DNA of 64,000 nucleotides from contig CAZWPE010000001.1 in assembly GCA_964635635.1 (NCBI GenBank), forward strand, positions 107,774 to 171,773, in the 5' to 3' direction. The notes beneath the pieces were generated by a model, which worked only from the letters and a program-made list of their open reading frames with translations, was not told where the DNA came from and ran no database searches. Below, piece by piece: positions 1 to 64,000 of the stretch. Both the position numbers and the translations under genes were made by a program. Within the stretch, counting starts at the first letter, position 1; every line of letters begins with the position of its first letter. The DNA comes from an uncultured Myxococcaceae bacterium (GTDB taxonomy: Bacteria > Myxococcota > UBA727 > JABDBI01).

Positions 1-22
1 TATCGTCAATACGGTGGATTGA

Positions 23-2053
23 TTGCGTTTAAACTTTGCGCTAAGTTTTCACGCCGTGAAAGACTCTCTCAATGAAAAAGCCTATCGATTGATGTTAACT
101 TCCCGCGAGCTGGATAAGAAAATGCTTATTCTGCTGCGCCAGGGTAAAAGCTTCTTTCATATTGGTTGCATGGGTCATGAAGCTGTTCAGGCAGCAGCTT
201 CCCTAAGCTTAGACCCTAAACGAGATTATTTATTTCCCTACTATCGCGATCAAACTTTTGTTTTGGGTATGGGGATGACACCTGAAGAATGTTTGTTGGG
301 ATTCTTGGGCCGTGAAGGGGACCCGAGCTCTAATGGTCGCCAAATGCCTCAGCACTATGGACACCCCAAACTGAATATTCCGAGTAGTTCGTCATCGACG
401 GGAACGCAGTTTTTGCAGGCTGTGGGTTGTGCGTTTGCTTCCATGCGACTGGATAAGCCTAAAGACTTGGCAGTAACGGTTGTTTGTTCGGGTGATGGCA
501 CGACCAGTCAGGGAGATTTTCATGAGGCTTTAAGTTGGGCCTCGCGTGAAAAAGCGCCAGTGATATTTTTGGTTGAGAACAATGGCTACGCAATTAGTGT
601 TCCGATTGCAGACCAGCGTCCTGGGGCGCAAATTGCCGATATGCATGGAGCGTACCCAGGCTTGAGCTTTATGCGGGTTGATGGTTGCGATTTCGAAGCC
701 AGCCATGTTGTATTTCAAAAAGCTGTGGCCCATGCACGTACAGGAAAGGGACCTGTTTTAATTGATGCGAGTGTTGTGCGCTTGTTGCCACACAGTTCAT
801 CGGATGATGATAAAAAATATCGCCCAGCCAAAGATTTAGAGGCTGAAAAAAAACGTGATCCCTTACTTGTAAACAAGCATCTTGTTTCTGCAAAGCGTTT
901 GAAAGCTTTAGAACAAGAAGTGTTTGAAGAAGTTGACGCTGCGGCGGATAGAGCGCTGGCAGCACCGGTGCCTAAGAGTGAAGATGCCTTGAGTTATGTT
1001 TATTCTCAGGCTTGTCCGAAGACCTCACCCTCGGTCCCTCTCCACCCAGTGGAGAGGGAAGGGGGGGCAGAGACCGTCCTCGTCGACGCCATCAACCGTG
1101 CACTGGCCGAAGAGCTTGAACGTGCTCCAAAAGTGCTCGTTTTTGGTCAAGATGTCGCTGGTGGTAAAGGTGGCGTATTTACGGCTACTAGGGGTCTTAC
1201 AAAGCAATTTGGCGAAGACAGGTGTTTTAATGCGCCGCTGGCTGAGTCGAGTATTGTTGGTGTGGCAATTGGAATGGCTTTGCGCGGCTTTAAACCAGTA
1301 CCAGAGATTCAATTTGGCGATTATATTTGGACTGCCATGATGCAGATTCGAAATGAACTGAGTGTCATGCGTTACCGCTCAAATAACGCCTGGAAAGCAC
1401 CTGTTGTAATTCGAGTTCCTGTTGGTGGTTATATCCACGGTGGTCTTTGTCACTCCCAAAATATTGAAGCCACATTTTCGCACTTTCCAGGTCTCAAGAT
1501 TGCCTATCCGTGTACGGCACTGGATGCTTATGGGCTGCTCAAAGAAGCCATTCGAGGCGATGACCCAGTTTTGTTTTTAGAACATAAGGGCCTGTACAGA
1601 CAAAACTTTGCCAAGAGTGTGTTGCCTGCTGGAACAGATTGGACCTTGCCATTTGGGGTTGCAGCAGTTCGCCGTGCTGGCAAGGACATGACCATTGTAA
1701 CTTATGGGGCACTGGTTCAACGTTCTATCGAAGTCGCGCGTGAACTTGAGGGTGAAGTTGATATTGAAGTGATCGACTTACGTACGATTAGACCGTATGA
1801 TTTTGATTCGGTCGCTGAAAGCGTCAAAAAGACAGGCCGGGTATTGGTTTTACACGAAGATACGCGCTTTATGGGTTTTGGGGCTGAGATAGCCGCTGAA
1901 ATTTCTGAGAAATGCTTCCAATATTTGGATGCCCCCGTTACTAGGCTGGCTGGAAAAGAATCACCCATCCCATATGCAGGCAACTTAGAAGAACAAGTCT
2001 TGCCTCAGGCTTCTTGGATTCAGGATTCAGTTAGAACTTTAATGGCTTATTAG
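23..2053 (+). CDS. Fused E1 alpha/beta subunit of a TPP-dependent 2-oxoacid (pyruvate/branched-chain) dehydrogenase; true start uncertain (TTG 23, GTG 56 or ATG 92)
   Basis: N-terminal half matches the E1 alpha TPP-binding region (YRLMLTSRELDKK, GDG..ENNGYAIS); C-terminal half matches E1 beta (VLVFGQDVAGGKGGVF, PLAESSIVGVAIGMA). An in-frame stop sits immediately upstream at 20-22. Confidence 0.85.
   Translation: MRLNFALSFHAVKDSLNEKAYRLMLTSRELDKKMLILLRQGKSFFHIGCMGHEAVQAAASLSLDPKRDYLFPYYRDQTFVLGMGMTPEECLLGFLGREGDPSSNGRQMPQHYGHPKLNIPSSSSSTGTQFLQAVGCAFASMRLDKPKDLAVTVVCSGDGTTSQGDFHEALSWASREKAPVIFLVENNGYAISVPIADQRPGAQIADMHGAYPGLSFMRVDGCDFEASHVVFQKAVAHARTGKGPVLIDASVVRLLPHSSSDDDKKYRPAKDLEAEKKRDPLLVNKHLVSAKRLKALEQEVFEEVDAAADRALAAPVPKSEDALSYVYSQACPKTSPSVPLHPVEREGGAETVLVDAINRALAEELERAPKVLVFGQDVAGGKGGVFTATRGLTKQFGEDRCFNAPLAESSIVGVAIGMALRGFKPVPEIQFGDYIWTAMMQIRNELSVMRYRSNNAWKAPVVIRVPVGGYIHGGLCHSQNIEATFSHFPGLKIAYPCTALDAYGLLKEAIRGDDPVLFLEHKGLYRQNFAKSVLPAGTDWTLPFGVAAVRRAGKDMTIVTYGALVQRSIEVARELEGEVDIEVIDLRTIRPYDFDSVAESVKKTGRVLVLHEDTRFMGFGAEIAAEISEKCFQYLDAPVTRLAGKESPIPYAGNLEEQVLPQASWIQDSVRTLMAY
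1029..1072. repeat. Family-1 palindromic element copy (CCCTCTCCAC-cca-GTGGAGAGGG + G-run), in-frame inside the E1 alpha/beta linker
   Basis: Perfect 10-bp inverted repeat; near-identical to the copy at 29407-29428. Confidence 0.7.
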
Positions 2054-2073
2054 GGCGTCTGTTCTTTTGTTCC

Positions 2074-2097
2074 TGCGCCCCTATCCAGGGGCTTTAT
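2074..2097 (+). terminator. Putative rho-independent terminator after the E1 gene
   Basis: Hairpin gcccct-atcc-aggggc followed by tttatt. Confidence 0.45.
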
Positions 2098-2235
2098 TCG
2101 AGGAGGAATCCTGTTAACCCACCCCAACGCAATGCGCTTTGCGCCTTGCTATGGGTGGGCTGTGGCACCTTCGCCCCAAAGGGGCTTTCGAAATCCCAGA
2201 AAAACAAAGATAATCTTGCCTGCGACTAACCTTCT

Positions 2236-3429
2236 ATGGCTCAGGAGCTTTCTTGGAAGGATTCGTTTGTTCGCGACTATTATTTAAAGAACCGTCTATC
2301 TTTGGCGTTTTATTCGAACTGCACCTTTGCTTTTGCAGATGAGGCGGGCTGCCCGGACGCTTGCTCGCGGGCGGCAAAGCTGATCGCTGCCGTTCGCCGT
2401 CAAAGACCGCCGGTGATTACGAGCCGAATTCCCAAACTGGGACGTGATGATTTGCGACAGTCCAAGGGAGATTGGATCGTGGTGGCTTGTTTGGGGCAGT
2501 TCTATCTTTTAAAGCAGGGCGCCACTGAAAATACATTGCGTGCTTTGGTTCATGATGCGCGTTGTTCTGCTCCAGAGCCTGAAGTTGGCTGGTTAACCCT
2601 GCTCCCCAGAGATGCTTTCGCTGAAGTTTACCCGCTGCTCGGCAAGAATGTAGAGCTTATTCAAAATGCAGTTATTCTTGTGGCTCTTGATTTAGATGCG
2701 GCTCCCAAAAATGATAACGAGTTTGCTCATGCTTTAGCCAATGGGGGTTTGGGTAACCGATGGTTTGATTTGTCGCTGCAATTGATTGTCACTGGCAACG
2801 GTAGAGCAGGGGGGAATACGGAACACACTGTTTATGATTCTTTGCCAGCTGGTACTTATGTGAATTCACTGATGAGTGATGTTCCTGCCGCTAGCGAAGA
2901 CCAAGGGTATGAAAAAATTCGTTGGCCCAATGACCTTAAAATTAGCCAGGCCATTGCTGAGGCGAAAAATTTTGCAGAGGCAGAAGTTTCTAAGCGCGAA
3001 ATACATTGCGTTCGAACCAGGGCGTTTGAACGAGATGTTGATGTTCAAATGGCGATCCAGTTGGCAGCAAAAGAAATATTCGGAGCACCACAGGTCACCA
3101 GTGAAGCTCTTAGTATGGCGCATATGCCAGAGGGACGTTATGCAACCATATTTTTTGAGTCACCTGAAGATTTGCAAAATCACCGGCAAAGAATCAAATC
3201 AGCCAAACTAGGCGAACCAATTCAAGTATTACCATGTGAAATCGTCACTTCAAACGCAGGGCACCATGAACACATTCCACTCATAGGCTTCACAGATACT
3301 GACCCAAATATTGTTGGAATCTCATATATTATGAAGCCAACCGAGACAGTATTTCACATTAAAGCAGATGGAGTTCACAAAGAAAAAGCCCGGAAGTATG
3401 CTTACTTTTTGAACCAGCTGTTGAGGTAG
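2236..3429 (+). CDS. Choline/carnitine O-acyltransferase family protein (short form lacking about 150 N-terminal residues relative to eukaryotic CrAT)
   Basis: NRWFDLSLQLIVTGNGRAGGNTEHTVYDS matches the catalytic-His block NRW[FY]DKSxQ..EH of carnitine acyltransferases. Downstream blocks (DVQMAIQLA, TSEALSMAHMPEGR, IVGISY) align with the CrAT C-terminal half. Confidence 0.7.
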   Translation: MAQELSWKDSFVRDYYLKNRLSLAFYSNCTFAFADEAGCPDACSRAAKLIAAVRRQRPPVITSRIPKLGRDDLRQSKGDWIVVACLGQFYLLKQGATENTLRALVHDARCSAPEPEVGWLTLLPRDAFAEVYPLLGKNVELIQNAVILVALDLDAAPKNDNEFAHALANGGLGNRWFDLSLQLIVTGNGRAGGNTEHTVYDSLPAGTYVNSLMSDVPAASEDQGYEKIRWPNDLKISQAIAEAKNFAEAEVSKREIHCVRTRAFERDVDVQMAIQLAAKEIFGAPQVTSEALSMAHMPEGRYATIFFESPEDLQNHRQRIKSAKLGEPIQVLPCEIVTSNAGHHEHIPLIGFTDTDPNIVGISYIMKPTETVFHIKADGVHKEKARKYAYFLNQLLR

Positions 3430-4808
3430 TTATACAGTTGTTTGGAACTGTCAAACAACCATGCAGCACCTGGCATTTCTTCTCTCTCTAGAGAAATCTC
3501 TCTTTCAATGTCTTCAAGTTTACTTTGAATTGTTGGATCATTTGGGTGGAATTTCATTAGTAGATTGCGTGCCATGTCGACAGTCTTCCGTGATTCAGCA
3601 TCTAAATCTAAAAAACTCAAAAGAGTTTCTTTGACTTTTTCATCTCTAAAGAAATTAGCGGCTTCATTGCGCACATACTCAGACCTATCCTCTAGGCATT
3701 GAGCAATGGCTTGATGAATCTTGGGATCTTGAGGCTTGATGGCGGCTAAAGCCTGGATGGCGGCTTCTCTTGCTCTCGGATATTCATTGCTCAGGCATTG
3801 AGCAATGGCCTGATGAATGCCGGGAGCTTGAGGTTTGATAAAGGCTAAAGCCCGAACGGCGGCTTGCCTTGCCTCACGATTTTCACGCTGCAGCAATTGA
3901 ACAAGGAATTGATGAATCTCTTGATCTTGAAGTTTGATAGAGGTTAAAGCGTCAACGGCGGCTTGCCTTACAAACCAATTTTCATCCTCCAGGCATTGAG
4001 CAATGGCTTGACGAATCTTGGGAACTTGAGGCTTGATGGCGGCTAAAGCCTGGAGGGCGGCTTGCCTTACCTCCGCATATGGATTCTCCAGGTGTTGAGC
4101 GATGGCTTGATGAATCTTGGGATCTTGAGGGTTGATGGCTTTTAAAGCCTGAACGGCAGCTTGCCTTACACTCCAATCTTTATCCCTCAGGGATTCAACG
4201 ATGACTTGATGAATCTTGGGATCTTGAGGCTTAATCGCTTCGAAGGCACTGATGGTAGCTATGCGTATGTGTGGATTGAGATCATTCAAATACCGAGCCA
4301 TGACTTCAAGGATATCTGAATCGATTGGTTTAACCTTAGCTAATGTTTCTAGAACGTCAACTATGTCTCCTCCTGAAGAACGTTCCGATTGCAATACTTC
4401 TTTAACGAGAGTTATGACAGCAGTTTCGTTACCCTTTTCAGCTGCAGAGCACAATTCAGCAACAGCGTTATTTGGATTTTTGTTGAATAAGCGCTGCCAA
4501 GTGGCTTCTGAGTAGTGCTGAATCCCCTCTTGGAATCCTTTGGAGGTTTTAGCTTGAGTCAAGAGACTTTTTGAAGAGTCACCTGAAAATGCAGCGATAC
4601 GTGCAGTAAAAGCAGGATTTTTAAACAATTCGTTTTTAGGAGCCGCGATGGCTTCTTTCTTGGTTTCAGGTACACGCAAAGGGCTCAAAGCTGCTTCATC
4701 TCTGCTCTGTCGATATTGGTCAGGTAGTTGCTTATACTCATCGCCCTTGCGGTTTTGTTGCTGTTGGTTTTCTTGAACAGAAATTTTTCCAGTAATACCT
4801 ATCTTCAT
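3402..4808 (-). CDS. HEAT/PBS-lyase-like repeat protein
   Basis: About 6-7 tandem 33-aa units (PQDPKIHQAIAQCLE..VRQAAVQALAAIK) typical of HEAT-like repeats. Confidence 0.8.
   Translation of the reverse strand: MKIGITGKISVQENQQQQNRKGDEYKQLPDQYRQSRDEAALSPLRVPETKKEAIAAPKNELFKNPAFTARIAAFSGDSSKSLLTQAKTSKGFQEGIQHYSEATWQRLFNKNPNNAVAELCSAAEKGNETAVITLVKEVLQSERSSGGDIVDVLETLAKVKPIDSDILEVMARYLNDLNPHIRIATISAFEAIKPQDPKIHQVIVESLRDKDWSVRQAAVQALKAINPQDPKIHQAIAQHLENPYAEVRQAALQALAAIKPQVPKIRQAIAQCLEDENWFVRQAAVDALTSIKLQDQEIHQFLVQLLQRENREARQAAVRALAFIKPQAPGIHQAIAQCLSNEYPRAREAAIQALAAIKPQDPKIHQAIAQCLEDRSEYVRNEAANFFRDEKVKETLLSFLDLDAESRKTVDMARNLLMKFHPNDPTIQSKLEDIEREISLEREEMPGAAWLFDSSKQLYNYLNSWFKK
3690..4290 (-). repeat. 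Tandem 99-bp DNA repeats (about 6 copies) encoding the HEAT-like units
   Basis: Recurring caggcattgagcaatggcttgatgaatcttgggatcttgaggcttgatggcggctaaagcc.. with a period of about 99 bp. Confidence 0.75.
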
Positions 4809-4915
4809 ACTCTTATTATAGGATCAATTTTATATAACCAGCAATTTTTATGGTAAATTATGATTGCGTATAAATTAAGTGCTTACAGCATGGTTCGATT
4901 GGATTAAACCTTTGT

Positions 4916-4978
4916 TGTCATCCCGGGCCCTAGCCCGGGATCCAGAGAAACACTGGATTCCAGCTTTCGCTGGAATGA
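4916..4978. repeat. Compound palindromic element / probable terminator: outer inverted repeat ttgtcatcc..ggaatgacaa enclosing three inner hairpins
   Basis: Inner hairpins are cccgggccctagcccggg, tccagagaaacactgga and ccagctttcgctgg. The element lies immediately 3' of the minus-strand ankyrin gene. Confidence 0.5.
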
Positions 4979-4995
4979 CAAAATTGGCTCAAAAT

Positions 4996-6192
4996 TTATG
5001 AGCTGCGCTGTAGAGTGCTTCCAATGATTACAACAGGGCTTCCTTGTAGGAATTCAGTAAAATCCAGAAGCTTTGGCTCTGCCAGGTGTTTGAACTCAAA
5101 AATACACGTTTCTTCTGTTCCGAACCAATTTTCCTGATTTACCAACATAAGTTTGTAGTGGTTTTTTAGATTGCGAACTTCAACACGAAAGTGTTTTTCT
5201 TGGTGGACGATTTGAGTACCTAACACTGTTTTTAGCTTGTGTAGATTGTAGGCCAAACTCTTGGCGAAAATTTTAACTTGATTTGGGCGTTTGGCTTTAT
5301 TGAGTACAGGCGCAAAAGACATGTAGGGGTATGCGCTCGAATCAAAGCACTGAGAAAGACCTTTATAGTGAAGTCCTGATTCAGTTTCGAGTGGGGGTAA
5401 AAATCGCTTGATAATCTGCTTTTGGCGGTCTGTGAATTTTTCAAAGAGGTTTAAAACTTTCATATCATTGATGTGGTCACTCTTCAAATTTTTACACCCT
5501 TCGAAGATTTTTTTCGCAGTCATGCCATGTTTGTCTTTAAGGCAGACTAGAGCGGGTGTGATGAATGGATGCGTGAGAAATGCTTCTACCTTCTCTGAAC
5601 TGCGAATAAGAGAGGCAAGATGAAGTGCACTTTGTCCTTCATGATTGATAGCGTCAAAAATAGAAGCTGTCATGTTTGGATGATGAAGTATTTTGATGAT
5701 TTGATTTGCCGAGGCATGCAGCATGTTACGGTGTAAGATAGTTTGCCCAAATGAATCTCGCTTGAGCCAGACGTCTTTTGAAAATCCAAGTTCGTCAAGT
5801 GTTTCAATGTCAGAGCGATCTGCAACGATGTCCATTGCGGTTTGATTATTGCTGTCTTGGATACCAACCACATCTCCTGTGGCAAAAGGATGCTCAATGA
5901 GTGTTTTAAATATGGTGAGAGTAGGCAAAGCTGCTGCATAGTGAAGAACCGTTCGGTTATTGGTGTCTTTTTGGGCAAATGTTTTGGAATCAAAATGCAT
6001 CGAATCTAAAATCCGCTCCACAGGTTCAAGACGTCCTTTTGAGACAGCGATATGCAGGGGAGTTTGAAATGCGTCGTTCAACTGCGTGATTTCGTTCTTG
6101 TCAAAAGTTTCTTCATGCAGTGGTTCTGGCTCGACAATACGCCAGAAGTTAGTGGTTCGGTATCCGCAGCTTGGGAGTGGCGCTTGAAGCAT
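4996..6192 (-). CDS. Ankyrin-repeat protein with a C-terminal domain of unknown function
   Basis: Repeated ankyrin signatures TPLHIAV, TVLHYAA, TILHRNM and SALHLAS. Confidence 0.8.
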   Translation of the reverse strand: MLQAPLPSCGYRTTNFWRIVEPEPLHEETFDKNEITQLNDAFQTPLHIAVSKGRLEPVERILDSMHFDSKTFAQKDTNNRTVLHYAAALPTLTIFKTLIEHPFATGDVVGIQDSNNQTAMDIVADRSDIETLDELGFSKDVWLKRDSFGQTILHRNMLHASANQIIKILHHPNMTASIFDAINHEGQSALHLASLIRSSEKVEAFLTHPFITPALVCLKDKHGMTAKKIFEGCKNLKSDHINDMKVLNLFEKFTDRQKQIIKRFLPPLETESGLHYKGLSQCFDSSAYPYMSFAPVLNKAKRPNQVKIFAKSLAYNLHKLKTVLGTQIVHQEKHFRVEVRNLKNHYKLMLVNQENWFGTEETCIFEFKHLAEPKLLDFTEFLQGSPVVIIGSTLQRSS

Positions 6193-6215
6193 AGCTGCTT
6201 GATTATACGGTTAAC

Positions 6216-6425
6216 TTGGCTAATATGGACGTCATGAGTACTTACCTGACTGAAACGAAACGGGTCGAGATGAAAAAACGAACAGCTTTTTTAGGTGTGA
6301 GCGGAATTGGCTTGCTTTTAAGCCTATTCTCAAGCGCTTTTCTGGGTATCCCAGTTTTAGCGCTTGGTGTTTATTTGGGTGTTAAGTGGTTTCAGTACAG
6401 AGCTCAAAACGGGATGCGATTTTAA
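6216..6425 (+). CDS. Small two-TM membrane protein (hypothetical), stop overlapping the putA start (TAATG)
   Basis: Two hydrophobic helices (FLGVSGIGLLLSLFSSAFLGIPVLALGVYLGV). Translational-coupling geometry with putA. No clear Shine-Dalgarno; start codon uncertain. Confidence 0.35.
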   Translation: MANMDVMSTYLTETKRVEMKKRTAFLGVSGIGLLLSLFSSAFLGIPVLALGVYLGVKWFQYRAQNGMRF

Positions 6426-9364
6426 TGCTGCAAACTCAAATCGAAGCTTTTGGTCTTAAACTTTTTGAGGAAATGCGTGGTGAAAAACCAGGCATTTTTA
6501 ACAGCGACTACTGGCAAGGAAAATTGATGGACTGGGTCATGAAAGATCCCAGTTTTAAAATCGACATGTTTCGTTTTGTCGATGTTTTGCCTCAACTTGA
6601 AACTTCAGGCCAGATTGCTGCCCACGTTCGTGAGTACTTGCTGAAAGAAGGCCGTCAGCTCCCCGCAGTGATTAACGTAGCCCTTAAAGCGGCCGCCAGT
6701 GGTTTGACCGCTGGAATAGCTGCAACCAGCATTCGTAAAAATATCAGCGATATGGCTGAGCGATTTATTGTGGGGCGTGATGCCAAGAGTGCGCTGTCTG
6801 AACTGCAAGCTTTGCATAAACAAGGCATCGCTTTTACCGTCGATTTGCTCGGCGAGTATACCTTGAGTGATGCTGAGGCAGATGAGTACAAAAATCGCTA
6901 TCTAGATTTGATTGCCAATATTGCAGGTGAAGCTGCCAAGTGGAAACCGGATTCAGTCATCGACGCAGTCCCACGCGTGAATGTGTCTGTGAAGGTCAGT
7001 GCGCTTGACCCCCAAGTGAAGGCTGTTGACCCGAAAGGTTCGGTGGAACGTCTGAAACAACGCCTGAGACCTCTGTTTGAAATGGCCATGAAGAATGGCG
7101 TATTTTTGAACCTTGATCTTGAGCAGTGGGAAGTTCATGGCATTACTTATGACCTGTTTGAAGAACTTCTTTTGGAGCCAGAGTTTGCAAAATATCCCCA
7201 TTTTGGGATTGTGATTCAGGCTTATTTGAAAGACTCGCTGCGTGATGCAGAACGTCTTCTTGCTCTCGCCAAAAAACGAGGGACCCCAGTTGGTGTTCGT
7301 TTGGTTAAAGGCGCATACTGGGACTTCGAAGTCGTGAACGCGAAGCAAAAGGGTTTCGAATGCCCAGTGTTTACGCAAAAAGCTGACTCTGATGTGAACT
7401 ACGAGCGCATCAGCAAGTTTTTGTTGGATCACATTGAGCATTTTAGGCCAGCATTTGGAAGTCACAATCTGCGTTCCATTAGTCACGCGATTGTTTATGC
7501 GGATAGTAAAAAAATCCCAGCGACGGCTTATGAAATTCAGATGCTTTATGGAATGGCAGAGCCAGAACGTAAGATTTTACGTTCTCGTGGAAACCTGGTT
7601 CGTGTTTATGCCCCGATAGGAGAGTTGCTTCCGGGTATGGCGTATTTGGTTCGGCGTTTGCTTGAAAACACGTCGAACTCTGGATTTTTGAAGCTTTCAC
7701 ATCAAGATGATGTGGATCCGAAGTTACTTTTGGTTGAGCCTGTTTCTCTCCCTCTCCCCTTGAGGGAGAGGGCTGGGGTGAGGGGTGAGTTTGAAAACTG
7801 CCCTTGGCTAGACTTTACGCGTGAAGAATCTCGAACAGCTTTTGCCAAAGCCATTGAAGCCTGGAAGCCTAAATTTCCAGTCACAGTCCCAGTGGTTATT
7901 GCCGGTGAAAAACAGGTCGGTGAGTCCGTGTTTGAACGCGTGACTCCCAACGATGGGCAAACTTTAGTGGCTAAAGTAGAGCTGGCCAGCAAAGCACAGG
8001 CTGAAAAAGCGATTCAAATTGCCACGCGTGCTTACCCTGCATGGCGAGATGGAGCTTTGGCTGAACGTGTAGAACGTTTAAACAAACTGGCTGATATATT
8101 GGAACGCGACCGTTTTGAATTAGCTGCGCTCATGTCCCATGAAGTGGCTAAGCCGTGGATTGAAGCGGATGCAGATGTCGGCGAAGCGGTTGATTTCTGC
8201 CGCTATTATGCTCAGCAGGCGCTCACAACACTTGCGCCCAGAAAACAAGGCAGTCTTTGGGGCGAAGATAATATTTTAAGCTATGAGGGCAGGGGGCCAA
8301 CACTTGTGATTGCTCCTTGGAATTTTCCCTTGGCCATTTTGTGCGGCATGGCAGCAGCAGCTCTTGTTGCTGGTAACTCTGTGATCTTAAAACCAGCAGA
8401 AACATCCAGTTTAACAGCAAAGATGCTGTTCGACCGTATGCTCGAAGCAGGTATTCCGAGTGACGTTGTCCAGTTCTTGCCGGGCCGTGGTTCTGAAGTA
8501 GGGGCGTATTTAGTTGAGCATCCACAAATTGCGCAAATTGCATTTACGGGCAGCAAGGAAGTTGGCCTGCAAATTATCGAAAAAGCGGCGCGAGTTCAGC
8601 ATGGCCAAGCACAAGTTAAGCGTGTGGTCTGCGAAATGGGCGGTAAAAATGCGATTGTGATAGACGACGATGCAGACTTAGATGAAGCAGCATTAGGTGT
8701 TATCCACAGTGCGTTTGGTTATGCAGGTCAAAAGTGTTCGGCAGCTTCGCGAATCATTGTCCATGCCAATGTTTATGACAGGTTTAAAAACCGGTTGGTT
8801 GAAGCTTGCAAGAGTCTATGCATTGCGCCTGCCACGAAACCTGGCTGTGGTGTTCCTCCGGTGGTTGATGCCAAATCCCAAAATCGCTTGCTCACTGAGA
8901 TTGAGTTGGCTGCTCGTGAACACAAATTGCTAATAAGTATCCCCCCTTTGCAAAAGGGGGGTCAGGGGGGATTTTTTGTCCCTGTAACGCTATTTGAAGT
9001 CCAAAACTCAAAATGCCGATTGATGCAAACAGAACTCTTTGGTCCAGTAATTGCGATTGCCAAGGCCAAGGACTTTGAAGAAGCCATTCAAATCGCAAAC
9101 GATACTGAGTTTGCTTTGACGGGTGCTGTTTATTCACGCAGCCCTAAGAATCTTGAATATGCACGAAAGGCCTTTAAGGTTGGCAATCTGTATCTTAACC
9201 GTGGAAGTACGGGTGCCATGGTTCATCGACAGCCATTTGGTGGCTTCAAAATGAGCGGCATTGGAACCAAAGCGGGTGGGCCAGATTACTTGATGCACTT
9301 TGTGGACCCCAGAGTGACCACTGAGAATACTTTGAGGCGTGGATTTACGCCGGATTTGGAATGA
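6425..9364 (+). CDS. putA: Bifunctional proline dehydrogenase / delta-1-pyrroline-5-carboxylate dehydrogenase PutA (no N-terminal DNA-binding domain)
   Basis: N-terminal PRODH TIM-barrel motifs followed by an ALDH domain (VCEMGGKNA, catalytic QKCSAASR, EEFGP-like ELFGPV). Confidence 0.9.
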   Translation: MLQTQIEAFGLKLFEEMRGEKPGIFNSDYWQGKLMDWVMKDPSFKIDMFRFVDVLPQLETSGQIAAHVREYLLKEGRQLPAVINVALKAAASGLTAGIAATSIRKNISDMAERFIVGRDAKSALSELQALHKQGIAFTVDLLGEYTLSDAEADEYKNRYLDLIANIAGEAAKWKPDSVIDAVPRVNVSVKVSALDPQVKAVDPKGSVERLKQRLRPLFEMAMKNGVFLNLDLEQWEVHGITYDLFEELLLEPEFAKYPHFGIVIQAYLKDSLRDAERLLALAKKRGTPVGVRLVKGAYWDFEVVNAKQKGFECPVFTQKADSDVNYERISKFLLDHIEHFRPAFGSHNLRSISHAIVYADSKKIPATAYEIQMLYGMAEPERKILRSRGNLVRVYAPIGELLPGMAYLVRRLLENTSNSGFLKLSHQDDVDPKLLLVEPVSLPLPLRERAGVRGEFENCPWLDFTREESRTAFAKAIEAWKPKFPVTVPVVIAGEKQVGESVFERVTPNDGQTLVAKVELASKAQAEKAIQIATRAYPAWRDGALAERVERLNKLADILERDRFELAALMSHEVAKPWIEADADVGEAVDFCRYYAQQALTTLAPRKQGSLWGEDNILSYEGRGPTLVIAPWNFPLAILCGMAAAALVAGNSVILKPAETSSLTAKMLFDRMLEAGIPSDVVQFLPGRGSEVGAYLVEHPQIAQIAFTGSKEVGLQIIEKAARVQHGQAQVKRVVCEMGGKNAIVIDDDADLDEAALGVIHSAFGYAGQKCSAASRIIVHANVYDRFKNRLVEACKSLCIAPATKPGCGVPPVVDAKSQNRLLTEIELAAREHKLLISIPPLQKGGQGGFFVPVTLFEVQNSKCRLMQTELFGPVIAIAKAKDFEEAIQIANDTEFALTGAVYSRSPKNLEYARKAFKVGNLYLNRGSTGAMVHRQPFGGFKMSGIGTKAGGPDYLMHFVDPRVTTENTLRRGFTPDLE
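7746..7789. repeat. Family-1 palindromic element copy (CCCTCTCCCCTTGAGGGAGAGGGCTGGGGTGAGGGGT), in-frame in putA
   Basis: 38-bp stretch identical except for one base to 26520-26557. Confidence 0.75.
8937..8978. repeat. Family-2 palindromic element copy (ATCCCCCCTTTGCAAAAGGGGGGTCAGGGGGGATTTTTTG), in-frame in the putA ALDH domain
   Basis: About 41-bp motif shared with 44469-44507. Confidence 0.75.
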
Positions 9365-10332
9365 GCGAGTCCGAACACCTCACCCAGTTTCAGCCAAGGC
9401 TGAAACAGCCCTCTCCCCTGAAGCGGAGAGGGCAAGTCTTGGCTGGCCTTGTGGGTATTTCTCTGGTTGCATACATGGTGGGCCATATTGGTTTGGACCA
9501 AGTGCTTCATGCCCTAAGAGGCGCAGCTTATTATTTCCCTGCTATCTTATTGTGCGAGTTCTTTTTTTGGTTTTTTGGGACTCTTTCGCAGCGTGCACTC
9601 TATGGCGTTGATGCTAAAAAGATTCCGTGGGGCACGATTTGGCGTTCAGGTTTTACGGCTTACGCCATCATGGGTCTGATTCCAATGGGCCGTATTGTCG
9701 CGGAGTCAGCTCGGGCAGTAGCGTTTGCGCCTTATGTGGGCAAACCCAAGGCCGCTGTGGTAGCGGTTCAGGTTCAGATTTTGGCTTTGTGTGTGACGGC
9801 TTTAGTGGCTGGTGTATCTGGTTTATTTATTGTGACTCGTGCCTGGGGAAGCCCTGCTGCATGGCTTGCCATTGCCAATGCAGGCGGGGCATTGGTTTTG
9901 GCTGTTTTAGCAGCCATGGCAACCAAACACCTAAGATTGGGTCAAAAGCTGGGGTTCTTACTGCCCAGGATTCAGCTCTTTGGACAGGAGTTTGATGCCC
10001 ACTTTGCCGGTTCGGCAGTTTTGCCGCGTGCAGCCTTTGGTTATGAGTTGCTCTGCCGTTTAAGTCAGATTGTCCAAAATGGTTTGCTGGTCATGGCTGT
10101 AGGTGGGGCTTTGGGTATTTCGAATGCCTTTTGTTCTGAGGGCTTGCATCTGATTGGTGCGACTCTGGGTGATCTGGTTCCGGGCCAGTGGGGCGTAACT
10201 GAACTGGTTTATGGTGAAACAGGCTCTATTCTAGGTCTTGGAGACCAAGGAGCCTTAGGGATTGCCTTGCAGGCGCATTTGGCCCAGCTGTTTTGGGTGT
10301 TTGTGACTTTGTTAATGAAAGTGTTGTTGTAA
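9361..10332 (+). CDS. UPF0104 / lysylphosphatidylglycerol-synthase-TM-like integral membrane protein
   Basis: Multiple TM helices throughout. ATGA start overlap with the putA stop. Confidence 0.6.
   Translation: MSESEHLTQFQPRLKQPSPLKRRGQVLAGLVGISLVAYMVGHIGLDQVLHALRGAAYYFPAILLCEFFFWFFGTLSQRALYGVDAKKIPWGTIWRSGFTAYAIMGLIPMGRIVAESARAVAFAPYVGKPKAAVVAVQVQILALCVTALVAGVSGLFIVTRAWGSPAAWLAIANAGGALVLAVLAAMATKHLRLGQKLGFLLPRIQLFGQEFDAHFAGSAVLPRAAFGYELLCRLSQIVQNGLLVMAVGGALGISNAFCSEGLHLIGATLGDLVPGQWGVTELVYGETGSILGLGDQGALGIALQAHLAQLFWVFVTLLMKVLL
9388..9436. repeat. Family-1-like palindromic element (GCCCTCTCC-cctgaagc-GGAGAGGGC) plus adjacent hairpin tttcagccaaggctgaaa, in-frame at the N-terminus of the UPF0104 gene
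   Basis: Inverted repeats seen directly. Confidence 0.6.
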
Positions 10333-10397
10333 ATTTGAAAAACAAATAAGATTTATTTATTATATAAAAAGTTTCAGTGTCTGGTGAGGGGGATCCA

Positions 10398-12899
10398 ATG
10401 AGTCAAAGATTAGGTTTCAGTCCGGCTGAATTCAGAGAACAAGGTGACTACGAGCAAGAGGGTGAGAAACGTGTTTCGGGAAAGGATGCGGGTGTTGATG
10501 TTTATGAGGCGCCCTCTTTGCTGGAACAAGTTTCTAGAGGCTTAACTCCTCAAATTATAGAGAGTTATTTGAAAGAACCGGATGGAGAAGAAAAAACTAA
10601 GCTTCTACAAGCAATGGGCCAAAAAATAAAACCTGAGACATTGTCTAAACTGCCGCCAGAATCAGTGTCGAAACTTCATGAAATTTTTCAGAATAAGGGC
10701 AAACTCGAGGTAAGATGGGCGATCGAGGATGCGCAGTGGGAAAATGAAAAAATGTCGAGGTTTGTGATAGCCCCATACCGACGTAAACTCGATTTTGCAG
10801 ATTTAGAAGAGTATCTAAAAAAAGGAGCGAGTATTAACTTTCGACTGCCCGAAAATAATGCAAACGCAAACGACAACAGTGGCAATTTTCCGGGGATGAA
10901 CCTGATTCAGATGGCATTATCTCTAAATGATATGGATACTGTGAGTAAGCTATTTGCGAGAGGTGCTCAATTTACAGAAGAAGATGCTAATTATATGTAT
11001 CCCCAAGAATATTGGTTGGGCAATGTAAGTTTGGCCCATAGACTCTTGGAGTCTGGTTACACAGATGCTTTTATTTGGCTGATTGATCATGGGGCTAACC
11101 CTAATCAAATCATTTCAAAATATGGGGACCCTTTTGATGCATTGAGCCTAGCGCAAGCAGCTTTAAAAAAAGGCGATGTGATGGCATTTGAAAAACTCAT
11201 TGAAAAAGGTGCTGATATCAACCTGCCATTTCCCCGTACGAGTACAACAGGGGAATATGCGAATAAAACTCTTGCTCAGGTTGTCCTAGAGAGGGGGGAT
11301 ACAAACGCCCTTAGGCTTCTCCTGGAAAAAGGTGTTTCTCCTAACCAAACTTTTCCTTCTGCTTGGAATTCTGAGGCTACCTACAAAGGCATGACTCTTT
11401 TGCAGGTGGCTATGATACTAGGGCATACAGATATCGCTATGCTACTGCTCGATCATGGAGCCGATCCAGATCGAGTCTTCCCAGGGACCATTGATGAACA
11501 CCGTGATTATGCTGGCAGGACACCGATTCAGATTGCTCTGAGGCAGAACAATACGGGGCTGATTGAGAAACTCATCGAGCGTGGTGCATCAAGCAAGGGT
11601 TTAACGAGTCCGTTGACTTTTAAAGCGTTGCGTTTACCACGAGAAGATTTGGAATCGATTAAGCCATTAGAAAATGGCGATAGTATTGAACAAATTATCG
11701 AAAAATCAAAAGATAAAAAATGGATTCAAGAATTCTTTGGAGACCCAAAACCTGCCAACGAAGGAGACCAAAAACCTGTCATTGAATATGTGGACGACCA
11801 TCATTCGAAAAACGGACATACTCGCGAAGACATCATTAACGGTCTTCAGGTTTTTTTCGAAAGAATTCAGAAAAGAGAGGCTGTTCTGGGGACGCCTCCG
11901 TCAAATCAACTTAAAGAGTTAAATGCGTATTATGACAACATGTTCCATCGCTTGCAGCATATTTTTTCGTTCTTAGAACAGAAAGAGATTGCTCAAGATA
12001 TCAAACGGGCTGCTCTCGATATGATTTATGGGGGTTCTTTGGCTTGCGGTACGGCTTGGTTCAATGAGGTTAAGAGTGCCTATGAACTTCTTAAATCGCA
12101 GATTAAAGCACCCCAACAAAGTTCTGCCACAGCAGCAAGCGCTGCAGATGAAAGTTTTCAAAGTGAGTATGAGTCGATCATTGAGCAGCGCTTGTATGAA
12201 TTTAGAAGGCGTTGTTTTGAATCTGCTCTGCCCAACAACAATACGCACACCTATAACGCCTACATGCGCGAGCTGGGGGTTGAGTTTGGGGTGGCGGGAA
12301 AAAATTCAAGCTATGACGATCCAACCGTTGTTCCTATTTCAGAGTACGAAAAAGCTGTTTTCAGACACAAGGTCGAGTCTCTTTATGAGCCAAAACTTAT
12401 CATTGATTTTATATATAAAATTTCCAAAGATAAAACACAAATAGGTGAGGGGATTATCCCTGGTCTGCTTGCTGACTATGGACCTAAAGTAAGCCAAACT
12501 CAAGCTAATAGGTATTTTGTGTTGGAAAATAAGAAGGAAAAAGATGAGCTCAGTGGCGAAGAGTTGAGGGAATATGAGGAACTTACAAAAATTATCTCTC
12601 AGGAAGATGATTATACGGAGATGACGCTTGGAAAAGAATACGAGCCAACCCGAGAAGGCGTGGAATATTTGCTTAAAGCTTTAGGCATATTACGAATTAG
12701 AGACCTGAAAGGGATAAAGCTCGATCCATGGAGCCAATTCTTAATAAGACGTAAACAAAAGGAGCTCGAGTCAGCAGAGGAAGGCTCCGAAAGGCAAAGA
12801 GACCTAAAAGAATGGCTTTCAGAAGCTCAGGCTGAGCAAATTCAAGAAGTTAAGCAAACAAAGAAGGCTTCATCAGCCACAGCTGCCGCTAGTTCTTAA
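10398..12899 (+). CDS. Large ankyrin-repeat protein with an acidic, coiled-coil-rich C-terminus (effector-like); ORF opens at GTG 10377, ATG 10398 preferred
   Basis: At least five ankyrin units (GMNLIQMALSLND.., DALSLAQAALKKGD.., KTLAQVVLERGDTNALRLLLEKGVSPN, MTLLQVAMILGHTDIAMLLLDHGADPD, RTPIQIALRQNNTGLIEKLIERGA). GAGGGGGA lies upstream of the ATG. Confidence 0.75.
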   Translation: MSQRLGFSPAEFREQGDYEQEGEKRVSGKDAGVDVYEAPSLLEQVSRGLTPQIIESYLKEPDGEEKTKLLQAMGQKIKPETLSKLPPESVSKLHEIFQNKGKLEVRWAIEDAQWENEKMSRFVIAPYRRKLDFADLEEYLKKGASINFRLPENNANANDNSGNFPGMNLIQMALSLNDMDTVSKLFARGAQFTEEDANYMYPQEYWLGNVSLAHRLLESGYTDAFIWLIDHGANPNQIISKYGDPFDALSLAQAALKKGDVMAFEKLIEKGADINLPFPRTSTTGEYANKTLAQVVLERGDTNALRLLLEKGVSPNQTFPSAWNSEATYKGMTLLQVAMILGHTDIAMLLLDHGADPDRVFPGTIDEHRDYAGRTPIQIALRQNNTGLIEKLIERGASSKGLTSPLTFKALRLPREDLESIKPLENGDSIEQIIEKSKDKKWIQEFFGDPKPANEGDQKPVIEYVDDHHSKNGHTREDIINGLQVFFERIQKREAVLGTPPSNQLKELNAYYDNMFHRLQHIFSFLEQKEIAQDIKRAALDMIYGGSLACGTAWFNEVKSAYELLKSQIKAPQQSSATAASAADESFQSEYESIIEQRLYEFRRRCFESALPNNNTHTYNAYMRELGVEFGVAGKNSSYDDPTVVPISEYEKAVFRHKVESLYEPKLIIDFIYKISKDKTQIGEGIIPGLLADYGPKVSQTQANRYFVLENKKEKDELSGEELREYEELTKIISQEDDYTEMTLGKEYEPTREGVEYLLKALGILRIRDLKGIKLDPWSQFLIRRKQKELESAEEGSERQRDLKEWLSEAQAEQIQEVKQTKKASSATAAASS

Positions 12900-12988
12900 T
12901 GGAAATGGGTTGTTTTTGTGGCTTTGTTACTAAATCTGTTGTCTACCCGACCGCAAAGTGCTACGGTCCGGCCGCAATAGGAGTTTTT

Positions 12989-13207
12989 ATGGCAGTTTGC
13001 ACCCTTACCGGAAAATCTTGGATGAATGGCAACCGAGTGTCCCATTCAAACATCAAAACCAAACGTAAAGTCAGAGCAAACGTTCAATCGAAGCGTATCT
13101 TCGACGTTGAAACTGGCCGCATGGTTCGCGTCAAGCTTTCAACCCGCGCTCTTCGTACTTTGAACAAAAAGTCACTTTCCGCTTGTCTTGCTGAAATTTG
13201 CGCTTAG
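12989..13207 (+). CDS. rpmB: 50S ribosomal protein L28
   Basis: MAVCTLTGK..GNRVSHSNIKTKRKVRANVQ matches the L28 family. The ORF extends upstream to 12899 but an ATG with aggag RBS is at 12989. Confidence 0.85.
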   Translation: MAVCTLTGKSWMNGNRVSHSNIKTKRKVRANVQSKRIFDVETGRMVRVKLSTRALRTLNKKSLSACLAEICA

Positions 13208-13235
13208 ATTCTCCTCCTAACAAGGAGAATCTAAA
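13205..13235 (+). promoter_or_regulatory. CIRCE-like perfect inverted repeat TTAGATTCTCC-N9-GGAGAATCTAA spanning the rpmB stop to the groES ATG (contains the groES Shine-Dalgarno)
   Basis: 11-bp arms with a 9-bp spacer, the same architecture as the CIRCE/HrcA operator TTAGCACTC-N9-GAGTGCTAA, sharing TTAG..CTAA ends. The rpmB stop codon TAG lies inside the 5' arm. Confidence 0.5.
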
Positions 13236-13522
13236 TGAAGTTCAAGCCCTTAAATGATCGCGTCCTGGTAAAGCGCCTGGACGCTGACGAAAAAACCGCT
13301 GGCGGTCTTTTTATCCCCGATAATGCCAAAGAAAAACCCATGCAAGGCCTTGTGGTTGCTTGTGGGGAAGGCAAAGTTCTTGATAATGGCACAGTAAGAC
13401 CCCTCGATGTCAAAGCTGGCCAAACTGTATTCTTCCGAAAATATGCTGGAACTGAAGTCACCGTTGATGGCGTAGAGCACATGCTCATGCGTGAAGAAGA
13501 AATTTTAGCAATTCTTGAGTAA
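13235..13522 (+). CDS. groES: Co-chaperonin GroES
   Basis: [38 protein letters not shown]. Confidence 0.95.
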
Positions 13523-13525
13523 TAG

Positions 13526-15172
<1,647 letters not shown>

Positions 15173-15194
15173 AACAATACTGTGCGAAAATAAG

Positions 15195-15228
15195 GGATAT
15201 GAAATTATTTTTCATATCCTTTTTTTTG
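15195..15228 (+). terminator. Rho-independent terminator of groESL (ggatatgaaa..ttcatatcc + T8) overlapping the start codon of the next gene
   Basis: 9-bp stem, 6-nt loop, followed by tttttttt. The ATG at 15199 lies inside the 5' arm of the stem. Confidence 0.7.
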
Positions 15229-17316
15229 GAAATTTTTTCCGGGTGTTCAGGCAGTGGTAGTCTGCAAACAGCTTATTGGGTGTCGCCTGATGGAAATGAT
15301 GCATGGCCTGGAACCCAAGAACAACCACTTGCTACCCTGGACAAGGCCCAAGAAGCCATTCGTCTATTGCCAGTCAATGACAGAGTTGGAGTGACAGTAA
15401 CACTTCGAGCTGGACAATATAGACTTAAACAACCGCTCGTTTTTGAACCTCAGGATTCGGGCACTAAAAAGTCCAGTATTATTTACCAGGCTGCTCCAGG
15501 AGAAACGGCTGTCATTTCAGGTTCTATTGCTGCTCAGAATTGGTCTTTGGTGGATACAAAATTGAATATCTACCGTAGCTCTGTTGGGCAAGTTAAAACA
15601 CGCCAGTTATATGTGAATGGCCAACGTCGAGTAAGAGCTAAGACAGAGGATTACCCTCCCGGATTTTATCCTAATTTTAACACGGGCGGGATTCAGTTTA
15701 TCCCTACGACGACTCTGAATCCAAACTTATGGGGCAATGTTAAAAATATTGAAGCAGTGATTTTAACTCAATGGAAAATGATGCGGGTTCCACTGAGCAG
15801 CGTTAATCCTACATGCAGCGTATGTTCTCCACCTAAAAATGCCCCCACAACGATACCGGGGGTAATTAAAATGCAAGAACCAGCCTGGAACAATGCTAAT
15901 TTGCTGAGCGAACTCTGGAGTTTTTGGCAGGTGACTTGGTTTGAGAATGCGTACCAATTCTTAGATGAACCAGGAGAATGGTATTTGGATGAAAATGCAG
16001 GGGTGTTGTATTATATCCCAATGCCTGGCGAAGACATGAGTCAGGCTGAGGTTGAGCTGCCAATCTTAGAAAGTTTGCTTCAAGGCACTGTGTCGAATAT
16101 TCGATTTCAAGGTTTGACCTTTGCTTATGCTACTTGGCTTGGAGCTAGTAGTAATAATGGCTATGTCGCTGACCAGGCGGGGCAAATTTTGATTGGAAAG
16201 GGCTATCAGAAAAATGACATAGGGCATTTTCAAAATACTTTTGATACTCCGGCAAATATTAGTTTTAGTGCGTCTCAAAATATTGAGCTCAGAGGCAATA
16301 TTTTTAAGCATCTCGGGGCTGTTGGAGTTGCTTTTAGAGCTGGCAGTCAAAATAATATTATTCAAGACAATTTGTTTAAGGATATTTCTTCGTCTGCTAT
16401 CCAACTTGGAGGGGTGAGTGCAGAGGATGCTCACCCTGTGAATGCGCAGCAGATTGTTTTTAACAATTTGATTCATAATAATATGATTCGTGAAACGGGT
16501 CGTGAGTATTATGACTCGGCAGGGATTTTTGCCGGATTCACTCAAAATACAACGATTAGTAATAATACAATCGTCGATGTTTCCTGGTCTGGCATTTCAA
16601 TGGGTTGGGGTTGGGGGTTGCTTGACCCAGGTAGTTTTTTAGGACTTCCAGGTGCGACCCCAAACCCATGGGGGAGCTATACACAGCCAACACCGAATGC
16701 AAATAATCAAATCGTTAGGAATCGAATTGACAGTTTTCTGAATAAGGTTTGGGACGGTGGTGCAATTTATACAACTGGCCAACAGGGAAGTAGCGCACAA
16801 AATGGTTTGCTGATTCAAGGAAATGTAGCGACTTCACGCAATCCTGCCTTGGGCGGTAATACCTTCTATGATGACGGTGGGAGCCGTTATATTACCCTGA
16901 AGCAAAATGTTTCGCTTCATAATCCAACTGGAAAAATGTTTTTCGGTCCTTTGCCCAGTAGTCAGGATCCATTCTATCTAGCGGTTAGTCTTCCATGTCA
17001 GCCAAAATATGGAGCTTTGTGCCTGCTGCTGACATTTTTTCCTTATGATTTGGATATTATACCCTATGGAAGTGATATCGGTGGCTGTAGGACCTATGGC
17101 GATATCACTTACCAGGAAAATTATTTTTTAAATAAAGAATTTTTTGACATTTGTCCGTATACAGATTCGTCGGGAATCTCATACCCAACCAACTTGGCAT
17201 ATGTGAACAATGTATTGATATCAAAAACATCAGATGTTCCTCCCGAGTTGCTTGATGCAGCAGGAGTTCAAAGCACTCCTGCCACAATCCCGAGCGAAGA
17301 GTGGCTTAGACCCTAG
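15199..17316 (+). CDS. Right-handed parallel beta-helix repeat protein, probable lipoprotein/secreted (pectate-lyase-like fold)
   Basis: Weak lipobox IFSGC. Repeated N-N-x-I/V beta-helix rungs ([44 protein letters not shown]). Confidence 0.7.
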
Positions 17317-18809
17317 AAGAACCCAAGTGCATTTGATGAGTACGATACCAGCAAATTTTTGGTTTGTTGGTAGTGCTCGAGCATCATGCGATGTGTTTCA
17401 CGTCCAATGCCAGACTGCTTATAACCTCCAAAGGCAGCATGTGCAGGGTAGGCATGATAGCAGTTAGTCCATACGCGCCCGGCTTCAATGCCTCGGCCCA
17501 TTCTGAACGCACGGTTCATATCACGGGTCCAAACACCAGCCCCTAGGCCATAGGGAGTATCGTTTGCAATTTTCAAAGCCTCTTCTTCGGTCTTGAAGGT
17601 GGTGACAGAAAGCACGGGACCAAAGATTTCTTCTTGGAAAATACGCATTTGGTTGTGGCCTTTGAAGACTGTTGGCTTCACGTAAAACCCATTCGCTAAA
17701 TCGCCTGGAAGCACTGTTCTTTCGCCACCAGTGAGGCACTCAGCACCTTCTTTCTTGCCAATCTCGATATAGTTGAGGATTTTTTCAAGCTGTTCTGCAG
17801 ACGCTTGAGCACCCAGCATGGTGTTTGGATCCAGTGGATTGCCTTGTTTGATTGCAGCGACACGTTTGAGTGCACGTTCCATGAATTGACCGAAGATGGA
17901 CTCTTGAATCAAGGCGCGTGAAGGGCAGGTGCAGACCTCGCCTTGGTTCAGGGCAAACATCGTGAATCCTTCAAGAGCTTTGTCAAAGAATGCATCATCA
18001 GCATTCAAAATATCTTCAAAGAAAATATTGGGGCTTTTCCCACCGAGCTCGAGCGTGACTGGCGTCATATTTTGACTGGCGTATTGCATAATTAAACGCC
18101 CAGTGGAGCTTTCACCGGTGAATGCGATTTTGTTGATGCGCGAGCTGGAAGCCAAGGGCTTTCCAGCTTCAAGGCCAAAGCCGTTCACAATATTGAGCAC
18201 ACCGGCAGGCAGCAGATCTTGAATCAGCTCCATCATGACCAGTATTGAAGCAGGTGTTTGTTCGGCGGGTTTGAGTACCACGCAGTTGCCTGCTGCAAGC
18301 GCTGGGGCTATCTTCCAAGTGGCCATCAAGATTGGAAAATTCCAAGGGATAATCTGACCGACGACACCCAAAGGCTCTTTGAAGTGGTAGGCATAGGTTT
18401 CGTGGTCAATCTCTCCAATGCTACCTTCTTCAGAGCGGATGCAGCCTGCAAAGTATCTAAAATGATCAATCGCTAGTGGGATATCTGCTGCGCGGGTTTC
18501 TCGAATAGGTTTGCCATTGTCCCAAGTCTCAGCTGTTGCAAGCTTGTCCAAATTTGCTTCGAGCCGGTCGGCGATTTTGTTTAAAATAACGGCGCGTTCG
18601 GCCGGTGAAGTTTTGCCCCAAGATTTTTTAGCTGCATGGGCGGCGTCGAGAGCTAGATTGATATCTTCCTCGTTGGAGCGTGGAATTTCGCAAATGGCTT
18701 GGCCAGTCATGGGGGTAATGTTGGTGAAATAGGCGCTGGATTTGGGTTCGGTCCATTGGCCGCCAATGAAATTTCCATATCTCGATTTGAACGGATTATT
18801 CGTCGTCAT
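17313..18809 (-). CDS. NAD(P)-dependent aldehyde dehydrogenase (AldB / betaine-aldehyde dehydrogenase-like)
   Basis: ALDH glutamate and cysteine motifs ([17 protein letters not shown]) and EEIFGPV. Confidence 0.9.
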
Positions 18810-18834
18810 ATTTTTCTCCTATGACGAAAAATGT

Positions 18835-20547
18835 TCACTTCAGATCAAAGAAGTCAACGTAGTAGCCAGGTGCTTCTCCAGTATTCTTTCCAGGATTCGA
18901 ATAGCAAGTAAAGGTCGAGGTTTTATCGTCAAAAGGAAATGTGTAGGCTGTAGGACACGCCTGCTTCATGAATACCAACCAGGGTTGGATATTCGTTGCC
19001 CAAGTAGAATTAGTAGCACTGCAATTGCCTTGAGACGCAAGTACATTGGGCCAGGTGCTTAGATATGGATTGCCAGGAAATGTTGGGCAACCGCAATCGC
19101 ACGAAGTGCCGGATTGATAACACGAGTTAGGCGCAGTGCCTGTGCAGCCAAACATGTCTGAATAAGTGTAGGATGTTCCTGAGATGCTGCCGCACTGAAG
19201 TGGGGATATGTTTGATGTTCCAGGGTTTGTGCCGCATATCTGGTCAGCGCTCCAATAGGCAATAAACGTGCCACACACCTTGGCAACGGTTGAAATGCCA
19301 GTGTTTTGCGCAAGACCGCAGAGTTGTCCGCTAGCGCAATCTGAGTCTTTGCTGCATGAGCAGTATTGATTACCTGCTCCAGTAGGTGAGCCGGAAATAC
19401 AGCTTTTGTTGATGGTAGGTAAAACTTGTCGCAGCAACGTGCTTTGATTTTTGGGGGTGATGCCTGGAATCGAAGGTGTAACACTCCAGCTACAGGCACG
19501 CAGTACACCTAAAGAGTCAGCTTGTGTGAGAGCGCCCGGCGTTGCGCAGAAATAAGGGTCAGTTTGACTCTTGGTTGTTGTGGTTGAGTCAGGTTCCATG
19601 GCAATGCCAATGTTCATGCCATTGATAATACTGACGTCATAATAATCGAGGTTTGGTTGAGGGGCTGTGAATGTGAATTCTGCCAAGCTTGCAGGAGGAA
19701 CTCCACCGGTTCCAGCGTTGCAGCTTCCATCTTGTGGAGCACAGGAGCCATTGTTTGGACAGTCTTCTGCATAAGTGTGACCAGATAGAGGGGTATATCC
19801 TGGGCCGCAGTTAGTTTGAGTGCAAGCTTGACCTGAAATCTGACATTTGAAACCACCTCCATTGTTAATGCATTGATCTCCGATGGTTGTACAAGTAGAA
19901 CATCCAGCGCTATTCGTGGAGCATTCACCTGAGGCACAGTTTTGGCCATTGGAGTCGCAACCAAAGCGTGCAAACAAATTTCCACTCCATTGAACCGAGC
20001 TTAGAGCGTTTGTTTGTCTACCGTGTTTTGAAGAGGCTCCTAAGGGAGCAGGAAAACAAAGTTTCAGTGATTGAGTTGGTGAGAGTTTAGGGGTGTTGGC
20101 GCCAACCATTCTGGGTTGCTTCCAGAAACACTGAAATCCATTGCCCGCTACTGTATTGGTTGCGCATACGCCCAGTGTTCCACAACTCTGTGATGCTGCG
20201 CTGCAGCCGCAGACACCCGTTGGCCCGACCGCATCAGAGCCGGTAATTATACAGTTGTTGCCCATGTTGGCACAGTCCGTATTTTTTCGGCAGAAAAATG
20301 AACCGCTGGTCAGACCTACCCATACAGTTTGCGATGAATTGTTGGTGACAATCATGGGCCTTTCGCCAGTAGAACAAAAATCAAGCACGGGCCGATTGTC
20401 TGGTGGATTGGGATTATTTGGATTATTGGGACCACTTGGGTTATTCGGCCCACTGGGATTGCTAGGCACATTTGGATCATTGCTCTTCGAGCAACCAAGC
20501 CCAACAAGAATCAAAACAACCCAAAACAAACGCATAAAAACCCCCAT
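18835..20547 (-). CDS. Large cysteine-rich lipoprotein with a thaumatin-like C-terminal domain
   Basis: Lipobox LVGLGC. Pro/Asn-rich linker. Thaumatin family signature blocks YDVSIINGMNIGIAMEP and CPTAYTFPFDDKTSTFTC (compare CPDAYSYPQDDxTSTFTC). Confidence 0.65.
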   Translation of the reverse strand: MGVFMRLFWVVLILVGLGCSKSNDPNVPSNPSGPNNPSGPNNPNNPNPPDNRPVLDFCSTGERPMIVTNNSSQTVWVGLTSGSFFCRKNTDCANMGNNCIITGSDAVGPTGVCGCSAASQSCGTLGVCATNTVAGNGFQCFWKQPRMVGANTPKLSPTQSLKLCFPAPLGASSKHGRQTNALSSVQWSGNLFARFGCDSNGQNCASGECSTNSAGCSTCTTIGDQCINNGGGFKCQISGQACTQTNCGPGYTPLSGHTYAEDCPNNGSCAPQDGSCNAGTGGVPPASLAEFTFTAPQPNLDYYDVSIINGMNIGIAMEPDSTTTTKSQTDPYFCATPGALTQADSLGVLRACSWSVTPSIPGITPKNQSTLLRQVLPTINKSCISGSPTGAGNQYCSCSKDSDCASGQLCGLAQNTGISTVAKVCGTFIAYWSADQICGTNPGTSNISPLQCGSISGTSYTYSDMFGCTGTAPNSCYQSGTSCDCGCPTFPGNPYLSTWPNVLASQGNCSATNSTWATNIQPWLVFMKQACPTAYTFPFDDKTSTFTCYSNPGKNTGEAPGYYVDFFDLK

Positions 20548-20586
20548 GCGTTTATTGTATCAAACTTGGAACAAATACATACTGTT

Positions 20587-21411
20587 TTACACGAAAAAGT
20601 CAGGCATGAGGTCTTTAGTGCCTGGCACACAGGCATATTGGTCAAAATCTTGAACGCCAACTTGTTTACGTAAGAAGTCTTCATCTATGAGCCACTGGCC
20701 GGTAATTTCGCCCCCAGGGGTTAAGAATAGTGCGTGGGCGGCATCGGCTACAATGTCTGGCTTGCGCGACTGTTTCATGCCGTCTTCACCCATCAGCATG
20801 TTGATGGCAGCAGTCCAAATAGCCGTGCGAGGCCATAGGGAGTTGACCGAGATTTTGCGCTCACGAAACTCTGCGGCCATGCCTAAGCTGCAAAAGCTCA
20901 TGCCGAACTTGGTAATGGCATAAGCAACGTTATTTTGTAGCCACTCTGGTTTAAAACTGACTGGAGGGGAAAGATTCAAGATGTGTGCGTTGGATGATTT
21001 TTCCAAATAGGGCAAACAAGCGCGTGAGCACAAGAAAGTGGCTCGGGTGTTGACGTTCATCATGAGGTCAAACGATTTAGGTGGTGTGGCATCTGTGGTG
21101 GTAAGTTTAATCGCTCCGGCATTATTGACCAAAATATCAATACCGCCAAAGTGCTCACCAGCTTGTTTGACACAAGATTCAATCTGGTCAGCATCTCGAA
21201 CGTCTAAAACAAGAGCCAATGCCTTGCCACCAGCGGCTTCCACTTCTTTTGCGACTGTGTGGATGGTTCCGGGCAACTTTGGGTTTTCTTCAGCTGTCTT
21301 AGCTGCGATTACGATGTTGGCCCCATCAGCAGCGCACTTGAGGGCAATGGCACGACCGATTCCGCGGCTGGCGCCAGTAATAAAAATCGTCTTGTTTTTG
21401 AGTGTCATCAT
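20587..21411 (-). CDS. SDR-family short-chain dehydrogenase/reductase
   Basis: TGASRGIGRAIA Rossmann motif; YxxxK-like region. The ORF extends to 21504 but the N-terminal extension looks non-coding. Confidence 0.85.
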   Translation of the reverse strand: MMTLKNKTIFITGASRGIGRAIALKCAADGANIVIAAKTAEENPKLPGTIHTVAKEVEAAGGKALALVLDVRDADQIESCVKQAGEHFGGIDILVNNAGAIKLTTTDATPPKSFDLMMNVNTRATFLCSRACLPYLEKSSNAHILNLSPPVSFKPEWLQNNVAYAITKFGMSFCSLGMAAEFRERKISVNSLWPRTAIWTAAINMLMGEDGMKQSRKPDIVADAAHALFLTPGGEITGQWLIDEDFLRKQVGVQDFDQYACVPGTKDLMPDFFV

Positions 21412-21477
21412 GTCGCCAAAATAAGTTTTTATAGATTCGCTTGCAAGCTGTTTCCTTGTCCGCCTAAGATCTGCCAA

Positions 21478-21753
21478 ATGGAAAGACAACAAACAGAACA
21501 TCACCTGTGGAAAAAAGCTGAAAGCCGAGCTGCTTTTAAGTTACACGTTTTAAGTTATGTGGCTGTGAATCTAGGGCTTTGGCTTCTTTGGTATTTAACA
21601 ACATCGGAACACCAGGTAATGGGTGCGTGGCCAATGTATATTAGTGCATTCTCAGCGCTTGGACTTTTAGTGGAATTTGCAGGTGCATTCTTAAATCTTA
21701 ATCAGCATGATATGGCACAAAAAGAGTTTGAGAAGCTGAAGCGTGGGCAATAA
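21478..21753 (+). CDS. Small hypothetical membrane protein (about 91 aa, two TM helices)
   Basis: MERQQTEHHLWKK.. followed by two hydrophobic segments. Weak evidence. Confidence 0.3.
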   Translation: MERQQTEHHLWKKAESRAAFKLHVLSYVAVNLGLWLLWYLTTSEHQVMGAWPMYISAFSALGLLVEFAGAFLNLNQHDMAQKEFEKLKRGQ

Positions 21754-21803
21754 TTGCCGCCTTGTAAAATCATTTGAACGGGGTACAACTGCTTTCAGAC
21801 CCC

Positions 21804-23234
21804 ATGATCAAAGATTTAACCGAAAAGACCTATGCCTATGGCTTCGTAACCGATATTGAATCGGATACACTTCCTCCTGGCTTGAACGAGGAAGTCGTTC
21901 GGTTTATTTCTGCTAAAAAAAATGAGCCTCAATGGCTTTTGGAATGGCGTCTTAAAGCCTATCGGCATTGGCTGACCCTTAAAGACGAACCCAAGTGGGC
22001 TCATATCAAATACCCGCCTATCGATTACCAACAGATTATTTATTACTCTGCGCCCAAGCCTAAAAAGCAGCTTAAGAGTCTGGATGAGCTAGACCCTGAG
22101 ATTCTAAAAACATATCAGAAGCTTGGAATCCCCATTCGTGAGCAAGAAAAGCTTGCCAACGTAGCGGTGGACGCTGTGTTTGACAGCGTCTCTGTTGCGA
22201 CGACTTTCAAAGATCGCTTAGCCAAAGCAGGCGTGATTTTCTGCTCGTTTTCAGAGGCAGTACGCGAACACCCTGAGTTGATTCAGAAATATCTAGGTTC
22301 TGTGGTGCCGGTGAGTGACAACTACTTTGCCACCCTGAACTCCGCCGTCTTTAGTGATGGTTCGTTTTGTTATGTTCCAAAGGGTGTTAGATGCCCTATG
22401 GAGCTTTCAACCTATTTTAGAATCAACTCGGCGAATACAGGCCAGTTTGAGCGAACGCTCATTGTTGCCGAAGAAGGCAGCTATGTGAGCTACTTGGAAG
22501 GCTGCACCGCGCCCATGCGTGATGAAAATCAACTGCACGCGGCTGTTGTGGAACTTGTGGCTTTAGACCGAGCTGAAATCAAATATTCAACCGTTCAAAA
22601 TTGGTACCCAGGCGACGAGAACGGAAAAGGTGGTATTTACAACTTTGTGACCAAGCGCGGCGCTTGTCGTGGGTACAAGTCCAAAATCTCTTGGACTCAG
22701 GTTGAAACGGGCTCGGCGATTACTTGGAAGTACCCAAGTGTTATTTTGCAAGGGGATGAGTCTGTGGGTGAGTTCTATTCAGTCGCTGTGACCAATCATT
22801 ACCAGCAAGCCGACACCGGTACGAAGATGATTCATATTGGCAAAAATACGAGCAGCACGATTATCTCCAAGGGTATTTCGGCGGGTAAAGCCCAGAACTC
22901 TTATCGTGGCTTGGTTCGTGTTCAAAAGGGTGCTGAAAAAGCCCGTAACTATTCACAGTGTGACTCGCTATTGTTTGGGGGAGACTGTGGTGCGCATACT
23001 TTCCCTTATATGGATGTTCGCAATCAGGGTGCACAGGTCGAACACGAGGCAACGACTTCAAAGATTAGCGATGACCAGCTGTTCTACTTAAAGCAGCGCG
23101 GCATTTCTGCAGAAGATGCGGTGAACATGATTGTGAATGGATTTTGTAAGAGCGTATTCCGAAAGCTTCCGATGGAGTTTGCGGTTGAAGCTCAGAAGTT
23201 ACTGAATATTAGTTTAGAAGGAGCTGTCGGTTAG
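21804..23234 (+). CDS. sufB: Fe-S cluster assembly protein SufB
   Basis: High similarity to SufB throughout ([16 protein letters not shown]-terminus). Confidence 0.9.
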
Positions 23235-23237
23235 CCA

Positions 23238-23978
23238 ATGCTCGATATTAAAGATTTACAAGTTCGTGTTGCTGATAAACCAATTTTGAAAGGCCTTTCT
23301 TTTCATGTGAAGCCTGGCGAAGTTCATGCGATTATGGGGCCTAATGGCTCTGGCAAAAGTACCCTTTCACAAGTTTTAGCTGGTCACCCTGCTTACGAAG
23401 TTACGGGGGGAAGTGTCCGGTTTAAAGGCGAAGACTTGCTTGCGATGTCTGCAGATGAGCGGGCTTTGAAGGGCTTGTTCTTAGCGTTTCAATATCCAGT
23501 TGAAATCCCGGGGGTGAACAACACTTACTTCTTGAAAGCCGCTTTGAATGCCAAACGCAAGTCACAGGGCTTGCCTGAAATTGATGCTGTTGATTTCCTG
23601 GGCCTGATTAAGAGCAAAATGGCAGCTCTCAAAATGGATGAAGCCTTTTTGCAGCGAAGTGTGAATGAGGGTTTTTCTGGCGGTGAAAAGAAGCGAAACG
23701 AAGCTCTTCAAATCGCGCTTTTAGAACCAGAGCTTGTGATTTTAGATGAGACGGATTCAGGTCTTGATATTGATGCACTTCGAATTGTTGCTGACTCCAT
23801 CAACTCTATGAGAAGTCCAAATCGTAGCTTTATTGTCGTGACGCATTATCAGCGTTTGCTTGACTATATTGTCCCAGATGCGGTTCATGTTTTACAAAAA
23901 GGCCAAATCGTTCGCAGTGGCCCCAAAGAATTAGCCCTTGAGCTGGAGCAGAGTGGATATGAATCTGCGAGTCATTAA
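23238..23978 (+). CDS. sufC: Fe-S cluster assembly ATPase SufC
   Basis: Walker A GPNGSGKSTL, ABC signature FSGGEKKR, Walker B ILDETDSGLD. Confidence 0.92.
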   Translation: MLDIKDLQVRVADKPILKGLSFHVKPGEVHAIMGPNGSGKSTLSQVLAGHPAYEVTGGSVRFKGEDLLAMSADERALKGLFLAFQYPVEIPGVNNTYFLKAALNAKRKSQGLPEIDAVDFLGLIKSKMAALKMDEAFLQRSVNEGFSGGEKKRNEALQIALLEPELVILDETDSGLDIDALRIVADSINSMRSPNRSFIVVTHYQRLLDYIVPDAVHVLQKGQIVRSGPKELALELEQSGYESASH

Positions 23979-24528
23979 GGCAGGCCAACATGTTGAAGTC
24001 ACCCAGGTGACCTTCGCAGACCAAGACACTGAGCAGCACTGGCGTATTGTATTTGAGGGCGAACATGCATCCTGCAAGTTGAACTTTTTAGATTTGGCCA
24101 AAGGTTCGGCCAAATTGACCACCCATGTTGAAGTGATTCACCAAGCGCCCAACTGCACAAGCACACAGCTTCATAAGGGTTTGTATGCAGATGAATCACA
24201 GGGTTTCTTGAAAGCGCATGTGGTTGTGCCACATGATGCGGTTGGCAGTGATGCCTCGCAGCTTCATAGAAGTTTACTATTGTCTCCGAATGCTCGGGTA
24301 AACGCAGAGCCGCATTTGGAGATTAATACCGATGAAGTGAAGGCCAAACATGGCGCGAGTATTGGTCAGCTGGATTCTGCGTCTTTGTTTTATCTACAGG
24401 CACGTGGGTTGTCTGAAGCTATGGCGAAACGGCTTTTAGTCGGTGCTTTTGCTGCCGAGGTGATTAATCAAATTAAAGATGAATCCGAGCGTACACGCTA
24501 TACAGACCAGGTGATGGCATGGATTTAA
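23959..24528 (+). CDS. sufD: Short SufD-like protein (about 190 aa, C-terminal beta-helix part only)
   Basis: Position between sufC and sufS; C-terminal SufB/D-family similarity (LFYLQARGLSEAMAKRLLV). Much shorter than canonical SufD. Confidence 0.6.
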   Translation: MNLRVIKAGQHVEVTQVTFADQDTEQHWRIVFEGEHASCKLNFLDLAKGSAKLTTHVEVIHQAPNCTSTQLHKGLYADESQGFLKAHVVVPHDAVGSDASQLHRSLLLSPNARVNAEPHLEINTDEVKAKHGASIGQLDSASLFYLQARGLSEAMAKRLLVGAFAAEVINQIKDESERTRYTDQVMAWI

Positions 24529-25739
24529 AGTCTCATTTCCCCGTTTTGAGTCAGCAAGTTCATGGAAAGCGATTGGTTTACCTGGACAGTGCTGCAACAG
24601 CGCTGAAGCCTTTGTCTGTGGTTGAGGCTGAACGTGCCTATGAACTTGAGTACTGCGCCAATATTCATCGGGGAGTTCATGCCTTAAGTGAGCGTGCTAC
24701 GGCTGCTTACGAGGGTACCCGAGATAGACTAAAGACTTGGCTCAATGCGAAATCTCGTAACGAAATAATATTCACGACGGGTACAACAGGTGGCGTAAAT
24801 CTAGTCGCCTATGCTTGGGGGCGCAAGTTTTTAAAAGCGGGTGATGAGATTTGGATTTCGAGTCTTGAGCACCACTCCAATATTGTTCCTTGGCAGGTGT
24901 TGTGTGAACAGCTGGGCTGTGTTTTGCGTGTAATCCCCTGGATTGCCACGTCGCCTACGGCTCCTCGCAATGACGATTCATTCGTTGCAATCCAGGGTTT
25001 AACGAGCAAAGCCAAGCTTTTGGCTGTGAGCTATGGCTCTAACGCGATAGGTAAGTTTAACCCCCTAAGCACTTGGATTTCACAAGCCAAAGCACAGGGT
25101 ATGACAGTTTTGGTTGATGCTGCGCAGGCTGCTCCTCATACGCGTTTAGATGTTCAGGCACTCGGGGCTGATTTTGTCGTCTTTTCAGGTCATAAAGTAT
25201 ATGGCCCAACCGGGACAGGGGTTTTGTGGGGTCGTGAAGAGATTCTAAACACGATGCAGCCTTACCAAACGGGCGGCGATATGATTGAGTCGGTTAGCTT
25301 TGAAAAGACGACTTATGCAAAGCTCCCTTCTAAGTTCGAGGCGGGGACCCCGAATATTTCAGGTGTGATTGGTCTTGGAGCAGCGATTGATTGGGTAGAG
25401 CAAACCGGCATGGATGCAATCGCACAGCATGAACGTGCATTGGCAGTCAAAACCTATGATGCACTGAGTGCGATTTCAGGTGTAACTCTGCACAGTCCAC
25501 GGGGTGAGTTGCCCATTGTTTCTTGGACCATGAAGGGCGTTCATCCGCATGATGTTGCCACAATTATGGACCAGGAAGGTATTGCGATTCGGGCAGGGCA
25601 TTTGTGTGCTCAACCGCTTCTGAAACTTTTGGGTGTCTCTGCACTGTCTCGTGCTTCGTTTGGGGTTTATAACACCGAAGCAGATATCGATGCATTGACT
25701 GCTGGCATTGCCCGGGCCAAACAGGTGTTTAGATGCTAG
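24519..25739 (+). CDS. sufS: Cysteine desulfurase SufS (class V aminotransferase)
   Basis: PLP-lysine region FSGHKVYGPTG; active-site Cys loop RAGHLCAQP. Confidence 0.9.
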   Translation: MDLKSHFPVLSQQVHGKRLVYLDSAATALKPLSVVEAERAYELEYCANIHRGVHALSERATAAYEGTRDRLKTWLNAKSRNEIIFTTGTTGGVNLVAYAWGRKFLKAGDEIWISSLEHHSNIVPWQVLCEQLGCVLRVIPWIATSPTAPRNDDSFVAIQGLTSKAKLLAVSYGSNAIGKFNPLSTWISQAKAQGMTVLVDAAQAAPHTRLDVQALGADFVVFSGHKVYGPTGTGVLWGREEILNTMQPYQTGGDMIESVSFEKTTYAKLPSKFEAGTPNISGVIGLGAAIDWVEQTGMDAIAQHERALAVKTYDALSAISGVTLHSPRGELPIVSWTMKGVHPHDVATIMDQEGIAIRAGHLCAQPLLKLLGVSALSRASFGVYNTEADIDALTAGIARAKQVFRC

Positions 25740-26164
25740 AAGACCTGTATCAAGAACTTATTTTGGATCATTATCAACATCCGCATCATTTTGGGGTACT
25801 TGAAAATCCAACCCATCATGCGCATGGTTCAAACCCGCTTTGTGGTGATGAGTTAGATGTCACGCTTTTGGTTGAAGATGGGCGTATCAAAGATATTGCA
25901 TTTAAAGGTGATGGTTGTGCGATTTCGAAAGCATCTGCTTCGATCATGACAGATGAGCTTGTAGGCAAGACGCTTGAAGAGACAAAAGTTTTATTTGACG
26001 ATTTTCATGAACTCTTAACGGCTGATGGCGATGGAAGTAGGTTGAACAAAGCCAAAGCATTTTCAGGCGTTCGAGAATTCCCGGCGCGAGTTAAATGCGC
26101 GACACTTGCTTGGCATACGTTCCAATCAGCATTGAATAACCAAAATTTGGCGACAACGGAGTAA
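25733..26164 (+). CDS. sufU: SufU / NifU-like sulfur-transfer scaffold
   Basis: NPLCGDE, GDGCAISKASAS and CATLAW cysteine motifs. Confidence 0.8.
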   Translation: MLEDLYQELILDHYQHPHHFGVLENPTHHAHGSNPLCGDELDVTLLVEDGRIKDIAFKGDGCAISKASASIMTDELVGKTLEETKVLFDDFHELLTADGDGSRLNKAKAFSGVREFPARVKCATLAWHTFQSALNNQNLATTE

Positions 26165-26171
26165 ATATTTT

Positions 26172-26747
26172 ATGCATATGTATGGCGGCGGCGTAAATGT
26201 AAAATTGTCCAGAGATGTGATGGGGATTCAAATCCCTGATGGTAATCCTGTGACCTTGGAACAAGGCCATGAAGTTTACATTATGCAAGTTCTGGGCGGC
26301 ATGTTTACGGTTGAAACAGAATGGGGTTATTTGGCTCGGGTAGACGGTAAAGATGCTGATGCTTTAGGACAAGAAATCCCGCCGGAACGCCAAAAGCCAG
26401 ATTGGTCAAAGTTTACGACACTTGAAGATGCTGCGTGGGCCCAGCTTAGAACTTGTTATGATCCTGAAATCCCAGTCAATATTGTTGAATTAGGGCTTAT
26501 CTATAAGCTACAGCTGGCTCCCTCTCCCCTTGAGGGAGAGGGCCGGGGTGAGGGGTCCGTGTTGCACGTCGATATGACTTTAACTGCACCCGGCTGTGGA
26601 ATGGGTGAGGTTTTGCGCAATGATATTGAAACCAAATTGCTGGATATCCCTGGGGTAAAGGCTGTGGTCATCGACCTGACCTTTGACCCGCCCTGGAACT
26701 CAGAAATGATGTCTGATGCAGCTAGATTGCAGCTGGGGATGATGTAA
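26172..26747 (+). CDS. SufT-like DUF59 (MIP18 family) protein with an about 90-aa N-terminal extension and an in-frame palindromic-element insert
   Basis: C-terminal TAPGCGMG and DUF59 blocks. Located at the end of the suf cluster. Confidence 0.65.
   Translation: MHMYGGGVNVKLSRDVMGIQIPDGNPVTLEQGHEVYIMQVLGGMFTVETEWGYLARVDGKDADALGQEIPPERQKPDWSKFTTLEDAAWAQLRTCYDPEIPVNIVELGLIYKLQLAPSPLEGEGRGEGSVLHVDMTLTAPGCGMGEVLRNDIETKLLDIPGVKAVVIDLTFDPPWNSEMMSDAARLQLGMM
26517..26558. repeat. Family-1 palindromic element copy, in-frame in the SufT-like gene (encodes SPLEGEGRGEGS)
   Basis: Near-identical to the putA copy at 7746-7789. Confidence 0.75.
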
Positions 26748-26750
26748 AAT

Positions 26751-28052
26751 TTAAATCCAACTCGCAATCTTGATTCCAAGCTGGCTGTAGGGTGGGTATC
26801 TTAGTGGCAAGTCGATGTTAGCACTTCGTTGGTAATAAGCCCTAGGATGGCTAAAACGTTCAAAGCCAAAACGCCCGTTGTAGGCACCGAACCCGCTGGA
26901 CCCAACTCCGCCGAATGGAAGTTCGGGTATGCCAACATAGGTCACAACTTCGTTGATGCATACTGCGCCTGAACGAGTAAATTCAGAGATCTTTTGCCTG
27001 TTTTTGGAATTCCGTGTGAATAAGTAAATAGCCAGTGGGTTGGGTCGGCTGTTAATCTGCTGAATGACGTCATCAAAATTTTGATACGGGATAATGGGTA
27101 AGATAGGTCCAAAAATCTCTTCCTGCATGAGTGCATGTTCTGAACCTGGATCCAATATGAGCGTGGGATCTACATAGCGTTCATTGGATTTAATATCGCC
27201 ACCGTGAATAATTTGGGTGTTTTCCAAAAGGCCTTTAAGACGGGTCAGATGAGCATCGTTGATGATCCGCCCGAAGTGTGGGCTTGTGCTTGGGTTATCA
27301 CCAAAAAACTCCTGAATGGTTTTTTTCATGAGTGAGATAATTTTTTCTTTCACGGATTCGTGGACAAACAAATGATCAGGGGCTACGCAAGTTTGGCCTG
27401 CATTCAGCATTTTACCCCAAATAATTCGGCGAGCAGCTGTTTTCAGGCAAGCATCTGGTTCCACAATGACGGGGCATTTACCGCCAAGCTCTAGAGTCAC
27501 AGGTGTGAGATTTTTGGCGGCTGCTTGCATCACGATACGGCCTACTCGAGTACTGCCAGTAAAAACGATATGGTCCCAGTGCTGCGTCAGTAAATGTTCT
27601 GCCTCAGCTACGCCACCTTGAGCCACGTGAATTTCTGCATAATTCGGCAATCGGTGAGCAAGAATATGGCTGCAAGCAGGAGCGAGCTCGGAGGGTTTGA
27701 GGGTTACCTGATTGCCAGAACCAATCGCGCTGGCAGCAGGCAGCAGGTTAAGCTGAATAGGGTAATTCCATGGGGCGATTACCAGGACTTTGCCTAAGGG
27801 CTCAAAGCTAATCCAGCTTTTGCCAGGTTGATGAATCAGCGGTGTCGAAACAAACTGCGGCGTAGTCCATGAATCAAGTTTCGAAAGAATATCTTTAATC
27901 TCGGCCTTCAGGGGGGCAAGTTCAACCGCTCGACTTTCAAATACTGGCTTGCCTAGATCTGCATGCAACGCCTCTATTATTTGTGCTTCACACTCAGTGA
28001 GGAAGCTCAGAAGACCACGAAGTTGCTTTTTTCGAAACATAATTTGAGTCAT
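26751..28052 (-). CDS. ALDH3-family (fatty) aldehyde dehydrogenase
   Basis: ELGGKCP, GQTCVAPD, EEIFGPILP. Confidence 0.85.
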   Translation of the reverse strand: MTQIMFRKKQLRGLLSFLTECEAQIIEALHADLGKPVFESRAVELAPLKAEIKDILSKLDSWTTPQFVSTPLIHQPGKSWISFEPLGKVLVIAPWNYPIQLNLLPAASAIGSGNQVTLKPSELAPACSHILAHRLPNYAEIHVAQGGVAEAEHLLTQHWDHIVFTGSTRVGRIVMQAAAKNLTPVTLELGGKCPVIVEPDACLKTAARRIIWGKMLNAGQTCVAPDHLFVHESVKEKIISLMKKTIQEFFGDNPSTSPHFGRIINDAHLTRLKGLLENTQIIHGGDIKSNERYVDPTLILDPGSEHALMQEEIFGPILPIIPYQNFDDVIQQINSRPNPLAIYLFTRNSKNRQKISEFTRSGAVCINEVVTYVGIPELPFGGVGSSGFGAYNGRFGFERFSHPRAYYQRSANIDLPLRYPPYSQLGIKIASWI

Positions 28053-28068
28053 GGCGATATGACTTTAT

Positions 28069-28371
28069 ATGAGGAAGAAAAAACTTTGGACATTATTCGT
28101 TATTCTTACAACTAGCGTTCAGCTGTCTGCAAATACAGGTGATGCATGTCAAAAAAATGCGGATTGTGGATTTGGAGCAGCCTGTGTGAAAGAGTTTCAA
28201 GGCGGGTATTGTGTGAAGTTCGATTGTTCCGCCCGCAATCCCTGCGATGAAGGTTCTAAATGTGTGGACCTTGAGGGCGAAAACTTCACCGTTTGTTTAA
28301 AAACCTGTACCCAACAATCGGATTGTAGAAGTGGCTACCGCTGCTACGAAGAAGGGGTGTGTTTGCTTTAG
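28069..28371 (+). CDS. Small secreted cysteine-rich protein (12 Cys in about 78 mature residues)
   Basis: N-terminal signal peptide (KKKLWTLFVILTTSVQLSA). An even number of cysteines in a knottin/EGF-like spacing. Confidence 0.5.
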   Translation: MRKKKLWTLFVILTTSVQLSANTGDACQKNADCGFGAACVKEFQGGYCVKFDCSARNPCDEGSKCVDLEGENFTVCLKTCTQQSDCRSGYRCYEEGVCLL

Positions 28372-28887
28372 CTACTTGTGCAGTAAAATTCTGTAGATGG
28401 GCAGTCCGTTTTCAAGGCACTTTTTCTCCCGGTGGGATCTGGCGCCAATTGGGTTGTCTTCACAGGGGATTCGCGTGAGTTTTGATTCAAGCAGCTCAGC
28501 ATAGATTTCAAACAGCTGGGGGACGTCTGATTGAAAGAAGAAGAAGGCCCCAGGCTTCATCATGGTGATGAGTTGATCTAAAAAAGCTTCATTTAAGACT
28601 CGGCGTTTGTGGTGTCTGCGTTTCCACCAAGGATCTGGGAAGTTTAGATGAACACCATCCAGCATATTAGGGCCAAACAACTTGGGGACTACTTCCCAGG
28701 CGTTTCCATGGATGGGGGTGACATTATAGATGCCTTCACGGATCATCTTCTTTTCTGCCTGGCGAACCCACTCAGCTTTCCATTCAACCCCAACAATTTG
28801 GCGGTTGGGGACCTGCGCGGCGCGCTCAAAGAGATAATGGGCACGGCCCATGCCGATTTCTAATTCGATGGGGGTATTTGCTAACAT
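28372..28887 (-). CDS. trmB: tRNA (guanine46-N7)-methyltransferase
   Basis: ELEIGMGRA, NFPDPWWKRRHHKRR. Confidence 0.85.
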   Translation of the reverse strand: MLANTPIELEIGMGRAHYLFERAAQVPNRQIVGVEWKAEWVRQAEKKMIREGIYNVTPIHGNAWEVVPKLFGPNMLDGVHLNFPDPWWKRRHHKRRVLNEAFLDQLITMMKPGAFFFFQSDVPQLFEIYAELLESKLTRIPCEDNPIGARSHREKKCLENGLPIYRILLHK

Positions 28888-28912
28888 TTAGGTCTCATGC
28901 CATAAAACACGC

Positions 28913-29374
28913 ATGAGCACTTTACAAGAACGGATCGGAAACGATTGGAAAGAAGCCATGAAAGCCAGGGATCCTAAGAAAGATATCTTGGCCCTCATGA
29001 AGACCGAAATTAAAAACAAAGCCATTAACACGCGCAGTGAAGGCGGCGGAAGCACGGATCTAAGCGACAGCGCAGCGATGGATGTTCTGGTCAAAATGGC
29101 TAAGCAACGCAAAGAATCCATCGAGTCCTTCAAGGCGGGTGGTCGTCAGGATTTGGCAGACAAAGAAGCATTTGAATTGGCAACGATTGAGGCCTATTTG
29201 CCTAAAGCATTGGGTGACGATGAGCTGGAGGCTTTGGTTCGTTCAGAAGCTGCTGCCATGGGTGCTGAAGGCATGAAAGACATGGGCCGCTTGATGAAAG
29301 CCGTATTAGCCAAGGCTGCTGGTGCTGCTGACGGTAACCGTGTTCAAGTATTTGTTAAAAAAGTATTAGGGTAA
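28913..29374 (+). CDS. yqeY: GatB/YqeY domain protein
   Basis: YqeY family N-terminus (MSTLQERIGNDWKEAMKARD) and C-terminal GatB_Yqey domain. Position immediately upstream of dnaG-rpoD. Confidence 0.8.
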   Translation: MSTLQERIGNDWKEAMKARDPKKDILALMKTEIKNKAINTRSEGGGSTDLSDSAAMDVLVKMAKQRKESIESFKAGGRQDLADKEAFELATIEAYLPKALGDDELEALVRSEAAAMGAEGMKDMGRLMKAVLAKAAGAADGNRVQVFVKKVLG

Positions 29375-29403
29375 TTTAAACCTACGCGAGGCAATGGCCC
29401 TCT

Positions 29404-29452
29404 CCACGAGTGGAGAGGGTGCTGAGCGTAGCGAAGCGGGTGAGGGATGAAA
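29404..29452. repeat. Family-1 palindromic element copy, intergenic upstream of dnaG
   Basis: CCCTCTCCAC-ga-GTGGAGAGGG followed by a ..GGGTGAGGG tail. Confidence 0.7.
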
Positions 29453-31060
29453 CTCGAAGACGCGATTCAGGAAATTAAACGTCGAACCGACTTGGCTCAG
29501 GTTATTGGCCAAACGGTTAAATTGACGCGGCATGGGTCCCACTATGTGGGCCTGTGTCCATTTCATTCTGAAAAATCGCCGTCTTTTAATGTCACACCGA
29601 GTAAAGGTTTTTTTAAGTGTTTTGGCTGCGGCGCTGGCGGGGACGTTTTTACCTTTTTGGAAAAAACAACTGGCCAGCTGTTTATGGACATTGTCAAACG
29701 CTTGGCTGCTGATTTGAATATTGAAATCGATCAAAGTTTTAAGCCGCGAGTTGCGCCCAAAGTTTTCGAACAAATTGCGGGTTCTCAAGCGGCTTACAAA
29801 CGTGGACTTACCGATGCTTCATGGGCGTACTTAACGAAAGAACGTAAATATACGCCGGAATTAATTGAACGCATGGGCCTTGGATTCGGCGGCGACCAGC
29901 CAGGTTTGTTTCAGGGACGTATTACGATTCCAATCAAAGACCACCGAGGTCAAGTCGTTGGTTTTGGGGGCCGATGGCTGGGTGAATGTCCGCCAGGTAA
30001 ACCAAAATATGTCAACAGCCAAGCCAGTGAGGCTTATGATAAAAGCCGTATTCTTTATGGTCTGTTCGATTCGCTACCGCTGATTAAGAAGCAAGATCGC
30101 GTGGTTTTAGTTGAAGGCTATTTTGATGTGATGGCGCTGTTGGCTGTCGGTGTTCCAGCCGTTGCGCCTTGTGGTACCAGCTTGACGGAGTCCCATGTCG
30201 AACTGATTCAAAAATACACCCAGAAAGTTGTCTTATGTTTTGATCAAGATGCTGCCGGTCAAAAGGCTCATGAAAAAGCCCTGATGCTTTTTTTATCTCA
30301 CGGATTTCAGGTTCAAACAGTTCAATTGGCAGAAAAAGATCCAGATTCTCTTTGGCAGCAAGGCAGGCAGAGGGAGCTGGAGGCCCTTTTTGAAAAGCCT
30401 GCAGATGCAATAGAGGCAAGAATCCATAAGGCATTGGCTGATAGTGTAGGGGGAGTTCAACAGCGCATCGCAGCTCTACAGGCGCTATTACCATTTTTAT
30501 CTGCCCACCCGAATCCATTGGTTAACCGGCAATATGTCAGGTTGGCGGCGAAGCTTTTAACTGAAGACGAAGCAATTTTGATGCAAGCCGTTGCGAAGGC
30601 TAAGCCTGGCAGCGTGGCTCGTCCCATAGCTTCTGAATCGGTTGTTGCAGAGCAAGTACGCTGGACGGACGCAGAGAAGCTTTTGCTTAAAAGCATGGTG
30701 GCTTACCCGGATCTTCTCAAAAGCTGGCCTGAGATTTTACAGATGCCTCTGAATCAAGAACTTAGTGCATTTGCTCTAGAGTTGGCATCAAAAGGCTCTG
30801 TACTCGAAGTTCCAGTGGCTCGGGACTCCGTTTTGATTAAACTGCTGATGCCTTTGTTGGCTTCACCCACTCCAATCGATCGCGCAGAAGCCAATGAAAT
30901 ATTCGAAGGATTTGTAGGGCAATTTGAAAAACAAAAACGACAAAACTGGCTTCAACAGCAACAAAATAGGCTCCAGGAGGCCACCAGGCAGGGCGATTTG
31001 GATGCCGTAAAAGAAGTTTTGAAAGAACAAAGCGGGGCTTTAAAAAAGGGCTGGGGTTGA
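29447..31060 (+). CDS. dnaG: DNA primase DnaG
   Basis: Zinc finger CPFHSEKSPSFNV..FKCFGCGAGGDVF; TOPRIM EGYFDV. Confidence 0.9.
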   Translation: MKLEDAIQEIKRRTDLAQVIGQTVKLTRHGSHYVGLCPFHSEKSPSFNVTPSKGFFKCFGCGAGGDVFTFLEKTTGQLFMDIVKRLAADLNIEIDQSFKPRVAPKVFEQIAGSQAAYKRGLTDASWAYLTKERKYTPELIERMGLGFGGDQPGLFQGRITIPIKDHRGQVVGFGGRWLGECPPGKPKYVNSQASEAYDKSRILYGLFDSLPLIKKQDRVVLVEGYFDVMALLAVGVPAVAPCGTSLTESHVELIQKYTQKVVLCFDQDAAGQKAHEKALMLFLSHGFQVQTVQLAEKDPDSLWQQGRQRELEALFEKPADAIEARIHKALADSVGGVQQRIAALQALLPFLSAHPNPLVNRQYVRLAAKLLTEDEAILMQAVAKAKPGSVARPIASESVVAEQVRWTDAEKLLLKSMVAYPDLLKSWPEILQMPLNQELSAFALELASKGSVLEVPVARDSVLIKLLMPLLASPTPIDRAEANEIFEGFVGQFEKQKRQNWLQQQQNRLQEATRQGDLDAVKEVLKEQSGALKKGWG

Positions 31061-31129
31061 AGACTTTGATAGATCAGATATGGAACGTTTTCGCGCGCGA
31101 AAACATCCAATGAGCTTGAAGGCTTTCTT

Positions 31130-33016
31130 ATGACACGTATGACTGATAAAAATCAATCTGAAATTGATCTGGACCTGGACCTTGATGATGCCGATTTGCA
31201 CGATGAGGACGCCGATCTAGACGCAGATGATTTTGACGTTCCGGTCGCCAAACCGAAAGCCCAAGCAGGCCCTAAGGCCCCTCCTAAACCACTTCACGAA
31301 CGTCGGGAAGTGATCCGTCTTGTAAACCGCGGTCGTGATCGCGGTTCTCTATCTATAGATGAGATTAATGATGCCTTGGCGCATGATATTGCCAAGATGG
31401 ACGAACTTGAAAATCTCGTCGCTATTTTGCTTGAAGCAGAAATAGAAATCACGGACGATGGCGGGAAGGTTCCAGAAGTTGCTGTTCGTGAAGAAACAGA
31501 AGAATTTGCAGCAGAAGCAGAATCTGAAACGGTTGAGGCCGGTGAGTTCGCCAAAGGTAGCGATCCTGTTAGACTGTATTTGCGCAAGATGGGTGCAGTC
31601 AACCTGCTGACCCGTGAAGGCGAAGTTGAAATTTCCAAACGCATCGAAGAAGGAGAGAACGAGGTTCTTGATGCTGTTTTGAAGACACCTATATGCTTGG
31701 TTGAAATTCTAGACTTGGGTGATCGCCTGAAAAAAGGCAAAATTCGCGTTAAAGAAATCGTTAAAGAGAATGAGCCTGGCGAAGACGGCCAGACCATTGA
31801 ATTCGATGAACCACGTATTACCGAGAGAGCCCTTAAGATAGTCTCTGAACTTGCGGTGCTGCGTAAAAAGCTAACGCCAGTGAACAGTAACCGAGTCGTT
31901 GAGCTTTTGAGAGAGCTTAAAATCAATAAGCGTCAAATTGATCGGGTTGTGCAGCGTATCAAGGTTTTGGTTCGCCGTGTCAATAAAGTTGAATTTGAAC
32001 TTTCAAATATTGAGCGCAGAATGAATCGCGCATCCCATGTGATTTTGGCAGAAATACGTGCCAGCCAAACCGATCCGGCGAAAATGCAAGCACTTGCTAA
32101 AAAATGGTTCCTTTCAGTGGATACCTTGCAAGAGTGGTATCGAACGATCGTGATGGGGGTTCATCGCATTAAGCGCGTTCAAGAAGAAGCATTGGTGGAT
32201 GTAGAGACGTTGAGGGAGGCCTATCGCTATATTCAGAAGGGTGAACGAAAGGCGAATCGTGCGAAAGAGCAATTGGTTGAGGCTAACTTGCGTCTGGTGG
32301 TTTCGATCGCCAAAAAATATACCAATCGTGGGCTGCAGTTCTTGGATTTAATCCAGGAAGGTAATATCGGTCTCATGAAGGCCGTAGACAAGTTTGAGTA
32401 TAAGCGTGGTTACAAGTTTTCAACCTATGCGACTTGGTGGATTCGTCAGGCCATTACCCGTGCGATTGCTGACCAGGCTAGAACCATTCGTATTCCCGTT
32501 CACATGATTGAAACCATTAACAAGTTGGTGCGAACCAGCCGTTATTTGATCCAAGAACTCGGTCGTGAACCTACCCCGGAAGAAATCGCTGAAAAGATGG
32601 AGATGCCCGTCGAAAAAGTCCGCAAGGTACTCAAGATTGCCAAAGAGCCTATTTCGCTTGAAACTCCCATTGGGGATGAAGATGATGGCGGAAGTTCGCT
32701 GGGTGACTTTATTGAAGACAAGTCAGCTGTAAATCCATCTAATGCAGTCATGCTCATGAATTTGAGTGAACAAACGCGCAAAGTTTTGGCGACTTTGACT
32801 CCGCGTGAAGAGAAAGTTTTGCGTATGCGCTTTGGAATTGGCGAGCGTTCAGACCACACTCTTGAAGAAGTGGGTCAGGATTTTGAAGTCACCCGTGAGC
32901 GTATTCGTCAGATTGAAGCTAAAGCTTTGCGTAAGCTCAGGCACCCCTCTCGTTCTAAGAAGCTGTTTGCTTTTTCGGACCCAACTGAAGTACAAATTCA
33001 GAAGAATCAGCAGTAA
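31130..33016 (+). CDS. rpoD: RNA polymerase sigma-70 factor RpoD
   Basis: Acidic region 1.1; conserved regions 2-4 ([64 protein letters not shown]). Confidence 0.95.
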
Positions 33017-33030
33017 AAAGGGAGTGGCCC

Positions 33031-34053
33031 ATGATTATTTTGTTTGGCGGTGAAAGCAAAGAACGCTTGGTGTCAGTTGCAACCGCCCAAAATATGAGCG
33101 CCGCTTTGTCTGAAGCTTTATGCTGGTTTTGGTCTCCAGATGATGCGGTTTATCAGGTTACGCGCGAAGAGCTTACAGCTCATCAAAATCCATTTCAAAC
33201 AGAGTTTAAGCCTACTGGGCAGCCGCTGGCTAAGCATATTCAAGATGCGCTTGATTTGCCTGTGGCCAAAGAACATGTCTTTGTTTTAGGAACCCATGGT
33301 GGCCGCGGCGAAGATGGCACCCTGCAAGGCTGGCTTGAAAAACGCGGCATTGCGCATACCGGGCCAGACTCGAAGGCTTGTCATGTTGCCATGGATAAAG
33401 CTGCGGCCAAAAAGGTTTTGGCGGAGCGTCATATTCGAGTTGTCGAAAGCTTTCTCGTGCACGCTAAAGATTTCCAAGGTGCCCGGGATGCTTTCCATAA
33501 AGCTTTGAAAACTTACCCGAAGCTGATTCTTAAGCCTAATTCAGAAGGCTCTAGCGTTGGGATCATGTTGGTGACTGAAGAGAACCGTGAAGCAGCACTG
33601 AAAGAGATTCATGAGCATCCAGGGCGCATGTATTTGCTGGAGCCCTTCATAGAGGGTATTGAGTTGACGGTTGGCGTTGTAGATGGTCCTGGAGGTCCTA
33701 GAGCGCTTGTCCCGACTGAAATGCGGGGGCAGGGTGGGCCTGCGGATTATAATGGAAAGTATTTAGGTCATGGATTGTCTGAGATAACCCCAGCAGAAGT
33801 CCCGGAAAATGTGACACAAGCTGCTCAACGTTTGGCTTTGGCTGCACATGAGTCTTTAGAATGTGAGGGTTATTCTAGAACGGACATGATGGTCGATGAA
33901 CAAGGCCCTGTTTTTCTGGAAACCAATACTTTGCCTGGTATGACGAAGGCATCGTTGATCCCTCAGGCTTTGGCTTATGAAGGGGTGAGTATTCGAACAT
34001 TTTTGCTAGGCCAAGTGGAGATTGCACGTGAAAGACTTAATCGACACGTATAA
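33031..34053 (+). CDS. ddl: D-alanine--D-alanine ligase
   Basis: ATP-grasp fold; HGGRGEDGTLQGWLE, ILKPNSEGSSVGI, MTKASL. Confidence 0.8.
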   Translation: MIILFGGESKERLVSVATAQNMSAALSEALCWFWSPDDAVYQVTREELTAHQNPFQTEFKPTGQPLAKHIQDALDLPVAKEHVFVLGTHGGRGEDGTLQGWLEKRGIAHTGPDSKACHVAMDKAAAKKVLAERHIRVVESFLVHAKDFQGARDAFHKALKTYPKLILKPNSEGSSVGIMLVTEENREAALKEIHEHPGRMYLLEPFIEGIELTVGVVDGPGGPRALVPTEMRGQGGPADYNGKYLGHGLSEITPAEVPENVTQAAQRLALAAHESLECEGYSRTDMMVDEQGPVFLETNTLPGMTKASLIPQALAYEGVSIRTFLLGQVEIARERLNRHV

Positions 34054-34060
34054 AGAAGTG

Positions 34061-34513
34061 ATGTCTTATTGGCCATCAGGCGTGGCAATATTAACTTCGT
34101 CACATGAAGGTCATGATTATGGAATGACGGTTAGCTCTTTTACGAGTGTCAGCCTGCATCCAGCCATGATTTCGGTCTGTGTGGATAAGCGTTCACAAAT
34201 GAGTTTTTTGCTTGAGAAGTCTAAGCATTTTGCCGTGAATTTACTTGCGGATACACAGGTAGATTTGGGAAAGGCTTTTGCTAGTCATGAGCTCAGCATG
34301 GCCCAACGTTTTGAACAAGCTGAATTTGCTAAGAGTGAAACGTTAAGTCCTGTACTGAAGCACTGTTTGGGCTGGTTAGATTGCCGTTTAAGCAGTCTTC
34401 ATGACACGGGTGATCACTTGATTTATGTTGGTGAAGTTGTGAAAGGTCACGCGTTTGGAGAAGGCTCACCCACGATTTTCTACCGCCGCGGGTGGCATGG
34501 GTTGGCAAGTTAG
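34061..34513 (+). CDS. Flavin reductase-like (FMN-binding split-barrel) domain protein
   Basis: WPSGVAILTSSHEGHDYGMTVSSFTSVSLHPAMISVCV matches the flavin reductase family. The ORF opens at 34022; the ATG after the ddl stop is preferred. Confidence 0.7.
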   Translation: MSYWPSGVAILTSSHEGHDYGMTVSSFTSVSLHPAMISVCVDKRSQMSFLLEKSKHFAVNLLADTQVDLGKAFASHELSMAQRFEQAEFAKSETLSPVLKHCLGWLDCRLSSLHDTGDHLIYVGEVVKGHAFGEGSPTIFYRRGWHGLAS

Positions 34514-34515
34514 AT

Positions 34516-35127
34516 TTACTGTGCGACCGTAATGCCCTCGAGCTGTTTATCCTCACGATACTTATCTGCAGCTTCTCGGCTTTCAAAGCCGTGGATTCGG
34601 ACTCTGAAGACACTGCCTTTGCCTGGTAAATTAGCTTGAACGAGTCGGGCTTGGTGTCCTTTTTTCTTGAGCCCCAGGACCATGGCTTCTGCCTTGATGC
34701 GGTCGGGCAGTGAGGCCACTTGAATCGCATATTTTGAACCTGTTCCGGAGGGCAGGGCATCTTTAATCGCAGTTTGTACAGAAGCAGGTGTTTCATTGCC
34801 CAGCACATTGGCCAGAGCTTTTGCCATACGGTCTGGGGAAGCTTTATTGTCAGAGGTGATGGGAGCAGGGGTGTTTGCTTCTGCTACCTTGGTAGTTTGC
34901 CCAGGCGTTTCTTCTGGGACTTCATGGATTTCATTCGCCGGCTTGCGCAATAGCTCACTGTAATAGCTGTACTTCAGCTGATCTTGAACAGCTTTGAGCT
35001 TCTCAATTTTTTGGGTTGGGGTCGGTTCTTTGAGTACGATTGCAGCAGGAGCAGTCAATCTGCCGATCACAAACATGAGACCAATTGCACTGCCAATTCC
35101 TAAGGTGATTAGAATATTTTTAGTCAT
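34516..35127 (-). CDS. SPOR-domain (peptidoglycan-binding) membrane protein
   Basis: N-terminal TM helix and C-terminal SPOR fold (YAIQVASLPDRIKAEAMVLGLKKKGHQARLV..FRVRIHGFESREAAD). Confidence 0.7.
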   Translation of the reverse strand: MTKNILITLGIGSAIGLMFVIGRLTAPAAIVLKEPTPTQKIEKLKAVQDQLKYSYYSELLRKPANEIHEVPEETPGQTTKVAEANTPAPITSDNKASPDRMAKALANVLGNETPASVQTAIKDALPSGTGSKYAIQVASLPDRIKAEAMVLGLKKKGHQARLVQANLPGKGSVFRVRIHGFESREAADKYREDKQLEGITVAQ

Positions 35128-36844
35128 GTTGCATTGACTCCGGTGCAGAAATTCCAAGCAATGTCAGAGCATTGTGTAGGACTTGCTTCATGGCAGTCAC
35201 AAGGCCCAATCTCGCCTGGGTAAGTTCTAAATTATCTGAGATGATTTTTTCGCTGTGGCGATATTTGGTAAAATAACCATGAAACTCAGCGATTAAGTCT
35301 TGTGCAAAGAAAAGCACACGATGAGGCTCCAGCGTTTTGGCTGAACTGGCGATTATGTCTGGGTATGCAGCCATCTTTTTGAGCATGTTACGCTCTTCAG
35401 GTAGGGTTAAGAGGCTGGACCCCGGCTTAAGGACCGGGGTGACAGAGTCGGCCTTTCTTAAAATGGTCGCCATACGGGCGTGACCATATTGCAAATAGAA
35501 CACAGGATTATCGCTGCTTTCTTTGAGCGCTAGATCCAAGTCAAACTCAAACTGAGTGCCAGCTGCACGCATGAGGAAAATAACCCGTGCTACATCAGGA
35601 CCCACGTCTTTCAAGAATTCGCGAAGTTCAATGATTTGGCCTGAACGCTTTGAAAATCGAACTTCAGCGCCATCTTTAAGCAGTTTGACAATTTGAACCA
35701 AGACAAACTCAAGCTTGTCATCATTTAAACCAAGCGCTCGCAAACAGGCACGCATCCTAGGGATATGCCCCCCATGGTCGGCACCCATGACGTTGATGAT
35801 TCTATCATAGCCGCGTTCAAACTTTTCTTTATGATATGCGATATCGGCCGTAAGGTAGACTGGAGTACCGTTTTTACGAAGAATGATTCTATCTTCTTCA
35901 TCGCCGAATTGGCTTGTTTTAAGGAAGGTCCCACCTTCTTGAGCATGCGCGTATTGAGCAGCCTTGCTTTCCTCGCGGCGAACTTTGTTTTCGGTGCCGT
36001 GAGCTTGCTGGGCCTCATAAAGCATTCCTCGTTCTTGATAAGCTTTGATAAGTTCTTCGATAGCGCCTTTATCGTGCAGTGATTGTTCCGAGTACCAGGA
36101 GTCGAAATTAATGTTGACTTCATGCAATGTTGACCGGATGTCTGCAAGATTTTCACGAATACCGATTTCAATACACCTGGGTAAGTAATCTTCGCGTGAA
36201 AGCCATTTATCACCATCTTCGGTCTTTAATGCTTCAGCGATTTTGATGATGTATTCGCCAGGATAGGCGTCTTTAGCAAGCTCAGATTTCTGCCCAAAGA
36301 GCTCACAATAACGAGCAAAAATACTTTTACCTAATGTGTGAACTTGGTTGCCAGCATCGTTAATATAGTACTCTTTTGTGACATCAAAGCCTGCTGCACC
36401 TAAAACTCGGGAGATAGCATCACCTAAAAATGCTGATCGTGCATGGCCAATGTGCAGGGGACCTGTTGGGTTTGTCGAAACGAATTCAACCAAAACGCGC
36501 TGATTGTTCGCAGCGTGTTTCCCGTAAGCTTCACCTTGTGAGATGATTTCTGGGATGATGGCTTCTAAGGCCTTATTTGAAACACGCAGATTGATGAATC
36601 CAGGCCCTGCAATTTCGGCTTTTTCAATCAGTCCTGCTGGGTCTTTGAGGTTATCAATAATTTTCTGAGCGACCTGCCGCGGAGGCTCACCCGCAAGTTT
36701 GGTGCTGACCATGGCAATGTTGGTGGCATAGTCCCCATGTTCAGGATTTTTGGGGAGCTCGACGGTGAAATTTGGAGTTCCAATGTTTGGCCAGAGAATA
36801 GCCAGAGTGTCTCCCAATACTTGTCGGATCGCAGATTCTATCAT
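35120..36844 (-). CDS. argS: Arginine--tRNA ligase
   Basis: Class I HIGH (PTGPLHIGHARS); anticodon-binding C-terminus. Confidence 0.9.
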   Translation of the reverse strand: MIESAIRQVLGDTLAILWPNIGTPNFTVELPKNPEHGDYATNIAMVSTKLAGEPPRQVAQKIIDNLKDPAGLIEKAEIAGPGFINLRVSNKALEAIIPEIISQGEAYGKHAANNQRVLVEFVSTNPTGPLHIGHARSAFLGDAISRVLGAAGFDVTKEYYINDAGNQVHTLGKSIFARYCELFGQKSELAKDAYPGEYIIKIAEALKTEDGDKWLSREDYLPRCIEIGIRENLADIRSTLHEVNINFDSWYSEQSLHDKGAIEELIKAYQERGMLYEAQQAHGTENKVRREESKAAQYAHAQEGGTFLKTSQFGDEEDRIILRKNGTPVYLTADIAYHKEKFERGYDRIINVMGADHGGHIPRMRACLRALGLNDDKLEFVLVQIVKLLKDGAEVRFSKRSGQIIELREFLKDVGPDVARVIFLMRAAGTQFEFDLDLALKESSDNPVFYLQYGHARMATILRKADSVTPVLKPGSSLLTLPEERNMLKKMAAYPDIIASSAKTLEPHRVLFFAQDLIAEFHGYFTKYRHSEKIISDNLELTQARLGLVTAMKQVLHNALTLLGISAPESMQHD

Positions 36845-36901
36845 ATCTGTCAGGACATACAGATTTGCTCTTAAAAACGCTAGTACTCTCGCAGGAGTTC
36901 T

Positions 36902-37966
36902 TTACGGATTCAGGCATTCAGTTAAAACAAAATTATTGCTGTAAATATAACAAACTGTCTGTTCCTGAACCAATTTGGGGGTTTGACTTCGAAGAAAATA
37001 ACTAGGTAAAAAATGATAAAATGCTGCTTTTATGTCAGCACCAGAAAAATCCAATTTCAAAGAAAAAACTGATGTAAGACCCTTTGGGGCAAATACTTTT
37101 CTGCCCGGAACTGCCTTAGCAAATGCTTGAGCGACGTTGGCCCACAGGGATAAGTTTTCCACAGACCCTGTTAGGCAGCTTTGGAGAATAATTGATGCGT
37201 TAGAATCAAGATAACGATCCAGCTCTAGTGGTTTTATGTCAAAATCTAATGATAAAACGTTGCTTGAACCCATCTGAATCCTAGTTGGTGCACCGTGACC
37301 AGCAATTATTAAACTTTTGATGGGAAGTTCGCATGAGTCATACAAATTTTTCAGTCCAATGCTCAAATCATTCCTCGAGTTCAGCCGTATAAAATAGACA
37401 GGATATGTGTCTCCGATTTCAGCAAGTAAGTAAGAAAGCTGTGTATTGAAAGCCCCATTCCAGTCTTCGTTTGACAACGCAATTGCAATAATACCTTTGT
37501 GTTGACTAGAACAACCCGTAATAAATTCTTTCGGAAATTTCTCTTGAGACTTCCAACTAAACCTAGCAAACATATCAAGTATGCTTGCTGTGCCCATGGT
37601 TAAACTAAGGACATTAATAGATTTTCTGGATACATAAGGTGTAAGCCAGGCATCAGGAAGTGGCCAGAGACTGGATAGACCGAATAACTGCGAAAAAACT
37701 GAGGGAAGTATTCCTGCAAGTGTGGTGATTGCTAAAGTGTAATGATAATCAAGATTATATCTAATGTTTTTCCAGGCACTATCATTCTCTAAATCTGGAT
37801 TAAATTTGAGAGATTCTATTGGTTGAGGCGATTTCCAAAGATTGTCATCAACAGCTTTTTGAACCTCAAGTTCAAAGGGAGTCTCGGGATTTAGATTCTC
37901 AGTTTGAGCTGTCCAGCAAACAAAAATCGCCAAAATAAAATATATATTTTTGATATTAAAATTCAT
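36902..37966 (-). CDS. Secreted hypothetical protein with a caspase/CHAT/C80-like His..Cys dyad (putative clan CD cysteine peptidase)
   Basis: Signal peptide. LIIAGHGAP followed about 42 residues later by IILQSCLTGS, the spacing and context typical of clan CD catalytic His/Cys. Confidence 0.5.
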   Translation of the reverse strand: MNFNIKNIYFILAIFVCWTAQTENLNPETPFELEVQKAVDDNLWKSPQPIESLKFNPDLENDSAWKNIRYNLDYHYTLAITTLAGILPSVFSQLFGLSSLWPLPDAWLTPYVSRKSINVLSLTMGTASILDMFARFSWKSQEKFPKEFITGCSSQHKGIIAIALSNEDWNGAFNTQLSYLLAEIGDTYPVYFIRLNSRNDLSIGLKNLYDSCELPIKSLIIAGHGAPTRIQMGSSNVLSLDFDIKPLELDRYLDSNASIILQSCLTGSVENLSLWANVAQAFAKAVPGRKVFAPKGLTSVFSLKLDFSGADIKAAFYHFLPSYFLRSQTPKLVQEQTVCYIYSNNFVLTECLNP

Positions 37967-38068
37967 TTGTTTGAATATATGTAAAAATAAAATTTTGTCA
38001 ACCCGGGGGGCCTTAAGGCAAAATTCTCACTCAAATAGTCAAATTTAGCACTCTTTATATCCAAAGAC

Positions 38069-38917
38069 ATGTTTTGGTGTTATGAAATCCGCGTGAAAGC
38101 TCATAATTTAGCCCATTGGCAAGGATTTGTGATTAGTGACCATTCTCATGACCGTACACGAAAGTTGATGCGGGGTATGATTAAGACAATCTGCGACTAT
38201 GATTTGGTGAAAGCTGGGGATCATATCATGGTTGCGGTTTCAGGTGGTAAAGACAGTTATACGCTGGCGGACTTCCTGTGGCAGGCTAAAAGGAAAGCAC
38301 CATTTGATTTTAACATGACTGTGGTCCATTTGGACCAAATGCAGCCGGGTTACGATGGAGAGCCTCTGCGAAAATGGTTGGAAGCCTCAGGGATTCCATT
38401 TGAGATTATTCAGCAGGACACGTACTCGATTGTCAAAGAAAAGACCAAAGAAGGTGGAACGTACTGTTCGCTGTGTTCGAGACTCAGACGAGGGATTCTC
38501 TATACGACTGCTGAACGACTCGGTTGTAATAAGATTGCTTTGGGACATCACCGAGATGATGCTCTGGAGACGCTGATGCTGAATCTGTTCTACGCAGGAA
38601 AACTCCAAGCCATGCCAGCGATTTACAAAACAGACGATGGGCGTTTTGATGTGATTAGGCCGCTGATTGAAAGTGCTGAGAAAGATATTGTGTGGCATTC
38701 AAAGAGAGCTGAATACCCTATTTTGCCTTGTAATCTTTGTGGTTCTCAAGAAGGTTTGAAGCGAGAAGCTATGTCAAAACTTTTGGAGCAGCTTGAGGGT
38801 GAGATTCCTGATGTCAGGCAGGTCATGCTGAACGCAATCAAAAATGTTCAGCCAAGTCACTTGCTCGATAAAACAGCGTTCTCCAAACGAACTAGGCTGG
38901 CTGTTTTGGAACAGTGA
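38069..38917 (+). CDS. ttcA: tRNA 2-thiocytidine(32) synthetase TtcA
   Basis: PP-loop SGGKDS; CSLCSRLRRG and CNLCGSQ Fe-S cysteines. Confidence 0.85.
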   Translation: MFWCYEIRVKAHNLAHWQGFVISDHSHDRTRKLMRGMIKTICDYDLVKAGDHIMVAVSGGKDSYTLADFLWQAKRKAPFDFNMTVVHLDQMQPGYDGEPLRKWLEASGIPFEIIQQDTYSIVKEKTKEGGTYCSLCSRLRRGILYTTAERLGCNKIALGHHRDDALETLMLNLFYAGKLQAMPAIYKTDDGRFDVIRPLIESAEKDIVWHSKRAEYPILPCNLCGSQEGLKREAMSKLLEQLEGEIPDVRQVMLNAIKNVQPSHLLDKTAFSKRTRLAVLEQ

Positions 38918-40547
38918 TGCTCATACCAGGTCTCGAAATCGAAAGGTCCTCTATGATGACATTTTCAGAACCTGCCAAACGCATGATGGCAGCGATGCAT
39001 TCGGTATCTGAAAAACGCTTCAAAGATCCTTTGAAGGGGTGAGTATTTCGGCCGAACCAGTAGGCGTCTCCAATCTCGGTTCTCAGTCCAGCAAGCTCAG
39101 GATGTTTATTTTCAAGGTCCTTCATCTGACCGCTATACCACCAACGTGTTAGCCAAGACTTATTGAGGAGTTGGCCGTATTGGTACGCAGCTTCAAAATC
39201 TTTGATGAGAGGTCCATTCCTGTCCAAATAGGCATAGAACGCTTCTTTAAAAGATGAGAGCTGAATCTTTCGAATTCCTGTGTGAGTTAACTGAATATCT
39301 GCATGAACTTCAGTCCCAAAGCTGTCCCAAAATGTTTGTTTGGCATCTTCTAATACAGATATGCGAAGAGCTTCAGTGAGCTCAAAAAAAACTGACGCGT
39401 GCGGGGTGTCCAGATTTAAATGACAAGAGGCCTCTTTGGAACGTTGATTTGGGCCTTCAAGAGATTTCCACTCCCAGGCGAGTTTTACTTTGGAAAACCA
39501 ATAAGATATGTATTCCCTGGTACTGTTGAAGCACTGATAGACTTGGGTTCCAATTTCGGTTCGTTTTTCGCTCTCGCTAATTCCAAAAAAACGCAGTTTC
39601 CAGTCTGCTAGTTCAAAGTTTGAACCAAATGAATAGCCAGATTTATTTTCAGTCCCACTTTTTCCAAGGCCGAGCTTGATTGCTTTGTCGGTTGAACACT
39701 TGAAAAAAATGTCTTCAAAAGCCTGTGCGTGTTCTGGATTTGATAAATCAAATTCAAATCGTGTGAATGCATTTGTGTGATTTTGTTTTCCTGCTTCAAA
39801 AATAAATAAGGCAGAACCAAACCACTTGAGCCAATCAAAATAGTTGAGAACTTGTCTTCCAATTCGCCCAAGAAAGGAAGTCGGTAAGCCATCATTCTCT
39901 TGTTTGTATCCAATGGAATTTTCGTTTTCATGATCGCGGATGAAGCTAACACTTACTTTGCCAGGCTCTGGAAGTTTTCGAGTTAGTAGGGTGAGAGCAG
40001 TTTTTTCCGAGTTTTGGAGTCCTAAGTAGCAACTTAACCTAAAAGCTCCTTTTACTTCGGCAGAGATTTCAAACTCCGAACCTGCTGGAAGTTCTGCCGC
40101 TAGAGCGGCTTTAATAGGTAATTGGAGAGCATTTCCGAGGGAGGCGCCTTTGGGTAAAGAACCGGATGGACAGAAATAGGGTTCATATCGGCGTATGTTG
40201 ACTTGTGTGTTAAACTTATATCCTCCTGAAATCGAGGCAAATGACCCAAGAGGTATTGAAGTTCCATTTAAGAGTGAAAGGTCTATTAGTCCTTTTGTTT
40301 CTAGCCAAAGCAGACCAGGTTCTCGGCTTCGAATAATTTTCTCGGACACCTTTATAGCTGCAGCAGAGTTCTCTGAGAGACTCCATTTATGGGAGCCAGT
40401 TTCATACAAAGACTGGAGGCCTGTGGCGCCAATTTGTTCGAGAATTTGGCTGATACCTATTGGGAGAGCAGTTCCTAGTTTTGAGCTTAAAATATCAAGG
40501 GTATTTGCGGTATAGGTTGGTAGAGTCCTTGCTCTTAGATCCAGCAT
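38892..40547 (-). CDS. Hypothetical protein (551 aa), no recognisable domain
   Basis: Long uninterrupted ORF with coding-like composition. aggagg upstream of the ATG at 40547. Confidence 0.55.
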   Translation of the reverse strand: MLDLRARTLPTYTANTLDILSSKLGTALPIGISQILEQIGATGLQSLYETGSHKWSLSENSAAAIKVSEKIIRSREPGLLWLETKGLIDLSLLNGTSIPLGSFASISGGYKFNTQVNIRRYEPYFCPSGSLPKGASLGNALQLPIKAALAAELPAGSEFEISAEVKGAFRLSCYLGLQNSEKTALTLLTRKLPEPGKVSVSFIRDHENENSIGYKQENDGLPTSFLGRIGRQVLNYFDWLKWFGSALFIFEAGKQNHTNAFTRFEFDLSNPEHAQAFEDIFFKCSTDKAIKLGLGKSGTENKSGYSFGSNFELADWKLRFFGISESEKRTEIGTQVYQCFNSTREYISYWFSKVKLAWEWKSLEGPNQRSKEASCHLNLDTPHASVFFELTEALRISVLEDAKQTFWDSFGTEVHADIQLTHTGIRKIQLSSFKEAFYAYLDRNGPLIKDFEAAYQYGQLLNKSWLTRWWYSGQMKDLENKHPELAGLRTEIGDAYWFGRNTHPFKGSLKRFSDTECIAAIMRLAGSENVIIEDLSISRPGMSITVPKQPA

Positions 40548-40640
40548 ATAGCTTATGTATTCAAGGAGTTAAATTTGGCGGCGCAACATATCCGTCATAC
40601 ATCCGATACTTTATGATAGAATAGCCTAGGAGGCGTTTGT

Positions 40641-41048
40641 ATGCCGATTTCAACAGTGGGTGGTGGAGCTCAGCAAGTTCAGCAGTTGCTGAAACAGGTT
40701 CAAAATCAGATCAAGCCATCTGCGCCAGGACAGCATAATTTTGCTCAGGTGTTGGGCAATAAGACGGGGGTAGAACAAGGCGGGGTTGCTCCTATTCAAA
40801 ATGCACAACTTACGAAGACTCAAAAAGTACCATCGGCCATTCAGTCTTTGTTCAATAACTGGTCTAAAGACTCGAATGCAATGCACAAAATTACCCAGAT
40901 GACGCTGAGTGGACAACAGTTTACACCGTCACAGCTCTTAGGCCTTCAGCAAGCTACCTATAAAGTCACGTTTGAACTTGAGACCATGAGTAAGTTGGTT
41001 GAACAAGCAAGTTCGGCGGTTAAAACAACCATGCAGACCCAGGTCTAG
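40641..41048 (+). CDS. Gln-rich small hypothetical protein; possible T3SS needle/inner-rod-like C-terminal helix
   Basis: taggagg RBS and -10-like tagaat upstream. C-terminus PSQLLGLQQATYKVTFELETMSKLVEQASSAVKTT loosely resembles SctF/SctI C-termini. Confidence 0.5.
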   Translation: MPISTVGGGAQQVQQLLKQVQNQIKPSAPGQHNFAQVLGNKTGVEQGGVAPIQNAQLTKTQKVPSAIQSLFNNWSKDSNAMHKITQMTLSGQQFTPSQLLGLQQATYKVTFELETMSKLVEQASSAVKTTMQTQV

Positions 41049-41072
41049 GCTTTGAATGATTAAACTGATAGA

Positions 41073-42317
41073 TTGCATTTGAGTATGGCATTTATATTTA
41101 TAGCGTGTGTTTTTCTTCTTGCATTTGTTTCTGCGGCTGAGACGGCATTGACATCGCTATCTGAAACAAAAACCCGTCAATTGATTGAAAGCGGGAAACG
41201 CCGATTTCAGATTCTTAAATTGTGGCATAAACACCCAAATCGCGTTTTGACGACCTTGTTGGTGGGTAATAACGTAGCGGGTGCTTTAGGTGCATCGATT
41301 GCAACTGTGATGGCTGAAGAGATGTTTGATAGTTTCGCCATTGGAATTGCTGCTGGTTTTACAACCTTGGTTATGCTGATTTTTGGTGAAGTGACGCCTA
41401 AAACTTTTGCCAGACACAATGCTGAAAGCTTGGCTCCGATTGTGATGACTATTTTGGTGCCTCTCTACTGGCTTTTTTCTCCTGTTGTATTCTTGGTGAC
41501 GGGTTTTGCGGGAGCGGCTGTTAAAGTCCTAGGGGGGAAGACCGGTAGTGAAGGCCCTTCTGCCACAGAAGAAGATATCGCTTACATGATTCGTCTGGGG
41601 CACCAAGAAGGTGTTTTAGCGACTCAAGAAGGCGAAATGCTTGAAAGCGTCATTGAGTTTAGGGACACCCTGGTGAAAGAGATCATGGTTCCTCGCACCC
41701 GTATATGCACTCTGGAAAAAAACGCAGGTTTTGAAGAAGTTAAACGTCAAGTTCTAGAACACGGACATTCAAGATGGCCTGTTTATAAAGAAAATGTTGA
41801 TAATATAGTTGGTATTTTTCACACCAAAGATCTCTTAAATCCTGAGTTAAAGCAGTGGACTTCGGCAATTCGAACCGCGCTTTTTGTTCCTGAAATGATG
41901 AAAATAGGGGAAGTCTTAAAAGAATTCAGACGCGGTAAGGCCCACTTGGCAGTTGTGGTTGATGAGTATGGTGGAACTGCAGGGATCATATCACTTGAAG
42001 ATGTTTTAGAAGAGATCGTTGGAGAGATTAAAGACGAATACGATGATGATGAAGATCGTTTATTCGCTAAATTGCCAGATGGAAGTTATGAGGCAAATGG
42101 TCTTGCTGGGATTGATGATTTAGGCGAAGAGCTAGGGCTGACTTTTCCAGATGAAGCCGATTATGAGACGCTGGCGGGATTTTTGATCGCGACCTATGGT
42201 AAAATGCCTACACGAGGAACCTATATTGATTTTCAGGATTGGCATTTTGTTGTTGACCGGGCTGATGAGAAAAAAATTGAGCGTGTGAAAATATGCCGCA
42301 TTTTGCCAGAATCTTAG
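41073..42317 (+). CDS. CNNM/TlyC-family hemolysin-like transporter (DUF21 + CBS pair + CorC_HlyC)
   Basis: Four-TM DUF21 N-terminus, tandem CBS domains and CorC_HlyC C-terminus. Confidence 0.85.
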   Translation: MHLSMAFIFIACVFLLAFVSAAETALTSLSETKTRQLIESGKRRFQILKLWHKHPNRVLTTLLVGNNVAGALGASIATVMAEEMFDSFAIGIAAGFTTLVMLIFGEVTPKTFARHNAESLAPIVMTILVPLYWLFSPVVFLVTGFAGAAVKVLGGKTGSEGPSATEEDIAYMIRLGHQEGVLATQEGEMLESVIEFRDTLVKEIMVPRTRICTLEKNAGFEEVKRQVLEHGHSRWPVYKENVDNIVGIFHTKDLLNPELKQWTSAIRTALFVPEMMKIGEVLKEFRRGKAHLAVVVDEYGGTAGIISLEDVLEEIVGEIKDEYDDDEDRLFAKLPDGSYEANGLAGIDDLGEELGLTFPDEADYETLAGFLIATYGKMPTRGTYIDFQDWHFVVDRADEKKIERVKICRILPES

Positions 42318-43471
42318 ACAGGGTGGATGAACCTGTTTGGCGACGAAGAATTTACAGCTTCCAGCGCGTATTCGAGCGTTTGTTGCCTTTGGGGGGGATG
42401 TCTGAAGGCAACTTTATTGAAGTCTTTCGAGATCAAGAAAAAATTTTAGAAGAGTTGCTGTCTTCTATTCATGGAGCCAAACACAGGGTCTGGCTTGAGA
42501 CCTATATCTATGAGCCAGATTCGGTTGGCCTCAAAGTTCGTGAAGCGCTGCAAGGAGCTGCTAGGCGTGGATGCCAGGTTATTTTGCTGTATGATCATTT
42601 CGGGTCATCAAGATTAAGTGCATCATTCCTAAAACCCCTTCTTGAGGCAGGGGTTCAGGTTTATGATTTTAATCCGATTTGGCCATGGCGTAAAAAGGGG
42701 CCTTTTTTATTTAGAGATCACAGAAAAATTTGTGTGATTGACGATGATTTAAGTTTTTGTGGAAGCATGAATATTGCTCTGAATCCTGGTAAGCGTTTTA
42801 GAGACACGGTGATGAAGATTCGTGGACCGGCCACCCATGATTTGGCAGAGTTGGTTCTGGATGCGCTTTATGAGACTACCGGAGAACGGATTGAAAATTT
42901 GCCGCCCAGCATAGGGTTTCAGAATGGGGTGGTCACCCAAGTTTTAAGTTCAAATCGCCTGAGAGGCCGTATGTCGATTCAAAAATCGATGCGTTTAACC
43001 CTGAAACGTGCTCAGGAGTACTGTTACTTTACGACGCCGTATTTTCTACCATCGGATCGCTTGAGAAAAGCAATGATAGAGGCAGTCCAGAGGGGGGTGG
43101 ATGTTCGGGTTCTGACAGCTGGTATTTCAGATGTTCCACTGATGCGATTTGCGAGTCACTATGTATATGGACAGTTTCTGAAAGCTGGCATTCGAATCTA
43201 TGAGCTTTATGATCAGACATTGCATGCTAAGACGGCCGCGATTGATGGAATCTATGCCTGGGTTGGGACGTATAATCTTGATCATTGGTCTGCCAGGCGA
43301 AATTTAGAAGTTAATGTGAGTGTGATTGATCGTCACTTGGCCCATGAACTTGAACAACATTTTGAAGTAGATTTAAAAAACTCACGTGAGATATCGTTGC
43401 CGGATTGGGAACAACGATCTTGGCTGAGAAGGTTGCTTAACTTTTTAGCGTATCAAATTATGAGGCTTTAG
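42293..43471 (+). CDS. Phospholipase D-family protein (cardiolipin synthase ClsB-like)
   Basis: Two HxK(x4)D motifs: DHRKICVIDD and LHAKTAAIDGIYAWVGTYNLD. Confidence 0.8.
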   Translation: MPHFARILDRVDEPVWRRRIYSFQRVFERLLPLGGMSEGNFIEVFRDQEKILEELLSSIHGAKHRVWLETYIYEPDSVGLKVREALQGAARRGCQVILLYDHFGSSRLSASFLKPLLEAGVQVYDFNPIWPWRKKGPFLFRDHRKICVIDDDLSFCGSMNIALNPGKRFRDTVMKIRGPATHDLAELVLDALYETTGERIENLPPSIGFQNGVVTQVLSSNRLRGRMSIQKSMRLTLKRAQEYCYFTTPYFLPSDRLRKAMIEAVQRGVDVRVLTAGISDVPLMRFASHYVYGQFLKAGIRIYELYDQTLHAKTAAIDGIYAWVGTYNLDHWSARRNLEVNVSVIDRHLAHELEQHFEVDLKNSREISLPDWEQRSWLRRLLNFLAYQIMRL

Positions 43472-43472
43472 C

Positions 43473-43841
43473 ATGCAAGCATGGTGGATGATTTTGACCG
43501 GAGTTTTGGCAGGGGTAAGTGCAGGGATTTTTGGAATTGGGGGTGGGGTTATTTTAATCCCGATTTTAGTACTCGCATTCAAGTATCCGCAAGTAGTAGC
43601 CAATGGAACTTCACTCGTTGCTCTGTTATTGCCTGTAGGGATTTTTGGGGTGTTGGAATACTACAAAGCCGGTAAAATCACAGGTGAAAACATCAAATGG
43701 GGCTTGTTTATTGCCCTAGGGATGTTTGTGGGAACTTATCTAGGTGCGCGCCTAGCCGTTTTTTTGCCGGTACGCGTCTTAACCAAGCTTTTTGCGGGCT
43801 TCTTGCTTTTGGTCTCGGTGCGTCTTTTTCTCTCACGGTAG
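43473..43841 (+). CDS. TSUP (TauE/SafE) family half-size membrane permease
   Basis: GIFGIGGGVILIPILV motif; four TM segments. Confidence 0.6.
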   Translation: MQAWWMILTGVLAGVSAGIFGIGGGVILIPILVLAFKYPQVVANGTSLVALLLPVGIFGVLEYYKAGKITGENIKWGLFIALGMFVGTYLGARLAVFLPVRVLTKLFAGFLLLVSVRLFLSR

Positions 43842-44062
43842 ATCGTAACAATGTGACCACGGGTGAGTACGTGCTGGGCTTTGAGTTTTGTCACCCAGTC
43901 GTTTTGCTCTAAGAGCTCGAGCGCGGACTCCAAAAATTTGATTTTAACAAGCTCATGAGCTTCGAGGGCAGCGTCAATCTCTTTGAGAATGCTATCTGTA
44001 ATTCCGTTTTTACCAACCAAAACAATTGGTTTTAAATGATGTGCCTGAGCTTTTAAATCCAC
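43736..44062 (-). CDS. yhbY: YhbY/CRS1 (CRM-domain) RNA-binding protein
   Basis: HHLKPIVLVGKNGITDSILKEIDAALEAHELVKIK matches YhbY. The 3' end overlaps the TSUP gene convergently. Confidence 0.7.
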   Translation of the reverse strand: MDLKAQAHHLKPIVLVGKNGITDSILKEIDAALEAHELVKIKFLESALELLEQNDWVTKLKAQHVLTRGHIVTIYRERKRRTETKSKKPAKSLVKTRTGKKTARRAPR

Positions 44063-44100
44063 ACTGTACGAATAGGATACTTTTTAGTAGCTTGCAATGT

Positions 44101-44847
44101 GTGAAAGTAGCTTTATGTCAGTTTAACCCGGTGGTTGGTGCGATTACTCAAAATGGAGCTCGCTTATTAGAGTTTGCGCACAAGGCTGGAAAGAATGGCG
44201 CGGATTTGATGTTGGCGCCTGAATTGGCGCTTTGTGGCTATCCACCTAAAGATTTAATGGGCAATTCTGATTTTCACGCTGCATGTAAGGCTCAACTTAC
44301 CCAGCTTGCCGAGCAAGCGCCGATCCCAACGATTATGGGTGCGCCTGACAGTTTATATAACGCAGCATTCTACTGCTTTGCAGGACAGCACCAAGTTGTG
44401 GCTCGCAAACAGCTGCTCCCTAATTATCAAGTTTTTGACGATAAACGCTATTTTAAGCCTGGCGGTTATATTCCCCCCTTTGAAACAGGGGGGCAGGGGG
44501 GATTTTCTGTGGGCATCACAATTTGCGAAGACGCTTGGAACGATGCTGAATTCTGGCCAAATCGGCGATATGATTTAGACCCAGTCAATGAACTGGTGAA
44601 CCGTGATAACCCAGACATATTGGTGACGCTTATGGCATCCCCATTTGAACCAGGTAAAGCAGCGATTCGCGATGCCATGTTTTCACATATGGCTAAGAGA
44701 TATTCCAAGCCTGTTTTGGTGGTTGGCCAAGTGGGTGCCAATGATGGGCTGATTTTTGAGGGTGGCTCTATGATGATTGATGCCCAGGGGGAGATTGTGC
44801 ACCGTGCTGCCGATTTTCAGGAGGATTTAGTCATATGCGAACTGTAG
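44101..44847 (+). CDS. Nitrilase/CN-hydrolase (glutaminase) domain protein of NAD synthetase, encoded separately; GTG start
   Basis: VKVALCQFNPVVGAI.. and GITICEDAW catalytic-Cys block. Carries a family-2 palindromic insert. The ORF opens at 44026, but the yhbY start on the other strand is at 44062. Confidence 0.7.
   Translation: MKVALCQFNPVVGAITQNGARLLEFAHKAGKNGADLMLAPELALCGYPPKDLMGNSDFHAACKAQLTQLAEQAPIPTIMGAPDSLYNAAFYCFAGQHQVVARKQLLPNYQVFDDKRYFKPGGYIPPFETGGQGGFSVGITICEDAWNDAEFWPNRRYDLDPVNELVNRDNPDILVTLMASPFEPGKAAIRDAMFSHMAKRYSKPVLVVGQVGANDGLIFEGGSMMIDAQGEIVHRAADFQEDLVICEL
44469..44507. repeat. Family-2 palindromic element copy, in-frame in the nadE nitrilase domain (encodes IPPFETGGQGGFS)
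   Basis: ATTCCCCCCTTTGAAACAGGGGGGCAGGGGGGATTTTCTG; compare 8937-8978. Confidence 0.75.
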
Positions 44848-45650
44848 CGCAGGCAATTGTTCTTGGAATTCGTGACTACGCCCAAAAACTAGGTGCTCCA
44901 GGGGTGTTAATTGGCTTGTCAGGCGGCATTGATTCGGCTGTAACAGCAGCTCTTGCCGTTCAAGCATTGGGAGCAGCGCGTGTGATTGGTGTTCGCATGC
45001 CAAGCAAGTTTAGCTCTGAACACTCTTTGGAAGATGCTGAACTTCTTGCAAATACGCTTGGCATCGAATTGCGTACGATCGATATTGAACCCGGTGTGCA
45101 GGCACTTCGAGAGATGCTTGACCTTCAAAAACCAGTCAGTGACCAAAATCTCCAATCTCGTGTGCGTGGACTGACATTGATGGGTCTTTCGAATGACACG
45201 GGTTACTTTGTGCTCTCAACAGGCAATAAAAGCGAACTCGCGATGGGTTACACAACCCTTTATGGTGATATGTGCGGCGCTTTAATGCCGATTGGTGATT
45301 TGTACAAAACACAAGTGTATGAGTTGGCCAGGTTGTTAGATGGAATCCCCGAACGAAGTATTACCAAGCCTCCAAGCGCAGAGCTGGCGCCGGGACAACT
45401 AGACCAAGACACGTTGCCGCCGTATGAGTTGCTTGATGTTGTGCTTGAGCGCTATCTCGAAAGCGATATGGCTGCGAGCAAGATTGCTGCTGAGACAGGT
45501 ATGTCCGTGAACGATATCGAGCGCATTGTTAAACAGGTGAATTCTTGTGAGTACAAACGTAAACAAGCACCGCCGATTTTAATGGTTTCAAAACGTGTGT
45601 TTGGGGAAGCTCGCCGGTGGCCGATTGTGGCCTGTTACCCAAAGCTTTAG
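44835..45650 (+). CDS. nadE: NAD+ synthetase (ATP pyrophosphatase domain)
   Basis: PP-loop GLSGGIDSAVTAALA. caggagga RBS 8 nt upstream. 13-nt overlap with the nitrilase ORF in a different frame. Confidence 0.85.
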   Translation: MRTVAQAIVLGIRDYAQKLGAPGVLIGLSGGIDSAVTAALAVQALGAARVIGVRMPSKFSSEHSLEDAELLANTLGIELRTIDIEPGVQALREMLDLQKPVSDQNLQSRVRGLTLMGLSNDTGYFVLSTGNKSELAMGYTTLYGDMCGALMPIGDLYKTQVYELARLLDGIPERSITKPPSAELAPGQLDQDTLPPYELLDVVLERYLESDMAASKIAAETGMSVNDIERIVKQVNSCEYKRKQAPPILMVSKRVFGEARRWPIVACYPKL

Positions 45651-45657
45651 CGCAGGA

Positions 45658-45747
45658 TGGCGGAGAGAGAGGGATTCGAACCCTCGATACGGTTTCCCGT
45701 ATACGCCCTTAGCAGGGGCGCGCCTTCAGCCTCTCGGCCATCTCTCC
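45658..45747 (-). tRNA. tRNA-Ser (anticodon GCU) with long variable arm and encoded CCA
   Basis: The reverse complement GGAGAGATGGCCGAGAGGCTGAAGGCGCGCCCCTGCTAAGGGCGTATACGGGAAACCGTATCGAGGGTTCGAATCCCTCTCTCTCCGCCA folds as a class II tRNA with anticodon loop CTGCTAA. Confidence 0.9.
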
Positions 45748-45815
45748 AAAAACACCTAAAGCTGTCATCAAGTATCGTTTTTAAGCTTGCTCGTCAAGTG
45801 AGAGTTGTCTAGAAT

Positions 45816-47579
45816 GTGCCAATGGCGATGACAAATCATTACAAAAGCAATCTCAGAGATATCTTTTTCAACTTGTTTGAGGTCTTGAAGATTCAGGATT
45901 TAGGACATGATGAAGCCATGGGGCGCGAAACCTTAGAAGCTTTTGAAGTCTTTTGTCGTGAAAAAATTGCGCCAAGCTTTCAAGAAGGTGATCATGTTCC
46001 GCTCAAGTTAGATGCTGACGGTAATGTCACGATCCCTGATGGCTATAAGAAGGCCATGAAAGCCTTTTACGATGGAGACTGGCATAAATTCGATGCCCCT
46101 GAGCATGTAGGTGGTTTTAACTTCCCAAAATCTCTTTACTGGTCGTTTTTCGAAATGCTTGTCGGTGCGAATCCGCCGATTGCTCTTTATACCTTCGGTT
46201 CGTGCGCTACAGAACTCATGGAAGCCATGGGCAGCGAATCTCAGAAAAAGCGTTTCAGTAAAAATATTATTGATCGCCACTGGGGTGCCAGTATGGTTTT
46301 GACCGAGCCGGATGCTGGAAGTGATGTAGGAGCAGGTCGTTCTAAAGCCAAACACATTAAGGATGACGTTTGGGAAATCGAAGGTGTCAAAAGATTCATC
46401 ACCAATGGTGATTACGATACTGCCGAAAATATTCTTCATCTGGTGCTTGCACGTCCAGAGGGCGCAGAAGCAGGGACTAAGGGCCTTTCATTATTTGTCG
46501 TGCCTAAATTTTGGGTAGATGAAGATGGAAAAATGGGTGAGCGCAATGGAGTTTATTGTACCAATCTTGAAAAGAAGATGGGCATCAAAGGCTCCGCAAC
46601 TTGTGAAATGACCTTTGGGGAGAAGAAGCCTGCGCGTGGTCTTTTGATGGGCAATGTACATGATGGTATTCGCCAAATGTTCAAGGTAATTGAGCGTGCG
46701 CGTATGGCGGTTGGCGTGAAGTCCATGTCAACGCTGTCGACCGCTTATTTGAATTCACTCGACTATGCGAAGTCACGTGTTCAAGGCCAAGATTTGACGC
46801 AGATTTTCAACAAAAATGCGCCTAAAGTGTCTATCATTCATCATCCAGATGTTCGCCGAATGCTGATGTTCCAAAAAAGCTATGCAGAAGGTATGCGAGC
46901 TTTGTGTATGTATTGTTCTTACATGCAGGATAAAGGCGATCATGTGATGCAAGATTTCTTGTTGCCACTTGTGAAGGGCTATAACACAGAGAAGTGTTAT
47001 CAGATTTTGTCAGACTCTTTGCAGGTATATGGTGGTTCTGGTTACCTGCAAGACTACCCGATTGAACAATATATTCGAGATCAAAAAATTGACACACTTT
47101 ACGAAGGAACAACTCATATCCAATCTCTGGATTTGATTTTCCGAAAGATTGCGAAGAATGGTGGAGCAACTCTCACGCAGCTGACGGACCAAATGCAAGA
47201 GATGCTTTCAAAGCGAACGGCAAAAGATCATTTTGCAGCAGAGTATGACCAACTTGAAAAAGCACTTCAGAATGCACAAGCAATTATGGGTCTGATGATG
47301 GGTAAAATGGCCGAATCCCTTTACTATGTGGGTCTGAATGGAAATCGCATCTTGAGCGGTATTGCAGAGTTGGTGATTGGTTGGTTGATGCTGAAGCAGG
47401 GCGAAATTGCTGCCGAGAGAATTGGTTCAGCCACAGGTACCGATAAAGCCTTCTATGAAGGCAAAATCGCAGCAGTTAGATTCTTTTGCAGAGATGCTTT
47501 GCCAAACTTAGCATTTACCAAGCGAATGATTGAGAAAGGCGACTTGAGTTTGATGGAGCTGAGTGAAGAGGCCTTCTAA
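45816..47579 (+). CDS. Long-form acyl-CoA dehydrogenase
   Basis: ACAD N, middle and C domains; GGSGYLQDYPIEQYIRDQKIDTLYEGT. Confidence 0.85.
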   Translation: MPMAMTNHYKSNLRDIFFNLFEVLKIQDLGHDEAMGRETLEAFEVFCREKIAPSFQEGDHVPLKLDADGNVTIPDGYKKAMKAFYDGDWHKFDAPEHVGGFNFPKSLYWSFFEMLVGANPPIALYTFGSCATELMEAMGSESQKKRFSKNIIDRHWGASMVLTEPDAGSDVGAGRSKAKHIKDDVWEIEGVKRFITNGDYDTAENILHLVLARPEGAEAGTKGLSLFVVPKFWVDEDGKMGERNGVYCTNLEKKMGIKGSATCEMTFGEKKPARGLLMGNVHDGIRQMFKVIERARMAVGVKSMSTLSTAYLNSLDYAKSRVQGQDLTQIFNKNAPKVSIIHHPDVRRMLMFQKSYAEGMRALCMYCSYMQDKGDHVMQDFLLPLVKGYNTEKCYQILSDSLQVYGGSGYLQDYPIEQYIRDQKIDTLYEGTTHIQSLDLIFRKIAKNGGATLTQLTDQMQEMLSKRTAKDHFAAEYDQLEKALQNAQAIMGLMMGKMAESLYYVGLNGNRILSGIAELVIGWLMLKQGEIAAERIGSATGTDKAFYEGKIAAVRFFCRDALPNLAFTKRMIEKGDLSLMELSEEAF

Positions 47580-47603
47580 GGTACCCATAGGGCGGGTGAG
47601 GGC

Positions 47604-48752
47604 TCAGTTCCCACAAGCCTTAAACCCATCTATGAAACCAATACGATTATTTTTTCGATCGAAATGGATGTATTGGTTTTCCATCACGGCTTGACCTAGA
47701 ATAACGAAATCGCTGCCTGTAGGTGCAAAACCGAATACGCAGAGGTTTTCTTGTGTGCTCTTCATGTAAGATTCTGGGCGAATGGTTAGTTGGAGACCAC
47801 CTTCAAAGGTGAGGATGATATTTGGAAGATTGGCGAGTCTCACACTGCTGCAAACGAGTTCTTTCTCGCCTGCCCAAAATTTTTCGTCTGTGGGTAGATT
47901 GCTATTTGCCGCTTGAATTTGTTTCACCATGGCTGAGTGCATAGCAGATGGGATCGCGCTTACAGTTGTTCCACTGTCTAGGATGGTGCAAGTTCTAGAA
48001 CTTTCAGCTTGAGCACATGGGGTTCCACCATTTGGGTACGGATATTCTGGGAAATCTCCAAGTTTGTTATCCGAATTCACGCTACCGAGATAAGCGGACG
48101 TCGCATTTAAAACATACCAACTTTTCTCTTTAACTGGAGTATAATTGGCGTTTGTAAAGCTACCTAGGGATGAGTTGGTGCCGCCAAAAATAATTTGGCT
48201 GTTACCATCGTGTGCAACGCCACATAAGAGTGTGCTGAATTCATTACTCATGCCAGTTGTGGTAGTTAGATCTGCAAAGAAAGTATGATCCTGATTACCT
48301 TGAGCGACACCCTCATAGGCAAGACCCATGATTTGAGGAGTACATGCACTGCCTGTGCATGACTGGATGCTTCCAATGTAGTAGTTTGGAATCCCTGCAC
48401 CGCAACTGAAATCAACAAAGCCGATGTAATTTTGAACGCTGATTGTTGTTTGACCGCCATAAAATATTGGAAAGGGTGAACCTGTGAGTTCTAGATTGTT
48501 GGTGTTAAATCCGCTGCTTGTATTATCAATGACTAAATTAGAGCTTCCTGTGTCTGCTACTAATTCCATTGTCTGGCCATTGACCACTAGTGAAATGTGA
48601 TATTCGAGCGTAGAGCCGACATTTTGTCTCAGTGCGCTTCTGTTTGTTACAAATACATGCTTGAGGCCGTAGGTTGGGTTACTGCAGGGTGGGTTTGACT
48701 TGCTGCAGGCTATAAACAAGATAATCGAAAAGAGTAAACTAGAAAGTTTCAT
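47604..48752 (-). CDS. Pepsin-like (family A1) aspartic protease lipoprotein
   Basis: Lipobox LFIACS. Two catalytic motifs VADTGSSNLVI (pepsin DTGSSNLWV) and ILDSGTTVSAIP (pepsin DTGTS). Confidence 0.75.
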   Translation of the reverse strand: MKLSSLLFSIILFIACSKSNPPCSNPTYGLKHVFVTNRSALRQNVGSTLEYHISLVVNGQTMELVADTGSSNLVIDNTSSGFNTNNLELTGSPFPIFYGGQTTISVQNYIGFVDFSCGAGIPNYYIGSIQSCTGSACTPQIMGLAYEGVAQGNQDHTFFADLTTTTGMSNEFSTLLCGVAHDGNSQIIFGGTNSSLGSFTNANYTPVKEKSWYVLNATSAYLGSVNSDNKLGDFPEYPYPNGGTPCAQAESSRTCTILDSGTTVSAIPSAMHSAMVKQIQAANSNLPTDEKFWAGEKELVCSSVRLANLPNIILTFEGGLQLTIRPESYMKSTQENLCVFGFAPTGSDFVILGQAVMENQYIHFDRKNNRIGFIDGFKACGN

Positions 48753-48780
48753 AGCCGAGATGCTATGAAATCTTGGCCAG

Positions 48781-49389
48781 TTAAAGCAATAAACTTTCTA
48801 GTATTAGTTGTGCGTTAACGTGTCTGCCTAGATCCTGAACTGCTTTGAACAACTTTTCTTTGAATTCAAGTGAAGCGTTCTGATTCCAAGCCTGAAAAAT
48901 CGGTTCTAAATCTGTTTTTGATTTGACCAAGCTTTCAATCAATTCCAAACGCTCAAGCCGGCTTTCTGGAATTTCGGGAGCTTTTTCTGCGTCTAATTGG
49001 CGAGATACAGAAGGGACATTAATCCGCTGACATCTTGAAACCAGCGTTGGCAAAATTGAGCGGGTACTAGGTGCAATCAAAATAAAGAATTGATTGCCGC
49101 GTGGTTCTTCAAGTGTCTTAAGCAAGGCATTGCTTGCTTGCTTATTGAGCAGCTCAGCCTGCGGGATAATCCAAGACAAGCTCGGTGATCCTGAGATTAA
49201 ATCTCGAATCTGATCAACTTTGAGTTCAGAGCCGTTCTCAGATTCTAGTTTTACAAATCGGACATTCATCTTGGAAAGAAGTTCCACTGCAAGACGTTCT
49301 TTCTCTGTTTGGTCGTCACCTACAAAAAGTAGTGCATGCGAAAGACGATTTTTTTTCATCGCAATTTCGAATTGGTGACATAGTTGCAT
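48781..49389 (-). CDS. holB: DNA polymerase III delta-prime subunit-like (no P-loop)
   Basis: LEEPRGNQFFILIAPSTRSILPTLVSRCQ matches the delta' sensor/arginine-finger region. The ORF extends to 49449. Confidence 0.65.
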   Translation of the reverse strand: MQLCHQFEIAMKKNRLSHALLFVGDDQTEKERLAVELLSKMNVRFVKLESENGSELKVDQIRDLISGSPSLSWIIPQAELLNKQASNALLKTLEEPRGNQFFILIAPSTRSILPTLVSRCQRINVPSVSRQLDAEKAPEIPESRLERLELIESLVKSKTDLEPIFQAWNQNASLEFKEKLFKAVQDLGRHVNAQLILESLLL

Positions 49390-49617
49390 AAATAGAAGTC
49401 CTCCCAAATAGGAAGAAACGCAATTACGCAATCTTTGTCCCATTTGCAAACCGGCTCAAGTCCCTGAAAATATTTTGATTTTAAAATATTAAAGAAATAT
49501 TTTGTTTTGTAAAGAAAATAATCTAGAACGCTCGACCCATCGTATGGGTTTAAGACAAGATAATAATAGATAAAAGGTTTTCGTTTGTGGAAACCCAGGT
49601 CTAAGGAGGATTTTACA

Positions 49618-50199
49618 ATGGCTGAAAAAGTCGTACGTGCAGGGATTGAGCGTAAAAAAGGGTGGCTTTACTATTTAGATAAGAACTTAAATGTATATAG
49701 AGTTAAAATGGTTCGCGGTGGCGAAAAGAAAGCAAAGGGTGAACGCCCAGAGCTGGTTCTTAAGACCGATATGAGAAGAGACCAGAACTATTTGTATTAC
49801 GTAGATAAGGCAGGGGACATTTCCCGTGTCAAGGCAAGCCGAGGAGGCACTGCCCGTAAAGGTAAAAAACGCCGCAGAACCGCTGCGCAAAGGAAAGCAA
49901 TGTTAGAGAAGAAGAAAGCTCTGAAGAAGAAGAAAGCTGAAGCTAAGAAGAAAAAAGCCGCTGCTAAGAAGAAGAAATCAGCAGCTTTGAAAGCTAAGAA
50001 GAAAGCTGCAGCAGCTAAGAAGAAAGTAGCTAAGAAGTCTAAGAAAGTTAAGGCTAAAAAAGCTGTTAAAAAGCCAAAAGCTAAGAAAGTAGTCAAAAAA
50101 GCTAAGGCTAAAAAAGCTGTCAAAAAGCCAGCTAAGAAAAAAGCCGCTCCTAAAAAGAGCCATGGCAAAAAGAAAGTAGCTAAGAAGAAAGCTGCTTAA
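49618..50199 (+). CDS. Histone H1-like Lys/Ala-rich protein with a duplicated N-terminal module
   Basis: taaggagga RBS 7 nt upstream. Two 35-aa repeats (GWLYYLDKNLNVYRVK.. / NYLYYVDKAGDISRVK..) followed by an about 100-aa AKKKK-type tail encoded by low-complexity tandem DNA. Confidence 0.7.
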   Translation: MAEKVVRAGIERKKGWLYYLDKNLNVYRVKMVRGGEKKAKGERPELVLKTDMRRDQNYLYYVDKAGDISRVKASRGGTARKGKKRRRTAAQRKAMLEKKKALKKKKAEAKKKKAAAKKKKSAALKAKKKAAAAKKKVAKKSKKVKAKKAVKKPKAKKVVKKAKAKKAVKKPAKKKAAPKKSHGKKKVAKKKAA

Positions 50200-50209
50200 T
50201 AGCGCTTTC

Positions 50210-50252
50210 CCTATAACCCTCTCCCTCTGGGAGAGGGCAGGGAGAGGGATAG
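50210..50252. repeat. Family-1-like GA/CT palindromic element, intergenic, immediately upstream of a terminator
   Basis: CCCTCTCCCTCTGGGAGAGGGCAGGGAGAGGG. Confidence 0.6.
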
Positions 50253-50253
50253 A

Positions 50254-50286
50254 CCCCCGGGGGATTATTACCCGGGGTTTTTATTT
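50254..50286 (+). terminator. Rho-independent terminator (ccccgggggattattacccggggttttt) after the histone-like gene
   Basis: GC stem plus T-run, preceded by a family-1 palindromic element. Confidence 0.65.
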
Positions 50287-50302
50287 GTGATAGGCTCAAA
50301 CA

Positions 50303-51082
50303 ATGGCCTTTTGGATATTTTTGTGGGGCGCCTGTATTGGTAGCTTCTTAAACGTTGTTATTCTGCGCCTGCAAAGCAGCGAACATAGCTTCTGGACTAA
50401 GCGGTCTTACTGTTTTCATTGCCATAAGACCATTCAATGGCATGACTTGGTTCCTATATTTTCTTGGATTTGGTTGCGTGGGCGGTGCAGATTTTGCCAC
50501 GCTCGAATTTCGCCAAGATATGCCCTCGTTGAGTTGTTAACAGGCTGTTTGGCGGCTGTTAGCTGGCTTTATGCGCCTGATTTGATGGGTATGGCTGATG
50601 TTTTTGTGTTTTGTGGCCTGCTTCTAGCAATAGGACTGATTGATTTAGATACCTGGCTTATTCCTGTTCCACTGTTGGTTATTTTGATAGCCGTTGGGCT
50701 TGGGTTTGGATTGTTGGAGGGAGAAGCTGAATTCCTTAATCGTTTATGTGGGTTAGTGCTGGGATTTGGTACTCTGGCGCTATTTTTATTGGTTTCGACT
50801 TGGGTTTTGCGTCGCTTAGGCAGGATTGGGCCTGGCGAGTATGCCATGGGTTGGGGGGACCCGGTCTTATTGGGTGGAATTGGCGCGGGTTTGGGTTGGT
50901 TTCCGCTATCGTTTGTAGTCACCTTAGCCAGCCTTCAGGCGGTTTTGCTATATGGATTCTTTTCGTGGGCAAGAAAGCCGCTGCCAGATGACACATGGGT
51001 TCCTCCGGAGCGTTCAATGCCATTTGGACCATTTTTAGCACTCACTGGAGTTGAATTGAGTCTGTATTATTTGTTATATTAA
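50303..51082 (+). CDS. pilD: Type IV prepilin leader peptidase (A24 family)
   Basis: GSFLNVVILR, zinc-binding CxxC..CxxC (CFHCHK..CRFCH), DUF1805/peptidase A24 TM core. Confidence 0.85.
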   Translation: MAFWIFLWGACIGSFLNVVILRLQSSEHSFWTKRSYCFHCHKTIQWHDLVPIFSWIWLRGRCRFCHARISPRYALVELLTGCLAAVSWLYAPDLMGMADVFVFCGLLLAIGLIDLDTWLIPVPLLVILIAVGLGFGLLEGEAEFLNRLCGLVLGFGTLALFLLVSTWVLRRLGRIGPGEYAMGWGDPVLLGGIGAGLGWFPLSFVVTLASLQAVLLYGFFSWARKPLPDDTWVPPERSMPFGPFLALTGVELSLYYLLY

Positions 51083-51087
51083 AATTA

Positions 51088-51510
51088 ATGAAAGTATTTA
51101 TACTGATTATTTTTAATTTTACAGTCATCTTTGCGTTTAGTTTGTTTTTTGAAAGAAGCAATCAGGGTGATTTATTTAGAAATCAACAGCAGGAAAAAGC
51201 GCTCTTAAAAAATCAGGAAGTCTGGTTTAGGGCTTCCGATTATATTGCGCGCAGAGATTTTTTGGCATTGCATTTAAGTGAATTGGGGCAGGAGATCGAA
51301 TCGAATCGGACTCGAATTTCAGATTTAGCGCGCTGGATTAATGAAACACCCAAAAATATTTCTCTTTATGAATTATCGATGGATGAAGATTCAATCGATG
51401 TATCTGGTTTGGCTAAATCAGAAAAAGCCTTGCAGTCTTATCTGCAAGATCGTGATTTAAAACTTCTCTCGGAGAAGGGAAAAGTCTTTAAAGCCTCGGG
51501 GGCACTATGA
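51088..51510 (+). CDS. PilN-like type IV pilus assembly protein
   Basis: N-terminal TM helix, coiled coil, and C-terminal ISLYELSMDEDSIDVSGLAKSEKALQSYLQ resembling the PilN periplasmic domain. Confidence 0.5.
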   Translation: MKVFILIIFNFTVIFAFSLFFERSNQGDLFRNQQQEKALLKNQEVWFRASDYIARRDFLALHLSELGQEIESNRTRISDLARWINETPKNISLYELSMDEDSIDVSGLAKSEKALQSYLQDRDLKLLSEKGKVFKASGAL

Positions 51511-52355
51511 GATCAGTGTTGAAGTCAATACTCGTTATTTTAGTGATTGTGGCTAGCTGGGTAGGTGCTTACGAGTTGGTTTTTAAAAATCAACTTGCTG
51601 AGAAAGCTCGGCTGGTTAAACAAATGCGAGAGCAAGCTTGCGTGGTTGATGAACTTAAAAAGCTCTCCCGTGAAGCTACTCCTGCGCGCTATGAGAGTAT
51701 TTTGAGTCCAGCTTTAGAAACATTGGTAGAAAAAGTTCCGGCTACTCCGGATGTTTCAGAATTGATTACAGAATTAACTGCGTTAAGCAAGAAAGCAAAA
51801 ATTAGTTTGGTGAGTTATGAAACAACTCAAAATCAGGAAAGTATTCTTGCGGAAATTCGAGTTGCAGGCGGAGTAAAGCAGGTATTTGAATTTTTGGCGG
51901 GTTTGTCTAATCTTGAACGTTTGGTTTTGGTTGAACGTTTCAACTATGAAAACCGTAGCGCTGAAATCTGGTTGAAAGCTCCGTGGGGCCAGTTCAATCT
52001 GGGTGAAGTTTTAGCGAGGCATATACCCTACCACTGTGGAGCTGCTGAACAGTTAAATTTTAGTTCAATTGAGATTCCGTGGCTTTCAGTGTTGAGTCAA
52101 AAAATTTCTCCAGTTACTCGAAACCCATTTTTGGAGCGTTCTCAACATATAACTGCACGCGGCCTACATTTAGTGGGCCTTGTGCAGCAACGCTCAGCTT
52201 GGTTGGCATTGGTTGAAGATGAACATGGTTTTGGTCAAGTGATTCGTGTTGGGGATAAGCTGTCTAATGGCTTTCAAGTGCTAGGAATCTCTCGGCAAGG
52301 TCTTTCACTGGCGAGTGGGAACATTCGGCAAACTATGACTTGGAGGAAACCATGA
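51507..52355 (+). CDS. PilO-like / PilP-like fusion protein
   Basis: TM helix plus PilO-like core (IRVAGGVKQVFEFLAGLSNLERLVLVERFNY). C-terminal PilP-like beta-domain (HLVGLVQQRSAWLALVEDEHGFGQVIRVGDKLSNGFQVLGI). Confidence 0.5.
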   Translation: MRSVLKSILVILVIVASWVGAYELVFKNQLAEKARLVKQMREQACVVDELKKLSREATPARYESILSPALETLVEKVPATPDVSELITELTALSKKAKISLVSYETTQNQESILAEIRVAGGVKQVFEFLAGLSNLERLVLVERFNYENRSAEIWLKAPWGQFNLGEVLARHIPYHCGAAEQLNFSSIEIPWLSVLSQKISPVTRNPFLERSQHITARGLHLVGLVQQRSAWLALVEDEHGFGQVIRVGDKLSNGFQVLGISRQGLSLASGNIRQTMTWRKP

Positions 52356-52687
52356 TGCGTTTATTTTTGACCATGTTTCTAATCTCGAGTTTAGGTTTTG
52401 CACAATCTATTGTTTTGGGGCCAAGGAGACATAAAGTTCCAAAAGGCCTGATTAAAAAGCCGATGATTGATCGGCGAAACCCAAAAATCGACTTTGTTGA
52501 GTTTAGGGAAGCGACCATGGGAAACGTGCTTTCATTAATTAAAAAATATGGCGGCATTAAAGGTCAGTATGAGATCGATATGTCCGCCGAGGTGAATTTA
52601 AGACTGGTGGATACGAATTGGTCCGCTTTGAGAAATACCGTTCTAGAAGAAGCAAGACCGCTTGAAAAATCAATGCGCTCGCGGTAG
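52340..52687 (+). pseudogene. Secretin N-terminal (STN/Secretin_N) domain-only ORF; likely truncated pilQ remnant
   Basis: Signal peptide plus IDFVEFREATMGNVLSLIKKYGGIKGQYEIDMSAEVNLRLVDTNWSALRNTVLEEA. Stop at 52687, efp begins at 52699, and no secretin C-domain follows. Confidence 0.45.
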
Positions 52688-52698
52688 TAACTGCCTTC

Positions 52699-53256
52699 AT
52701 GTACAGTACATCCGACTTTAAGAGGGGCCTTAGAATACTTTTTCAAAACGAGCCCTACCAGATTGTTGAATTTGAACACCACAAGCCAGGTAAGGGCGCT
52801 GCGATTGTTCGAACCAGGCTTAAAAATTTGCTTACAGGCCTTACAATAGACCCAACTTTCCGTTCGGGTGACAAAGTAGATGTGCCAGACCTTAACGACC
52901 AAGAAGTTAATTTCTTGTATGAGTCAGATGGCGTGTATCACTTCATGAATCCTGTTTCTTTTGAACAGTTTGAAGTGCCTACTAAAATTTTGGGTGAAAG
53001 TGCGCAGTTTTTGATTGAAGGCCTAACGGTCTCATTACTCTTTTATATGGGTCGCGCGGTTAATATTGAGCTGCCGAAGAACGTTGTGCTTGAGGTAACC
53101 TCATGCGACCCTGCTGTGCGCGGGGATACTGTCAGTGGTGCAATGAAGCCAGCAACTTTCCACACGGGTTTCAGGTGTCAGGTCCCATTGTTTGTCAATG
53201 AGGGTGACAAGATTAGGATTGATACCCGAACTGGTGAATATTTAGAGCGTGCCTAA
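52699..53256 (+). CDS. efp: Elongation factor P
   Basis: MYSTSDFKRGL..HHKPGKGAAIVRTRLKNL with the conserved K/R beta-hairpin. Confidence 0.9.
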   Translation: MYSTSDFKRGLRILFQNEPYQIVEFEHHKPGKGAAIVRTRLKNLLTGLTIDPTFRSGDKVDVPDLNDQEVNFLYESDGVYHFMNPVSFEQFEVPTKILGESAQFLIEGLTVSLLFYMGRAVNIELPKNVVLEVTSCDPAVRGDTVSGAMKPATFHTGFRCQVPLFVNEGDKIRIDTRTGEYLERA

Positions 53257-53448
53257 ATATCTATCACCACCACTTGATGCTCATGAGACTGTTCAGTCTC
53301 CCCAGTGTCGTCTGGTGACGGGTATTCTAAGTCTGACTCGTCTGGCGTTGGAAGCCTAACGCTTTCATCGTGTTTTTTTTCTCGTTCGCGTTTGCGTTCG
53401 TTTTCATCTTCAATCACCCAAGGGGGTGGAAGTCGGTTGGCCAATCTC

Positions 53449-54486
53449 ATGAGTTTAGAATATCAGGCTTTTCAGTTTGCGAAATCAAAACATGCCTCTG
53501 ATCTTGTGTCAGATATTCGTGAGTTGTGGGAGGCTTTGACTGTTGAGCGCTCAGAAGGCCTGGCTCAGTACTTTCGCAAGCCAGGTTTAAGACGCGCTTA
53601 TCTTGGTTACTATGTTCCAATGTATGCGATGAAAATCGCGGCTCTTTTGCGTGATTTGAATTTGCCGCTTAAAAAACCGAATGTACTGGATTTAGGCGCA
53701 GGACCTTTATCGGCTGTCTGGGGCGCCCAGATTGCATATGGCGAATTAGGCCAAGTTCTCGCGGTAGACCAAGATTTAGGACCTATGAAGGCAGGTCTTG
53801 AGTTGCTTGATGCAATTTCACCTGTGAAAAATATTCATTTGGCGCGTGCAAATCTCAAGGGTCCGCCGAATTTTTGGAAACCAAGGTTCAAGCCAGATTT
53901 AATTTTGATGGCTCATGTTCTAAATGAGTTTGGTTCTGGTGAGCGATATTTAGAAGATAAAAAGATGCTCTTGGTTCATGCGGTGAATCAATTGGCGCCG
54001 GACGGTATTATTGTGGTTATAGAGCCAGCCTCAAAGGTTCCGACCCGTGATTTAATGCTGCTCAGAGACTGGTTATATGAAAGTGGCCAAGTGGAAATTT
54101 TAGCGCCTTGCCCGCTCAATGTTGCACGCTGTCCTTTGTTGGTAGACAGAAACAACTGGTGTCATGCTGATCTGCCGTATCAGCGTCCTGAGGAATTGCG
54201 AGAAATCGATTCGAAAATTGGTTTTGAGCGAGAAGTTTTAAAATGCAGCTATCTAGTGATTGCTCGCCGTGGATTTAAGTACGAAAAAACGAATTGCCGA
54301 ATCGTGAGCGGTCATATGAACGCACGTGGAGTAGATAGACGCTATGCATGCATGCCAGAGGGTTTGATGACTCTTTCCCAAAATGTTCATGAAAAACCAG
54401 TCATATTGGCATCACTCAGGCGCGGCGAGTCGGTAAGCCCAGAATCCTGGCCCAAAAAGCTTGTAAATATTTCCAAAGAATCTTAA
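53449..54486 (+). CDS. Rsm22-family SAM-dependent methyltransferase
   Basis: VLDLGAGP SAM motif and C-terminal Cys cluster APCPLNVARCPLLVDRNNWCH. The upstream Ser-rich extension (53305-53448) is judged non-coding. Confidence 0.7.
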   Translation: MSLEYQAFQFAKSKHASDLVSDIRELWEALTVERSEGLAQYFRKPGLRRAYLGYYVPMYAMKIAALLRDLNLPLKKPNVLDLGAGPLSAVWGAQIAYGELGQVLAVDQDLGPMKAGLELLDAISPVKNIHLARANLKGPPNFWKPRFKPDLILMAHVLNEFGSGERYLEDKKMLLVHAVNQLAPDGIIVVIEPASKVPTRDLMLLRDWLYESGQVEILAPCPLNVARCPLLVDRNNWCHADLPYQRPEELREIDSKIGFEREVLKCSYLVIARRGFKYEKTNCRIVSGHMNARGVDRRYACMPEGLMTLSQNVHEKPVILASLRRGESVSPESWPKKLVNISKES

Positions 54487-54498
54487 GTTTTTTGCCAG

Positions 54499-55557
54499 AT
54501 GGCAGAGCAGGGCGAAGAGAAAACAGAAGAGGCGACTCCGCAGAAGTTGCGCAAGGCGCGTGAGAAAGGCCAAATCGCCAAGAGTCAAGATTTGGCATCA
54601 GCGTTTGTTTTCTTTTCTGCGTTGGGTGCTCTGGTTGTTTCACTGAGCTGGATGGTTCAGAAGATAAATGACCTTTTTATGCTCAGTGTCCAGTCAATGC
54701 ATGCAGAGCATATGGGCAAGGCAGTTTTAACTGTTGTCCGAGAAGGTGGCTGGACTTGGTTGCTCGTATCGATCCCAATCGTACTAGGTGCTTTTATTGG
54801 TGCGCTGGTGGGAAACTATTTGCAGGTTGGCTTTATGTTTACGCTGGAGCCACTGAAACCTCAGTTTAACAAAATTAACCCGATCAACGGTATTAAGCAG
54901 ATGTTTAGTGTCAAGCGTTTGGTCGAGCTTTTGAAGCAGATGGCCAAGTTTATCATGGTTTCTGCTGTGGTTTATTTAGTGCTCAAAGACGCAGTGTTTA
55001 ACTTAGTAAACATGCAAAGTCTGCAGCTGACCGAAGCGTTGCCAATTATTTATGCGATTATTAAGGATATTTTTCTTAAAGTTGCTGTGTTGTTTTTGAT
55101 TATTGCTGTGCTTGACTGGTTTTGGCAGCGGCATAGTTTTTTAAAAAGCATGCGGATGACCAAGTACGAAATCAAACAGGAATACAAAGAGTCAGAAGGG
55201 GACCCTCAGCTAAAATCAGAGCGAAAGCATTTGGCTCAAGAGCTCATTATGCATGGCAGCCAGCAAGCAGTGAAGAAAGCAGATGCCGTGGTAACCAATC
55301 CAGATCACTATGCCGTGGCGATTAAATATGACACGAAAGAACACGCAGCTCCAATTGTTGTCGCGAAGGGAATGAACAAGAATGCGGAGGCAATTAAAAA
55401 AATTGCAAATCAATATCGCGTTCCGATTATTAGAAATGTTAGTTTAGCCCAGGCACTTCATAAGCTTGACTTAGACGAAGAAATCCCAGAAGAGCTTTAT
55501 GATGCTGTCGCGGAAGTTTTGAACTTTGTTTACGAGTTGAGGAAGAAAAATGGCTGA
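54499..55557 (+). CDS. Type III secretion export-apparatus switch protein, SctU/YscU/FlhB family (autocleavage motif variant NPDH)
   Basis: Four TM helices plus cytoplasmic domain with VVTNPDHYAVAIKYD (canonical NPTH) and C-terminal PIIRNVSLAQALH. Confidence 0.85.
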   Translation: MAEQGEEKTEEATPQKLRKAREKGQIAKSQDLASAFVFFSALGALVVSLSWMVQKINDLFMLSVQSMHAEHMGKAVLTVVREGGWTWLLVSIPIVLGAFIGALVGNYLQVGFMFTLEPLKPQFNKINPINGIKQMFSVKRLVELLKQMAKFIMVSAVVYLVLKDAVFNLVNMQSLQLTEALPIIYAIIKDIFLKVAVLFLIIAVLDWFWQRHSFLKSMRMTKYEIKQEYKESEGDPQLKSERKHLAQELIMHGSQQAVKKADAVVTNPDHYAVAIKYDTKEHAAPIVVAKGMNKNAEAIKKIANQYRVPIIRNVSLAQALHKLDLDEEIPEELYDAVAEVLNFVYELRKKNG

Positions 55558-55912
55558 TAGAATTTCGGGCCCCTTGGCCAGTGGTGTTGGACTAGGAAGC
55601 GTATCGCCAGCTGATATCGAGTCGCTTAAACCAAAACCGGAGCAAGCTCAGCCCTCAGCTATTGCGCCATTGGCTACGCAAAACCAGTTGAAAGCAGCAG
55701 GTTCAGGCATGCGTGCCCTTGATTCTGGAAGACTTGAATCGCCAGGTAAGACTTTTATGTCAACCATGGCAACTCGTCACCATGTCGGACGCATACTGCA
55801 GAAACTGCCTCAGACAGAGGATAACTTTGGGAAGCTCGAGCCAATGGTGAAAATTCTCAAGTCCTATCATGCGTGGACCAACGATATCGTTAGAGTTTTG
55901 GGGAGAGTATGA
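55550..55912 (+). CDS. Hypothetical protein translationally coupled between sctU and the TPR chaperone gene
   Basis: ATGGCTGA overlap with the sctU stop and ATGA overlap with the downstream start. Confidence 0.5.
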   Translation: MADRISGPLASGVGLGSVSPADIESLKPKPEQAQPSAIAPLATQNQLKAAGSGMRALDSGRLESPGKTFMSTMATRHHVGRILQKLPQTEDNFGKLEPMVKILKSYHAWTNDIVRVLGRV

Positions 55913-56307
55913 ATACTGCTGTGCAATATACCCCGGAAGAACTTCAGTCGATTGCCCAAATCGCTTACTACATGATGATGCAGGGTAAGATGAAAGATGC
56001 CCAGACGTTGTATGAAGGGCTAGTGGCTTTAGACCCTTCACAAGAATATTATTTCAGAGCGTTGGGTGTTCTCGCTCAAAAAAATAAGGACAGCCAACTG
56101 GCGCTGCGTCATTTTGGTTATGCGATTCAATTGGCGCCTGGTAAACCTGAAGGGTATGTGAATCGCGCAGAGATTTATATTTTTCTAGGCCAACCGGAAG
56201 AAGCTGCTGCTGATCTCAAAGAGGCCTTGAATAAAATGAGTCGCCAGGACCAAATGTTATCTCAAAAGGCCTGGGCTCTCTATAGAAGCCTTAAAGCGGG
56301 TGTATAA
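55909..56307 (+). CDS. TPR protein resembling class II T3SS chaperones (SycD/LcrH/CesD family)
   Basis: 132 aa with three TPR-like units (AQIAYYMMMQGKMKDAQTLYEGLVALDP, YYFRALGVLAQKNKDSQLALRHFGYAIQLAP, GYVNRAEIYIFLGQPEEAAADLKEAL). Size and organisation match SycD-like chaperones. Confidence 0.55.
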   Translation: MNTAVQYTPEELQSIAQIAYYMMMQGKMKDAQTLYEGLVALDPSQEYYFRALGVLAQKNKDSQLALRHFGYAIQLAPGKPEGYVNRAEIYIFLGQPEEAAADLKEALNKMSRQDQMLSQKAWALYRSLKAGV

Positions 56308-56383
56308 CTTCGTCATTGCGAGGCACTTTAGTGCCGTGGCAATCCATAAATCCTGGACTGCTTCGCGATGCTCGCAGTGACGA

Positions 56384-57616
56384 TTAGATAGCTCTTAACA
56401 ACTCGGGCGCCTTTTGACGCATGATTGCTTCTTCATCAACAATCACACCCGAAACAGATTTATCGCTGGGTAGGTTGTACATCGTATCGAGCATGGCGGC
56501 TTCTAAAATGCCGCGAAGTCCTCGGGCGCCGGTTTTCTTGGCCAATGCCATTTTAGCTGCACGCGTCAGCGCATCAGGAGTGAATCTTAAAGACGCTCCA
56601 TCAAGCTCTAGCAAGCGAGCATATTGTTTGGTGAGGGCGTTCCGTGGTTCTGTCAACACGCGAACCAGGGCTTCTTCTGATAAGTCTTCAAGAGTTGCAA
56701 CTACGGGAAGACGACCAACAAATTCCGGGATAAGACCATATTTAAGCAAGTCATCAGGTTGAACCTGCTTTAAAATATCTTCGGGGGTTGAGGTGCTTCT
56801 GGTGAGAATCTTTGCTCCAAAACCGAGTGTTTTTTGACCGACGCGAGCTTCAATGATTTTCTCTAAGCCCACGAAAGCGCCACCGCAAATAAATAAAATT
56901 TGAGAGGTATCAACTTTGAGGAAATCTTGATTTGGGTGTTTACGACCACCTTTTGGGGGAACGTTGCATAAAGTTCCTTCAATCAATTTAAGCAAAGCTT
57001 GCTGAACACCTTCTCCTGAGACGTCCTTGCTGATGCTACGGCTTTCACTTTTACGAATGATTTTATCTATTTCATCGATATAAACAATTCCGCGCTGAGC
57101 GGCTGCCACATCCCCGCCTGCTGCTGCCAGTAGACTAGAAATCATAGTTTCAACATCTTCACCGACATAGCCTGCTTCGGTGAGAGAAGTGGCATCTGCC
57201 ATGGCAAATGGAACTTTCAGGATACGTGCAAGCGTTTGTACAAGCAGTGTTTTCCCTGACCCTGTGGGGCCGATGAGTAAAATATTGCTTTTGGAAAGCT
57301 CGACATCAGACATATCTGTGAGGTTGTTGATTCGTTTATAATGGTTATGAACGGCTACGGAGAGAATCTTTTTGGCTCGGTCTTGTCCAATGACATAATT
57401 ATCCAAGATTCCCTTAATGTCTGCGGGTCTCAGAAGCTGATCTTCTTCGTGTTCTGAGCGCTTTTGAGCTTCTCCAATAACGATGTCTTTGCAAAGGGTA
57501 ATACAGTCTTCACAAATATTAACCTCTGGACCAGCGACAAGCTTTTTAAGCTCACTCCCGGTCTTTTTGCAAAAAGAGCATAAAACGTTGGATTCTTGCC
57601 TGCGCCCAATAAACAT
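56384..57616 (-). CDS. clpX: ATP-dependent Clp protease ATP-binding subunit ClpX
   Basis: Zinc-binding CSFCKK..CEDC; Walker A GPTGSGKT; Walker [10 protein letters not shown]. Confidence 0.95.
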
Positions 57617-57620
57617 ATGA

Positions 57621-58211
57621 CTATGCCTCGTGTCTTGTAACAATTTTATCAACAATTCCGTATTCGATGGCTTCTTGAGCACCTAAATAGAAATCTCGAT
57701 CTGTATCTTTCTCAACCTGTTCAAATGGCTTGCCCGTGTGGCGCACAATGATCTCATTCAGGGTTCGCTTGGTCTTAATGATTTCACGTGCCTGGATTTC
57801 AATATCAGTTGCCTGACCTTGTGAGCCCCCGTGTGGCTGGTGAAGCATCACACGACTATTTGGCAGAATAAAACGTTTACCTTTGGCGCCAGAAGTTAGT
57901 AAAAAGGCTCCCATCGATGCTGCTTGTCCAACGCAGACAGTCGACACATCACAACGGACATACTGCATGGCATCATAGATTGCCAATCCACCGGAAACGA
58001 TTCCGCCTGGTGAGTTAATGTAAAGCGTGATGTCTTTGGTTGCATCTTCACTTTCTAGAAATAGCAGCTGAGCCACAATGGAATTAGAGACCTGGTCGTC
58101 GATGGCAGTGCCAAGAAAAATAATTCGATCTTTAAGAAGTCTAGACCAAATATCGTATGCTCTTTCGCCTCTAGGCGTTTGTTCGATGACGGTAGGTGGA
58201 AAGTAGCTCAT
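57621..58211 (-). CDS. clpP: ATP-dependent Clp protease proteolytic subunit ClpP
   Basis: Catalytic GQAASMGA (Ser), His and Asp context. Confidence 0.95.
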
Positions 58212-58786
58212 GGTTTTTCTCCGTAAAAAATAGGAATGCCGGTTGGGATCTCCAACTGACTGATTTCAGAATCAGGTATCTTATCTAGCTCTTTTAGCAG
58301 AGCTCTTAAAGAGTTACCATGGGCTACTATTAAGACAGTCTTTCCGGCCTTGAGTAGGGGCTCAATTTCCTTAAAATAGTAAGGAATTACACGTAGATAG
58401 GTGTCTTTGAGACTTTCGCCGCCCGGGGGGGCTATGTCATAGCTTCTGCGCCAAACATGGACTTGCTGGTTTCCATACTGCTGGGCAACCTCAGCCTTAT
58501 TGAGTCCTTGGAGATCTCCATAGTGCCGTTCATTAAGTGCCTGATTTTTGGTCATGGGGCAGTCTGCTTGTCCTGCTTCTTCAAGCGCGATTGTTGCTGT
58601 ATCAATTGCGCGTTTTAGTTCTGAACAAAACACATGATCAATTGAAACATTTTTCAACCGCTTTCCTGCTTTATGAGCTTCTTCAGCGCCGAGTGGACTC
58701 AAGTCTACATCAACCCATCCGGTGAATTTATTGTCCCTATTCCAAGTTGATTGTCCGTGACGAAGTAAAATAAGACGCCCTTGCAT
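58208..58786 (-). CDS. Histidine-phosphatase family phosphoglycerate mutase (dPGM-like)
   Basis: [12 protein letters not shown] catalytic-His motif. 4-nt overlap with the clpP start. Confidence 0.8.
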
Positions 58787-58852
58787 TGTTTTGTCCTAAT
58801 AAATATTCCAATGTGCGTCAACAAACCAAAAATTTTTTCTTGACTTAAAGAC

Positions 58853-59344
58853 TTGAGAAAGGCATCTATAACACATATGGCCCACGGGCAAGCTCCACGC
58901 TCAACTCATGCATATGAAAAGTACAAAGCAAACCTACATGCTTTGTTTGACGGTAAGAAACGTATTGAAGATTTTACTGCGCCACAAGTAAAGGTTGCTG
59001 TAAAGCCAACAAGACGGACCTCTGGCACACCTGTTTTTAGTTATGATATTTTTCTGGAAGCAATTAAGCGTTCAGTGACTCCAGATGAAGTAACGAGAAC
59101 AATTAATGCGTTAATTGATTCAGGGCATCAGATTCCCATGGATGAAGATATTTTATCAAAAGCCCTAATTCACCGTGATGAATCTGTTGTCTTGACGATG
59201 CTGACTAAACTGGGTGAACTTTTGAATAAGAATCCAGTCAAAAATGCAAGATTGTTAAAGACTCGATTGGAAAATCTTCTTTTGATCAGTGCAGCTTCTG
59301 AGGTGAAAGAGTTAGCCAATACTCTCATGCAAAAAATGTTATGA
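58853..59344 (+). CDS. Hypothetical protein, ATGA-coupled to dprA
   Basis: ORF with coding-like composition. Stop overlaps the dprA start. Confidence 0.4.
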   Translation: MRKASITHMAHGQAPRSTHAYEKYKANLHALFDGKKRIEDFTAPQVKVAVKPTRRTSGTPVFSYDIFLEAIKRSVTPDEVTRTINALIDSGHQIPMDEDILSKALIHRDESVVLTMLTKLGELLNKNPVKNARLLKTRLENLLLISAASEVKELANTLMQKML

Positions 59345-60210
59345 GTTTAGAGGTATTGGGGGCGCAGGGGGTTTTTGAGTTAGGTCGCTTAGCTCGAGCA
59401 CCCAGTGTTCCAAAGCTTGTTTATGTCCGTGGAAACCCTCAGTTACTTCGCACGAAACCAAGTGTGGCTATCGTAGGAACCCGAAAACCCAGCCAGACAG
59501 GATTAAAGCGCGCTTATGATTATGCACATGCATTGGCCTCTAAAGGCTGCTTAGTGATTTCTGGTGGCGCGATGGGTATAGACTACGCCGCACACCGAGG
59601 GGCTTTGGCTGCTGGAGGTGAAACTCTGGTTGTGCTGGGAGATCCTGTTTCGGAAACAGGCGATGAGCGACCTAAGCGTATTCGAGACTTAGAACCAGCA
59701 GAGAAAGTCACAACTTTGACGACCTATGGCCCGGGAACCAAAATAGGCAAAACACTTTTTGTTGCGCGCAATCAATATATTGCTGCATTAGCAGATGCAG
59801 TTATCATCATTGAAGGGACATTGAACTCAGGCACACTGCATACCGCAAGATATGCTCAAAAAATTGGCATACCTATTTGGGCAGTGCCGGGTGACCCGGA
59901 TAATCAGCTCGCAGAGGCTTCCAACTCACTTTTGGAAGCAGGCGACGCGCGGGCGCTGTATCGTTTGGATGCGCTACTTGAAAGTCTTGGGCTCGGAACT
60001 GTTCAGGAGGCCGTGTCTAGACAAGAGCCTAAAGACGCAGGACCACTTTACCCGCATTTTAAAGCCAACGCCGGTCGTGTGACGCTGGATTTGCTTTGTG
60101 AAGCCATGAAGGGTGAACCTGTCTCTTACATTCAAACCGAGCTGCTCCAGATGGAGCTTCTCGGACTTATTCAACGCGAAGGTGCTGAGTTTGTTCTGAC
60201 CAGCAAGTAG
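59341..60210 (+). CDS. dprA: DNA-processing protein DprA (Smf)
   Basis: Rossmann-like LVISGGAMGIDYAAHRGALAAGG; C-terminal winged-helix-like region. Confidence 0.8.
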   Translation: MSLEVLGAQGVFELGRLARAPSVPKLVYVRGNPQLLRTKPSVAIVGTRKPSQTGLKRAYDYAHALASKGCLVISGGAMGIDYAAHRGALAAGGETLVVLGDPVSETGDERPKRIRDLEPAEKVTTLTTYGPGTKIGKTLFVARNQYIAALADAVIIIEGTLNSGTLHTARYAQKIGIPIWAVPGDPDNQLAEASNSLLEAGDARALYRLDALLESLGLGTVQEAVSRQEPKDAGPLYPHFKANAGRVTLDLLCEAMKGEPVSYIQTELLQMELLGLIQREGAEFVLTSK

Positions 60211-63110
60211 ACTCTCGGAACGACCCATAAGGTCAAGAAAGTTCCAAATATCAAGCCTGAAACAAGCACAAGCCCGAGAGCTCTTCTGGCTTCGCTGCCC
60301 GCACCAGAAGCAAACATCAGAGGCAAAGCGCCTAAAACCATTGCAGCGGTCGTCATGATGATGGGCCTGAGGCGCATTTCGATAGCTTGTTGCATCGAGC
60401 CAGTCTTATTGGCGAAGTCGACTAATAAAATCCCGTGTTTCGATATGAGGCCTATGAGAGTTACCAATCCAACTTGTCCAAAAATATTAAGTTCATTTCC
60501 AGTAAGTTTGATGGCAAGCAAAGCTCCAAAAGCTGCGAGTGGCACGGTGACCAGAATAATCAACGGGTCTACAAAACTCTCAAATTGAATTGCTAAAACA
60601 CCATAAATGAAAATTAATGCGAGCAATAAAAGCACCAAGAAAGAATTCGAAGAATCAAGGAGCGATTTAGCCGCACCTAAGTATTCATAACTATAGCCAG
60701 AAGGCAGTTCTTTCTTGAGAATTTTATTGATGGCGTCGATTCCATCGCTCAACGTTTTTCCTGGAACGAGCTGAGCTGTAATGTTTGCAGAACGAAGCCT
60801 GTTGTAATGATGATAGCTTTTCGGCTGTGTATCAGGCTCAAATTCAACGAATGTGCTTAAGGGCATGCGTTCTTTCGAAGTGCTGAGCACATCTACTTCG
60901 TGCAAGTTGTCGGCTGTTTCAGCACCTTTTACCCATACTTCGTATTTGAGACCGTCTTTATAAAATTTGGATCCCGTGTCTTTATCAAGCATGACTCTGA
61001 GAGATCTCTCAACACTCGAGAGAGGTACTTCTAAGAGGGCCATTTTATGGGTATCAACATGAGCTTTAAGGCTTGGGAAATTGAATTTGAGGTCATTCGA
61101 AACGTCAGTGAGTACGCCTGAAGATGTCAAAGATTTTTGTAAAGTTTCCAAAACAGCATCAAGCTCTTTATAGCTGTGAGTTGTTTTGACAGCGATCGAG
61201 ATAGCAGCACCGGCAGAATCAGACTCGAACCCAGGAAGCCCTGTATTCCAATTCCAAACAAAGGTTGTGACAGAAGGGATTTTTTTGAGCTTTTCGCGAA
61301 TTTGATCTGCAAATTCAGTAGAGCGTGTATTTCGTTTTGAATAGTCGACCAATTCCAGACTAACTCCTGTGCGTCCTTTGTCATTGGCAGCAAGAAAACG
61401 ATTTTTAACGATGGGATTGCCCTTTACGATATTATCAACTTGCTCAATGTAAGGCATGAGTGTTGCAAGTGTGGCACCTGGTAGGGGCTCAATTTGAACT
61501 CCCATAAATCCACGGTCTTCAATTGGAACAACGCGTTTGGGAACATTTGTATACAGCAGCGCAGAGCCGAGCCCAATTGCACCCAGAAACAGTGCCATGT
61601 TTCGCCAATTGGTAGGTTTTAACTTAAATGAATAAGACGATTTTGGGTGATTAGTCCCTGTGGTCAACATTCTTGAACACATGAGAGGCGATAGGCTGAG
61701 TGCGACAAAACCTGAGATCAAAACAGCGGCAGCTAATGTAACACCAAACTGAATCAGGATTTGGCCAACAAGACCCCCGGTGAGCGCAACAGGAATAAAC
61801 ACGGCAACAAGTACCAGGGTCATCCCAACGATCGAAAATGCAATTTCACGAATCCCCGCAATAGAGGCATCAAATGCAGAAAGCCCTTTTTCAAGGTGCC
61901 TATAGATGTTTTCAACGACAACGATAGCGTCATCCACCACCAAGCCAACAGCAAGAACTAAAGCAAGCAGCGAGAAAGTATTAATGCTAAACCCAAAGGC
62001 CTTCACCAAGGCCAAGGAACCAATGAGCGAAATAGGAATAGCAATCATCGGAATGAGAGTTGCTTTCCAATTGCGAAGAAAGAGATAGACGACTGCTAGA
62101 ACGAGCAAGCAGGCTTCCAGAATTGTCCATGCCAATGATTTGAGAGAGCTTTCAACAAATGTAGCGCCATCGTAGACAATGTCGAGCTTTACACCCGCTG
62201 GCAGTGTGGCACGTAAAGAAGGAAGAAGCTCATGAGCTTGTTTGGATATTTCAAGCGGATTTCCATCTGAAGAACGAATTAAATCAATATAAACAGCTTC
62301 TTCATCATTGAGACGATTGAAAACTCGTGTGTCTTGTGAGAGTTCAATGTGAGCTAAATCTCCAAGAGTAACAATGACATCATCAATTTTAGTAACAGGT
62401 AAAGTAGCAAAATCTTCAGGATTTTCGGGTTCAAGTCTGAGGGAGATAGGAACTTCACCTTGAAACTTACCGACGCTTAGAGGGGCTTGAAGTGTTTTGA
62501 TGGCATCAAAGATTTGGGGTGTTCCAATTTGATGCGCGGCCATTTTAGCACGGTCCAGATTGATCTTCATCACATAGGGAACGCCTTGGAGTTCAACCCA
62601 AGAAACTCCTTGGATGCTTTTGAGTTGATTTAAAATATGTAATTTGGCGAAGTGTGTAAGCTCATCGATCTTAAAACCAGAGCCTGTGAGTGTCAAAAAC
62701 ATGACAGTTTCATTGTTTCGGCCTGTTTGCTCTACATAAGGCTCCAAAACTTCACGAGGTAATTCAGATTTAACCCAGGCGGCCCGATCTCGAACATCTA
62801 ACATAGCGTGTTCAATGGAAGTGCCGGGTCTAAAGGTAATCCATGTTTCTGAGAAGCCATTGCCAATCTCTGAACGAACGGAGTTGACACCAGAGATGCC
62901 AGCAACTTCATCTTCAAGGCGATACACAATCGTGTGCTCGATTGTGTCCATGCTTGCACCTGGGTAAATAAAAGCGACCTTAACTTTAGGAACGGAAATA
63001 CTGGGGTATTCCGCGACGCCCAAATGTTGATAGGCTACCAATCCCAAAACAATGAGAAATGCATTGAGAATAAGGGTTAAAACAGGACGTTTAATGAACA
63101 GTGTCATCAT
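60171..63110 (-). CDS. RND-family efflux transporter permease (AcrB/MMPL-like)
   Basis: Twelve-TM RND topology with two large periplasmic loops. The ORF opens at 63230, but M41 (MMTLFIKRPVLTLILN) is the typical RND N-terminus. Confidence 0.9.
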   Translation of the reverse strand: MMTLFIKRPVLTLILNAFLIVLGLVAYQHLGVAEYPSISVPKVKVAFIYPGASMDTIEHTIVYRLEDEVAGISGVNSVRSEIGNGFSETWITFRPGTSIEHAMLDVRDRAAWVKSELPREVLEPYVEQTGRNNETVMFLTLTGSGFKIDELTHFAKLHILNQLKSIQGVSWVELQGVPYVMKINLDRAKMAAHQIGTPQIFDAIKTLQAPLSVGKFQGEVPISLRLEPENPEDFATLPVTKIDDVIVTLGDLAHIELSQDTRVFNRLNDEEAVYIDLIRSSDGNPLEISKQAHELLPSLRATLPAGVKLDIVYDGATFVESSLKSLAWTILEACLLVLAVVYLFLRNWKATLIPMIAIPISLIGSLALVKAFGFSINTFSLLALVLAVGLVVDDAIVVVENIYRHLEKGLSAFDASIAGIREIAFSIVGMTLVLVAVFIPVALTGGLVGQILIQFGVTLAAAVLISGFVALSLSPLMCSRMLTTGTNHPKSSYSFKLKPTNWRNMALFLGAIGLGSALLYTNVPKRVVPIEDRGFMGVQIEPLPGATLATLMPYIEQVDNIVKGNPIVKNRFLAANDKGRTGVSLELVDYSKRNTRSTEFADQIREKLKKIPSVTTFVWNWNTGLPGFESDSAGAAISIAVKTTHSYKELDAVLETLQKSLTSSGVLTDVSNDLKFNFPSLKAHVDTHKMALLEVPLSSVERSLRVMLDKDTGSKFYKDGLKYEVWVKGAETADNLHEVDVLSTSKERMPLSTFVEFEPDTQPKSYHHYNRLRSANITAQLVPGKTLSDGIDAINKILKKELPSGYSYEYLGAAKSLLDSSNSFLVLLLLALIFIYGVLAIQFESFVDPLIILVTVPLAAFGALLAIKLTGNELNIFGQVGLVTLIGLISKHGILLVDFANKTGSMQQAIEMRLRPIIMTTAAMVLGALPLMFASGAGSEARRALGLVLVSGLIFGTFLTLWVVPRVYLLVRTNSAPSR

Positions 63111-64000
63111 GTGAAATTTTACTCTGTCCGCGGAGAATGATTGTATCGCCTGCGGAAAGGCCAGATAGAATCGCGATTTGCTTGTTTGAACGAGTGCCGG
63201 TTGTAACGGGTGTGAGCTTAGCTTTTCCATCTACGATTTTAAATACGTAGGATTTTTTATCGCGGATAAAGACAGATTCAGCGGGTACACTGATGGCGTC
63301 TTCTGAAAACTTGAGTTCTACCTGAATTTTAGAGCCAATCATGCAACCTTCGCATTTTTGCAGAGTTGCTTTGGCGTAGGCTTGATTGGTTTTTGGGTTG
63401 AGCCTGTTTTCAAGGGAGCTGAGTTTGGCTTCCTGTCCTTTTACCCAAACAGTTTGTCCCACTTTAAGGCGTTGCAGTAGATTTTCAGGTACTGAAAAAT
63501 AAACCAGGAGCTCGCTTGTATCATAGACAGCGATAACTGGATTTCCAGACTGAACTTGAGCTCCAGTCTCTAATCTAAATACACCGCATTCACCTGCAAA
63601 AGGTGCTTTGAACTGAGCGTCATGAAGTTTGTGTTCAAGATCATGGTAAGTTCGGTCTGTACTGGCTAGATCTGTTTGCGCATCTTCAAGATCTTTCAGG
63701 CTTAGATCACCTTGTTTATACAAAGTCTTAACGCGGGCGAGTCTGGAACGCTTGTTCTTAACGCTCACCCGAAGATCCGTGAGAGAAGTTTTGAGGCCCT
63801 CTGTATCCATTTCAGCAAGCACTTGCCCTTTTTTGACTTTGGCGCCTTCGCTGACAAAAACTTGGGTCAGGATCCCTGAAGAGGGGGCTGTTAAAACTGC
63901 CTCACGTTTTGCTTTTAGGGTCCCAATTAACGAGACCTGCTCTTTGAAAGGTTCAGCTTTAACGGTGTAAGTTTCGACTTTAATTGGGGCAGCCTGAACT
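63091..64000 (-). CDS. RND efflux periplasmic adaptor (membrane fusion protein), 5'-partial at the window edge
   Basis: Biotinyl-lipoyl, beta-barrel and MP domain blocks. The reading frame stays open to base 64000. Confidence 0.8.
   Translation of the reverse strand, partial: VQAAPIKVETYTVKAEPFKEQVSLIGTLKAKREAVLTAPSSGILTQVFVSEGAKVKKGQVLAEMDTEGLKTSLTDLRVSVKNKRSRLARVKTLYKQGDLSLKDLEDAQTDLASTDRTYHDLEHKLHDAQFKAPFAGECGVFRLETGAQVQSGNPVIAVYDTSELLVYFSVPENLLQRLKVGQTVWVKGQEAKLSSLENRLNPKTNQAYAKATLQKCEGCMIGSKIQVELKFSEDAISVPAESVFIRDKKSYVFKIVDGKAKLTPVTTGTRSNKQIAILSGLSAGDTIILRGQSKISHDDTVH

Follow-up and report, generated by a model that had tools for sequence, protein, structure and literature searches.

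Palindromes in a fused E1 gene and before dnaG are probably hairpins of a known triplex-motif repeat with in-frame copies

A 64-kb stretch of bacterial DNA, referred to here as the window, raised the question of why one palindrome should occur both in frame within a fused E1 gene and in the non-coding spacer between two other genes. The original prediction took the pair as a second subfamily of an element that inserts largely irrespective of context, and which may have provided the linker between the alpha and beta halves of E1. The first palindrome, CCCTCTCCAC-cca-GTGGAGAGGG, sits at 1036-1058 in frame within the E1 open reading frame (23..2053), encoding ..SPSVPLHPVEREGG.., and the sequence, the reading frame and the Pfam domains agree in placing it between E1_dh (aa 21-318) and Transket_pyr (aa 355-526). 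The palindrome belongs to a longer motif on the minus strand at 1023-1059, a 37-mer reading TCCCTCTCCACTGGGTGGAGAGGGACCGAGGGTGAGG. This consists of a hairpin with 11-bp palindromic arms, TCCCTCTCCAC-tgg-GTGGAGAGGGA (1035..1059, encoding VPLHPVERE in frame), a second loop, CCG (1032..1034), of the 3 nt published for TM_ECO, and a G-rich third strand (1023..1031; AGGGTGAGG on the minus strand, CCTCACCCT on the plus), for which all nine triads with the purine arm are canonical (G·G-C, T·A-T or A·A-T). The 56-nt RNA of this copy folds into a stable hairpin at -32.2 kcal/mol (z -2.8), and as DNA the hairpin gives z-scores of -1.8 on the minus strand and -2.9 on the plus strand.

The second palindrome, CCCTCTCCAC-ga-GTGGAGAGGG, also exists, at 29398-29419 on the plus strand, nine positions from the 29407-29428 originally given for it. 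It is intergenic as predicted, between the yqeY stop codon (29372-29374) and the dnaG ATG (29447). The complete motif (29398-29445) continues from the hairpin through an unusual 18-nt second loop, TGCTGAGCGTAGCGAAGC (29420..29437, plus strand), into the third strand GGGTGAGG (29438..29445, plus strand), with 8/8 canonical triads and its end one base before the dnaG ATG; long loops of the GAGCGCAGCGAG type, similar to this one, are seen in copies from other phyla. The whole element is held in a 72-bp spacer (29375..29446, plus strand) that has no counterpart in two relatives, L126 and L127, where the yqeY TAA is directly followed by the dnaG GTG. As stop and start abut in both relatives, the spacer in the window is therefore an insertion. 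The spacer RNA folds at -39.9 kcal/mol (z -3.8), with the flanks CTACGC and GCGTAG pairing around the hairpin. We considered whether the GTAG in this flank might be a REP tag and rejected the idea because GCAG stands there in other phyla. A Shine-Dalgarno role for the third strand, GGGTGAGGG, was likewise set aside; it is purine-rich, yet the spacing to the dnaG ATG is too short to claim one. The intergenic copy is reproduced base for base in an independent Logan assembly, SRR16481186 (L128), and a second sequence from that assembly (L155) encodes an E1 protein identical to that of the window across the linker, a comparison made at the protein level only. The palindromes are not an assembly artefact.

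Each of the two palindromes is thus the hairpin part of a longer intrastrand triplex motif, with the order pyrimidine arm, purine arm and G-rich third strand (GGGTGAGG). The arms CCCTCTCC and GGAGAGGG are found in both copies, as is the second G-rich block that characterises the published BoxC / PIT / TM_ECO family (Holder et al. 2015, PMC4666352): AGGGTGAGG with 9/9 triads in E1 and GGGTGAGG with 8/8 in the spacer. The pyrimidine arm (CCCTCTCC) would pair with the purine arm (GGAGAGGG) on one strand, and the G-rich segment (GGGTGAGG) could then line the purine arm in antiparallel direction, forming G·G-C, T·A-T and A·A-T triads. Our folding used a nearest-neighbour hairpin model only, and the triplex is a candidate structure read from the sequence. 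The two copies differ in orientation and in the second loop, 3 nt (E1) against 18 nt (intergenic). They share a CAC/GTG extension of the hairpin, carried in both cases within the CCCTCTCC/GGAGAGGG repeat. In both, the ninth arm position has A with T on the purine side, an A-T pair of the wrong polarity, and the CAC/GTG part is therefore duplex-only. Counting CAC/GTG as loop gives a first loop of 7 nt in E1 and 6 nt in the intergenic copy, and both copies fail the strict TM_ECO pattern. The proposed second subfamily accordingly survives as a hairpin that the two copies do share, but as a mere hairpin variant of one published family. The E1 and intergenic palindromes are a variant of this known repeat family, unusual in having coding copies. 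We consider it highly probable, from the sequence comparisons, that each is the hairpin part of a complete intrastrand triplex motif of this family, spread and tolerated in the way set out below.

Further copies are present in the window. The arm CCCTCTCC occurs 13 times against 1.41 expected, a count reached by none of 100 shuffles, and the third strand is perfect, with 8/8 or 9/9 triads, in six of six CCCTCTCC copies. Searching the 64 kb for a hairpin plus third strand gave nine collapsed seeds, equal to eight distinct perfect motifs, where simulated sequences held 0.01 on average and at most one in 200 simulations. This census covered one 64-kb window. Six of the eight motifs are in frame inside genes, and the domains of the host reading frames continue on both sides. 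Two copies match the published pattern, CCCTCNCCC-N3-6-GGGNGAGGG-N3-GGGNGAGGG, exactly. One lies in frame in the inter-domain linker of PutA (7750..7784, plus strand, LPLPLRERAGVRG), a protein whose best solved match is PDB 5ur2; the other, also in frame, encodes part of a loop in a DUF59/FeS_assembly_P protein (26520..26554, plus strand, PSPLEGEGRGEG). Both resemble sequences in E. coli at 83-89% identity; for the 7750 copy, a 56-nt query found such matches in 4968 of 5426 E. coli genomes, with no annotated feature beneath them among the matches listed. A further coding copy (9378..9432, minus strand), read in frame, belongs to the N-terminal tail of an LPG_synthase_TM protein and has a 23-nt second loop bearing a hairpin of its own, and an intergenic copy, CCCTCTCCC-tct-GGGAGAGGG-ca-GGGAGAGGG (50217..50248, plus strand), follows a Lys-rich histone-like reading frame. 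The Chlamydia-like origin of the DNA that this reading frame might suggest is not supported, given the Myxococcota or Myxococcaceae labels of the nearest MAGs and the PutA match to PDB 5ur2. An Rfam scan of the whole window at gathering thresholds returned one tRNA and nothing at the elements.

The family also extends well beyond this genome. We counted at least 119 stretches of genomic DNA with the CAC/GTG hairpin, whose phyla include Chloroflexota, Gemmatimonadota, Bacteroidota, Acidobacteriota, Patescibacteria and Myxococcota. Among the matches listed, 113 of 128 copies of this hairpin (88%) have a perfect third strand at most 30 nt away, compared with 1.6% for shuffled flanks. The published census of TM_ECO covered 262 proteobacterial genomes with a 3-nt second loop in its pattern, and the triplex fold was demonstrated in vitro for E. 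coli copies by CD and NMR, while none was detected in vivo (PMC4666352). PIT elements, as cited in that paper (Hoyne et al. 2000; Hoyne & Maher 2002), are potential intrastrand triplex elements.

How did the copies come to be where they are? Filled and empty sites at the yqeY-dnaG spacer, the PutA linker and the membrane protein tail, together with 11 additional residues in the DUF59 protein relative to PDB 2cu6, support the proposal of insertion largely irrespective of context. Against two-domain homologs the DUF59 gain is about six residues. A close relative, L129, lacks both the PutA-linker copy, where it has 39 unrelated nucleotides in place of the 45 of the window, and the copy in the tail of the LPG_synthase_TM protein, which sits inside a 63-nt insertion. 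A cassette of 31-37 nt should add 10-12 residues, and three coding copies add less: the net gain is two residues in the PutA linker, four for a PutA-loop motif of a second family and approximately four to six in E1. These gains are too small for simple insertion to be the whole story, and an in situ origin from Pro..Gly-rich loops keeps a small probability. We propose that the repeat multiplied in a lineage whose nearest MAGs carry the NCBI labels Myxococcota or Myxococcaceae, probably arriving as cassettes of 35-72 bp by insertion or short-patch replacement. The yqeY-dnaG copy is a clean insertion between formerly abutting genes, and the E1 copy probably landed in a pre-existing alpha-beta linker, partly replacing its sequence; it did not create the fusion. 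Replication- or repair-linked copying between copies, for example when single-stranded DNA undergoes template switching or gene conversion, could account for this and would need no enzyme of the repeat's own. Survival in genes may owe much to the repeat leaving five of the six reading frames open, with Pro/Leu/Ser followed by Gly/Glu/Arg, peptides that would be tolerated in inter-domain linkers and surface loops.

An alternative route of spread is that of a REP- or MITE-like non-autonomous mobile element, moved in trans by a RAYT, an IS200/IS605-type tyrosine transposase or the like, which would recognise the hairpin and a conserved flanking motif in the folded single strand. The repeat is multi-copy with filled and empty sites among relatives, and a hairpin with a conserved motif at a fixed short distance recalls REP and IS200/IS605 ends. 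Other phyla have inverted pairs about 77 bp apart and long double-tailed palindromes, and 25 IMG/VR contigs also have the hairpin, with a 57-bp tandem array among them. However, the boundaries of the insertions at yqeY-dnaG and in the LPG_synthase_TM gene show no target-site duplication, no terminal inverted repeats and no IS-like ends, features expected of a MITE, and the 59 reading frames of the window contain no transposase, integrase or Y1_Tnp domain. Near-identical sequence over many phyla is also unlike the species-specific REPs, and three coding copies replaced sequence instead of just adding it. Mobility genes are absent near the E. coli copies too (Holder et al., PMC4666352). Enzyme-driven mobility of this kind therefore seems unlikely, though it deserves to be kept in mind.

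A different question is whether purifying selection keeps the E1 copy, and maybe further copies in linkers, as functional elements. Such an element might act as a structure in the mRNA or the DNA at which ribosomes or polymerases pause between the alpha and beta modules, thereby aiding folding, or it might be a binding site. Compared with the ortholog in L001, at 74% nucleotide identity overall, the E1 gene of the window has its longest identical stretch, 45 nt (1022-1066), centred on the hairpin, and within the element 13 of 13 codons agree, compared with 42% of those outside it (P about 1e-5). Among the E1 orthologs 98% of the alignment cells belonging to the stem are paired, with two compensatory pairs. 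In L006 the outermost triad has changed from T-A·A to C-G·G, all three positions together, and L004 has a compensatory change of C-G to G-C. Loop sequences differ (CCA, CCT, TTG, GTT) on a preserved stem, and the RNA hairpin described above is stable. The copy is also present on the short contigs L003 and L006, and 22-kb samples of L001, L004, L126 and L127 contain none or one motif each, the sole one being the E1 copy in L001. L003 has a perfect third strand on the opposite side of the hairpin (GGGGGG-GCA-GGGGGAGAGG), which might suggest a flip of orientation. We do not claim this as an independent insertion because the sister L004 is without it and the bases are Gly and Glu codons of a conserved ..GG.E.. 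segment.

As read from these alignments, the E1 copy is maintained at the nucleotide level among orthologs, and this could reflect a selected function and not tolerated selfish DNA; it is the identity at 74% overall, the variable loop on a constant stem and the coordinated triad change that suggest selection. Against it, the element is missing from all distant fused E1 genes, which are functional without it, it has decayed or been replaced by other repeats in L004, L005 and L156, and close relatives differ in which of the other copies they have. The same conservation could come from gene conversion with other copies as donors, and the comparison rests on five orthologous sequences; a metagenome scan for further E1 orthologs with a linker hairpin returned zero matches. 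In E. coli, PIT elements reportedly acted neither as promoters nor as terminators and left polymerases unaffected in vivo. We regard a selected functional element as improbable. The narrower version, in which selection keeps the E1 triplex motif as a nucleic-acid structure between the modules, for instance as a co-translational or transcriptional pause element, with the coding-region motifs as a functional class here, appears slightly more doubtful again.

Pro..Gly-rich linkers could also generate such palindromes as a by-product of their coding, by chance or convergence, since CCN and GGN codons are mutual reverse complements. The ancestral loops were already P..P...G.G-like, as in the E1 linker (PEPPLVDPVLPEGG compared with PSVPLHPVEREGG) and the DUF59 loop (TPSPEGDGSADV compared with APSPLEGEGRGEG), and the net length changes are small. 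Yet the 10-bp arms, the third strand and the loop spacing are identical to copies from unrelated phyla, including the flank cctcaccctcggt, which recurs in L081. Chance predicts 0.01 motifs, 48 distant E1 linkers contain no such palindrome, and the identical unit occurs in a non-coding spacer missing from relatives. This makes a coding by-product very hard to accept. The least credible reading, which we practically dismiss, is that E1 alpha and beta, once separate genes, were joined by a linker derived from the element: the element does lie exactly between the E1_dh and Transket_pyr domains and its peptide is linker-like, but it is carried only by the closest clade (at least 79% identity), while more than 100 fused homologs at 60-69% identity have a conserved linker of similar length, ..EPEPALVEP..GDG-VLVDAIN, without it. 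The E1 of P0008 (77% identical) has the linker PDPPFLKEGDGTGG, of the same length and a candidate decayed copy. Of 48 distant fused genes, collected in a protein-guided metagenome scan at 52-69% identity and used as negative controls, none has CCCTCTCC or GGAGAGGG in the linker at the DNA level, and inverted repeats in these linkers mostly reach no more than 4-5 bp. The fusion therefore predates the element, and that part of the original prediction falls.

Knowledge of the BoxC/PIT/TM repeat goes back to the 1990s. Our analysis adds that it can live in frame in proteins, which was not seen in the E. coli work, and points to a lineage offering clean material on its origin and spread: an insertion of 72 bp separates two genes that abut in relatives, some copies are found in one of two genomes of about 81% identity and not in the other, coding sequence has been replaced by copies instead of being lengthened, and one copy is kept base for base inside an essential-type enzyme gene. 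For annotation, the peptides PLHPVEREGG, PLPLRERAGVRG and PSPLEGEGRGEG are best treated as repeat-derived and not as family signatures. In-frame copies also bear on ideas of how linkers and loops gain new sequence, while the view of the origin of the fused E1 enzyme is unchanged.

Among known systems, palindromic repeats that insert in frame in genes and are tolerated as surface peptide segments include the Rickettsia palindromic elements (RPEs), which are 100-150 bp long, restricted to Rickettsia, without a triplex third strand and not known to have a mobilising enzyme; they were reportedly described by Ogata et al. in 2000. The likeness is one of behaviour only, palindromes in frame within genes, as the window elements are 35-72 bp, unrelated in sequence, in a different host and found across phyla. 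REP and REPIN elements with their RAYTs (see for example Di Nocera et al. 2013, PMC3733652) are similar as short (20-40 bp), GC-rich, multi-copy palindromes, sometimes in inverted pairs and with a conserved short motif beside the hairpin. They differ in their GTAG or CGTC tags, extragenic location, species-specific sequence and co-occurring RAYT gene; our copies have no conserved GTAG or CGTC tag and the 59 window reading frames no RAYT. Strict TM_ECO-type copies resemble G-quadruplex repeats in having four G-runs on the G-rich strand (for example 7764-7785, GGGAGAGGGCTGGGGTGAGGGG), but the E1 copy has two G3 runs, a quadruplex has no need of the conserved pyrimidine arm, and the published CD and NMR data assign a triplex to BoxC/PIT/TM_ECO. 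It is this family that the window copies match most fully, in the blocks CCCTCTCC(C), loop, (G)GGAGAGGG, loop, GGGTGAGG(G) with class II purine-motif triads, in being multi-copy, dispersed, free of associated mobility genes and gained or lost between relatives, and in near-identity to the E. coli sequences of the published Table 1. The differences are of several kinds. The host here is a Myxococcota-labelled MAG, and the E1 and intergenic copies swap the inner triads for the duplex-only CAC/GTG extension. Second loops of 1-6 nt (ITxF search) or 0-10 nt (Hoyne et al.) were allowed in the searches as given in PMC4666352, limits that the E1 copy fits and that the intergenic copy (18 nt) and the 9378-9432 copy exceed. 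Copies in E. coli K-12 were reported as always intergenic (PMC4666352), unlike the in-frame majority in the window; intergenic location is a property of the E. coli copies and not part of the structural definition of the family.

The palindrome CCCTCTCCAC-cca-GTGGAGAGGG was confirmed at 1036-1058, in frame within a 676-residue open reading frame (23..2053) for a fused 2-oxoacid dehydrogenase E1, where it encodes the peptide ..SPSVPLHPVEREGG... In this protein E1_dh spans residues 21-318 and Transket_pyr residues 355-526 (Pfam), so the palindrome lies in the linker between the alpha and beta halves. A second palindrome, CCCTCTCCAC-ga-GTGGAGAGGG, does exist as predicted between yqeY (28913-29374) and dnaG (29447-31060), but its coordinates had to be corrected to 29398-29419, 9 bases earlier. 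In the window 13 occurrences of the octamer CCCTCTCC were counted where 1.41 would be expected, a number that none of the shuffles reached. In a second, independent assembly from Logan (run SRR16481186) the intergenic copy was matched base for base (L128), and the encoded E1 protein (L155) was identical to that of the window across the linker. This agreement argues that neither copy is an assembly artefact.

Both palindromes form part of a three-block motif, in which a hairpin is followed by a G-rich third strand. The E1 copy, 1023-1059 on the minus strand, reads TCCCTCTCCAC-tgg-GTGGAGAGGGA-ccg-AGGGTGAGG, and the intergenic copy, 29398-29445 on the plus strand, reads CCCTCTCCAC-ga-GTGGAGAGGG-(18 nt)-GGGTGAGG. 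We scored triads, each a third-strand base on a hairpin base pair, by comparing the last block with the purine arm read backwards, with G accepted against G, and A or T against A; the E1 copy scored 9/9 and the intergenic copy 8/8. The four remaining CCCTCTCC copies (at 7750, 26520 and 50217, and on the minus strand at 9378-9432) show the same three blocks with perfect scores, as do two motifs of a second family at 8941-8971 and 44473-44502, of the form CCCCCCTTT-nnn-AAAGGGGGG-nn(n)-GGGGGGA(TT). The latter two lie in frame, in PutA and in a CN_hydrolase reading frame (44026-44847) respectively, and both encode IPP(L/F)xxGGQGGF; the motif at 8941 adds 4 amino acids relative to all other PutA homologs. 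Altogether 8 distinct perfect motifs (9 collapsed seeds) were found in 64 kb, compared with a mean of 0.01 in first-order Markov simulations. Six of the eight lie in genes at a coding density of about 95% (maximal-ORF estimate for the window), and coding sequence is thus only mildly depleted of copies. The coding copies occur in both orientations and in differing frames. By inspection five of the six consensus frames are open, the closed one carrying a TGA within GGGTGAGG. Of the 59 window ORFs, none has a transposase, integrase or Y1_Tnp domain. Immediately 3' of the intergenic motif at 50217-50248 we also observed a terminator-like hairpin with a T-run, CCCCCGGGGGATTATTACCCGGGGTTTTTATTT (50249-50290), downstream of a 204-residue Lys/Ala-rich histone-like ORF (49585-50199) without a Pfam match.

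The original prediction assigned the two palindromes to a second subfamily. Their CAC/GTG extension places Watson-Crick-only pairs where the inner triads would be, and the two copies have opposite orientations and a loop 2, the spacer between hairpin and third strand, of 3 nt in E1 versus 18 nt in the intergenic copy. When 185,579 species genomes were searched for CCCTCTCCAC-N1-8-GTGGAGAGGG, at least 119 stretches with the CAC/GTG hairpin were returned, against an estimated chance expectation of a few; the matches listed include Chloroflexota, Gemmatimonadota, Bacteroidota, Acidobacteriota, Patescibacteria, Zixibacteria, Myxococcota and others. Among these listed matches, 113 of 128 copies with full flanks (88%) have a third strand scoring 8 of 8 triads no more than 30 nt away, on one side or on both, compared with 1.6% for shuffled flanks, the third strand being GGGTGAGG 121 times and GGGAGAGG 11 times. 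Long forms of loop 2 like TGCTGAGCGTAGCGAAGC of the window were seen again in other phyla. The third strand common to 88% of copies across phyla, together with the recurring long loops, identifies the palindromes as a hairpin variant within one family and not as a separate element.

The CAC/GTG hairpin was also present on 25 IMG/VR contigs. One of these (IMGVR_UViG_3300041809_003254, L150) carries six whole motifs at 4342-4651, head-to-tail with a 57-bp period up to the contig end; the near identity of its units marks this as a tandem repeat rather than a CRISPR array. In several Thermoanaerobaculia/Acidobacteria MAGs (L019, L030, L031, L057, L080 and L081) the hairpins form inverted pairs 57-80 bp apart, mostly ~77-80, with third strands pointing outward; their longer flanks also form inverted repeats. 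These pairs resemble a REPIN- or MITE-like composite of ~150 bp.

Insertion largely irrespective of context, as had been proposed, is supported by filled and empty sites. In two relatives (L126, GCA_040384225.1; L127, GCA_023248545.1) no spacer separates the TAA of yqeY from the GTG of dnaG. In the window 72 additional bases (29375-29446), which contain the whole element, lie between the genes, and dnaG starts with ATG; no target duplication is visible at this site. The third strand GGGTGAGGG (29438-29449 region) stops directly before this ATG, the start being GTG in the two insertion-free relatives, and translation initiation of dnaG may have been altered by the insertion. A close relative, L129 (GCA_964484075.1; 81% nucleotide identity, PutA 94% at the amino acid level), lacks two copies. 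Since the copy in the N-terminal tail of LPG_synthase_TM is missing there, the window carries a 63-nt insertion. At the PutA-linker copy L129 has 39 unrelated nucleotides against 45 in the window, a net gain of 2 residues; L129 shares the second-family motif at 8941 except for one loop base. The DUF59 copy accounts for 11 extra residues compared with PDB 2cu6 and for about 6 compared with closer two-domain homologs. In several coding copies the gain in length is therefore smaller than the element, and these comparisons point to patch replacement, or insertion with later deletion, as the putative mechanism.

The suggestion that the element supplied the E1 linker is refuted by fused homologs without it. 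All of the 120 best homologs are fused, and those at 60-69% identity share a common linker, ..S-E-E-PEPALVEP-x-V-x-GDG-(I/V)VLVDAIN, of 18-20 residues versus 24 in the window and without the PLH/VER signature. At the DNA level, the linkers of 48 distant fused E1 genes contain neither CCCTCTCC nor GGAGAGGG, and the longest inverted repeat in them is usually 4-5 bp. The element is found in E1 only among the closest clade (>=79% identity).

Within that linker, other genomes carry other sequences. L005 has a decayed motif, the ortholog P0007 a MGAQGDS tandem repeat, and the ortholog P0004 (L156, 489-2441) a different 70-nt palindrome, GTCATTGCGAG..CTCGCAATGAC (GTCATTGCGAGCGAAG...CCTCCTCGCAATGAC), encoding RHCERSEAIQDSWIATSAMPPRNDE in frame within a 123-nt stretch with an RNA fold of -43.7 kcal/mol. 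These differing repeats at one site mark the linker as permissive and repeatedly colonised. Several genomes nonetheless preserve the triplex motif in its nucleotide sequence. In L001/L002, where E1 is 85% identical to the window in amino acids and 74% in nucleotides, the longest identical run of the gene is the element itself (45 nt, 1022-1066), and 13 of 13 codons within it are identical compared with 42% for identical residues elsewhere (P ~1e-5). The L006 copy has the orientation of the window, with loop 1 CCT in place of CCA, one loop-2 change and an outermost triad altered at all three positions, from T-A*A to C-G*G. L003 retains hairpin and frame with loop TTG, lacking the upstream CCTCACCC block and having a perfect G-rich block downstream, and in L004 the innermost pair is changed from C-G to G-C and the remainder is partly decayed. 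Across five E1 sequences, a small sample, 98% of stem cells are paired, with double changes in two pairs. Samples of 22 kb from L001, L004, L126 and L127 held 0-1 motifs each, the sole one being the L001 E1 copy; the short contigs L003 and L006 also contain the E1 copy. Maintenance of this copy may reflect function or conversion between copies.

The neighbouring genes are also of interest. An 840-residue ankyrin-repeat ORF (10377-12899) separates the LPG_synthase_TM gene from rpmB (L28); these genes are adjacent in L129, making the ORF a lineage-specific insertion. Many eukaryote-like domains in the 64 kb (carnitine/choline acyltransferase, HEAT, ankyrin repeats, thaumatin, pepsin-like aspartyl protease and Rsm22; regions 2236-6192, 18835-20547, 47604-48752 and 53305-54486) suggest that this Myxococcota-labelled MAG represents a host-associated organism. 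Glutamine-dependent NAD synthetase usually consists of a single chain; here CN_hydrolase (44026-44847) and NAD_synthase (44835-45650) occupy two ORFs with a 13-nt overlap, and the division could be genuine or stem from a frameshift or a sequencing error.

A full-text literature search with GGAGAGGG led to Holder et al. (PMC4666352), and the palindromes are a real repeat of this already known family, named in turn BoxC, PIT (potential intrastrand triplex, Hoyne and Maher) and TM_ECO. The TM_ECO pattern, CCCTCNCCC-N3-6-GGGNGAGGG-N3-GGGNGAGGG, is matched exactly by the window copies at 7750-7784 and 26520-26554, and in its strict form by neither the E1 nor the yqeY-dnaG copy. A 56-nt query around 7750 gave matches of 83-89% identity in 4968 of 5426 complete E. 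coli genomes, with no annotated features under them at the places listed. CD and NMR show that the isolated TM_ECO strand adopts a stable triplex of class II (purine motif); no triplex was detected in vivo or in double-stranded DNA, neither promoter nor terminator activity was seen, and origin and function were called open (PMC4666352). Four features go beyond the published description: in-frame coding copies, duplex-extended hairpin and long-loop variants, the spread across many phyla and viral contigs, and nucleotide-level upkeep of the E1 copy, including the three-position change of one triad. The 23 copies in E. coli K-12 are 'always intergenic' and without a nearby transposase (PMC4666352), whereas six of the eight window motifs lie in genes.

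Follow-up and report, generated by a model that had tools for sequence, protein, structure and literature searches.

Related repeats in other bacteria

Several described systems bear on the repeat reported here: Rickettsia palindromic elements (RPEs), which are 100-150 bp long, confined to Rickettsia and found in-frame in genes (Ogata et al. 2000); REP/REPIN repeats, which go with RAYT (IS200/IS605-like Y1) transposases (Nunvar 2010; Bertels & Rainey 2011); and the BoxC/PIT/TMECO repeat, on which the earlier literature includes work by Bachellier in the 1990s and by Hoyne & Maher (2000, 2002). The published TMECO pattern is CCCTCNCCC-N3-6-GGGNGAGGG-N3-GGGNGAGGG, in which a C-arm is followed by a loop, a G-arm, 3 nt and a second, mirrored G-arm (Holder et al. 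2015, PMC4666352). E. coli K-12 has 23 copies of the motif, all intergenic (PMC4666352), and this exclusively intergenic location is stressed in both E. coli studies (PMC4666352, PMC5100583). As an isolated strand the E. coli consensus forms a stable purine-motif triplex (CD and NMR), and Holder et al. reported that they found neither a stable triplex in vivo nor any connection with mobile elements (PMC4666352). Kaplan et al. 2016 described a K+/Mg2+-dependent switch between hairpin and G-quadruplex (G4) in vitro for E. coli relatives of the element; the HPG1/HPG2 sequences of that switch are the same as those of BoxC/PIT/TMECO (PMC5100583).

Two TMECO-type copies in putA and sufT

The window analyzed here is a 64-kb stretch of a low-GC Myxococcota genome (~45% GC). 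The sequence CCCTCTCCCCTTGAGGGAGAGGGC[T/C]GGGGTGAGGGGT occurs at 7750-7786, within putA, and at 26520-26556, within sufT, with 36 of 37 nt identical and the sole difference (T/C) at position 25; the number of chance matches expected for such a 37-mer pair is 0.00 (100 dinucleotide shuffles). The original prediction had located both copies correctly and described them as 38 bp with one mismatch; there is one mismatch over 37 nt, but the 38th base differs as well (G at 7787, C at 26557). When the preceding CT is included, the common block (repeat family D3) comprises 39 nt, at 7748-7786 (e2) and 26518-26556 (e4). The host of e2 is a putA-like ORF for a bifunctional proline dehydrogenase/P5C dehydrogenase (6386-9364, + strand; 992 aa, PutA_N+Pro_dh+Aldedh), and e4 lies in the sufT ORF (PF01883; 26172-26747, + strand; 191 aa), the last gene of a sufBCDS-nifU cluster.

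Both 37-mers are translated in-frame and free of stops within these long + strand ORFs, as had been predicted, though in two different frames, yielding LPLPLRERAGVRG in PutA and PSPLEGEGRGEG in SufT; the third sense frame has a TGA within the loop. The predicted peptides of the in-gene copies at these two sites include LPLPLRERAGVR and SPLEGEGR. Because the two copies are read in different frames, their identity resides in the DNA and not in the protein, which agrees with the earlier view that protein function does not explain the likeness. A protein-level motif was accordingly rejected, since the same DNA gives different peptides in different frames.

The label ‘palindromic’ suits the first 23 nt of the 37-mer, an inverted repeat with a 9-bp stem and a 5-nt loop, but not the last 12 nt, which hold a mirror copy of the G-rich arm. 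On the + strand, e2 reads CT, C-arm CCCTCTCCC (which fits CCCTCNCCC), loop CTTGA, G-arm GGGAGAGGG (pairing 9/9 with the C-arm), loop CTG, mirror G-arm GGGTGAGGG and GT. The copy e4, also on the + strand, shares the CTTGA loop and has CCG as loop 2, and in both copies the second G-arm shows 0 mismatches to the G*G, A*A, T*A mirror rule (triplex finder). Across loci, the third arm was mirror-only in 58 cases vs. direct-only in 15. A canonical G-quadruplex motif, (G3+ N1-7)x4, is also present, as GGGAGAGGGCTGGGGTGAGGGG contains four runs of ≥3 G spaced 1-7 nt apart. The minimum-energy fold shows the hairpin in 3 of the 4 strands folded (the exception being the + strand of 26510-26570). Folding energies differ weakly from those of shuffles (z -0.2 to -1.8), because shuffles of such composition all fold well, and an unusually stable fold was rejected on these scores. 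At the Rfam gathering threshold the window yielded one tRNA only, and no known RNA family for the element.

Judged by sequence, the 37-mers in putA and sufT belong to BoxC/PIT/TMECO, a structure-defined, pan-bacterial repeat of ~39 nt. Sequence and architecture are the same, loop 2 (CYG) is close to that of type B, near-identical sequences are included in the E. coli Table 1 of Holder et al. (PMC4666352), and the repeat is likewise multi-copy, highly conserved and tied to local sequence turnover. The location differs: the E. coli copies are intergenic, a trait of that species that lies outside the sequence definition, whereas both strict copies here are inside ORFs, in-frame in putA and sufT of a member of the Myxococcota.

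Further motifs in the window

The triplex finder identified 6 class-II C-G-G motifs in the 64-kb window vs. 0 in 30 shuffles. Five of the 6, including both strict copies, are within ORFs, at loops or linkers; e2 occupies the inter-domain linker of PutA. A degenerate TMECO-like motif, e1 (1022-1059), is better described on the minus strand (TCCCTCTCCAC/GTGGAGAGGGA/AGGGTGAGG, loop 2 CCG). It runs antisense to a gene for a fused 2-oxoacid dehydrogenase E1 alpha-beta protein and falls where E1_dh and Transket_pyr are joined by a hypervariable linker; the nearest homologues are at most 69% identical. Two motifs constitute a second class-II C-G-G family, a C6/G6/G6 sister family of the TMECO-type repeat: e3 (8941-8974, + strand; CCCCCCTTT-GCA-AAAGGGGGG-TCA-GGGGGGATT) is in-frame in putA (IPPLQKGGQGGF), and e5 (44473-44505, + strand; CCCCCCTTTGAAACAGGGGGGCAGGGGGGATTT) is in-frame in a carbon-nitrogen hydrolase gene (IPPFETGGQGGF). 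The sole intergenic copy, e6 (50217-50248, + strand; CCCTCTCCC-TCT-GGGAGAGGG-CA-GGGAGAGGG), is 18 nt downstream of a lysine-rich ORF (49585-50199) and upstream of a GC hairpin plus T-run.

Insertion relative to orthologues

Relative to three empty-site orthologous loci, the closest orthologues, sufT with e4 has a net gain of 33 nt (11 aa); the conserved flanks lie 19 nt apart in the empty-site loci and 52 nt apart in the filled one. In the predicted structure, the added residues make up a low-pLDDT loop between beta strands 110-117 and 129-137. By alignment, then, the sufT copy is a true insertion relative to its closest orthologues, and the earlier suggestion of a peptide inserted in a loop was borne out for SufT. 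The filled/empty comparison in sufT revealed neither a target-site duplication nor a clean insertion boundary, conservation of the element flanks reaches 2-3 nt only, and the element bears no terminal inverted repeats other than the hairpin itself. A MITE with terminal inverted repeats and target-site duplication was thus rejected (19 nt replaced by 52 nt without duplication, flanks conserved over 2-3 nt). The original prediction of a mobile element stands as far as copies are present in some relatives and absent from others, from which we infer mobility, but there is no transposition signature such as a target-site duplication.

The PutA linker has been filled in several ways: in the window it carries the TMECO-type repeat, in the relative L001 a hairpin repeat of another kind (27 nt) and in L125 a degenerate C6/G6/G6 motif. 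A likeness of locus L183 to the e2 flank (67 nt, 88%) was discarded, as the 30 nt that remain once the element is removed are ~73% identical, which is not meaningful. The e3 motif is common to the window and L001 and makes PutA 4 aa longer than its 74%-identity orthologues; e5 is found in the window and L261, and not in P0243.

The window is very probably best explained by the known BoxC/PIT/TMECO repeat and its C6/G6/G6 sister family having been pasted into protein-coding genes of this low-GC Myxococcota genome. In a single strand, the C-rich arm would pair with the first G-rich arm to give a 9-bp hairpin, and the second G-rich arm, as a mirror copy, could turn back onto this hairpin to supply the third strand of a purine-motif triplex; the four G-runs might instead form a G-quadruplex. 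Surviving copies would be those that are in-frame, stop-free and placed where a Pro/Gly/Glu/Arg-rich peptide does no harm, in surface loops or in the linkers between domains, and the peptides would therefore be by-products of an event at the DNA level.

Conservation of e3 and e5

Between the window and L001, e3 is identical at 41 of 42 nt, while the putA DNA is 83.5% identical; between the window and L261, e5 is identical at 34 of 35 nt, while its host gene is 73.5% identical. Simple arithmetic puts the chance of such conservation at roughly 5e-3 for e3 and 3e-4 for e5, and the single change in each pair falls in a loop. The conservation of e3 and e5, far above that of the surrounding genes, is not explained by a passive passenger model and hints at function or homogenization rather than a neutral passenger.

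The in-gene copies might accordingly be kept for a function, e.g., an mRNA hairpin or G-quadruplex that slows ribosomes at domain boundaries, or a DNA structure that modulates replication or recombination. Besides the conservation of e3 and e5 and the confinement of their changes to loops, the G-rich half is on the sense strand in 4 of 5 coding copies, several in-gene copies are at domain junctions, and the hairpin/G4 switch of Kaplan et al. (PMC5100583) operates in vitro. We nevertheless regard this explanation as unlikely. The closest orthologues do without the insertions, with no sign of impairment, the same PutA linker holds different repeats in different relatives, and fold energies are ordinary when compared to shuffles. 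Tested in E. coli in vivo, the repeat did not act as a promoter or terminator or block polymerase, and gene conversion between copies could equally yield the conservation.

Distribution and in-frame copies in other phyla

The motif pattern was found at no fewer than 120 loci in each of the genome and metagenome collections, in many phyla. The exact 36-mer occurs in at least 120 metagenome contigs and at least 120 loci of the genome collection; among the matches listed, the contigs that carry it range from 31 to 74% GC and have nothing else in common with the window. The published survey of the TMECO motif listed proteobacteria, whereas our scans give many more phyla (among the matches listed, Pseudomonadota, Planctomycetota, Chloroflexota, Verrucomicrobiota, Cyanobacteria, Acidobacteriota and others). 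Outside the window most copies are intergenic: among the matches listed, 68% lack a spanning ORF, and the coding fraction of ≤32% is an upper bound. Genuine in-frame copies are nonetheless present in genes of other phyla encoding IleRS, DnaE2, LigA, an AcrB-family pump, YgiQ and DnaX, including genes of isolate genomes (e.g., Bradyrhizobium DnaE2).

This distribution bears on the original prediction of a lineage-specific palindromic element of a kind described for very few lineages. Neither part is upheld: the element matches the TMECO pattern base for base and is found across many phyla, and in-frame copies occur in genes of several other phyla. A mobile element of miniature inverted-repeat or RPE-like type that originated and is spreading within this Myxococcota clade would account for the variable presence of copies between close relatives, for several copies in 64 kb and for the RPE-like tolerance of in-frame copies. 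We consider it highly improbable, as E. coli K-12 and many phyla have the same sequence, the exact 36-mer is found in contigs otherwise unlike the window, terminal inverted repeats beyond the hairpin and target-site duplications are lacking, and the element measures 39 nt vs. 100-150 nt for RPEs. The analogy with RPEs was nevertheless apt for behavior: in both cases a structured repeat is inserted in-frame into unrelated housekeeping genes, in different frames and at surface loops. The likeness drawn here is one of behavior; at ~39 nt, with a mirrored third arm and a pan-bacterial distribution, the element differs from RPEs, which are restricted to Rickettsia. The host genome also has many eukaryote-like genes, and the host-associated lifestyle that they suggest is a further similarity to the RPE system.

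Least probable of all is protein-level selection of a Pro/Gly-rich motif or an assembly or binning artefact. In its favor, both peptides are Pro/Gly/Glu/Arg-rich, the source is a metagenome-assembled genome and the e2 and e4 junctions were not found in an independent assembly. Against it, the same DNA gives different peptides at the two copies, the frame and flanking conserved residues are exactly kept at both insertions (rare for a chimeric join), independent assemblies (L001 and L261) confirm e3 and e5, and isolate genomes show the same kind of in-frame copy.

Association with DUF559 nuclease genes

Genes encoding DUF559 proteins (PF04480, Vsr-like) are bracketed by inverted motifs, on both sides and within 100 nt, at 5 of 11 independent loci (0.06% expected, p≈4e-14), an association absent from the BoxC/PIT/TMECO papers. 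The bracketing includes E. coli ycjD, which is 167 nt from TMECO no. 9. In a second sample, picked by protein similarity alone (n = 14; plasmids searched by tblastn), 8 DUF559 genes have a motif within about 100 nt, a ninth (N. gonorrhoeae) has one at ~190 nt, and 6 of the 14 were scored as lacking a flanking motif. Arm sequences near DUF559 genes vary by lineage, and the orientation of the flanking motifs to the gene is mixed (hairpin outward in most loci, inward in Deinococcus and Synechocystis). E. coli genomes with ycjD have ~2x the copies, and those without it still have up to about 20, in a comparison that ignores phylogeny. There is no DUF559 ORF in the window or related loci. Apart from DUF559, the recurrent neighbors of the motif are only large housekeeping families (ABC ATPases, response regulators, SDRs), none of them motif-bracketed. 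No identical DUF559 units were seen in differing genomic contexts; repeated matches represented the same locus in different samples. The literature searched holds nothing that ties DUF559 or ycjD to BoxC/TMECO.

The DUF559 genes are tightly linked to the motif family and may be what spreads it. As with REP/REPIN repeats, the motif is a short hairpin repeat with tens of dispersed copies and inverted doublets, inverted copies of the motif bracket a small nuclease gene present in single copy, and the repeat sequence co-varies with the gene lineage. The resemblance is by analogy: the bracketed gene encodes a DUF559 protein (PD-(D/E)XK, Vsr-like) and not a Y1 transposase, and positions -2/-1 are pyrimidines (Y-Y), with no GTAG head. 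The DUF559 profile also detects the catalytic domain of the EDxHD/Vsr-like homing endonuclease I-Bth0305I (PDB 3R3P, E = 6e-4), which indicates a fold used by selfish, homing genes. I-Bth0305I is located within a group I intron of a phage and possesses an additional DNA-binding region, whereas the DUF559 genes are free-standing, encode ~110 aa and are flanked by triplex motifs.

For the in-frame insertions favored above, the likeliest candidate for a copy mechanism, though a tentative one, is break-and-repair copying begun in trans by a DUF559 nuclease, which would act on the motif as RAYT transposases do on REP repeats. It is possible, if somewhat doubtful, that DUF559 (YcjD-type, Vsr-like) nucleases have BoxC/TMECO and its lineage-specific C-G-G relatives as their cognate repeats. 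If so, this would be a second REP-like system, independent of RAYT, in which a small domesticated or selfish PD-(D/E)XK endonuclease recognizes a hairpin/triplex repeat and drives its copying and pasting genome-wide, coding sequence included. This would give a function to DUF559 and to a repeat family orphaned for 30 years, and would account for the instability of TMECO loci. The bracketing thus offers a testable candidate for the activity, long missing, that would mobilize BoxC/TMECO, and gives E. coli ycjD a candidate function.

While the element itself is already known, its context, in-frame within housekeeping genes, and the DUF559 link are new. The E. coli studies never found the motif in ORFs, whereas it is within ORFs here and in those for IleRS, LigA, DnaE2 and DnaX of other phyla. 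Small loop insertions in conserved proteins thus arise repeatedly from a triplex/G4-prone 39-mer. No paper in the literature searched mentions the resulting peptides, and the 39-mer is also a source of spurious ‘PLPxGEGxGEG’ peptides in annotation.

A published repeat family at an unusual location

The sequence CCCTCTCCCCTTGAGGGAGAGGGC[T/C]GGGGTGAGGGGT occurs twice on the + strand of the window (7750-7786 and 26520-26556), with one difference between the copies. The shared block is 39 nt once the preceding CT is counted, and the chance expectation is 0.00 matches (100 shuffles). One copy (e2) is within a putA-type ORF (6386..9364, +; proline/P5C dehydrogenase, 992 aa) and the other (e4) is within the SufT ORF at the end of the suf cluster (26172..26747, +; 191 aa). 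The original prediction of a sequence shared by two long + strand ORFs was a correct observation. The two copies are read in different frames, yielding the peptides LPLPLRERAGVRG and PSPLEGEGRGEG, which places the identity at the DNA level; a stop codon interrupts the third sense frame. ‘Palindromic’ applies to the first 23 nt only (9-bp stem, 5-nt loop) and not to the remainder, in which a second G-rich arm, GGGTGAGGG, comes 3 nt later.

The arm sequences were traced by full-text search to Holder et al. 2015 (PMC4666352), who describe the TMECO repeats (older names BoxC and PIT) with the pattern CCCTCNCCC-N3-6-GGGNGAGGG-N3-GGGNGAGGG. The window copies fit this pattern exactly and are near-identical to entries in Table 1 of that paper. 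E. coli K-12 has 23 copies, and 262 proteobacterial genomes together have 3610; the TMECO triplex is stable in vitro and was not detected in vivo, neither promoter nor terminator activity was observed, no mobility is known, and the repeats are associated with local genome instability (PMC4666352). The same E. coli sequences were described as a hairpin/G-quadruplex switch (Kaplan et al. 2016, PMC5100583), and both papers stress that all E. coli copies are intergenic.

The TMECO pattern is present in at least 120 loci of one-genome-per-species contigs. The matches listed include Pseudomonadota, Planctomycetota, Chloroflexota, Verrucomicrobiota, Cyanobacteria, Acidobacteriota, Omnitrophota, Calditrichota, Myxococcota and others. 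Exact matches to the 36-mer of the window occur in at least 120 metagenome contigs which, among the matches listed, range from 31 to 74% GC and have nothing else in common with the window. Flank conservation is limited to positions -3 to -1 (G-Y-Y) and +1/+2 (G-rich), and the unit is therefore ~40 nt. The element had been taken to be new and lineage-specific; given its publication as TMECO/BoxC/PIT and its spread over many phyla and GC contents, it is neither. What was observed is an established repeat family whose location is unusual.

Six triplex-type motifs in the window

The three-part architecture (C-arm/G-arm/G-arm, or C-G-G) has six instances in the window (e1-e6) and none in 30 shuffles. 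Besides the strict copies e2 and e4, there is a degenerate copy in the linker between E1 alpha and beta domains (e1; 1022-1059, -), two members of the sister family CCCCCCTTT/AAAGGGGGG/GGGGGGATT, here called C6/G6/G6 (e3, 8941-8974, in putA; e5, 44473-44505), and a CCCTCTCCC/GGGAGAGGG/GGGAGAGGG motif (e6, 50217-50248), the sole intergenic one. Where arms are asymmetric, the third mirrors the second, with A -> T allowed, instead of copying it directly (mirror-only, 58 cases; direct-only, 15; all loci fetched). This mirror relation is the rule that an antiparallel purine-motif triplex follows; together, the two G arms form a textbook G-quadruplex motif as well.

A lysine/alanine-rich ORF (49585-50199) with internal 21-54-nt repeats (AAGAAGAAAGCT…) and no Pfam match resembles histone-H1/Hc1-like DNA-binding proteins. 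It is directly followed by the intergenic triplex motif and a terminator-like hairpin.

Coding copies as insertions

Eleven residues of SufT are missing from its closest homologues (85-90% identical), and the DNA between conserved flanks is 52 nt in the window vs. 19 nt in three empty-site loci; comparison with these three loci revealed no target-site duplication. In an AlphaFold model the extra residues fall in the loop between strands 110-117 and 129-137 (pLDDT <60). The e2 copy sits in a hypervariable PutA linker after the proline dehydrogenase domain. At this position a relative with a 94% identical PutA (L001) has a different repeat, GTCATTCCAGCGAAAGCTGGAATCCAG, and another (L125, 74% identity) has a degenerate C6/G6/G6 motif, so three different repeats occupy one putA linker across three relatives. 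The 27-mer GTCATTCCAGCGAAAGCTGGAATCCAG, a second short hairpin repeat, is in-frame in the L001 linker (VIPAKAGIQ; locus coordinates about 4560-4590) and also occurs, exact and intergenic, at window 4953-4979. Peptides of the VIPAKAGIQ type are frequent in spurious ORFs across many Proteobacteria.

The e3 motif is common to the window and L001, adding 4 residues relative to more distant orthologues; e5 is shared with a second relative (L261) but not with P0243, shorter by 7 residues. Both are conserved in excess of their hosts: e3 is identical at 41/42 positions vs. 83.5% for putA DNA (window vs. L001), and e5 at 34/35 positions vs. 73.5% for its host gene (window vs. L261), with the single change falling in a loop in each pair. 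A passenger model leaves this excess unexplained; the alternatives are selection on the structure and homogenisation of the copies by conversion. In-frame copies with excess conservation go beyond the original prediction and belong to the window itself.

An additional in-frame insertion of 34 aa (…SSLRAKRSNPGFVDCHGAIAPRNDD…) is present in the carbon-nitrogen hydrolase of L261 (about 330-440) and missing from the window orthologue; another inverted-repeat element, GTCATTGCGAGCGAAGCGAAGCAATCCAG … GCGCCTCGCAATGAC, encodes it. The NAD+ synthetase of the window (44026-45650) consists of separate glutaminase (CN_hydrolase) and NAD_synthase ORFs with a 13-nt overlap. These are fused in many homologues, and the stand-alone ~245-aa form also occurs in close relatives. 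A tRNA gene is at 45661-45747 (-).

Coding location and host lifestyle

Among the matches listed, 68% of 149 copies in other genomes are spanned by no long ORF vs. 26% of random positions; as published, the motif is therefore mostly found between genes. The window has 5/6 motifs in ORFs, a higher fraction than elsewhere (Fisher p = 0.018). Genuine in-frame copies elsewhere, in both orientations and flanked on either side by Pfam domains, are found in IleRS (Devosia), DnaE2 (Bradyrhizobium), LigA (Planctomycetota), an AcrB-family pump, YgiQ and DnaX; a literature search found no published description of such copies. The mechanism first proposed, an element proliferating and tolerated in coding sequence like Rickettsia palindromic elements (RPE), is a fair description of the behaviour, leaving aside novelty and lineage restriction. 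Inverted doublets form some of the coding insertions elsewhere, in Bradyrhizobium DnaE2 (L047; SLPPCGGGLGRG…LPLSPTLPHKGGES), betaproteobacterial DnaX (L007) and L081; translation can therefore extend over complete BoxC-type pairs as well as solo copies.

Eukaryote-like proteins encoded in the window (2236-6192, 10377-12899, 18835-20547, 47604-48752, 53305-54486) include a carnitine/choline acyltransferase, a HEAT-repeat protein, two ankyrin-repeat proteins, a thaumatin-domain protein, a pepsin-type aspartyl protease and an Rsm22-like methyltransferase. This repertoire and the ~45% GC of the Myxococcota MAG suggest that the organism is host-associated. By analogy with Rickettsia, relaxed selection could then account for the high coding fraction. 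The HEAT-repeat gene contains 99-nt tandem DNA repeats (3687-4334). An 840-aa ankyrin-repeat gene (10377..12899), located between an LPG-synthase-like gene and the L28/groES/groEL region, is missing from the syntenic L001 stretch (window 9364-12925 vs. L001 6126-7009).

Association with DUF559 nucleases

Clustering of all ORFs of 240 motif-bearing loci (among the matches listed) gave a single recurrent non-housekeeping family, DUF559 (PF04480), a Vsr-like PD-(D/E)XK nuclease of about 110 aa. Of 11 independent loci, 9 have a motif within 100 nt of the ~310-nt DUF559 core on one side or both and 5 have one on each side, vs. 4.2% and 0.06% for random intervals in the same loci (p≈2e-11 and 4e-14). 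Bracketed DUF559 genes among loci L002-L245 and L246-L260 include those of L230 (391-816), L176 (552-1026) and L249 (419-843). The flanking pairs are inverted copies, usually unlike in loop 2 (TTA/TTG vs. CYG/CCG), as in the type A + type B pairing of E. coli doublets (Holder et al., PMC4666352).

In an unbiased sample of 14 DUF559 genes of plasmids and chromids, picked by tblastn alone, C-G-G motifs lie within about 100 nt of 8 genes and about 190 nt from a ninth (N. gonorrhoeae), usually flanking the gene on both sides; the chance of 9/14 at a generous background is about 6e-6. Flanking arms vary by lineage (CCTCCCCC/GGGGGAGG/GGAGGGGG in Deinococcus, CCCCTCCCGC/GCGGGAGGGG/GGGGAGGG in Sphingomonas, a third variant in Photobacterium).

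The DUF559 gene of E. coli K-12, ycjD (region NC_000913.3 1351204-1351760), is 167 nt from TMECO no. 9 and is present in 3,377 of 5,426 complete E. coli genomes. In an evenly spaced sample, the median number of further TMECO-like places is 21 in ycjD+ vs. 10 in ycjD- genomes (Mann-Whitney p = 6e-9, phylogeny ignored). A recent paper places ycjD where the eefRABCD operon is missing and infers at least two losses of the operon; this polymorphism agrees with an unstable locus, but the authors do not connect it with mobility of ycjD.

A dispersed repeat whose inverted copies bracket a nuclease gene and co-vary with it resembles the RAYT/REP system. The same bracketing and co-variation pattern identified RAYTs as REP transposases. 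By this analogy DUF559 is a candidate mobiliser of C-G-G motifs; the pattern is a lead and no proof of mobilisation. Six of the 14 sampled genes have no flanking motif, motif orientation is not uniform, and ycjD-negative E. coli still keep TMECO copies. The association goes beyond the original prediction and is not a property of the window itself, in which no DUF559 gene was found. The DUF559 profile matches PDB 3HRL; there is also a weak match to the homing endonuclease I-Bth0305I, in its catalytic domain.

Follow-up and report, generated by a model that had tools for sequence, protein, structure and literature searches.

A dispersed C6/G6 repeat of intrastrand triplex type located in frame within putA and the nitrilase gene of a split NAD synthetase

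Two near-identical segments are found in frame in putA and in the nitrilase (glutaminase) gene of a split NAD synthetase, both within the 64,000 nt stretch of DNA analysed here (the window), and they very probably represent one dispersed, non-coding type of repeat that belongs to the class II purine-motif intrastrand triplexes (as do BoxC/PIT/TMECO) and was inserted ancestrally and kept in loops of both proteins. The first-pass annotation had quoted both copies correctly, as in-frame sequences with about 90% identity, and global alignment gave 36 matches in 40 bases with two 1 nt gaps. The element is present where it was placed (8937–8978 and 44469–44507), but its limits were reset to the unit given in Table 1, because it consists of three 9 nt arms and two loops, and because the conserved ATT after the last G-run is part of it. 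The copies with their flanks read TATCCCCCCTTTGCAAAAGGGGGGTCAGGGGGGATTTTTTGT (8938–8979) and TATTCCCCCCTTTGAAACAGGGGGGCAGGGGGGATTTTCTGT (44469–44510), with translations IPPLQKGGQGGFF and IPPFETGGQGGFS, to which the unit itself contributes (I)PPLQKGGQGGF and PPFETGGQGGF, respectively.

Table 1. Coordinates of the C6/G6 repeat, its host genes and the related family 1 copies in the window
Feature	Position	Strand	Description
C6/G6 triplex-type repeat, putA copy	8941..8973	+	Y-arm (pyrimidine) CCCCCCTTT 8941–8949, loop GCA 8950–8952, purine arm AAAGGGGGG 8953–8961, loop TCA 8962–8964, mirror (third) arm GGGGGGATT 8965–8973
C6/G6 triplex-type repeat, copy in nitrilase (glutaminase) gene of split NAD synthetase	44473..44504	+	Y-arm CCCCCCTTT 44473–44481, loop GAA, purine arm ACAGGGGGG 44485–44493 (one stem mismatch), loop CA, third arm GGGGGGATT 44496–44504
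putA, bifunctional proline dehydrogenase / P5C dehydrogenase, 992 aa	6386..9364	+	Pfam PutA_N + Pro_dh + Aldedh
Stand-alone CN_hydrolase (nitrilase-type) gene, second host	44026..44847	+	ORF, domain match
NAD synthase domain gene (nadE proper)	44835..45650	+	13 nt overlap with nitrilase gene
Family 1 copy, putA interdomain linker	7750..7784	+	CCCTCTCCC-CTTGA-GGGAGAGGG-CTG-GGGTGAGGG; encodes LPLPLRERAGVRGE; exact TMECO/BoxC pattern
Family 1 (TMECO-pattern) copy, in frame in DUF59/FeS_assembly_P gene (ORF 26136–26747)	26520..26554	+	Exact pattern match
Degenerate family 1-like copy	1034..1072	+	In frame, E1_dh/Transket_pyr linker
Family 1 copy	50217..50248	+	CCCTCTCCC-TCT-GGGAGAGGG-CA-GGGAGAGGG
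putA 33-mer strand			CCCCCCTTTGCAAAAGGGGGGTCAGGGGGGATT
PutA peptides spanning the insert			LLISIPPLQK, GGQGGFFVPVTLFEVQNSK

The element had been described as palindromic, and inverted arms are indeed present, but this description is incomplete, as the third G-run with its ATT mirrors the purine arm, and the element is therefore classed as an intrastrand-triplex-type repeat. In class II purine-motif intrastrand triplexes a single strand carries, in this order, a pyrimidine arm, a purine arm and a reverse-Hoogsteen arm, and the published search definition requires stems of 6–15 nt and loops of 1–6 nt, with one mismatch allowed (Holder et al. 2015, PMC4666352). Both copies have this arm order, with 9/9 Watson-Crick pairs and loops of 3 + 3 nt in putA, and 8/9 pairs (one T.C mismatch) and loops of 3 + 2 nt in the nitrilase gene, while the antiparallel third arm (G*G:C, A/T*A:T), a mirror and not a direct repeat, fits at 9/9 positions in both window copies. 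The DNA hairpin of the putA copy was calculated at -9.8 kcal/mol with ViennaRNA, which models hairpins only.

The same rule was found in copies from elsewhere. For the asymmetric purine arms with a third arm among the matches listed, the mirror was the better fit in 389 and the direct repeat in 59 (p = 1e-60), with AAAGAGGGG>GGGGAGATT, GGGGGAGGG>GGGTGGGGG and GGGAAGGGG>GGGGTTAGG as examples. A:T pairs at the foot of the hairpin covary in number with the extent of the A/T tail (Fisher p = 2e-15, among the matches listed); both tests count related copies as independent. The bases following the last G-run were A (95%), T (98%), T (91%) and T (79%) in about 280 three-arm copies among the matches listed, and these tail bases were not part of the query, since the search pattern ended at GGGGGG; the flank profile likewise has a T preceding the C-run and ATTT following the G-run. 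The tail is specifically ATT(T), whereas any A/T would satisfy the triplex code, so it may be read by something with stricter requirements, for instance a protein or enzyme site.

The putA product has 5ur2 as its best solved relative (1031 bits), and among 60 PutA homologues the IPP..GGQGGF peptide was found only in the closest, P0001 (89% identity), with the remaining homologues having a shorter L-x-x-G-x-x-P-x-G-G-Y-F at the insert site. Similarly, among 49 nitrilase homologues the peptide was present only in P0121, a 248 aa product recorded from a public NCBI assembly that is identical to that of the window, and in P0122 (68% identity), with a shorter, decayed element in P0123 and none in P0124. 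This agrees with the earlier suggestion that the peptide is not a PutA or NadE family motif, and its absence outside the closest homologues supports reading these alignments as an in-frame insertion, specific to this lineage, of a dispersed repeat. Relative to the homologue consensus, PutA gains a net +4 aa and the nitrilase +3 aa, for a unit of 32–33 nt, which indicates that this is not a simple insertion; the element would either partly overlay native codons, or flanking sequence would have been lost. A metagenome scan based on PutA gave only relatives of ≤62% identity and no empty site at the nucleotide level, and when the same relatives were used as a 563 kb control, a single element copy was found.

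A location in loops had been proposed as a check, and in the AlphaFold models of both enzymes the insert is indeed placed at a turn or loop that connects two beta-strands. The PutA insert lies in a loop flanked by strands E349-354 and E369-374 in the ALDH model, where pLDDT is <50 at 359–361. In the nitrilase model, the element corresponds to strand FET (131–133), turn GGQGG (134–138) and strand 139–145, which ends at the catalytic Cys146, and the stretch encoded by the element stops 5 residues before ICEDAW, the distance noted earlier. A frameshift in nadE was ruled out because the same split arrangement of nitrilase and NAD_synthase is present in a relative (L245).

Comparison at the nucleotide level showed that the element is more conserved than its surroundings. 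In putA and the gene for P0001, 34 of the 36 aligned element bases are identical, versus 77% gene-wide (p = 0.006), and for residues identical between the nitrilase and P0122 the same codon is used in 11/12 cases inside the element versus 82/167 outside (p = 0.005), with CCC and GGG codons retained in the nitrilase element despite diverged flanking synonymous sites. This constancy of synonymous sites need not be due to selection and could be explained equally well by recent independent insertion or by copy correction.

Motif scans for the C6/G6 sequence matched at least 120 loci in genomes of many phyla and no fewer than 120 in IMG/VR, and among the matches listed the same DNA string is present at hundreds of unrelated, mostly non-coding loci. 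Other in-frame hosts encode LeuRS, RecJ, a kinase, a phage portal protein and a phage terminase, with a two-unit doublet in the latter giving a net +27 aa relative to homologues without the doublet. At the listed loci with a GC content ≤55%, 21 of the 25 copies with ≥80 open codons on each side were in frame and open (p = 3e-7), and these frame statistics suggest that the insert is translated and not skipped. Intragenic copies run either with or against the host gene. No gene recurred as neighbour in the genome loci other than members of common families (histidine kinases, ABC ATPases etc.), and an all-against-all search of the loci for filled and empty sites gave no clean pair above ~75% identity except one nitrilase pair (L243/L244). 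Searches of the literature by DNA string and by peptide string gave nothing relevant, and BLAST of a 47 nt consensus against phage and plasmid collections gave no match, probably due to the low-complexity filter.

A single-stranded C6/G6 unit would form a Watson-Crick hairpin of Y-arm and purine arm, with the third arm placed antiparallel in the major groove, where six G*G:C triplets would be succeeded by A*A:T and T*A:T ones. However, TMECO forms a triplex in isolated single strands only, with no triplex in duplex DNA and no DMS protection in vivo (Holder et al. 2015, PMC4666352), so the fold is possibly transient or irrelevant. Copies presumably entered putA and the nitrilase gene in the ancestor of the closest metagenomic relatives, and would persist because the frame stays open, with homopolymer runs readable in essentially every frame and coding for a Pro-Pro-(Phe/Leu)-x-(Lys/Thr)-Gly-Gly-x-Gly-Gly turn, and because both copies lie where the chain turns or loops from one beta-strand to the next and can accommodate additional residues. 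Our best guess for the spread of the repeat is that a single strand, folded back on itself at a replication fork or repair gap, serves as the intermediate for copying, perhaps with the help of a trans-acting enzyme, and that phages carry the repeat between hosts.

A bolder version of this model, which we regard as unlikely, is that the repeat is active mobile DNA, that the triple-helical fold-back strand is itself the copying substrate, that Mu-like phages carry it between phyla, and that it is under selection at the DNA level within genes. If true, this would constitute a conserved non-B-DNA signal embedded in coding DNA, in housekeeping genes as well as in phage structural genes, acting for instance as pause sites for replication or transcription, or as recombination hot spots.

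The tail and the hairpin also recall REP/REPIN sequences, which are G/C-rich hairpins of 20–40 nt that carry a conserved tag on one side, occur in inverted doublets and are associated with RAYT (PMC3116915, PMC3733652), and would be moved as single-stranded DNA by this once-per-genome (HUH/Y1) transposase. The C6/G6 element shares with these its short G/C-rich hairpin and one-sided conserved tail, its R..F and F..R inverted doublets appear REPIN-like, no target duplication was seen, and the six copies in the window (both families) have one common orientation on the G-skewed strand. However, the GTAG/CGTC tag is absent from the flank profiles, no RAYT motif was detected within the window, no transposase family recurs near the copies at the listed loci, and the only RAYT-like gene in the 240 loci listed (L007) is flanked by a different REP, GCACAGCC-TGGAAA-GGCTGTGC. 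Furthermore, many copies are intragenic and not confined to extragenic DNA, and the mirror-arm rule is foreign to REPs. The common orientation is not matched by an association with GC skew in the genome loci (36 versus 47 among the matches listed), and a replication-strand bias was rejected for the same reason. With no tag, and no such association in the window or at the listed loci, the RAYT hypothesis was dropped, and a REP/REPIN origin has at most a small chance of being correct.

Still less probable is a MITE bounded by AAATCCCCCC...GGGGGGATTT and mobilised by a DDE transposase, which might be that encoded by Mu-like transposable phages. The terminal inverted repeats of four-arm copies are indeed perfect, and in some of these copies additional sequence separates the arms; shared gene clusters identified 64 of the 120 IMG/VR loci among the matches listed as Mu-like, often with several copies each. 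Against this, three-arm units without the left terminal repeat dominate by 281 to 29 (about 330 copies, among the matches listed), no target-site duplication is visible at the window copies or the terminase doublet, and Mu genes are present in only 1 of 120 genome loci among the matches listed, despite the inclusion of loci with many copies. Mu-type transposon ends have TG...CA termini, which the element lacks.

A function at the RNA level, with the mRNA hairpin regulating translation or the segment being bypassed or spliced (as for yeast mitochondrial byp or T4 gene 60), would fit the stable hairpin within coding sequence and the synonymous-site conservation, but is very improbable. Bypassed segments are untranslated and need neither frame nor absence of stop codons, whereas both are kept far above chance in the two-sided copies (the 21/25 above); intragenic copies occur in either orientation relative to the host gene, the encoded residues fit the AlphaFold models as strand-turn-strand or loop, and purine-motif triplexes do not form in RNA (Holder et al. 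2015, PMC4666352). Searches of Rfam gave only one tRNA for the window at the gathering threshold, and six loci rich in copies, searched at E ≤ 0.1, yielded nothing beyond miRNA or snoRNA noise below threshold. Finally, there is next to no chance that Pro/Gly loop codons of two unrelated enzymes are alike as a native motif or by coincidence or convergence: the GGFF encoded by the insert does align with the conserved ALDH GG[YF][YF], and Pro and Gly codons occur in native sequence near both sites, but the core pattern had a mean of 0.00–0.01 matches in 100 dinucleotide-preserving shuffles of the window, CCC/GGG codons are kept amid diverged synonymous sites, and both the homologue comparison and the matches at unrelated loci contradict it.

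The intrastrand triplex repeat thus preferred has its closest relatives in BoxC/PIT/TMECO, with which it shares a 9 nt pyrimidine arm, a loop, a 9 nt purine arm, a loop of ~3 nt and a 9 nt mirror purine/T arm on one strand, as well as being G/C-rich, highly conserved among copies, and dispersed singly or in inverted pairs without a known mobilising gene. The TMECO pattern is CCCTCNCCC-N3-6-GGGNGAGGG-N3-GGGNGAGGG, is known from 262 proteobacterial genomes, and in E. coli K-12 is always intergenic and unlinked to phages, plasmids or transposons (Holder et al. 2015, Nucleic Acids Res 43:10126, PMC4666352, which also cites earlier intrastrand triplex work by Hoyne, Maher and colleagues). The C6/G6 element does not have this sequence pattern, its arms being C6T3 / A3G6 / G6AT2, and unlike TMECO it is found in frame in conserved genes, in many phyla, and commonly in Mu-like phage contigs; the main text and accessible supplementary material of that study (PMC4666352) mention neither the C6/G6 consensus nor coding copies.

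Other short repeats are more distant. The RPE of Rickettsia, which are ~105–146 bp, restricted to that genus, and in frame and translated within genes (Ogata et al. 2000, as summarised in PMC3184786), are likewise selfish-type repeats within protein-coding genes, but they differ in size, sequence and host from the C6/G6 unit of 32–33 nt, whose triplex-type third arm they lack. The small dispersed repeats (SDR) of Nostocaceae are reportedly 21–27 nt, hairpin-forming, dispersed cyanobacterial sequences. SDR5 is reported to insert in the HIP1 octamer GCGATCGC, and SDRs are reportedly absent outside Nostocaceae (Elhai et al. 2008, Genome Res 18:1484). SDRs resemble the C6/G6 element as very short hairpin-forming dispersed repeats, and cyanobacterial C6/G6 copies end in GGGGGGATC(GC), but the C6/G6 family spans many phyla.

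Triplex-type repeats like BoxC/PIT/TMECO were first noted in the 1990s. What is added here is a sister subfamily with homopolymer arms distributed across many phyla, with copies that are coding (and probably translated) in essential enzymes and in phage portal and terminase genes, and with an element whose synonymous sites are held fixed in orthologues that have otherwise diverged. Because conserved genes allow residue-by-residue alignment of filled with empty sites, the age and the limits of insertions become accessible. In proteins predicted from metagenomes, short Pro/Gly-rich 'inserts' matching PP[FL]xKGGxGG become recognisable as derived from a repeat, and the element flags loops that tolerate insertions.

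The first-pass annotation had assigned the C6/G6 element to a second family and noted that putA carries one element of each. The latter holds, with a family 1 copy at 7748–7786 (unit limits in Table 1), and the two families do have distinct sequences, but they are better seen as subfamilies of one triplex-type class. The family 1 copies in putA and the DUF59 gene follow the TMECO pattern exactly, with the latter cleanly inserting 11 aa at a hairpin turn in comparison with 2cu6, while the degenerate copy lies in a fused 2-oxoacid dehydrogenase E1 gene (ORF 23–2053). The copy at 50217–50248 follows the TMECO pattern except for a second loop of 2 nt instead of 3, and is the only one of the six window copies outside a long ORF. 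Family 1-like sequences were found in 4306 of 5426 E. coli genomes.

Both sequence strings quoted in the first-pass annotation were found in the window, and their alignment (36 of 40 bases the same, with two single-base gaps) bore out the identity of about 90% claimed for the putA and nitrilase copies of the C6/G6 element, the core pattern of which gave an average of 0.00-0.01 matches in 100 dinucleotide-preserving shuffles. Both copies lie within open reading frames (PutA and CN_hydrolase), in agreement with the claim that they are translated in frame. The putA ORF (992 aa, with PutA_N, Pro_dh and Aldedh domains, best solved relative 5ur2 at 1031 bits) indeed carries one element of each of the two families in the window, located in the interdomain linker and the ALDH domain. 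The CN_hydrolase ORF overlaps a separate NAD_synthase ORF by 13 nt, and this split arrangement is natural, because a relative (locus L245) has the same two genes adjoining and a 248-aa nitrilase product identical to that of the window is already on record. A tRNA gene (Rfam RF00005, 57 bits) is present directly downstream of the NAD synthase gene.

Comparison with homologues indicates that the element is an insertion limited to this lineage. Among 60 aligned PutA homologues, the encoded peptide was seen solely in the closest (P0001, 89% identity), as FPPFEKGGQGGFF, while P0002 (74%) and all remaining homologues have L-x-x-G-x-x-P-x-G-G-[YF]-[YF]. The nitrilase peptide was likewise restricted to P0121 (identical to the window protein) and P0122 (68%), and no insert was found in P0124 (57%) or more distant nitrilases; the peptide is thus confined to the closest relatives, and was not seen as a general motif of either family. 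In P0123 (69%, locus L244), the full element is replaced after RYF by CCT CCT TGG ACA AAG TGG GGC, and the protein is 7 residues shorter than that of the window and also below the family norm. This resembles either a decayed copy with a further deletion or a truncated copy, and agrees with the deletions reported around TMECO. Relative to the family consensus, PutA has a net gain of 4 aa and the nitrilase one of 3 aa, with the terminal GGFF of the PutA copy aligning with the conserved ALDH GG[YF][YF], and PPFE..G of the nitrilase copy with the usual nitrilase x-x-F-E-x-x-G. This small gain and the native-like alignments therefore suggest an overlay on similar native codons, or insertion with slight loss of flanking sequence; no empty site closer than ~75% identity was present among the loci and relatives compared.

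Between carriers, the element is conserved beyond its peptide. Comparison of the window nitrilase with P0122 showed the same codon for 82 of 167 identical residues outside the element, versus 11 of 12 inside (p = 0.005), and the window and P0001 putA copies agree at 34 of the 36 bases aligned, versus 77% gene-wide (p = 0.006). Between the latter two copies there is a register shift of 1 nt, offset by one additional T in loop 2; the shift barely alters the peptide. The P0001 putA copy equals the P0122 nitrilase copy over 34 nt. This conservation can be read as selection at the DNA level, copy correction or independent re-insertion.

Scanning with the pattern CCCCCCTTT-N5-7-GGGGGG-N2-4-GGGGGG matched at least 120 genome loci (one genome per species) and at least 120 IMG/VR loci, with carriers among the listed genome matches in Nitrospirota, delta-, beta- and gammaproteobacteria, cyanobacteria, Planctomycetota, Chloroflexota and others, some being isolates with complete genomes. 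In the aligned copies a T precedes the C-run in 78%, and the last G-run is followed by A (95%), T (98%), T (91%) and T (79%), although the scan pattern ended at GGGGGG, with random sequence beyond this A/T tail. The listed matches comprised 281 three-arm units, 29 four-arm palindromes (AAATC6-nnn-C6TTT-nnn-AAAG6-nnn-G6ATTT) and 20 bare hairpins, and inverted doublets were common.

The other family in the window has a like layout (CCCTCTCCC-loop-GGGAGAGGG-CTG-GGGTGAGGG), and of 5426 complete E. coli genomes 4306 contain similar sequences, one such site being between mrcB and hrpB. Its copies at 7750-7784 and 26520-26554 exactly match the TMECO pattern (CCCTCNCCC-N3-6-GGGNGAGGG-N3-GGGNGAGGG), which belongs to the intrastrand triplex motifs defined by Holder et al. 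2015 (PMC4666352) and corresponds to BoxC and the PIT elements of Maher and colleagues (PMC4666352). The C6/G6 element also falls under this class II definition, as its third arm (5'-GGGGGGATT) is antiparallel to the purine arm (5'-AAAGGGGGG), with six predicted G*G:C triplets followed by A*A:T and T*A:T, and the ATT would be conserved because of the pairing of the third arm in these A/T triplets. Both the observation and the interpretation of the first-pass annotation hold, but the element belongs to an already known class, and by its sequence is assigned to a subfamily of the BoxC, PIT and TMECO triplex-type repeats rather than to a new kind of element. The TMECO triplex has been seen in single strands only, and not in duplex DNA or in vivo (PMC4666352).

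For every perfect 9-nt pyrimidine/purine hairpin in the collected loci and the window, the next arm was scored as a direct or mirror copy of the purine arm, allowing A or T opposite A. Among asymmetric arms with a third arm, 389 were better fitted by the mirror and 59 by the direct copy (p = 1e-60, with related copies counted as independent), and many arm variants outside any search pattern were also mirrored (AAAGAGGGG to GGGGAGATT, GGGGGAGGG to GGGTGGGGG, AGGAGGGGA to AGGGGAGGT and GGGAAGGGG to GGGGTTAGG). Hairpins with two A:T pairs at the foot (mostly cyanobacterial, ending in GGGGGGATC) mostly have a two-base A/T tail, versus at least three bases for those with three pairs (Fisher p = 2e-15, kinship ignored). 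Since related copies were treated as independent, both p-values make the evidence look stronger than it is; the effect nevertheless has a clear direction. The cyanobacterial copies (L006, L043, L050, L067, L069, L087, L094, L096 and L108) make up a subfamily whose hairpin foot is TT/AA and whose tail is GGGGGGATC, at times GATCGC, half of the HIP1 octamer GCGATCGC. SDR elements have reportedly been found inside HIP1 in Nostocaceae, and this subfamily may represent those elements.

Placement in loops was supported by AlphaFold2 models. In the predicted nitrilase (mean pLDDT 95.1), F-E-T lies in strand 131-133, GGQGG forms the turn 134-138, and FSVGITI forms strand 139-145, ending at Cys146. The element-encoded residues of the predicted PutA ALDH domain (mean pLDDT 94.6) occupy loop 355-368, which joins strand 349-354 to strand 369-374 and holds the model's only stretch of at least 3 residues with a pLDDT below 50.

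Features of the window, with positions where available
Feature	Position	Context
Triplex-type copy		E1 alpha/beta linker of fused 2-oxoacid dehydrogenase, in frame
Triplex-type copy		PutA interdomain linker, in frame
Triplex-type copy (C6/G6)	8941-8973	PutA ALDH domain, in frame
Triplex-type copy		DUF59 Fe-S assembly protein, clean +11 aa (hairpin turn) versus 2cu6
Triplex-type copy (C6/G6)	44473-44504	Nitrilase, in frame
Triplex-type copy	50217-50248	Sole window copy outside a long ORF, directly follows ORF 49585-50199
ORF	49585-50199	AAG/GCT-rich 21-nt and 54-nt repeats, encoding a Lys/Ala-rich, histone-H1-like tail
tRNA gene	45661-45747	Minus strand
Tandem repeat	3687-4334	Five 99-nt units (66-77% identical) within minus-strand ORF 3402-4808

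Five of the six triplex-type copies in the window are in frame within long ORFs, an unusually high share (p = 6e-4), and about 30% of the listed genome matches lie within long open stretches. Further host genes, assigned by reading translations without a family search, encode a radical-SAM protein, CbiG/CobJ (two copies), RecJ, LeuRS, NagZ, an Lhr-type helicase and a Ser/Thr kinase with the copy between the HRD and DFG motifs. In loci with GC ≤55%, 25 copies are flanked at either end by at least 80 open codons on the same strand, and 21 of them were in frame and stop-free (one third expected, p = 3e-7). The remaining 119 of the 144 copies in these loci were not two-sided, and most copies are therefore non-coding; coding copies are rarer than typical bacterial coding density predicts, and the survivors keep the frame. 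They survive because, with its homopolymer runs, the unit is free of stops in almost every frame. Copies inside genes can run with or against the host gene, and the peptide is always PP[FL]xKGGxGG[FI], or PPxPP[LF]xKGG in reverse orientation. Single genes can hold several different triplex-type or hairpin-type inserts, such as a NagZ-like glycoside hydrolase (L054) with STPPRSPLLRGGLRGGRRL and PPLPPFTKGGMGGF, and an Lhr-like helicase (L111) with SPPAPLFQRWEPGAG and PPFEKGGQGGF.

No transposase recurred near the copies among the listed loci, no RAYT motif was found within the window, and the copies looked at showed no target duplication. The single RAYT-like gene found (L007, 4530-5160, motifs MPDHVHLIL and YIRNNPVKTGL) has its own REP (GCACAGCCTGGAAAGGCTGTGCCACC) at either side, and this REP is unrelated to the C6/G6 element, located 1.8 kb away. 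Shared gene clusters marked 64 of the 120 listed IMG/VR loci with the C6/G6 element as Mu-like phages; under a stricter criterion of two or more Mu-like gene families the count was 46/120, versus 15/120 for the TMECO-type family. Mu-like contigs (such as L153, L172, L224, L137 and L132) often have several copies each, and phage copies are often located within portal, Mu F, terminase and gp16 genes, many in frame. Those in portal genes cluster in one variable Pro/Gly-rich linker, and in one terminase lineage a two-unit doublet makes a net +27 aa in-frame insertion versus homologues without it. Spread via a fold-back single-strand intermediate would be our preferred guess, which we hold with low confidence. 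On phage contigs, the strand with two purine arms was the C-skewed strand in 79 of 109 listed cases for the C6/G6 family and 77 of 108 for the TMECO-type family; genome loci showed no orientation bias (36 versus 47), and the six window copies are oriented oppositely to the phage bias.

Judged by the literature consulted, four things are new: the subfamily with homopolymer arms, its wide range of phyla and phages, its occurrence in conserved genes, where it is translated and preserves the frame, and its synonymous-site conservation. Elsewhere in the window, the tandem 99-nt units imply a 33-residue protein repeat.

Follow-up and report, generated by a model that had tools for sequence, protein, structure and literature searches.

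Introduction

Translational coupling by unfolding is established for rpmI-rplT (at +52 nt), MS2 coat-lysis and f1 genes VII-IX (PMC12548453). In these systems co-oriented neighbouring genes have the downstream ribosome-binding site (RBS) silenced in a helix, the other strand of which is covered by ribosomes completing the upstream gene; in E. coli rpmI-rplT the upstream gene codes for a ribosomal protein, and this pair is the nearest precedent for the locus described below.

The HrcA operator CIRCE has the consensus TTAGCACTC-N9-GAGTGCTAA, from which natural sites usually depart at zero to three positions. The helix of an RNA thermometer is labile, owing to mismatches, G-U or non-canonical pairs, and opens at about 37–45 °C. 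A fourU thermometer showed a Tm of 41.1 °C, which one stabilising mutation raised to 53.5 °C, giving what was termed a temperature-stable RNA (PMC2887971). An RNA thermometer upstream of Salmonella groES has been reported (Cimdins et al. 2013, as cited in PMC4166951 and PMC5406781), and the corresponding E. coli hairpin is likewise reported to act as one; in both, the groES SD is paired with a CU-rich anti-Shine-Dalgarno (anti-SD) strand lying a few bases upstream. In the E. coli groS leader the sequence is CUUUCUC-aaa-GGAGAG; the hairpin, an 8-bp stem with three G-U pairs, belongs to a 5′ UTR that follows a sigma-32 promoter.

Here we describe a hairpin at the rpmB-groES junction of the window, the term used for the whole 64-kb stretch of DNA that was analysed. 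It shares with the coupled pairs the co-orientation of the two genes and the placing of the downstream RBS in a helix that a ribosome could cover, and with the groES leaders the general layout, a CU-rich strand opposite the groES SD. Unlike the helices of rpmI-rplT, MS2 and f1, which are formed by long-range pairing, the helix here is a 12-bp hairpin, compact and local, beginning at the stop codon, and unlike the E. coli groES hairpin it has 12 perfect pairs, is intercistronic and includes the stop codon of the upstream gene. The downstream gene codes for a chaperonin and not, as in rpmI-rplT, for a ribosomal protein, and coupling at this locus is a prediction.

Results and Discussion

Anatomy of the rpmB-groES Hairpin

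The repeat finder showed a perfect inverted repeat at 13204-13234, between the rpmB stop and the groES start, with 12-bp arms around a 7-nt loop (Table 1); the junction reads GCGCT-TAG-ATTCTCCTCCTAACAAGGAGAATCTAA-ATG. The rpmB stop codon TAG (13205-13207) occupies positions 2-4 of the 5′ arm, the anti-SD strand is UUCUCCU, and the 3′ arm is followed without any intervening base by the groES ATG. An earlier note on this DNA, made from the letters alone, had placed the repeat at 13205-13235 as 11-bp arms around nine bases, ending 1 nt before the ATG. The repeat does exist, but its span is 13204-13234, the pairing reaches one pair further inward (12 bp/7-nt loop/12 bp), and the arm ends at 13234 with the ATG beginning at 13235. 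In agreement with that note, the repeat spans the junction from the rpmB stop to the groES start, its 5′ arm holds the stop codon and its 3′ arm the groES SD, which is predicted to be sequestered with a probability of unpaired GGAG of about 1e-4.

Table 1. Positions of the features described in the text (numbering of the window).
Feature	Position	Strand	Remarks
Putative sigma-70-type promoter	12939..12967	+	-35 TTGTCT 12939-12944, 17-nt spacer, extended -10 TGcTACGGT 12959-12967; inferred from the motif conserved in relatives
rpmB (ribosomal protein L28, 72 aa)	12989..13207	+	Pfam Ribosomal_L28, E = 2e-21; 222 homologues found
Hairpin 5′ arm TTAGATTCTCCT	13204..13215	+	anti-SD strand; holds rpmB stop codon
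Hairpin loop CCTAACA	13216..13222	+	differs in L167 (6 nt, GTCACA)
Hairpin 3′ arm AGGAGAATCTAA	13223..13234	+	holds groES SD GGAGAA 13224-13229; directly adjoins ATG
groES (Cpn10, 95 aa)	13235..13522	+	Pfam Cpn10, E = 1e-32
groEL (545 aa)	13535..15172	+	own SD in 12-nt spacer after groES
Dispersed palindrome family	1035-1059, 7746-7790, 9408-9433, 26518-26560, 29397-29420, 50216-50250		six copies
Eukaryote-like protein ORFs	2236-3429, 3402-4808(-), 4996-6192(-), 10377-12899, 18835-20547(-), 47604-48752(-)		

No other perfect 12-bp inverted repeat with a loop of 3-12 nt occurs in the 64-kb window, and 30 Markov-shuffled windows contained none. A pattern search for the repeat likewise gave one match in the window and none in 100 shuffles, about zero being expected by chance. 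The z-score of the RNA fold was −5.6 when the hairpin was folded by itself and −5.1 in its 71-nt context. The predicted free energy is −14.8 kcal/mol, and all 12 pairs are Watson-Crick, without mismatches, bulges or G-U pairs. An intrinsic terminator was rejected, as no U-tract follows the stem and the terminator scan was empty.

Transcription of rpmB, groES and groEL

The genes rpmB and groES lie on the same strand, 27 nt apart. Scans of 12600-13600 for promoters of E. coli consensus and for terminators returned no sites; this agrees with the earlier statement that the spacer between the two genes is too short for a promoter. Upstream of rpmB, about 30 nt before its SD, seven related lineages have in common the motif CTTGCT, 16-17 nt, TGCTAnnnT. 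The window aligns with the -10 part of this motif and has TTGTCT 17 nt further upstream, which together make a putative promoter that scores below the threshold of the E. coli-consensus scan. From the promoter-like motif upstream of rpmB and the promoter-free 27-nt spacer we infer that rpmB, groES and groEL are transcribed as one mRNA starting upstream of rpmB.

In the alignment with the same seven lineages, the window carries about 25 extra bases between the position of the -35-like CTTGCT and TGCTAnnnT (12915-12960), and a different hexamer, TTGTCT, now stands at promoter spacing upstream of rpmB.

The 3′ end of rpmB contains a sigma-32-like motif, TTGAAC-N13-CCGCTTGT, the synonymous positions of which vary in relatives (TTG to TTA or CTG; TCC to GCG). 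A promoter may lie within rpmB, in its 3′ part, and rpmB ribosomes would never open the hairpin on transcripts that begin at such a site.

Distribution of the Junction among Relatives

The L28 homologues led to contigs of an uncultured lineage, labelled at NCBI as Myxococcota or Deltaproteobacteria metagenome-assembled genomes. An identical 1.5-kb contig is present in SRR16481186. The rpmB-groES junction was found only among close L28 relatives, of roughly at least 77% identity (Table 2), and was not present in the lineages P0011 (L28 76%) and P0012 (L28 79%). No L28 gene was found upstream of groEL in a contig scan of 80 GroEL-anchored loci, which covers distant relatives only (identity of 75% or less), and no groES followed rpmB in 80 metagenomic L28 loci among the matches listed, a search made with over-general patterns.

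Table 2. The rpmB-groES junction and predicted accessibility of the groES SD in the window and related lineages.
Lineage	L28 identity to window	rpmB-groES spacer	P(unpaired GGAG)	Shuffles occluding as well
Window		27 nt	1e-4 (37 °C)	2/300
L081	identical	27 nt		
L167	97%	26 nt	1e-4	0/300
L082	83%	27 nt	6e-4	2/300
L168	81%	27 nt	0.19	not significant
L179	81%	27 nt	0.013	23/300, marginal
L169-171	78%	28 nt	0.014 (L169)	20/300 (L169), marginal
L084-86	91%	15 nt	0.26 (L084)	not significant (L084)
L083	88%	81 nt	0.13	not significant
L180	77%	118 nt, terminator-like hairpin	0.49	not significant

In L084 (2145-2660), L085 and L086 groES follows rpmB without groEL, the next gene lying on the opposite strand, so that in these contigs a stand-alone groES stands behind rpmB. 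The spacer of L180 (2726-2843) contains a strong hairpin followed by a U-run (AAAAACCCAUU...AAUGGGUUUUUUU), preceded by TTGTCT-N16-TATAAA, and groES may there have its own promoter and a structured leader.

Conservation of the Stem

Among the lineages compared, L167 alone has the same stem as the window, and reads TAG-ATTCTCCT-GTCACA-AGGAGAATCT-TT-ATG. The two sequences agree fully over the inner 10 bp of each arm; the outer two pairs are lost in L167 (CTAA to CTTT), and the loop differs in both sequence and length, the centre being 1 nt shorter. Between the same two loci, 64 of 145 four-fold sites differ (44%). Against this divergence, the probability of finding all 20 bases of the 10-bp core unchanged is about 9e-6, or 5e-4 when the SD bases are left out, and the drift of the loop beside an unchanged core indicates purifying selection on the stem and not on the loop.

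No compensatory double substitutions occur within the 12-bp stem, because the sole relative sharing it has identical arms. Selection on RNA and on DNA can therefore be told apart only by the change in loop length and by the differing solutions of other lineages. The shorter centre and the loss of CTAA argue against a protein operator of fixed spacing and fit an RNA helix.

Four-fold divergence between the window and L167 (17-235 for rpmB) was 0.24 in rpmB and 0.51-0.52 in groES and groEL. Near the 3′ end of rpmB, the codons GCT TGT CTY do not vary among the seven lineages that have the residues A-C-L in common. The low divergence of rpmB and these fixed codons may mark an additional constraint on the rpmB mRNA, either codon bias or pairing with the groES SD region.

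Predicted Occlusion of the groES Shine-Dalgarno Sequence

The probability of an unpaired GGAG was computed over -80 to +33 around each groES start and compared with 300 shuffles of the upstream sequence (Table 2). In 59 control groES genes from other lineages the median was 0.30, and one of them fell below 0.02; three of the four short-spacer lineages (26-28 nt) did so, with related pairs counted once (Fisher p = 4e-4). Predicted occlusion of the SD is thus enriched in the short-spacer group, and it is reached through different sequences. In the window and L167 the SD partner is the strand immediately after the rpmB stop codon, in L082 the helix has different outer pairs (GUC-UCUCC ... GGAGA-uc-GAC), and in L169 and L179 the partner is formed by the rpmB codons UUGUCUCU. 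In all five, a ribosome completing rpmB could reach the partner strand. Some members of the clade lack such occlusion, the SDs of L168, L083, L084 and L180 being accessible.

Proposed Coupling of groES to rpmB Translation

The anatomy of the hairpin is best accommodated by translational coupling, a reading absent from the earlier note, in which unfolding of the RNA by ribosomes translating rpmB would allow groES to be translated; we give it about an even chance. The hairpin would lie within a polycistronic rpmB-groES-groEL mRNA. In the free mRNA the 12-bp stem would lock the groES SD against UUCUCCU, which begins at the rpmB stop, so that no ribosome would start on groES independently.

From toeprinting and studies of the ribosomal helicase, the helicase point of a ribosome, counted from the P site, is placed at about +11 and the leading edge at about +15/16. 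A ribosome ending rpmB, with TAG in the A site and codon 13202-13204 in the P site, would have its helicase point at about 13212 and its leading edge at about 13216, and would cover roughly 13202-13216. With the whole 5′ arm inside this ribosome the stem would be open, leaving the SD and AUG, 16-30 nt downstream, single-stranded. Translation of groES could then begin with a fresh 30S subunit at the exposed site, or the ribosome that had just terminated could re-initiate 27 nt further on. If rpmB is not translated, the −14.8 kcal/mol lock should silence groES, and GroES output would follow the translation of L28 and not a dedicated heat-shock operator.

At the junction a predicted structure covers the downstream RBS, and its partner strand falls within the footprint of the terminating ribosome, as given by the established geometry. 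The spacing of +27 nt is within the range in which unfolding or re-initiation works in known coupled pairs. Against the coupling reading counts a library screen, summarised in a review, in which structure right after the upstream stop codon reduced the efficiency of coupling (PMC12548453).

A more specific and rather tentative proposal is that the chaperonin genes moved behind rpmB and lost a promoter and CIRCE of their own, GroES being hard-wired to L28 translation, and so to ribosome synthesis and growth rate, through a near-absolute SD lock for which a ribosome translating rpmB would be the only key. If so, a core chaperonin would be controlled by growth and not by stress. The mechanism itself is already textbook knowledge while the operon context is unusual, so that the value of the locus is that of an example and not of a new principle. 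Should coupling hold, the junction would provide a clean natural on/off intercistronic lock, a perfect 12-bp helix of which one arm contains the stop codon and the other the SD together with the edge of the start codon. Such a case would further mean that a lineage can take groES off HrcA/CIRCE or sigma-32 control and tie it to the expression of a ribosomal protein.

Other Readings of the Hairpin

The SD-sequestering RNA thermometer proposed in the earlier note would melt on heat shock and raise groES translation independently of rpmB. The downstream gene is indeed a heat-shock gene with its SD predicted to be occluded by a local anti-SD hairpin, in the layout of the E. coli groS leader. A thermometer, however, requires a helix opening at about 37–45 °C, and the predicted energies are −14.8 kcal/mol for the window and −14.9 for L167, compared with −7.6 for L082 and −7.2 for E. 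coli groS. The window hairpin is thus twice as stable as that of E. coli and, by nearest-neighbour prediction, contains no labile pairs. For the SD, the predicted probability of being unpaired does not exceed 3e-4 at 25-45 °C and is still under 0.02 at 80 °C; taken by itself, the hairpin is predicted to open at about 85-90 °C. An Rfam search of 12700-13700 with E up to 10 gave nothing beyond noise and no match to the thermometer families included in Rfam, and in the whole 64-kb window the only match was a tRNA. Considering the perfect stem, with a predicted melting near 90 °C, a heat sensor is unlikely at this junction. The weaker hairpin of L082, close in predicted energy to that of E. coli, could plausibly be thermoresponsive.

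About as improbable is an element of mRNA stability or processing, which would mark or protect the 3′ end of rpmB or the 5′ end of groESL after endonucleolytic cleavage. The levels of L28 and chaperonin mRNA would in this way be set apart, with SD occlusion as a side effect. In other operons, hairpins between cistrons are known to stabilise the upstream segment, and the stable, conserved stem-loop without a U-tract, exactly between two cistrons, is consistent with such a role. Such a role does not account, however, for the use of the SD as part of the stem or for the stem's ending precisely at the ATG, nor for the occlusion of the same SD in other lineages by unrelated partner strands, some of them inside rpmB.

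That the palindrome has no function, having arisen by chance or recently, for instance as what was left over when a rearrangement brought groES behind rpmB, is improbable. The junction does appear young, judging from its restriction to L28 relatives of roughly at least 77% identity and its absence from P0011 and P0012. The spacers also vary widely, from 15 to 118 nt, and several lineages lack any hairpin. Nevertheless, the chance expectation for the hairpin is about zero, and the stem is unchanged beside a drifting loop in the face of 44% synonymous divergence.

Comparison with CIRCE

Least probable of all, and by a long way short of coupling, is a DNA operator at which a dimeric repressor, a divergent HrcA or another protein, would bind the palindrome and control groES transcription.

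The earlier note had described the repeat as CIRCE-like with a divergent core. Its terminal likeness stands, in that an inverted repeat adjoins groES with arms that start with TTAG and end with CTAA, and the palindrome is perfect and has arms conserved in L167. The reading as an HrcA operator does not: in the N9 register 14 of the 18 CIRCE positions are mismatched and four match, the GCACTC/GAGTGC core being absent, and the register that keeps TTAG/CTAA has 10 mismatches in 18 and a spacer of 13 instead of 9. No promoter adjoins the palindrome in the scan of 12600-13600. In L167 the change of CTAA to CTTT and the centre shortened by 1 bp shift the spacing of the half-sites, and no palindrome of this sequence is present in L082, L168, L169, L179 or L084.

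Further copies of the repeat, sought as a check on the HrcA reading, were not found in the 64-kb window, nor was CIRCE at up to three mismatches, including upstream of the clpP-clpX operon. Among the ORFs of the window there is no hrcA, dnaK, grpE or rpoH; clpP-clpX is present without such a repeat. As a positive control, 80 groEL loci of other lineages, including Myxococcota and other former Deltaproteobacteria, were searched in the same terms, and 48 had CIRCE with up to three mismatches just upstream of groES, all of them keeping the GCACTC-N9-GAGTGC core. CIRCE was accordingly rejected for the hairpin on sequence, spacing, context and conservation, and is largely refuted; the resemblance is superficial. 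For annotation, a TTAG...CTAA palindrome near groES need not be CIRCE.

A near-canonical CIRCE, TAAGCACTC-cagtggatt-GAGTGTTTA, was observed in L082 at 667-693, about 80 nt upstream of a gene for a Lon-family protease (lon). The groES of L082 is without CIRCE, and by our estimate about 0.03 such matches are expected by chance in the 100 kb of clade sequence. The site upstream of lon suggests that the HrcA of this clade, if present, probably recognises the ordinary motif.

Other Features of the Window

The window contains six dispersed palindromes of the form CCCTCTCC(C/A)-N3-8-(G/T)GGAGAGGG, sometimes followed by C[TC]GGGGTGAGGGGT (Table 1). Four of the six lie in frame inside ORFs, for an E1 dehydrogenase, PutA, an LPG-synthase-like protein and an FeS-assembly protein, where they encode stretches such as LPLPLRERAGVRGE. 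The palindrome is situated between Pfam domains in the E1 dehydrogenase and PutA, before the domain in the LPG-synthase-like ORF, and inside the matched domain in the FeS-assembly ORF. These elements resemble the in-frame palindromic elements of Rickettsia. A link between them and the rpmB-groES hairpin was rejected, and the hairpin is treated as unrelated because only the TCTCC/GGAGA core is common to both.

Eukaryote-like proteins are clustered in the window, the genome of which is labelled Myxococcota and has about 45% GC. They comprise a carnitine/choline acyltransferase, a protein with HEAT repeats, two ankyrin-repeat proteins, a thaumatin-domain protein and a eukaryotic-type aspartyl protease, and may indicate that the organism lives in association with eukaryotic cells. 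In the P0012 lineage, too, ankyrin genes are found near rpmB.
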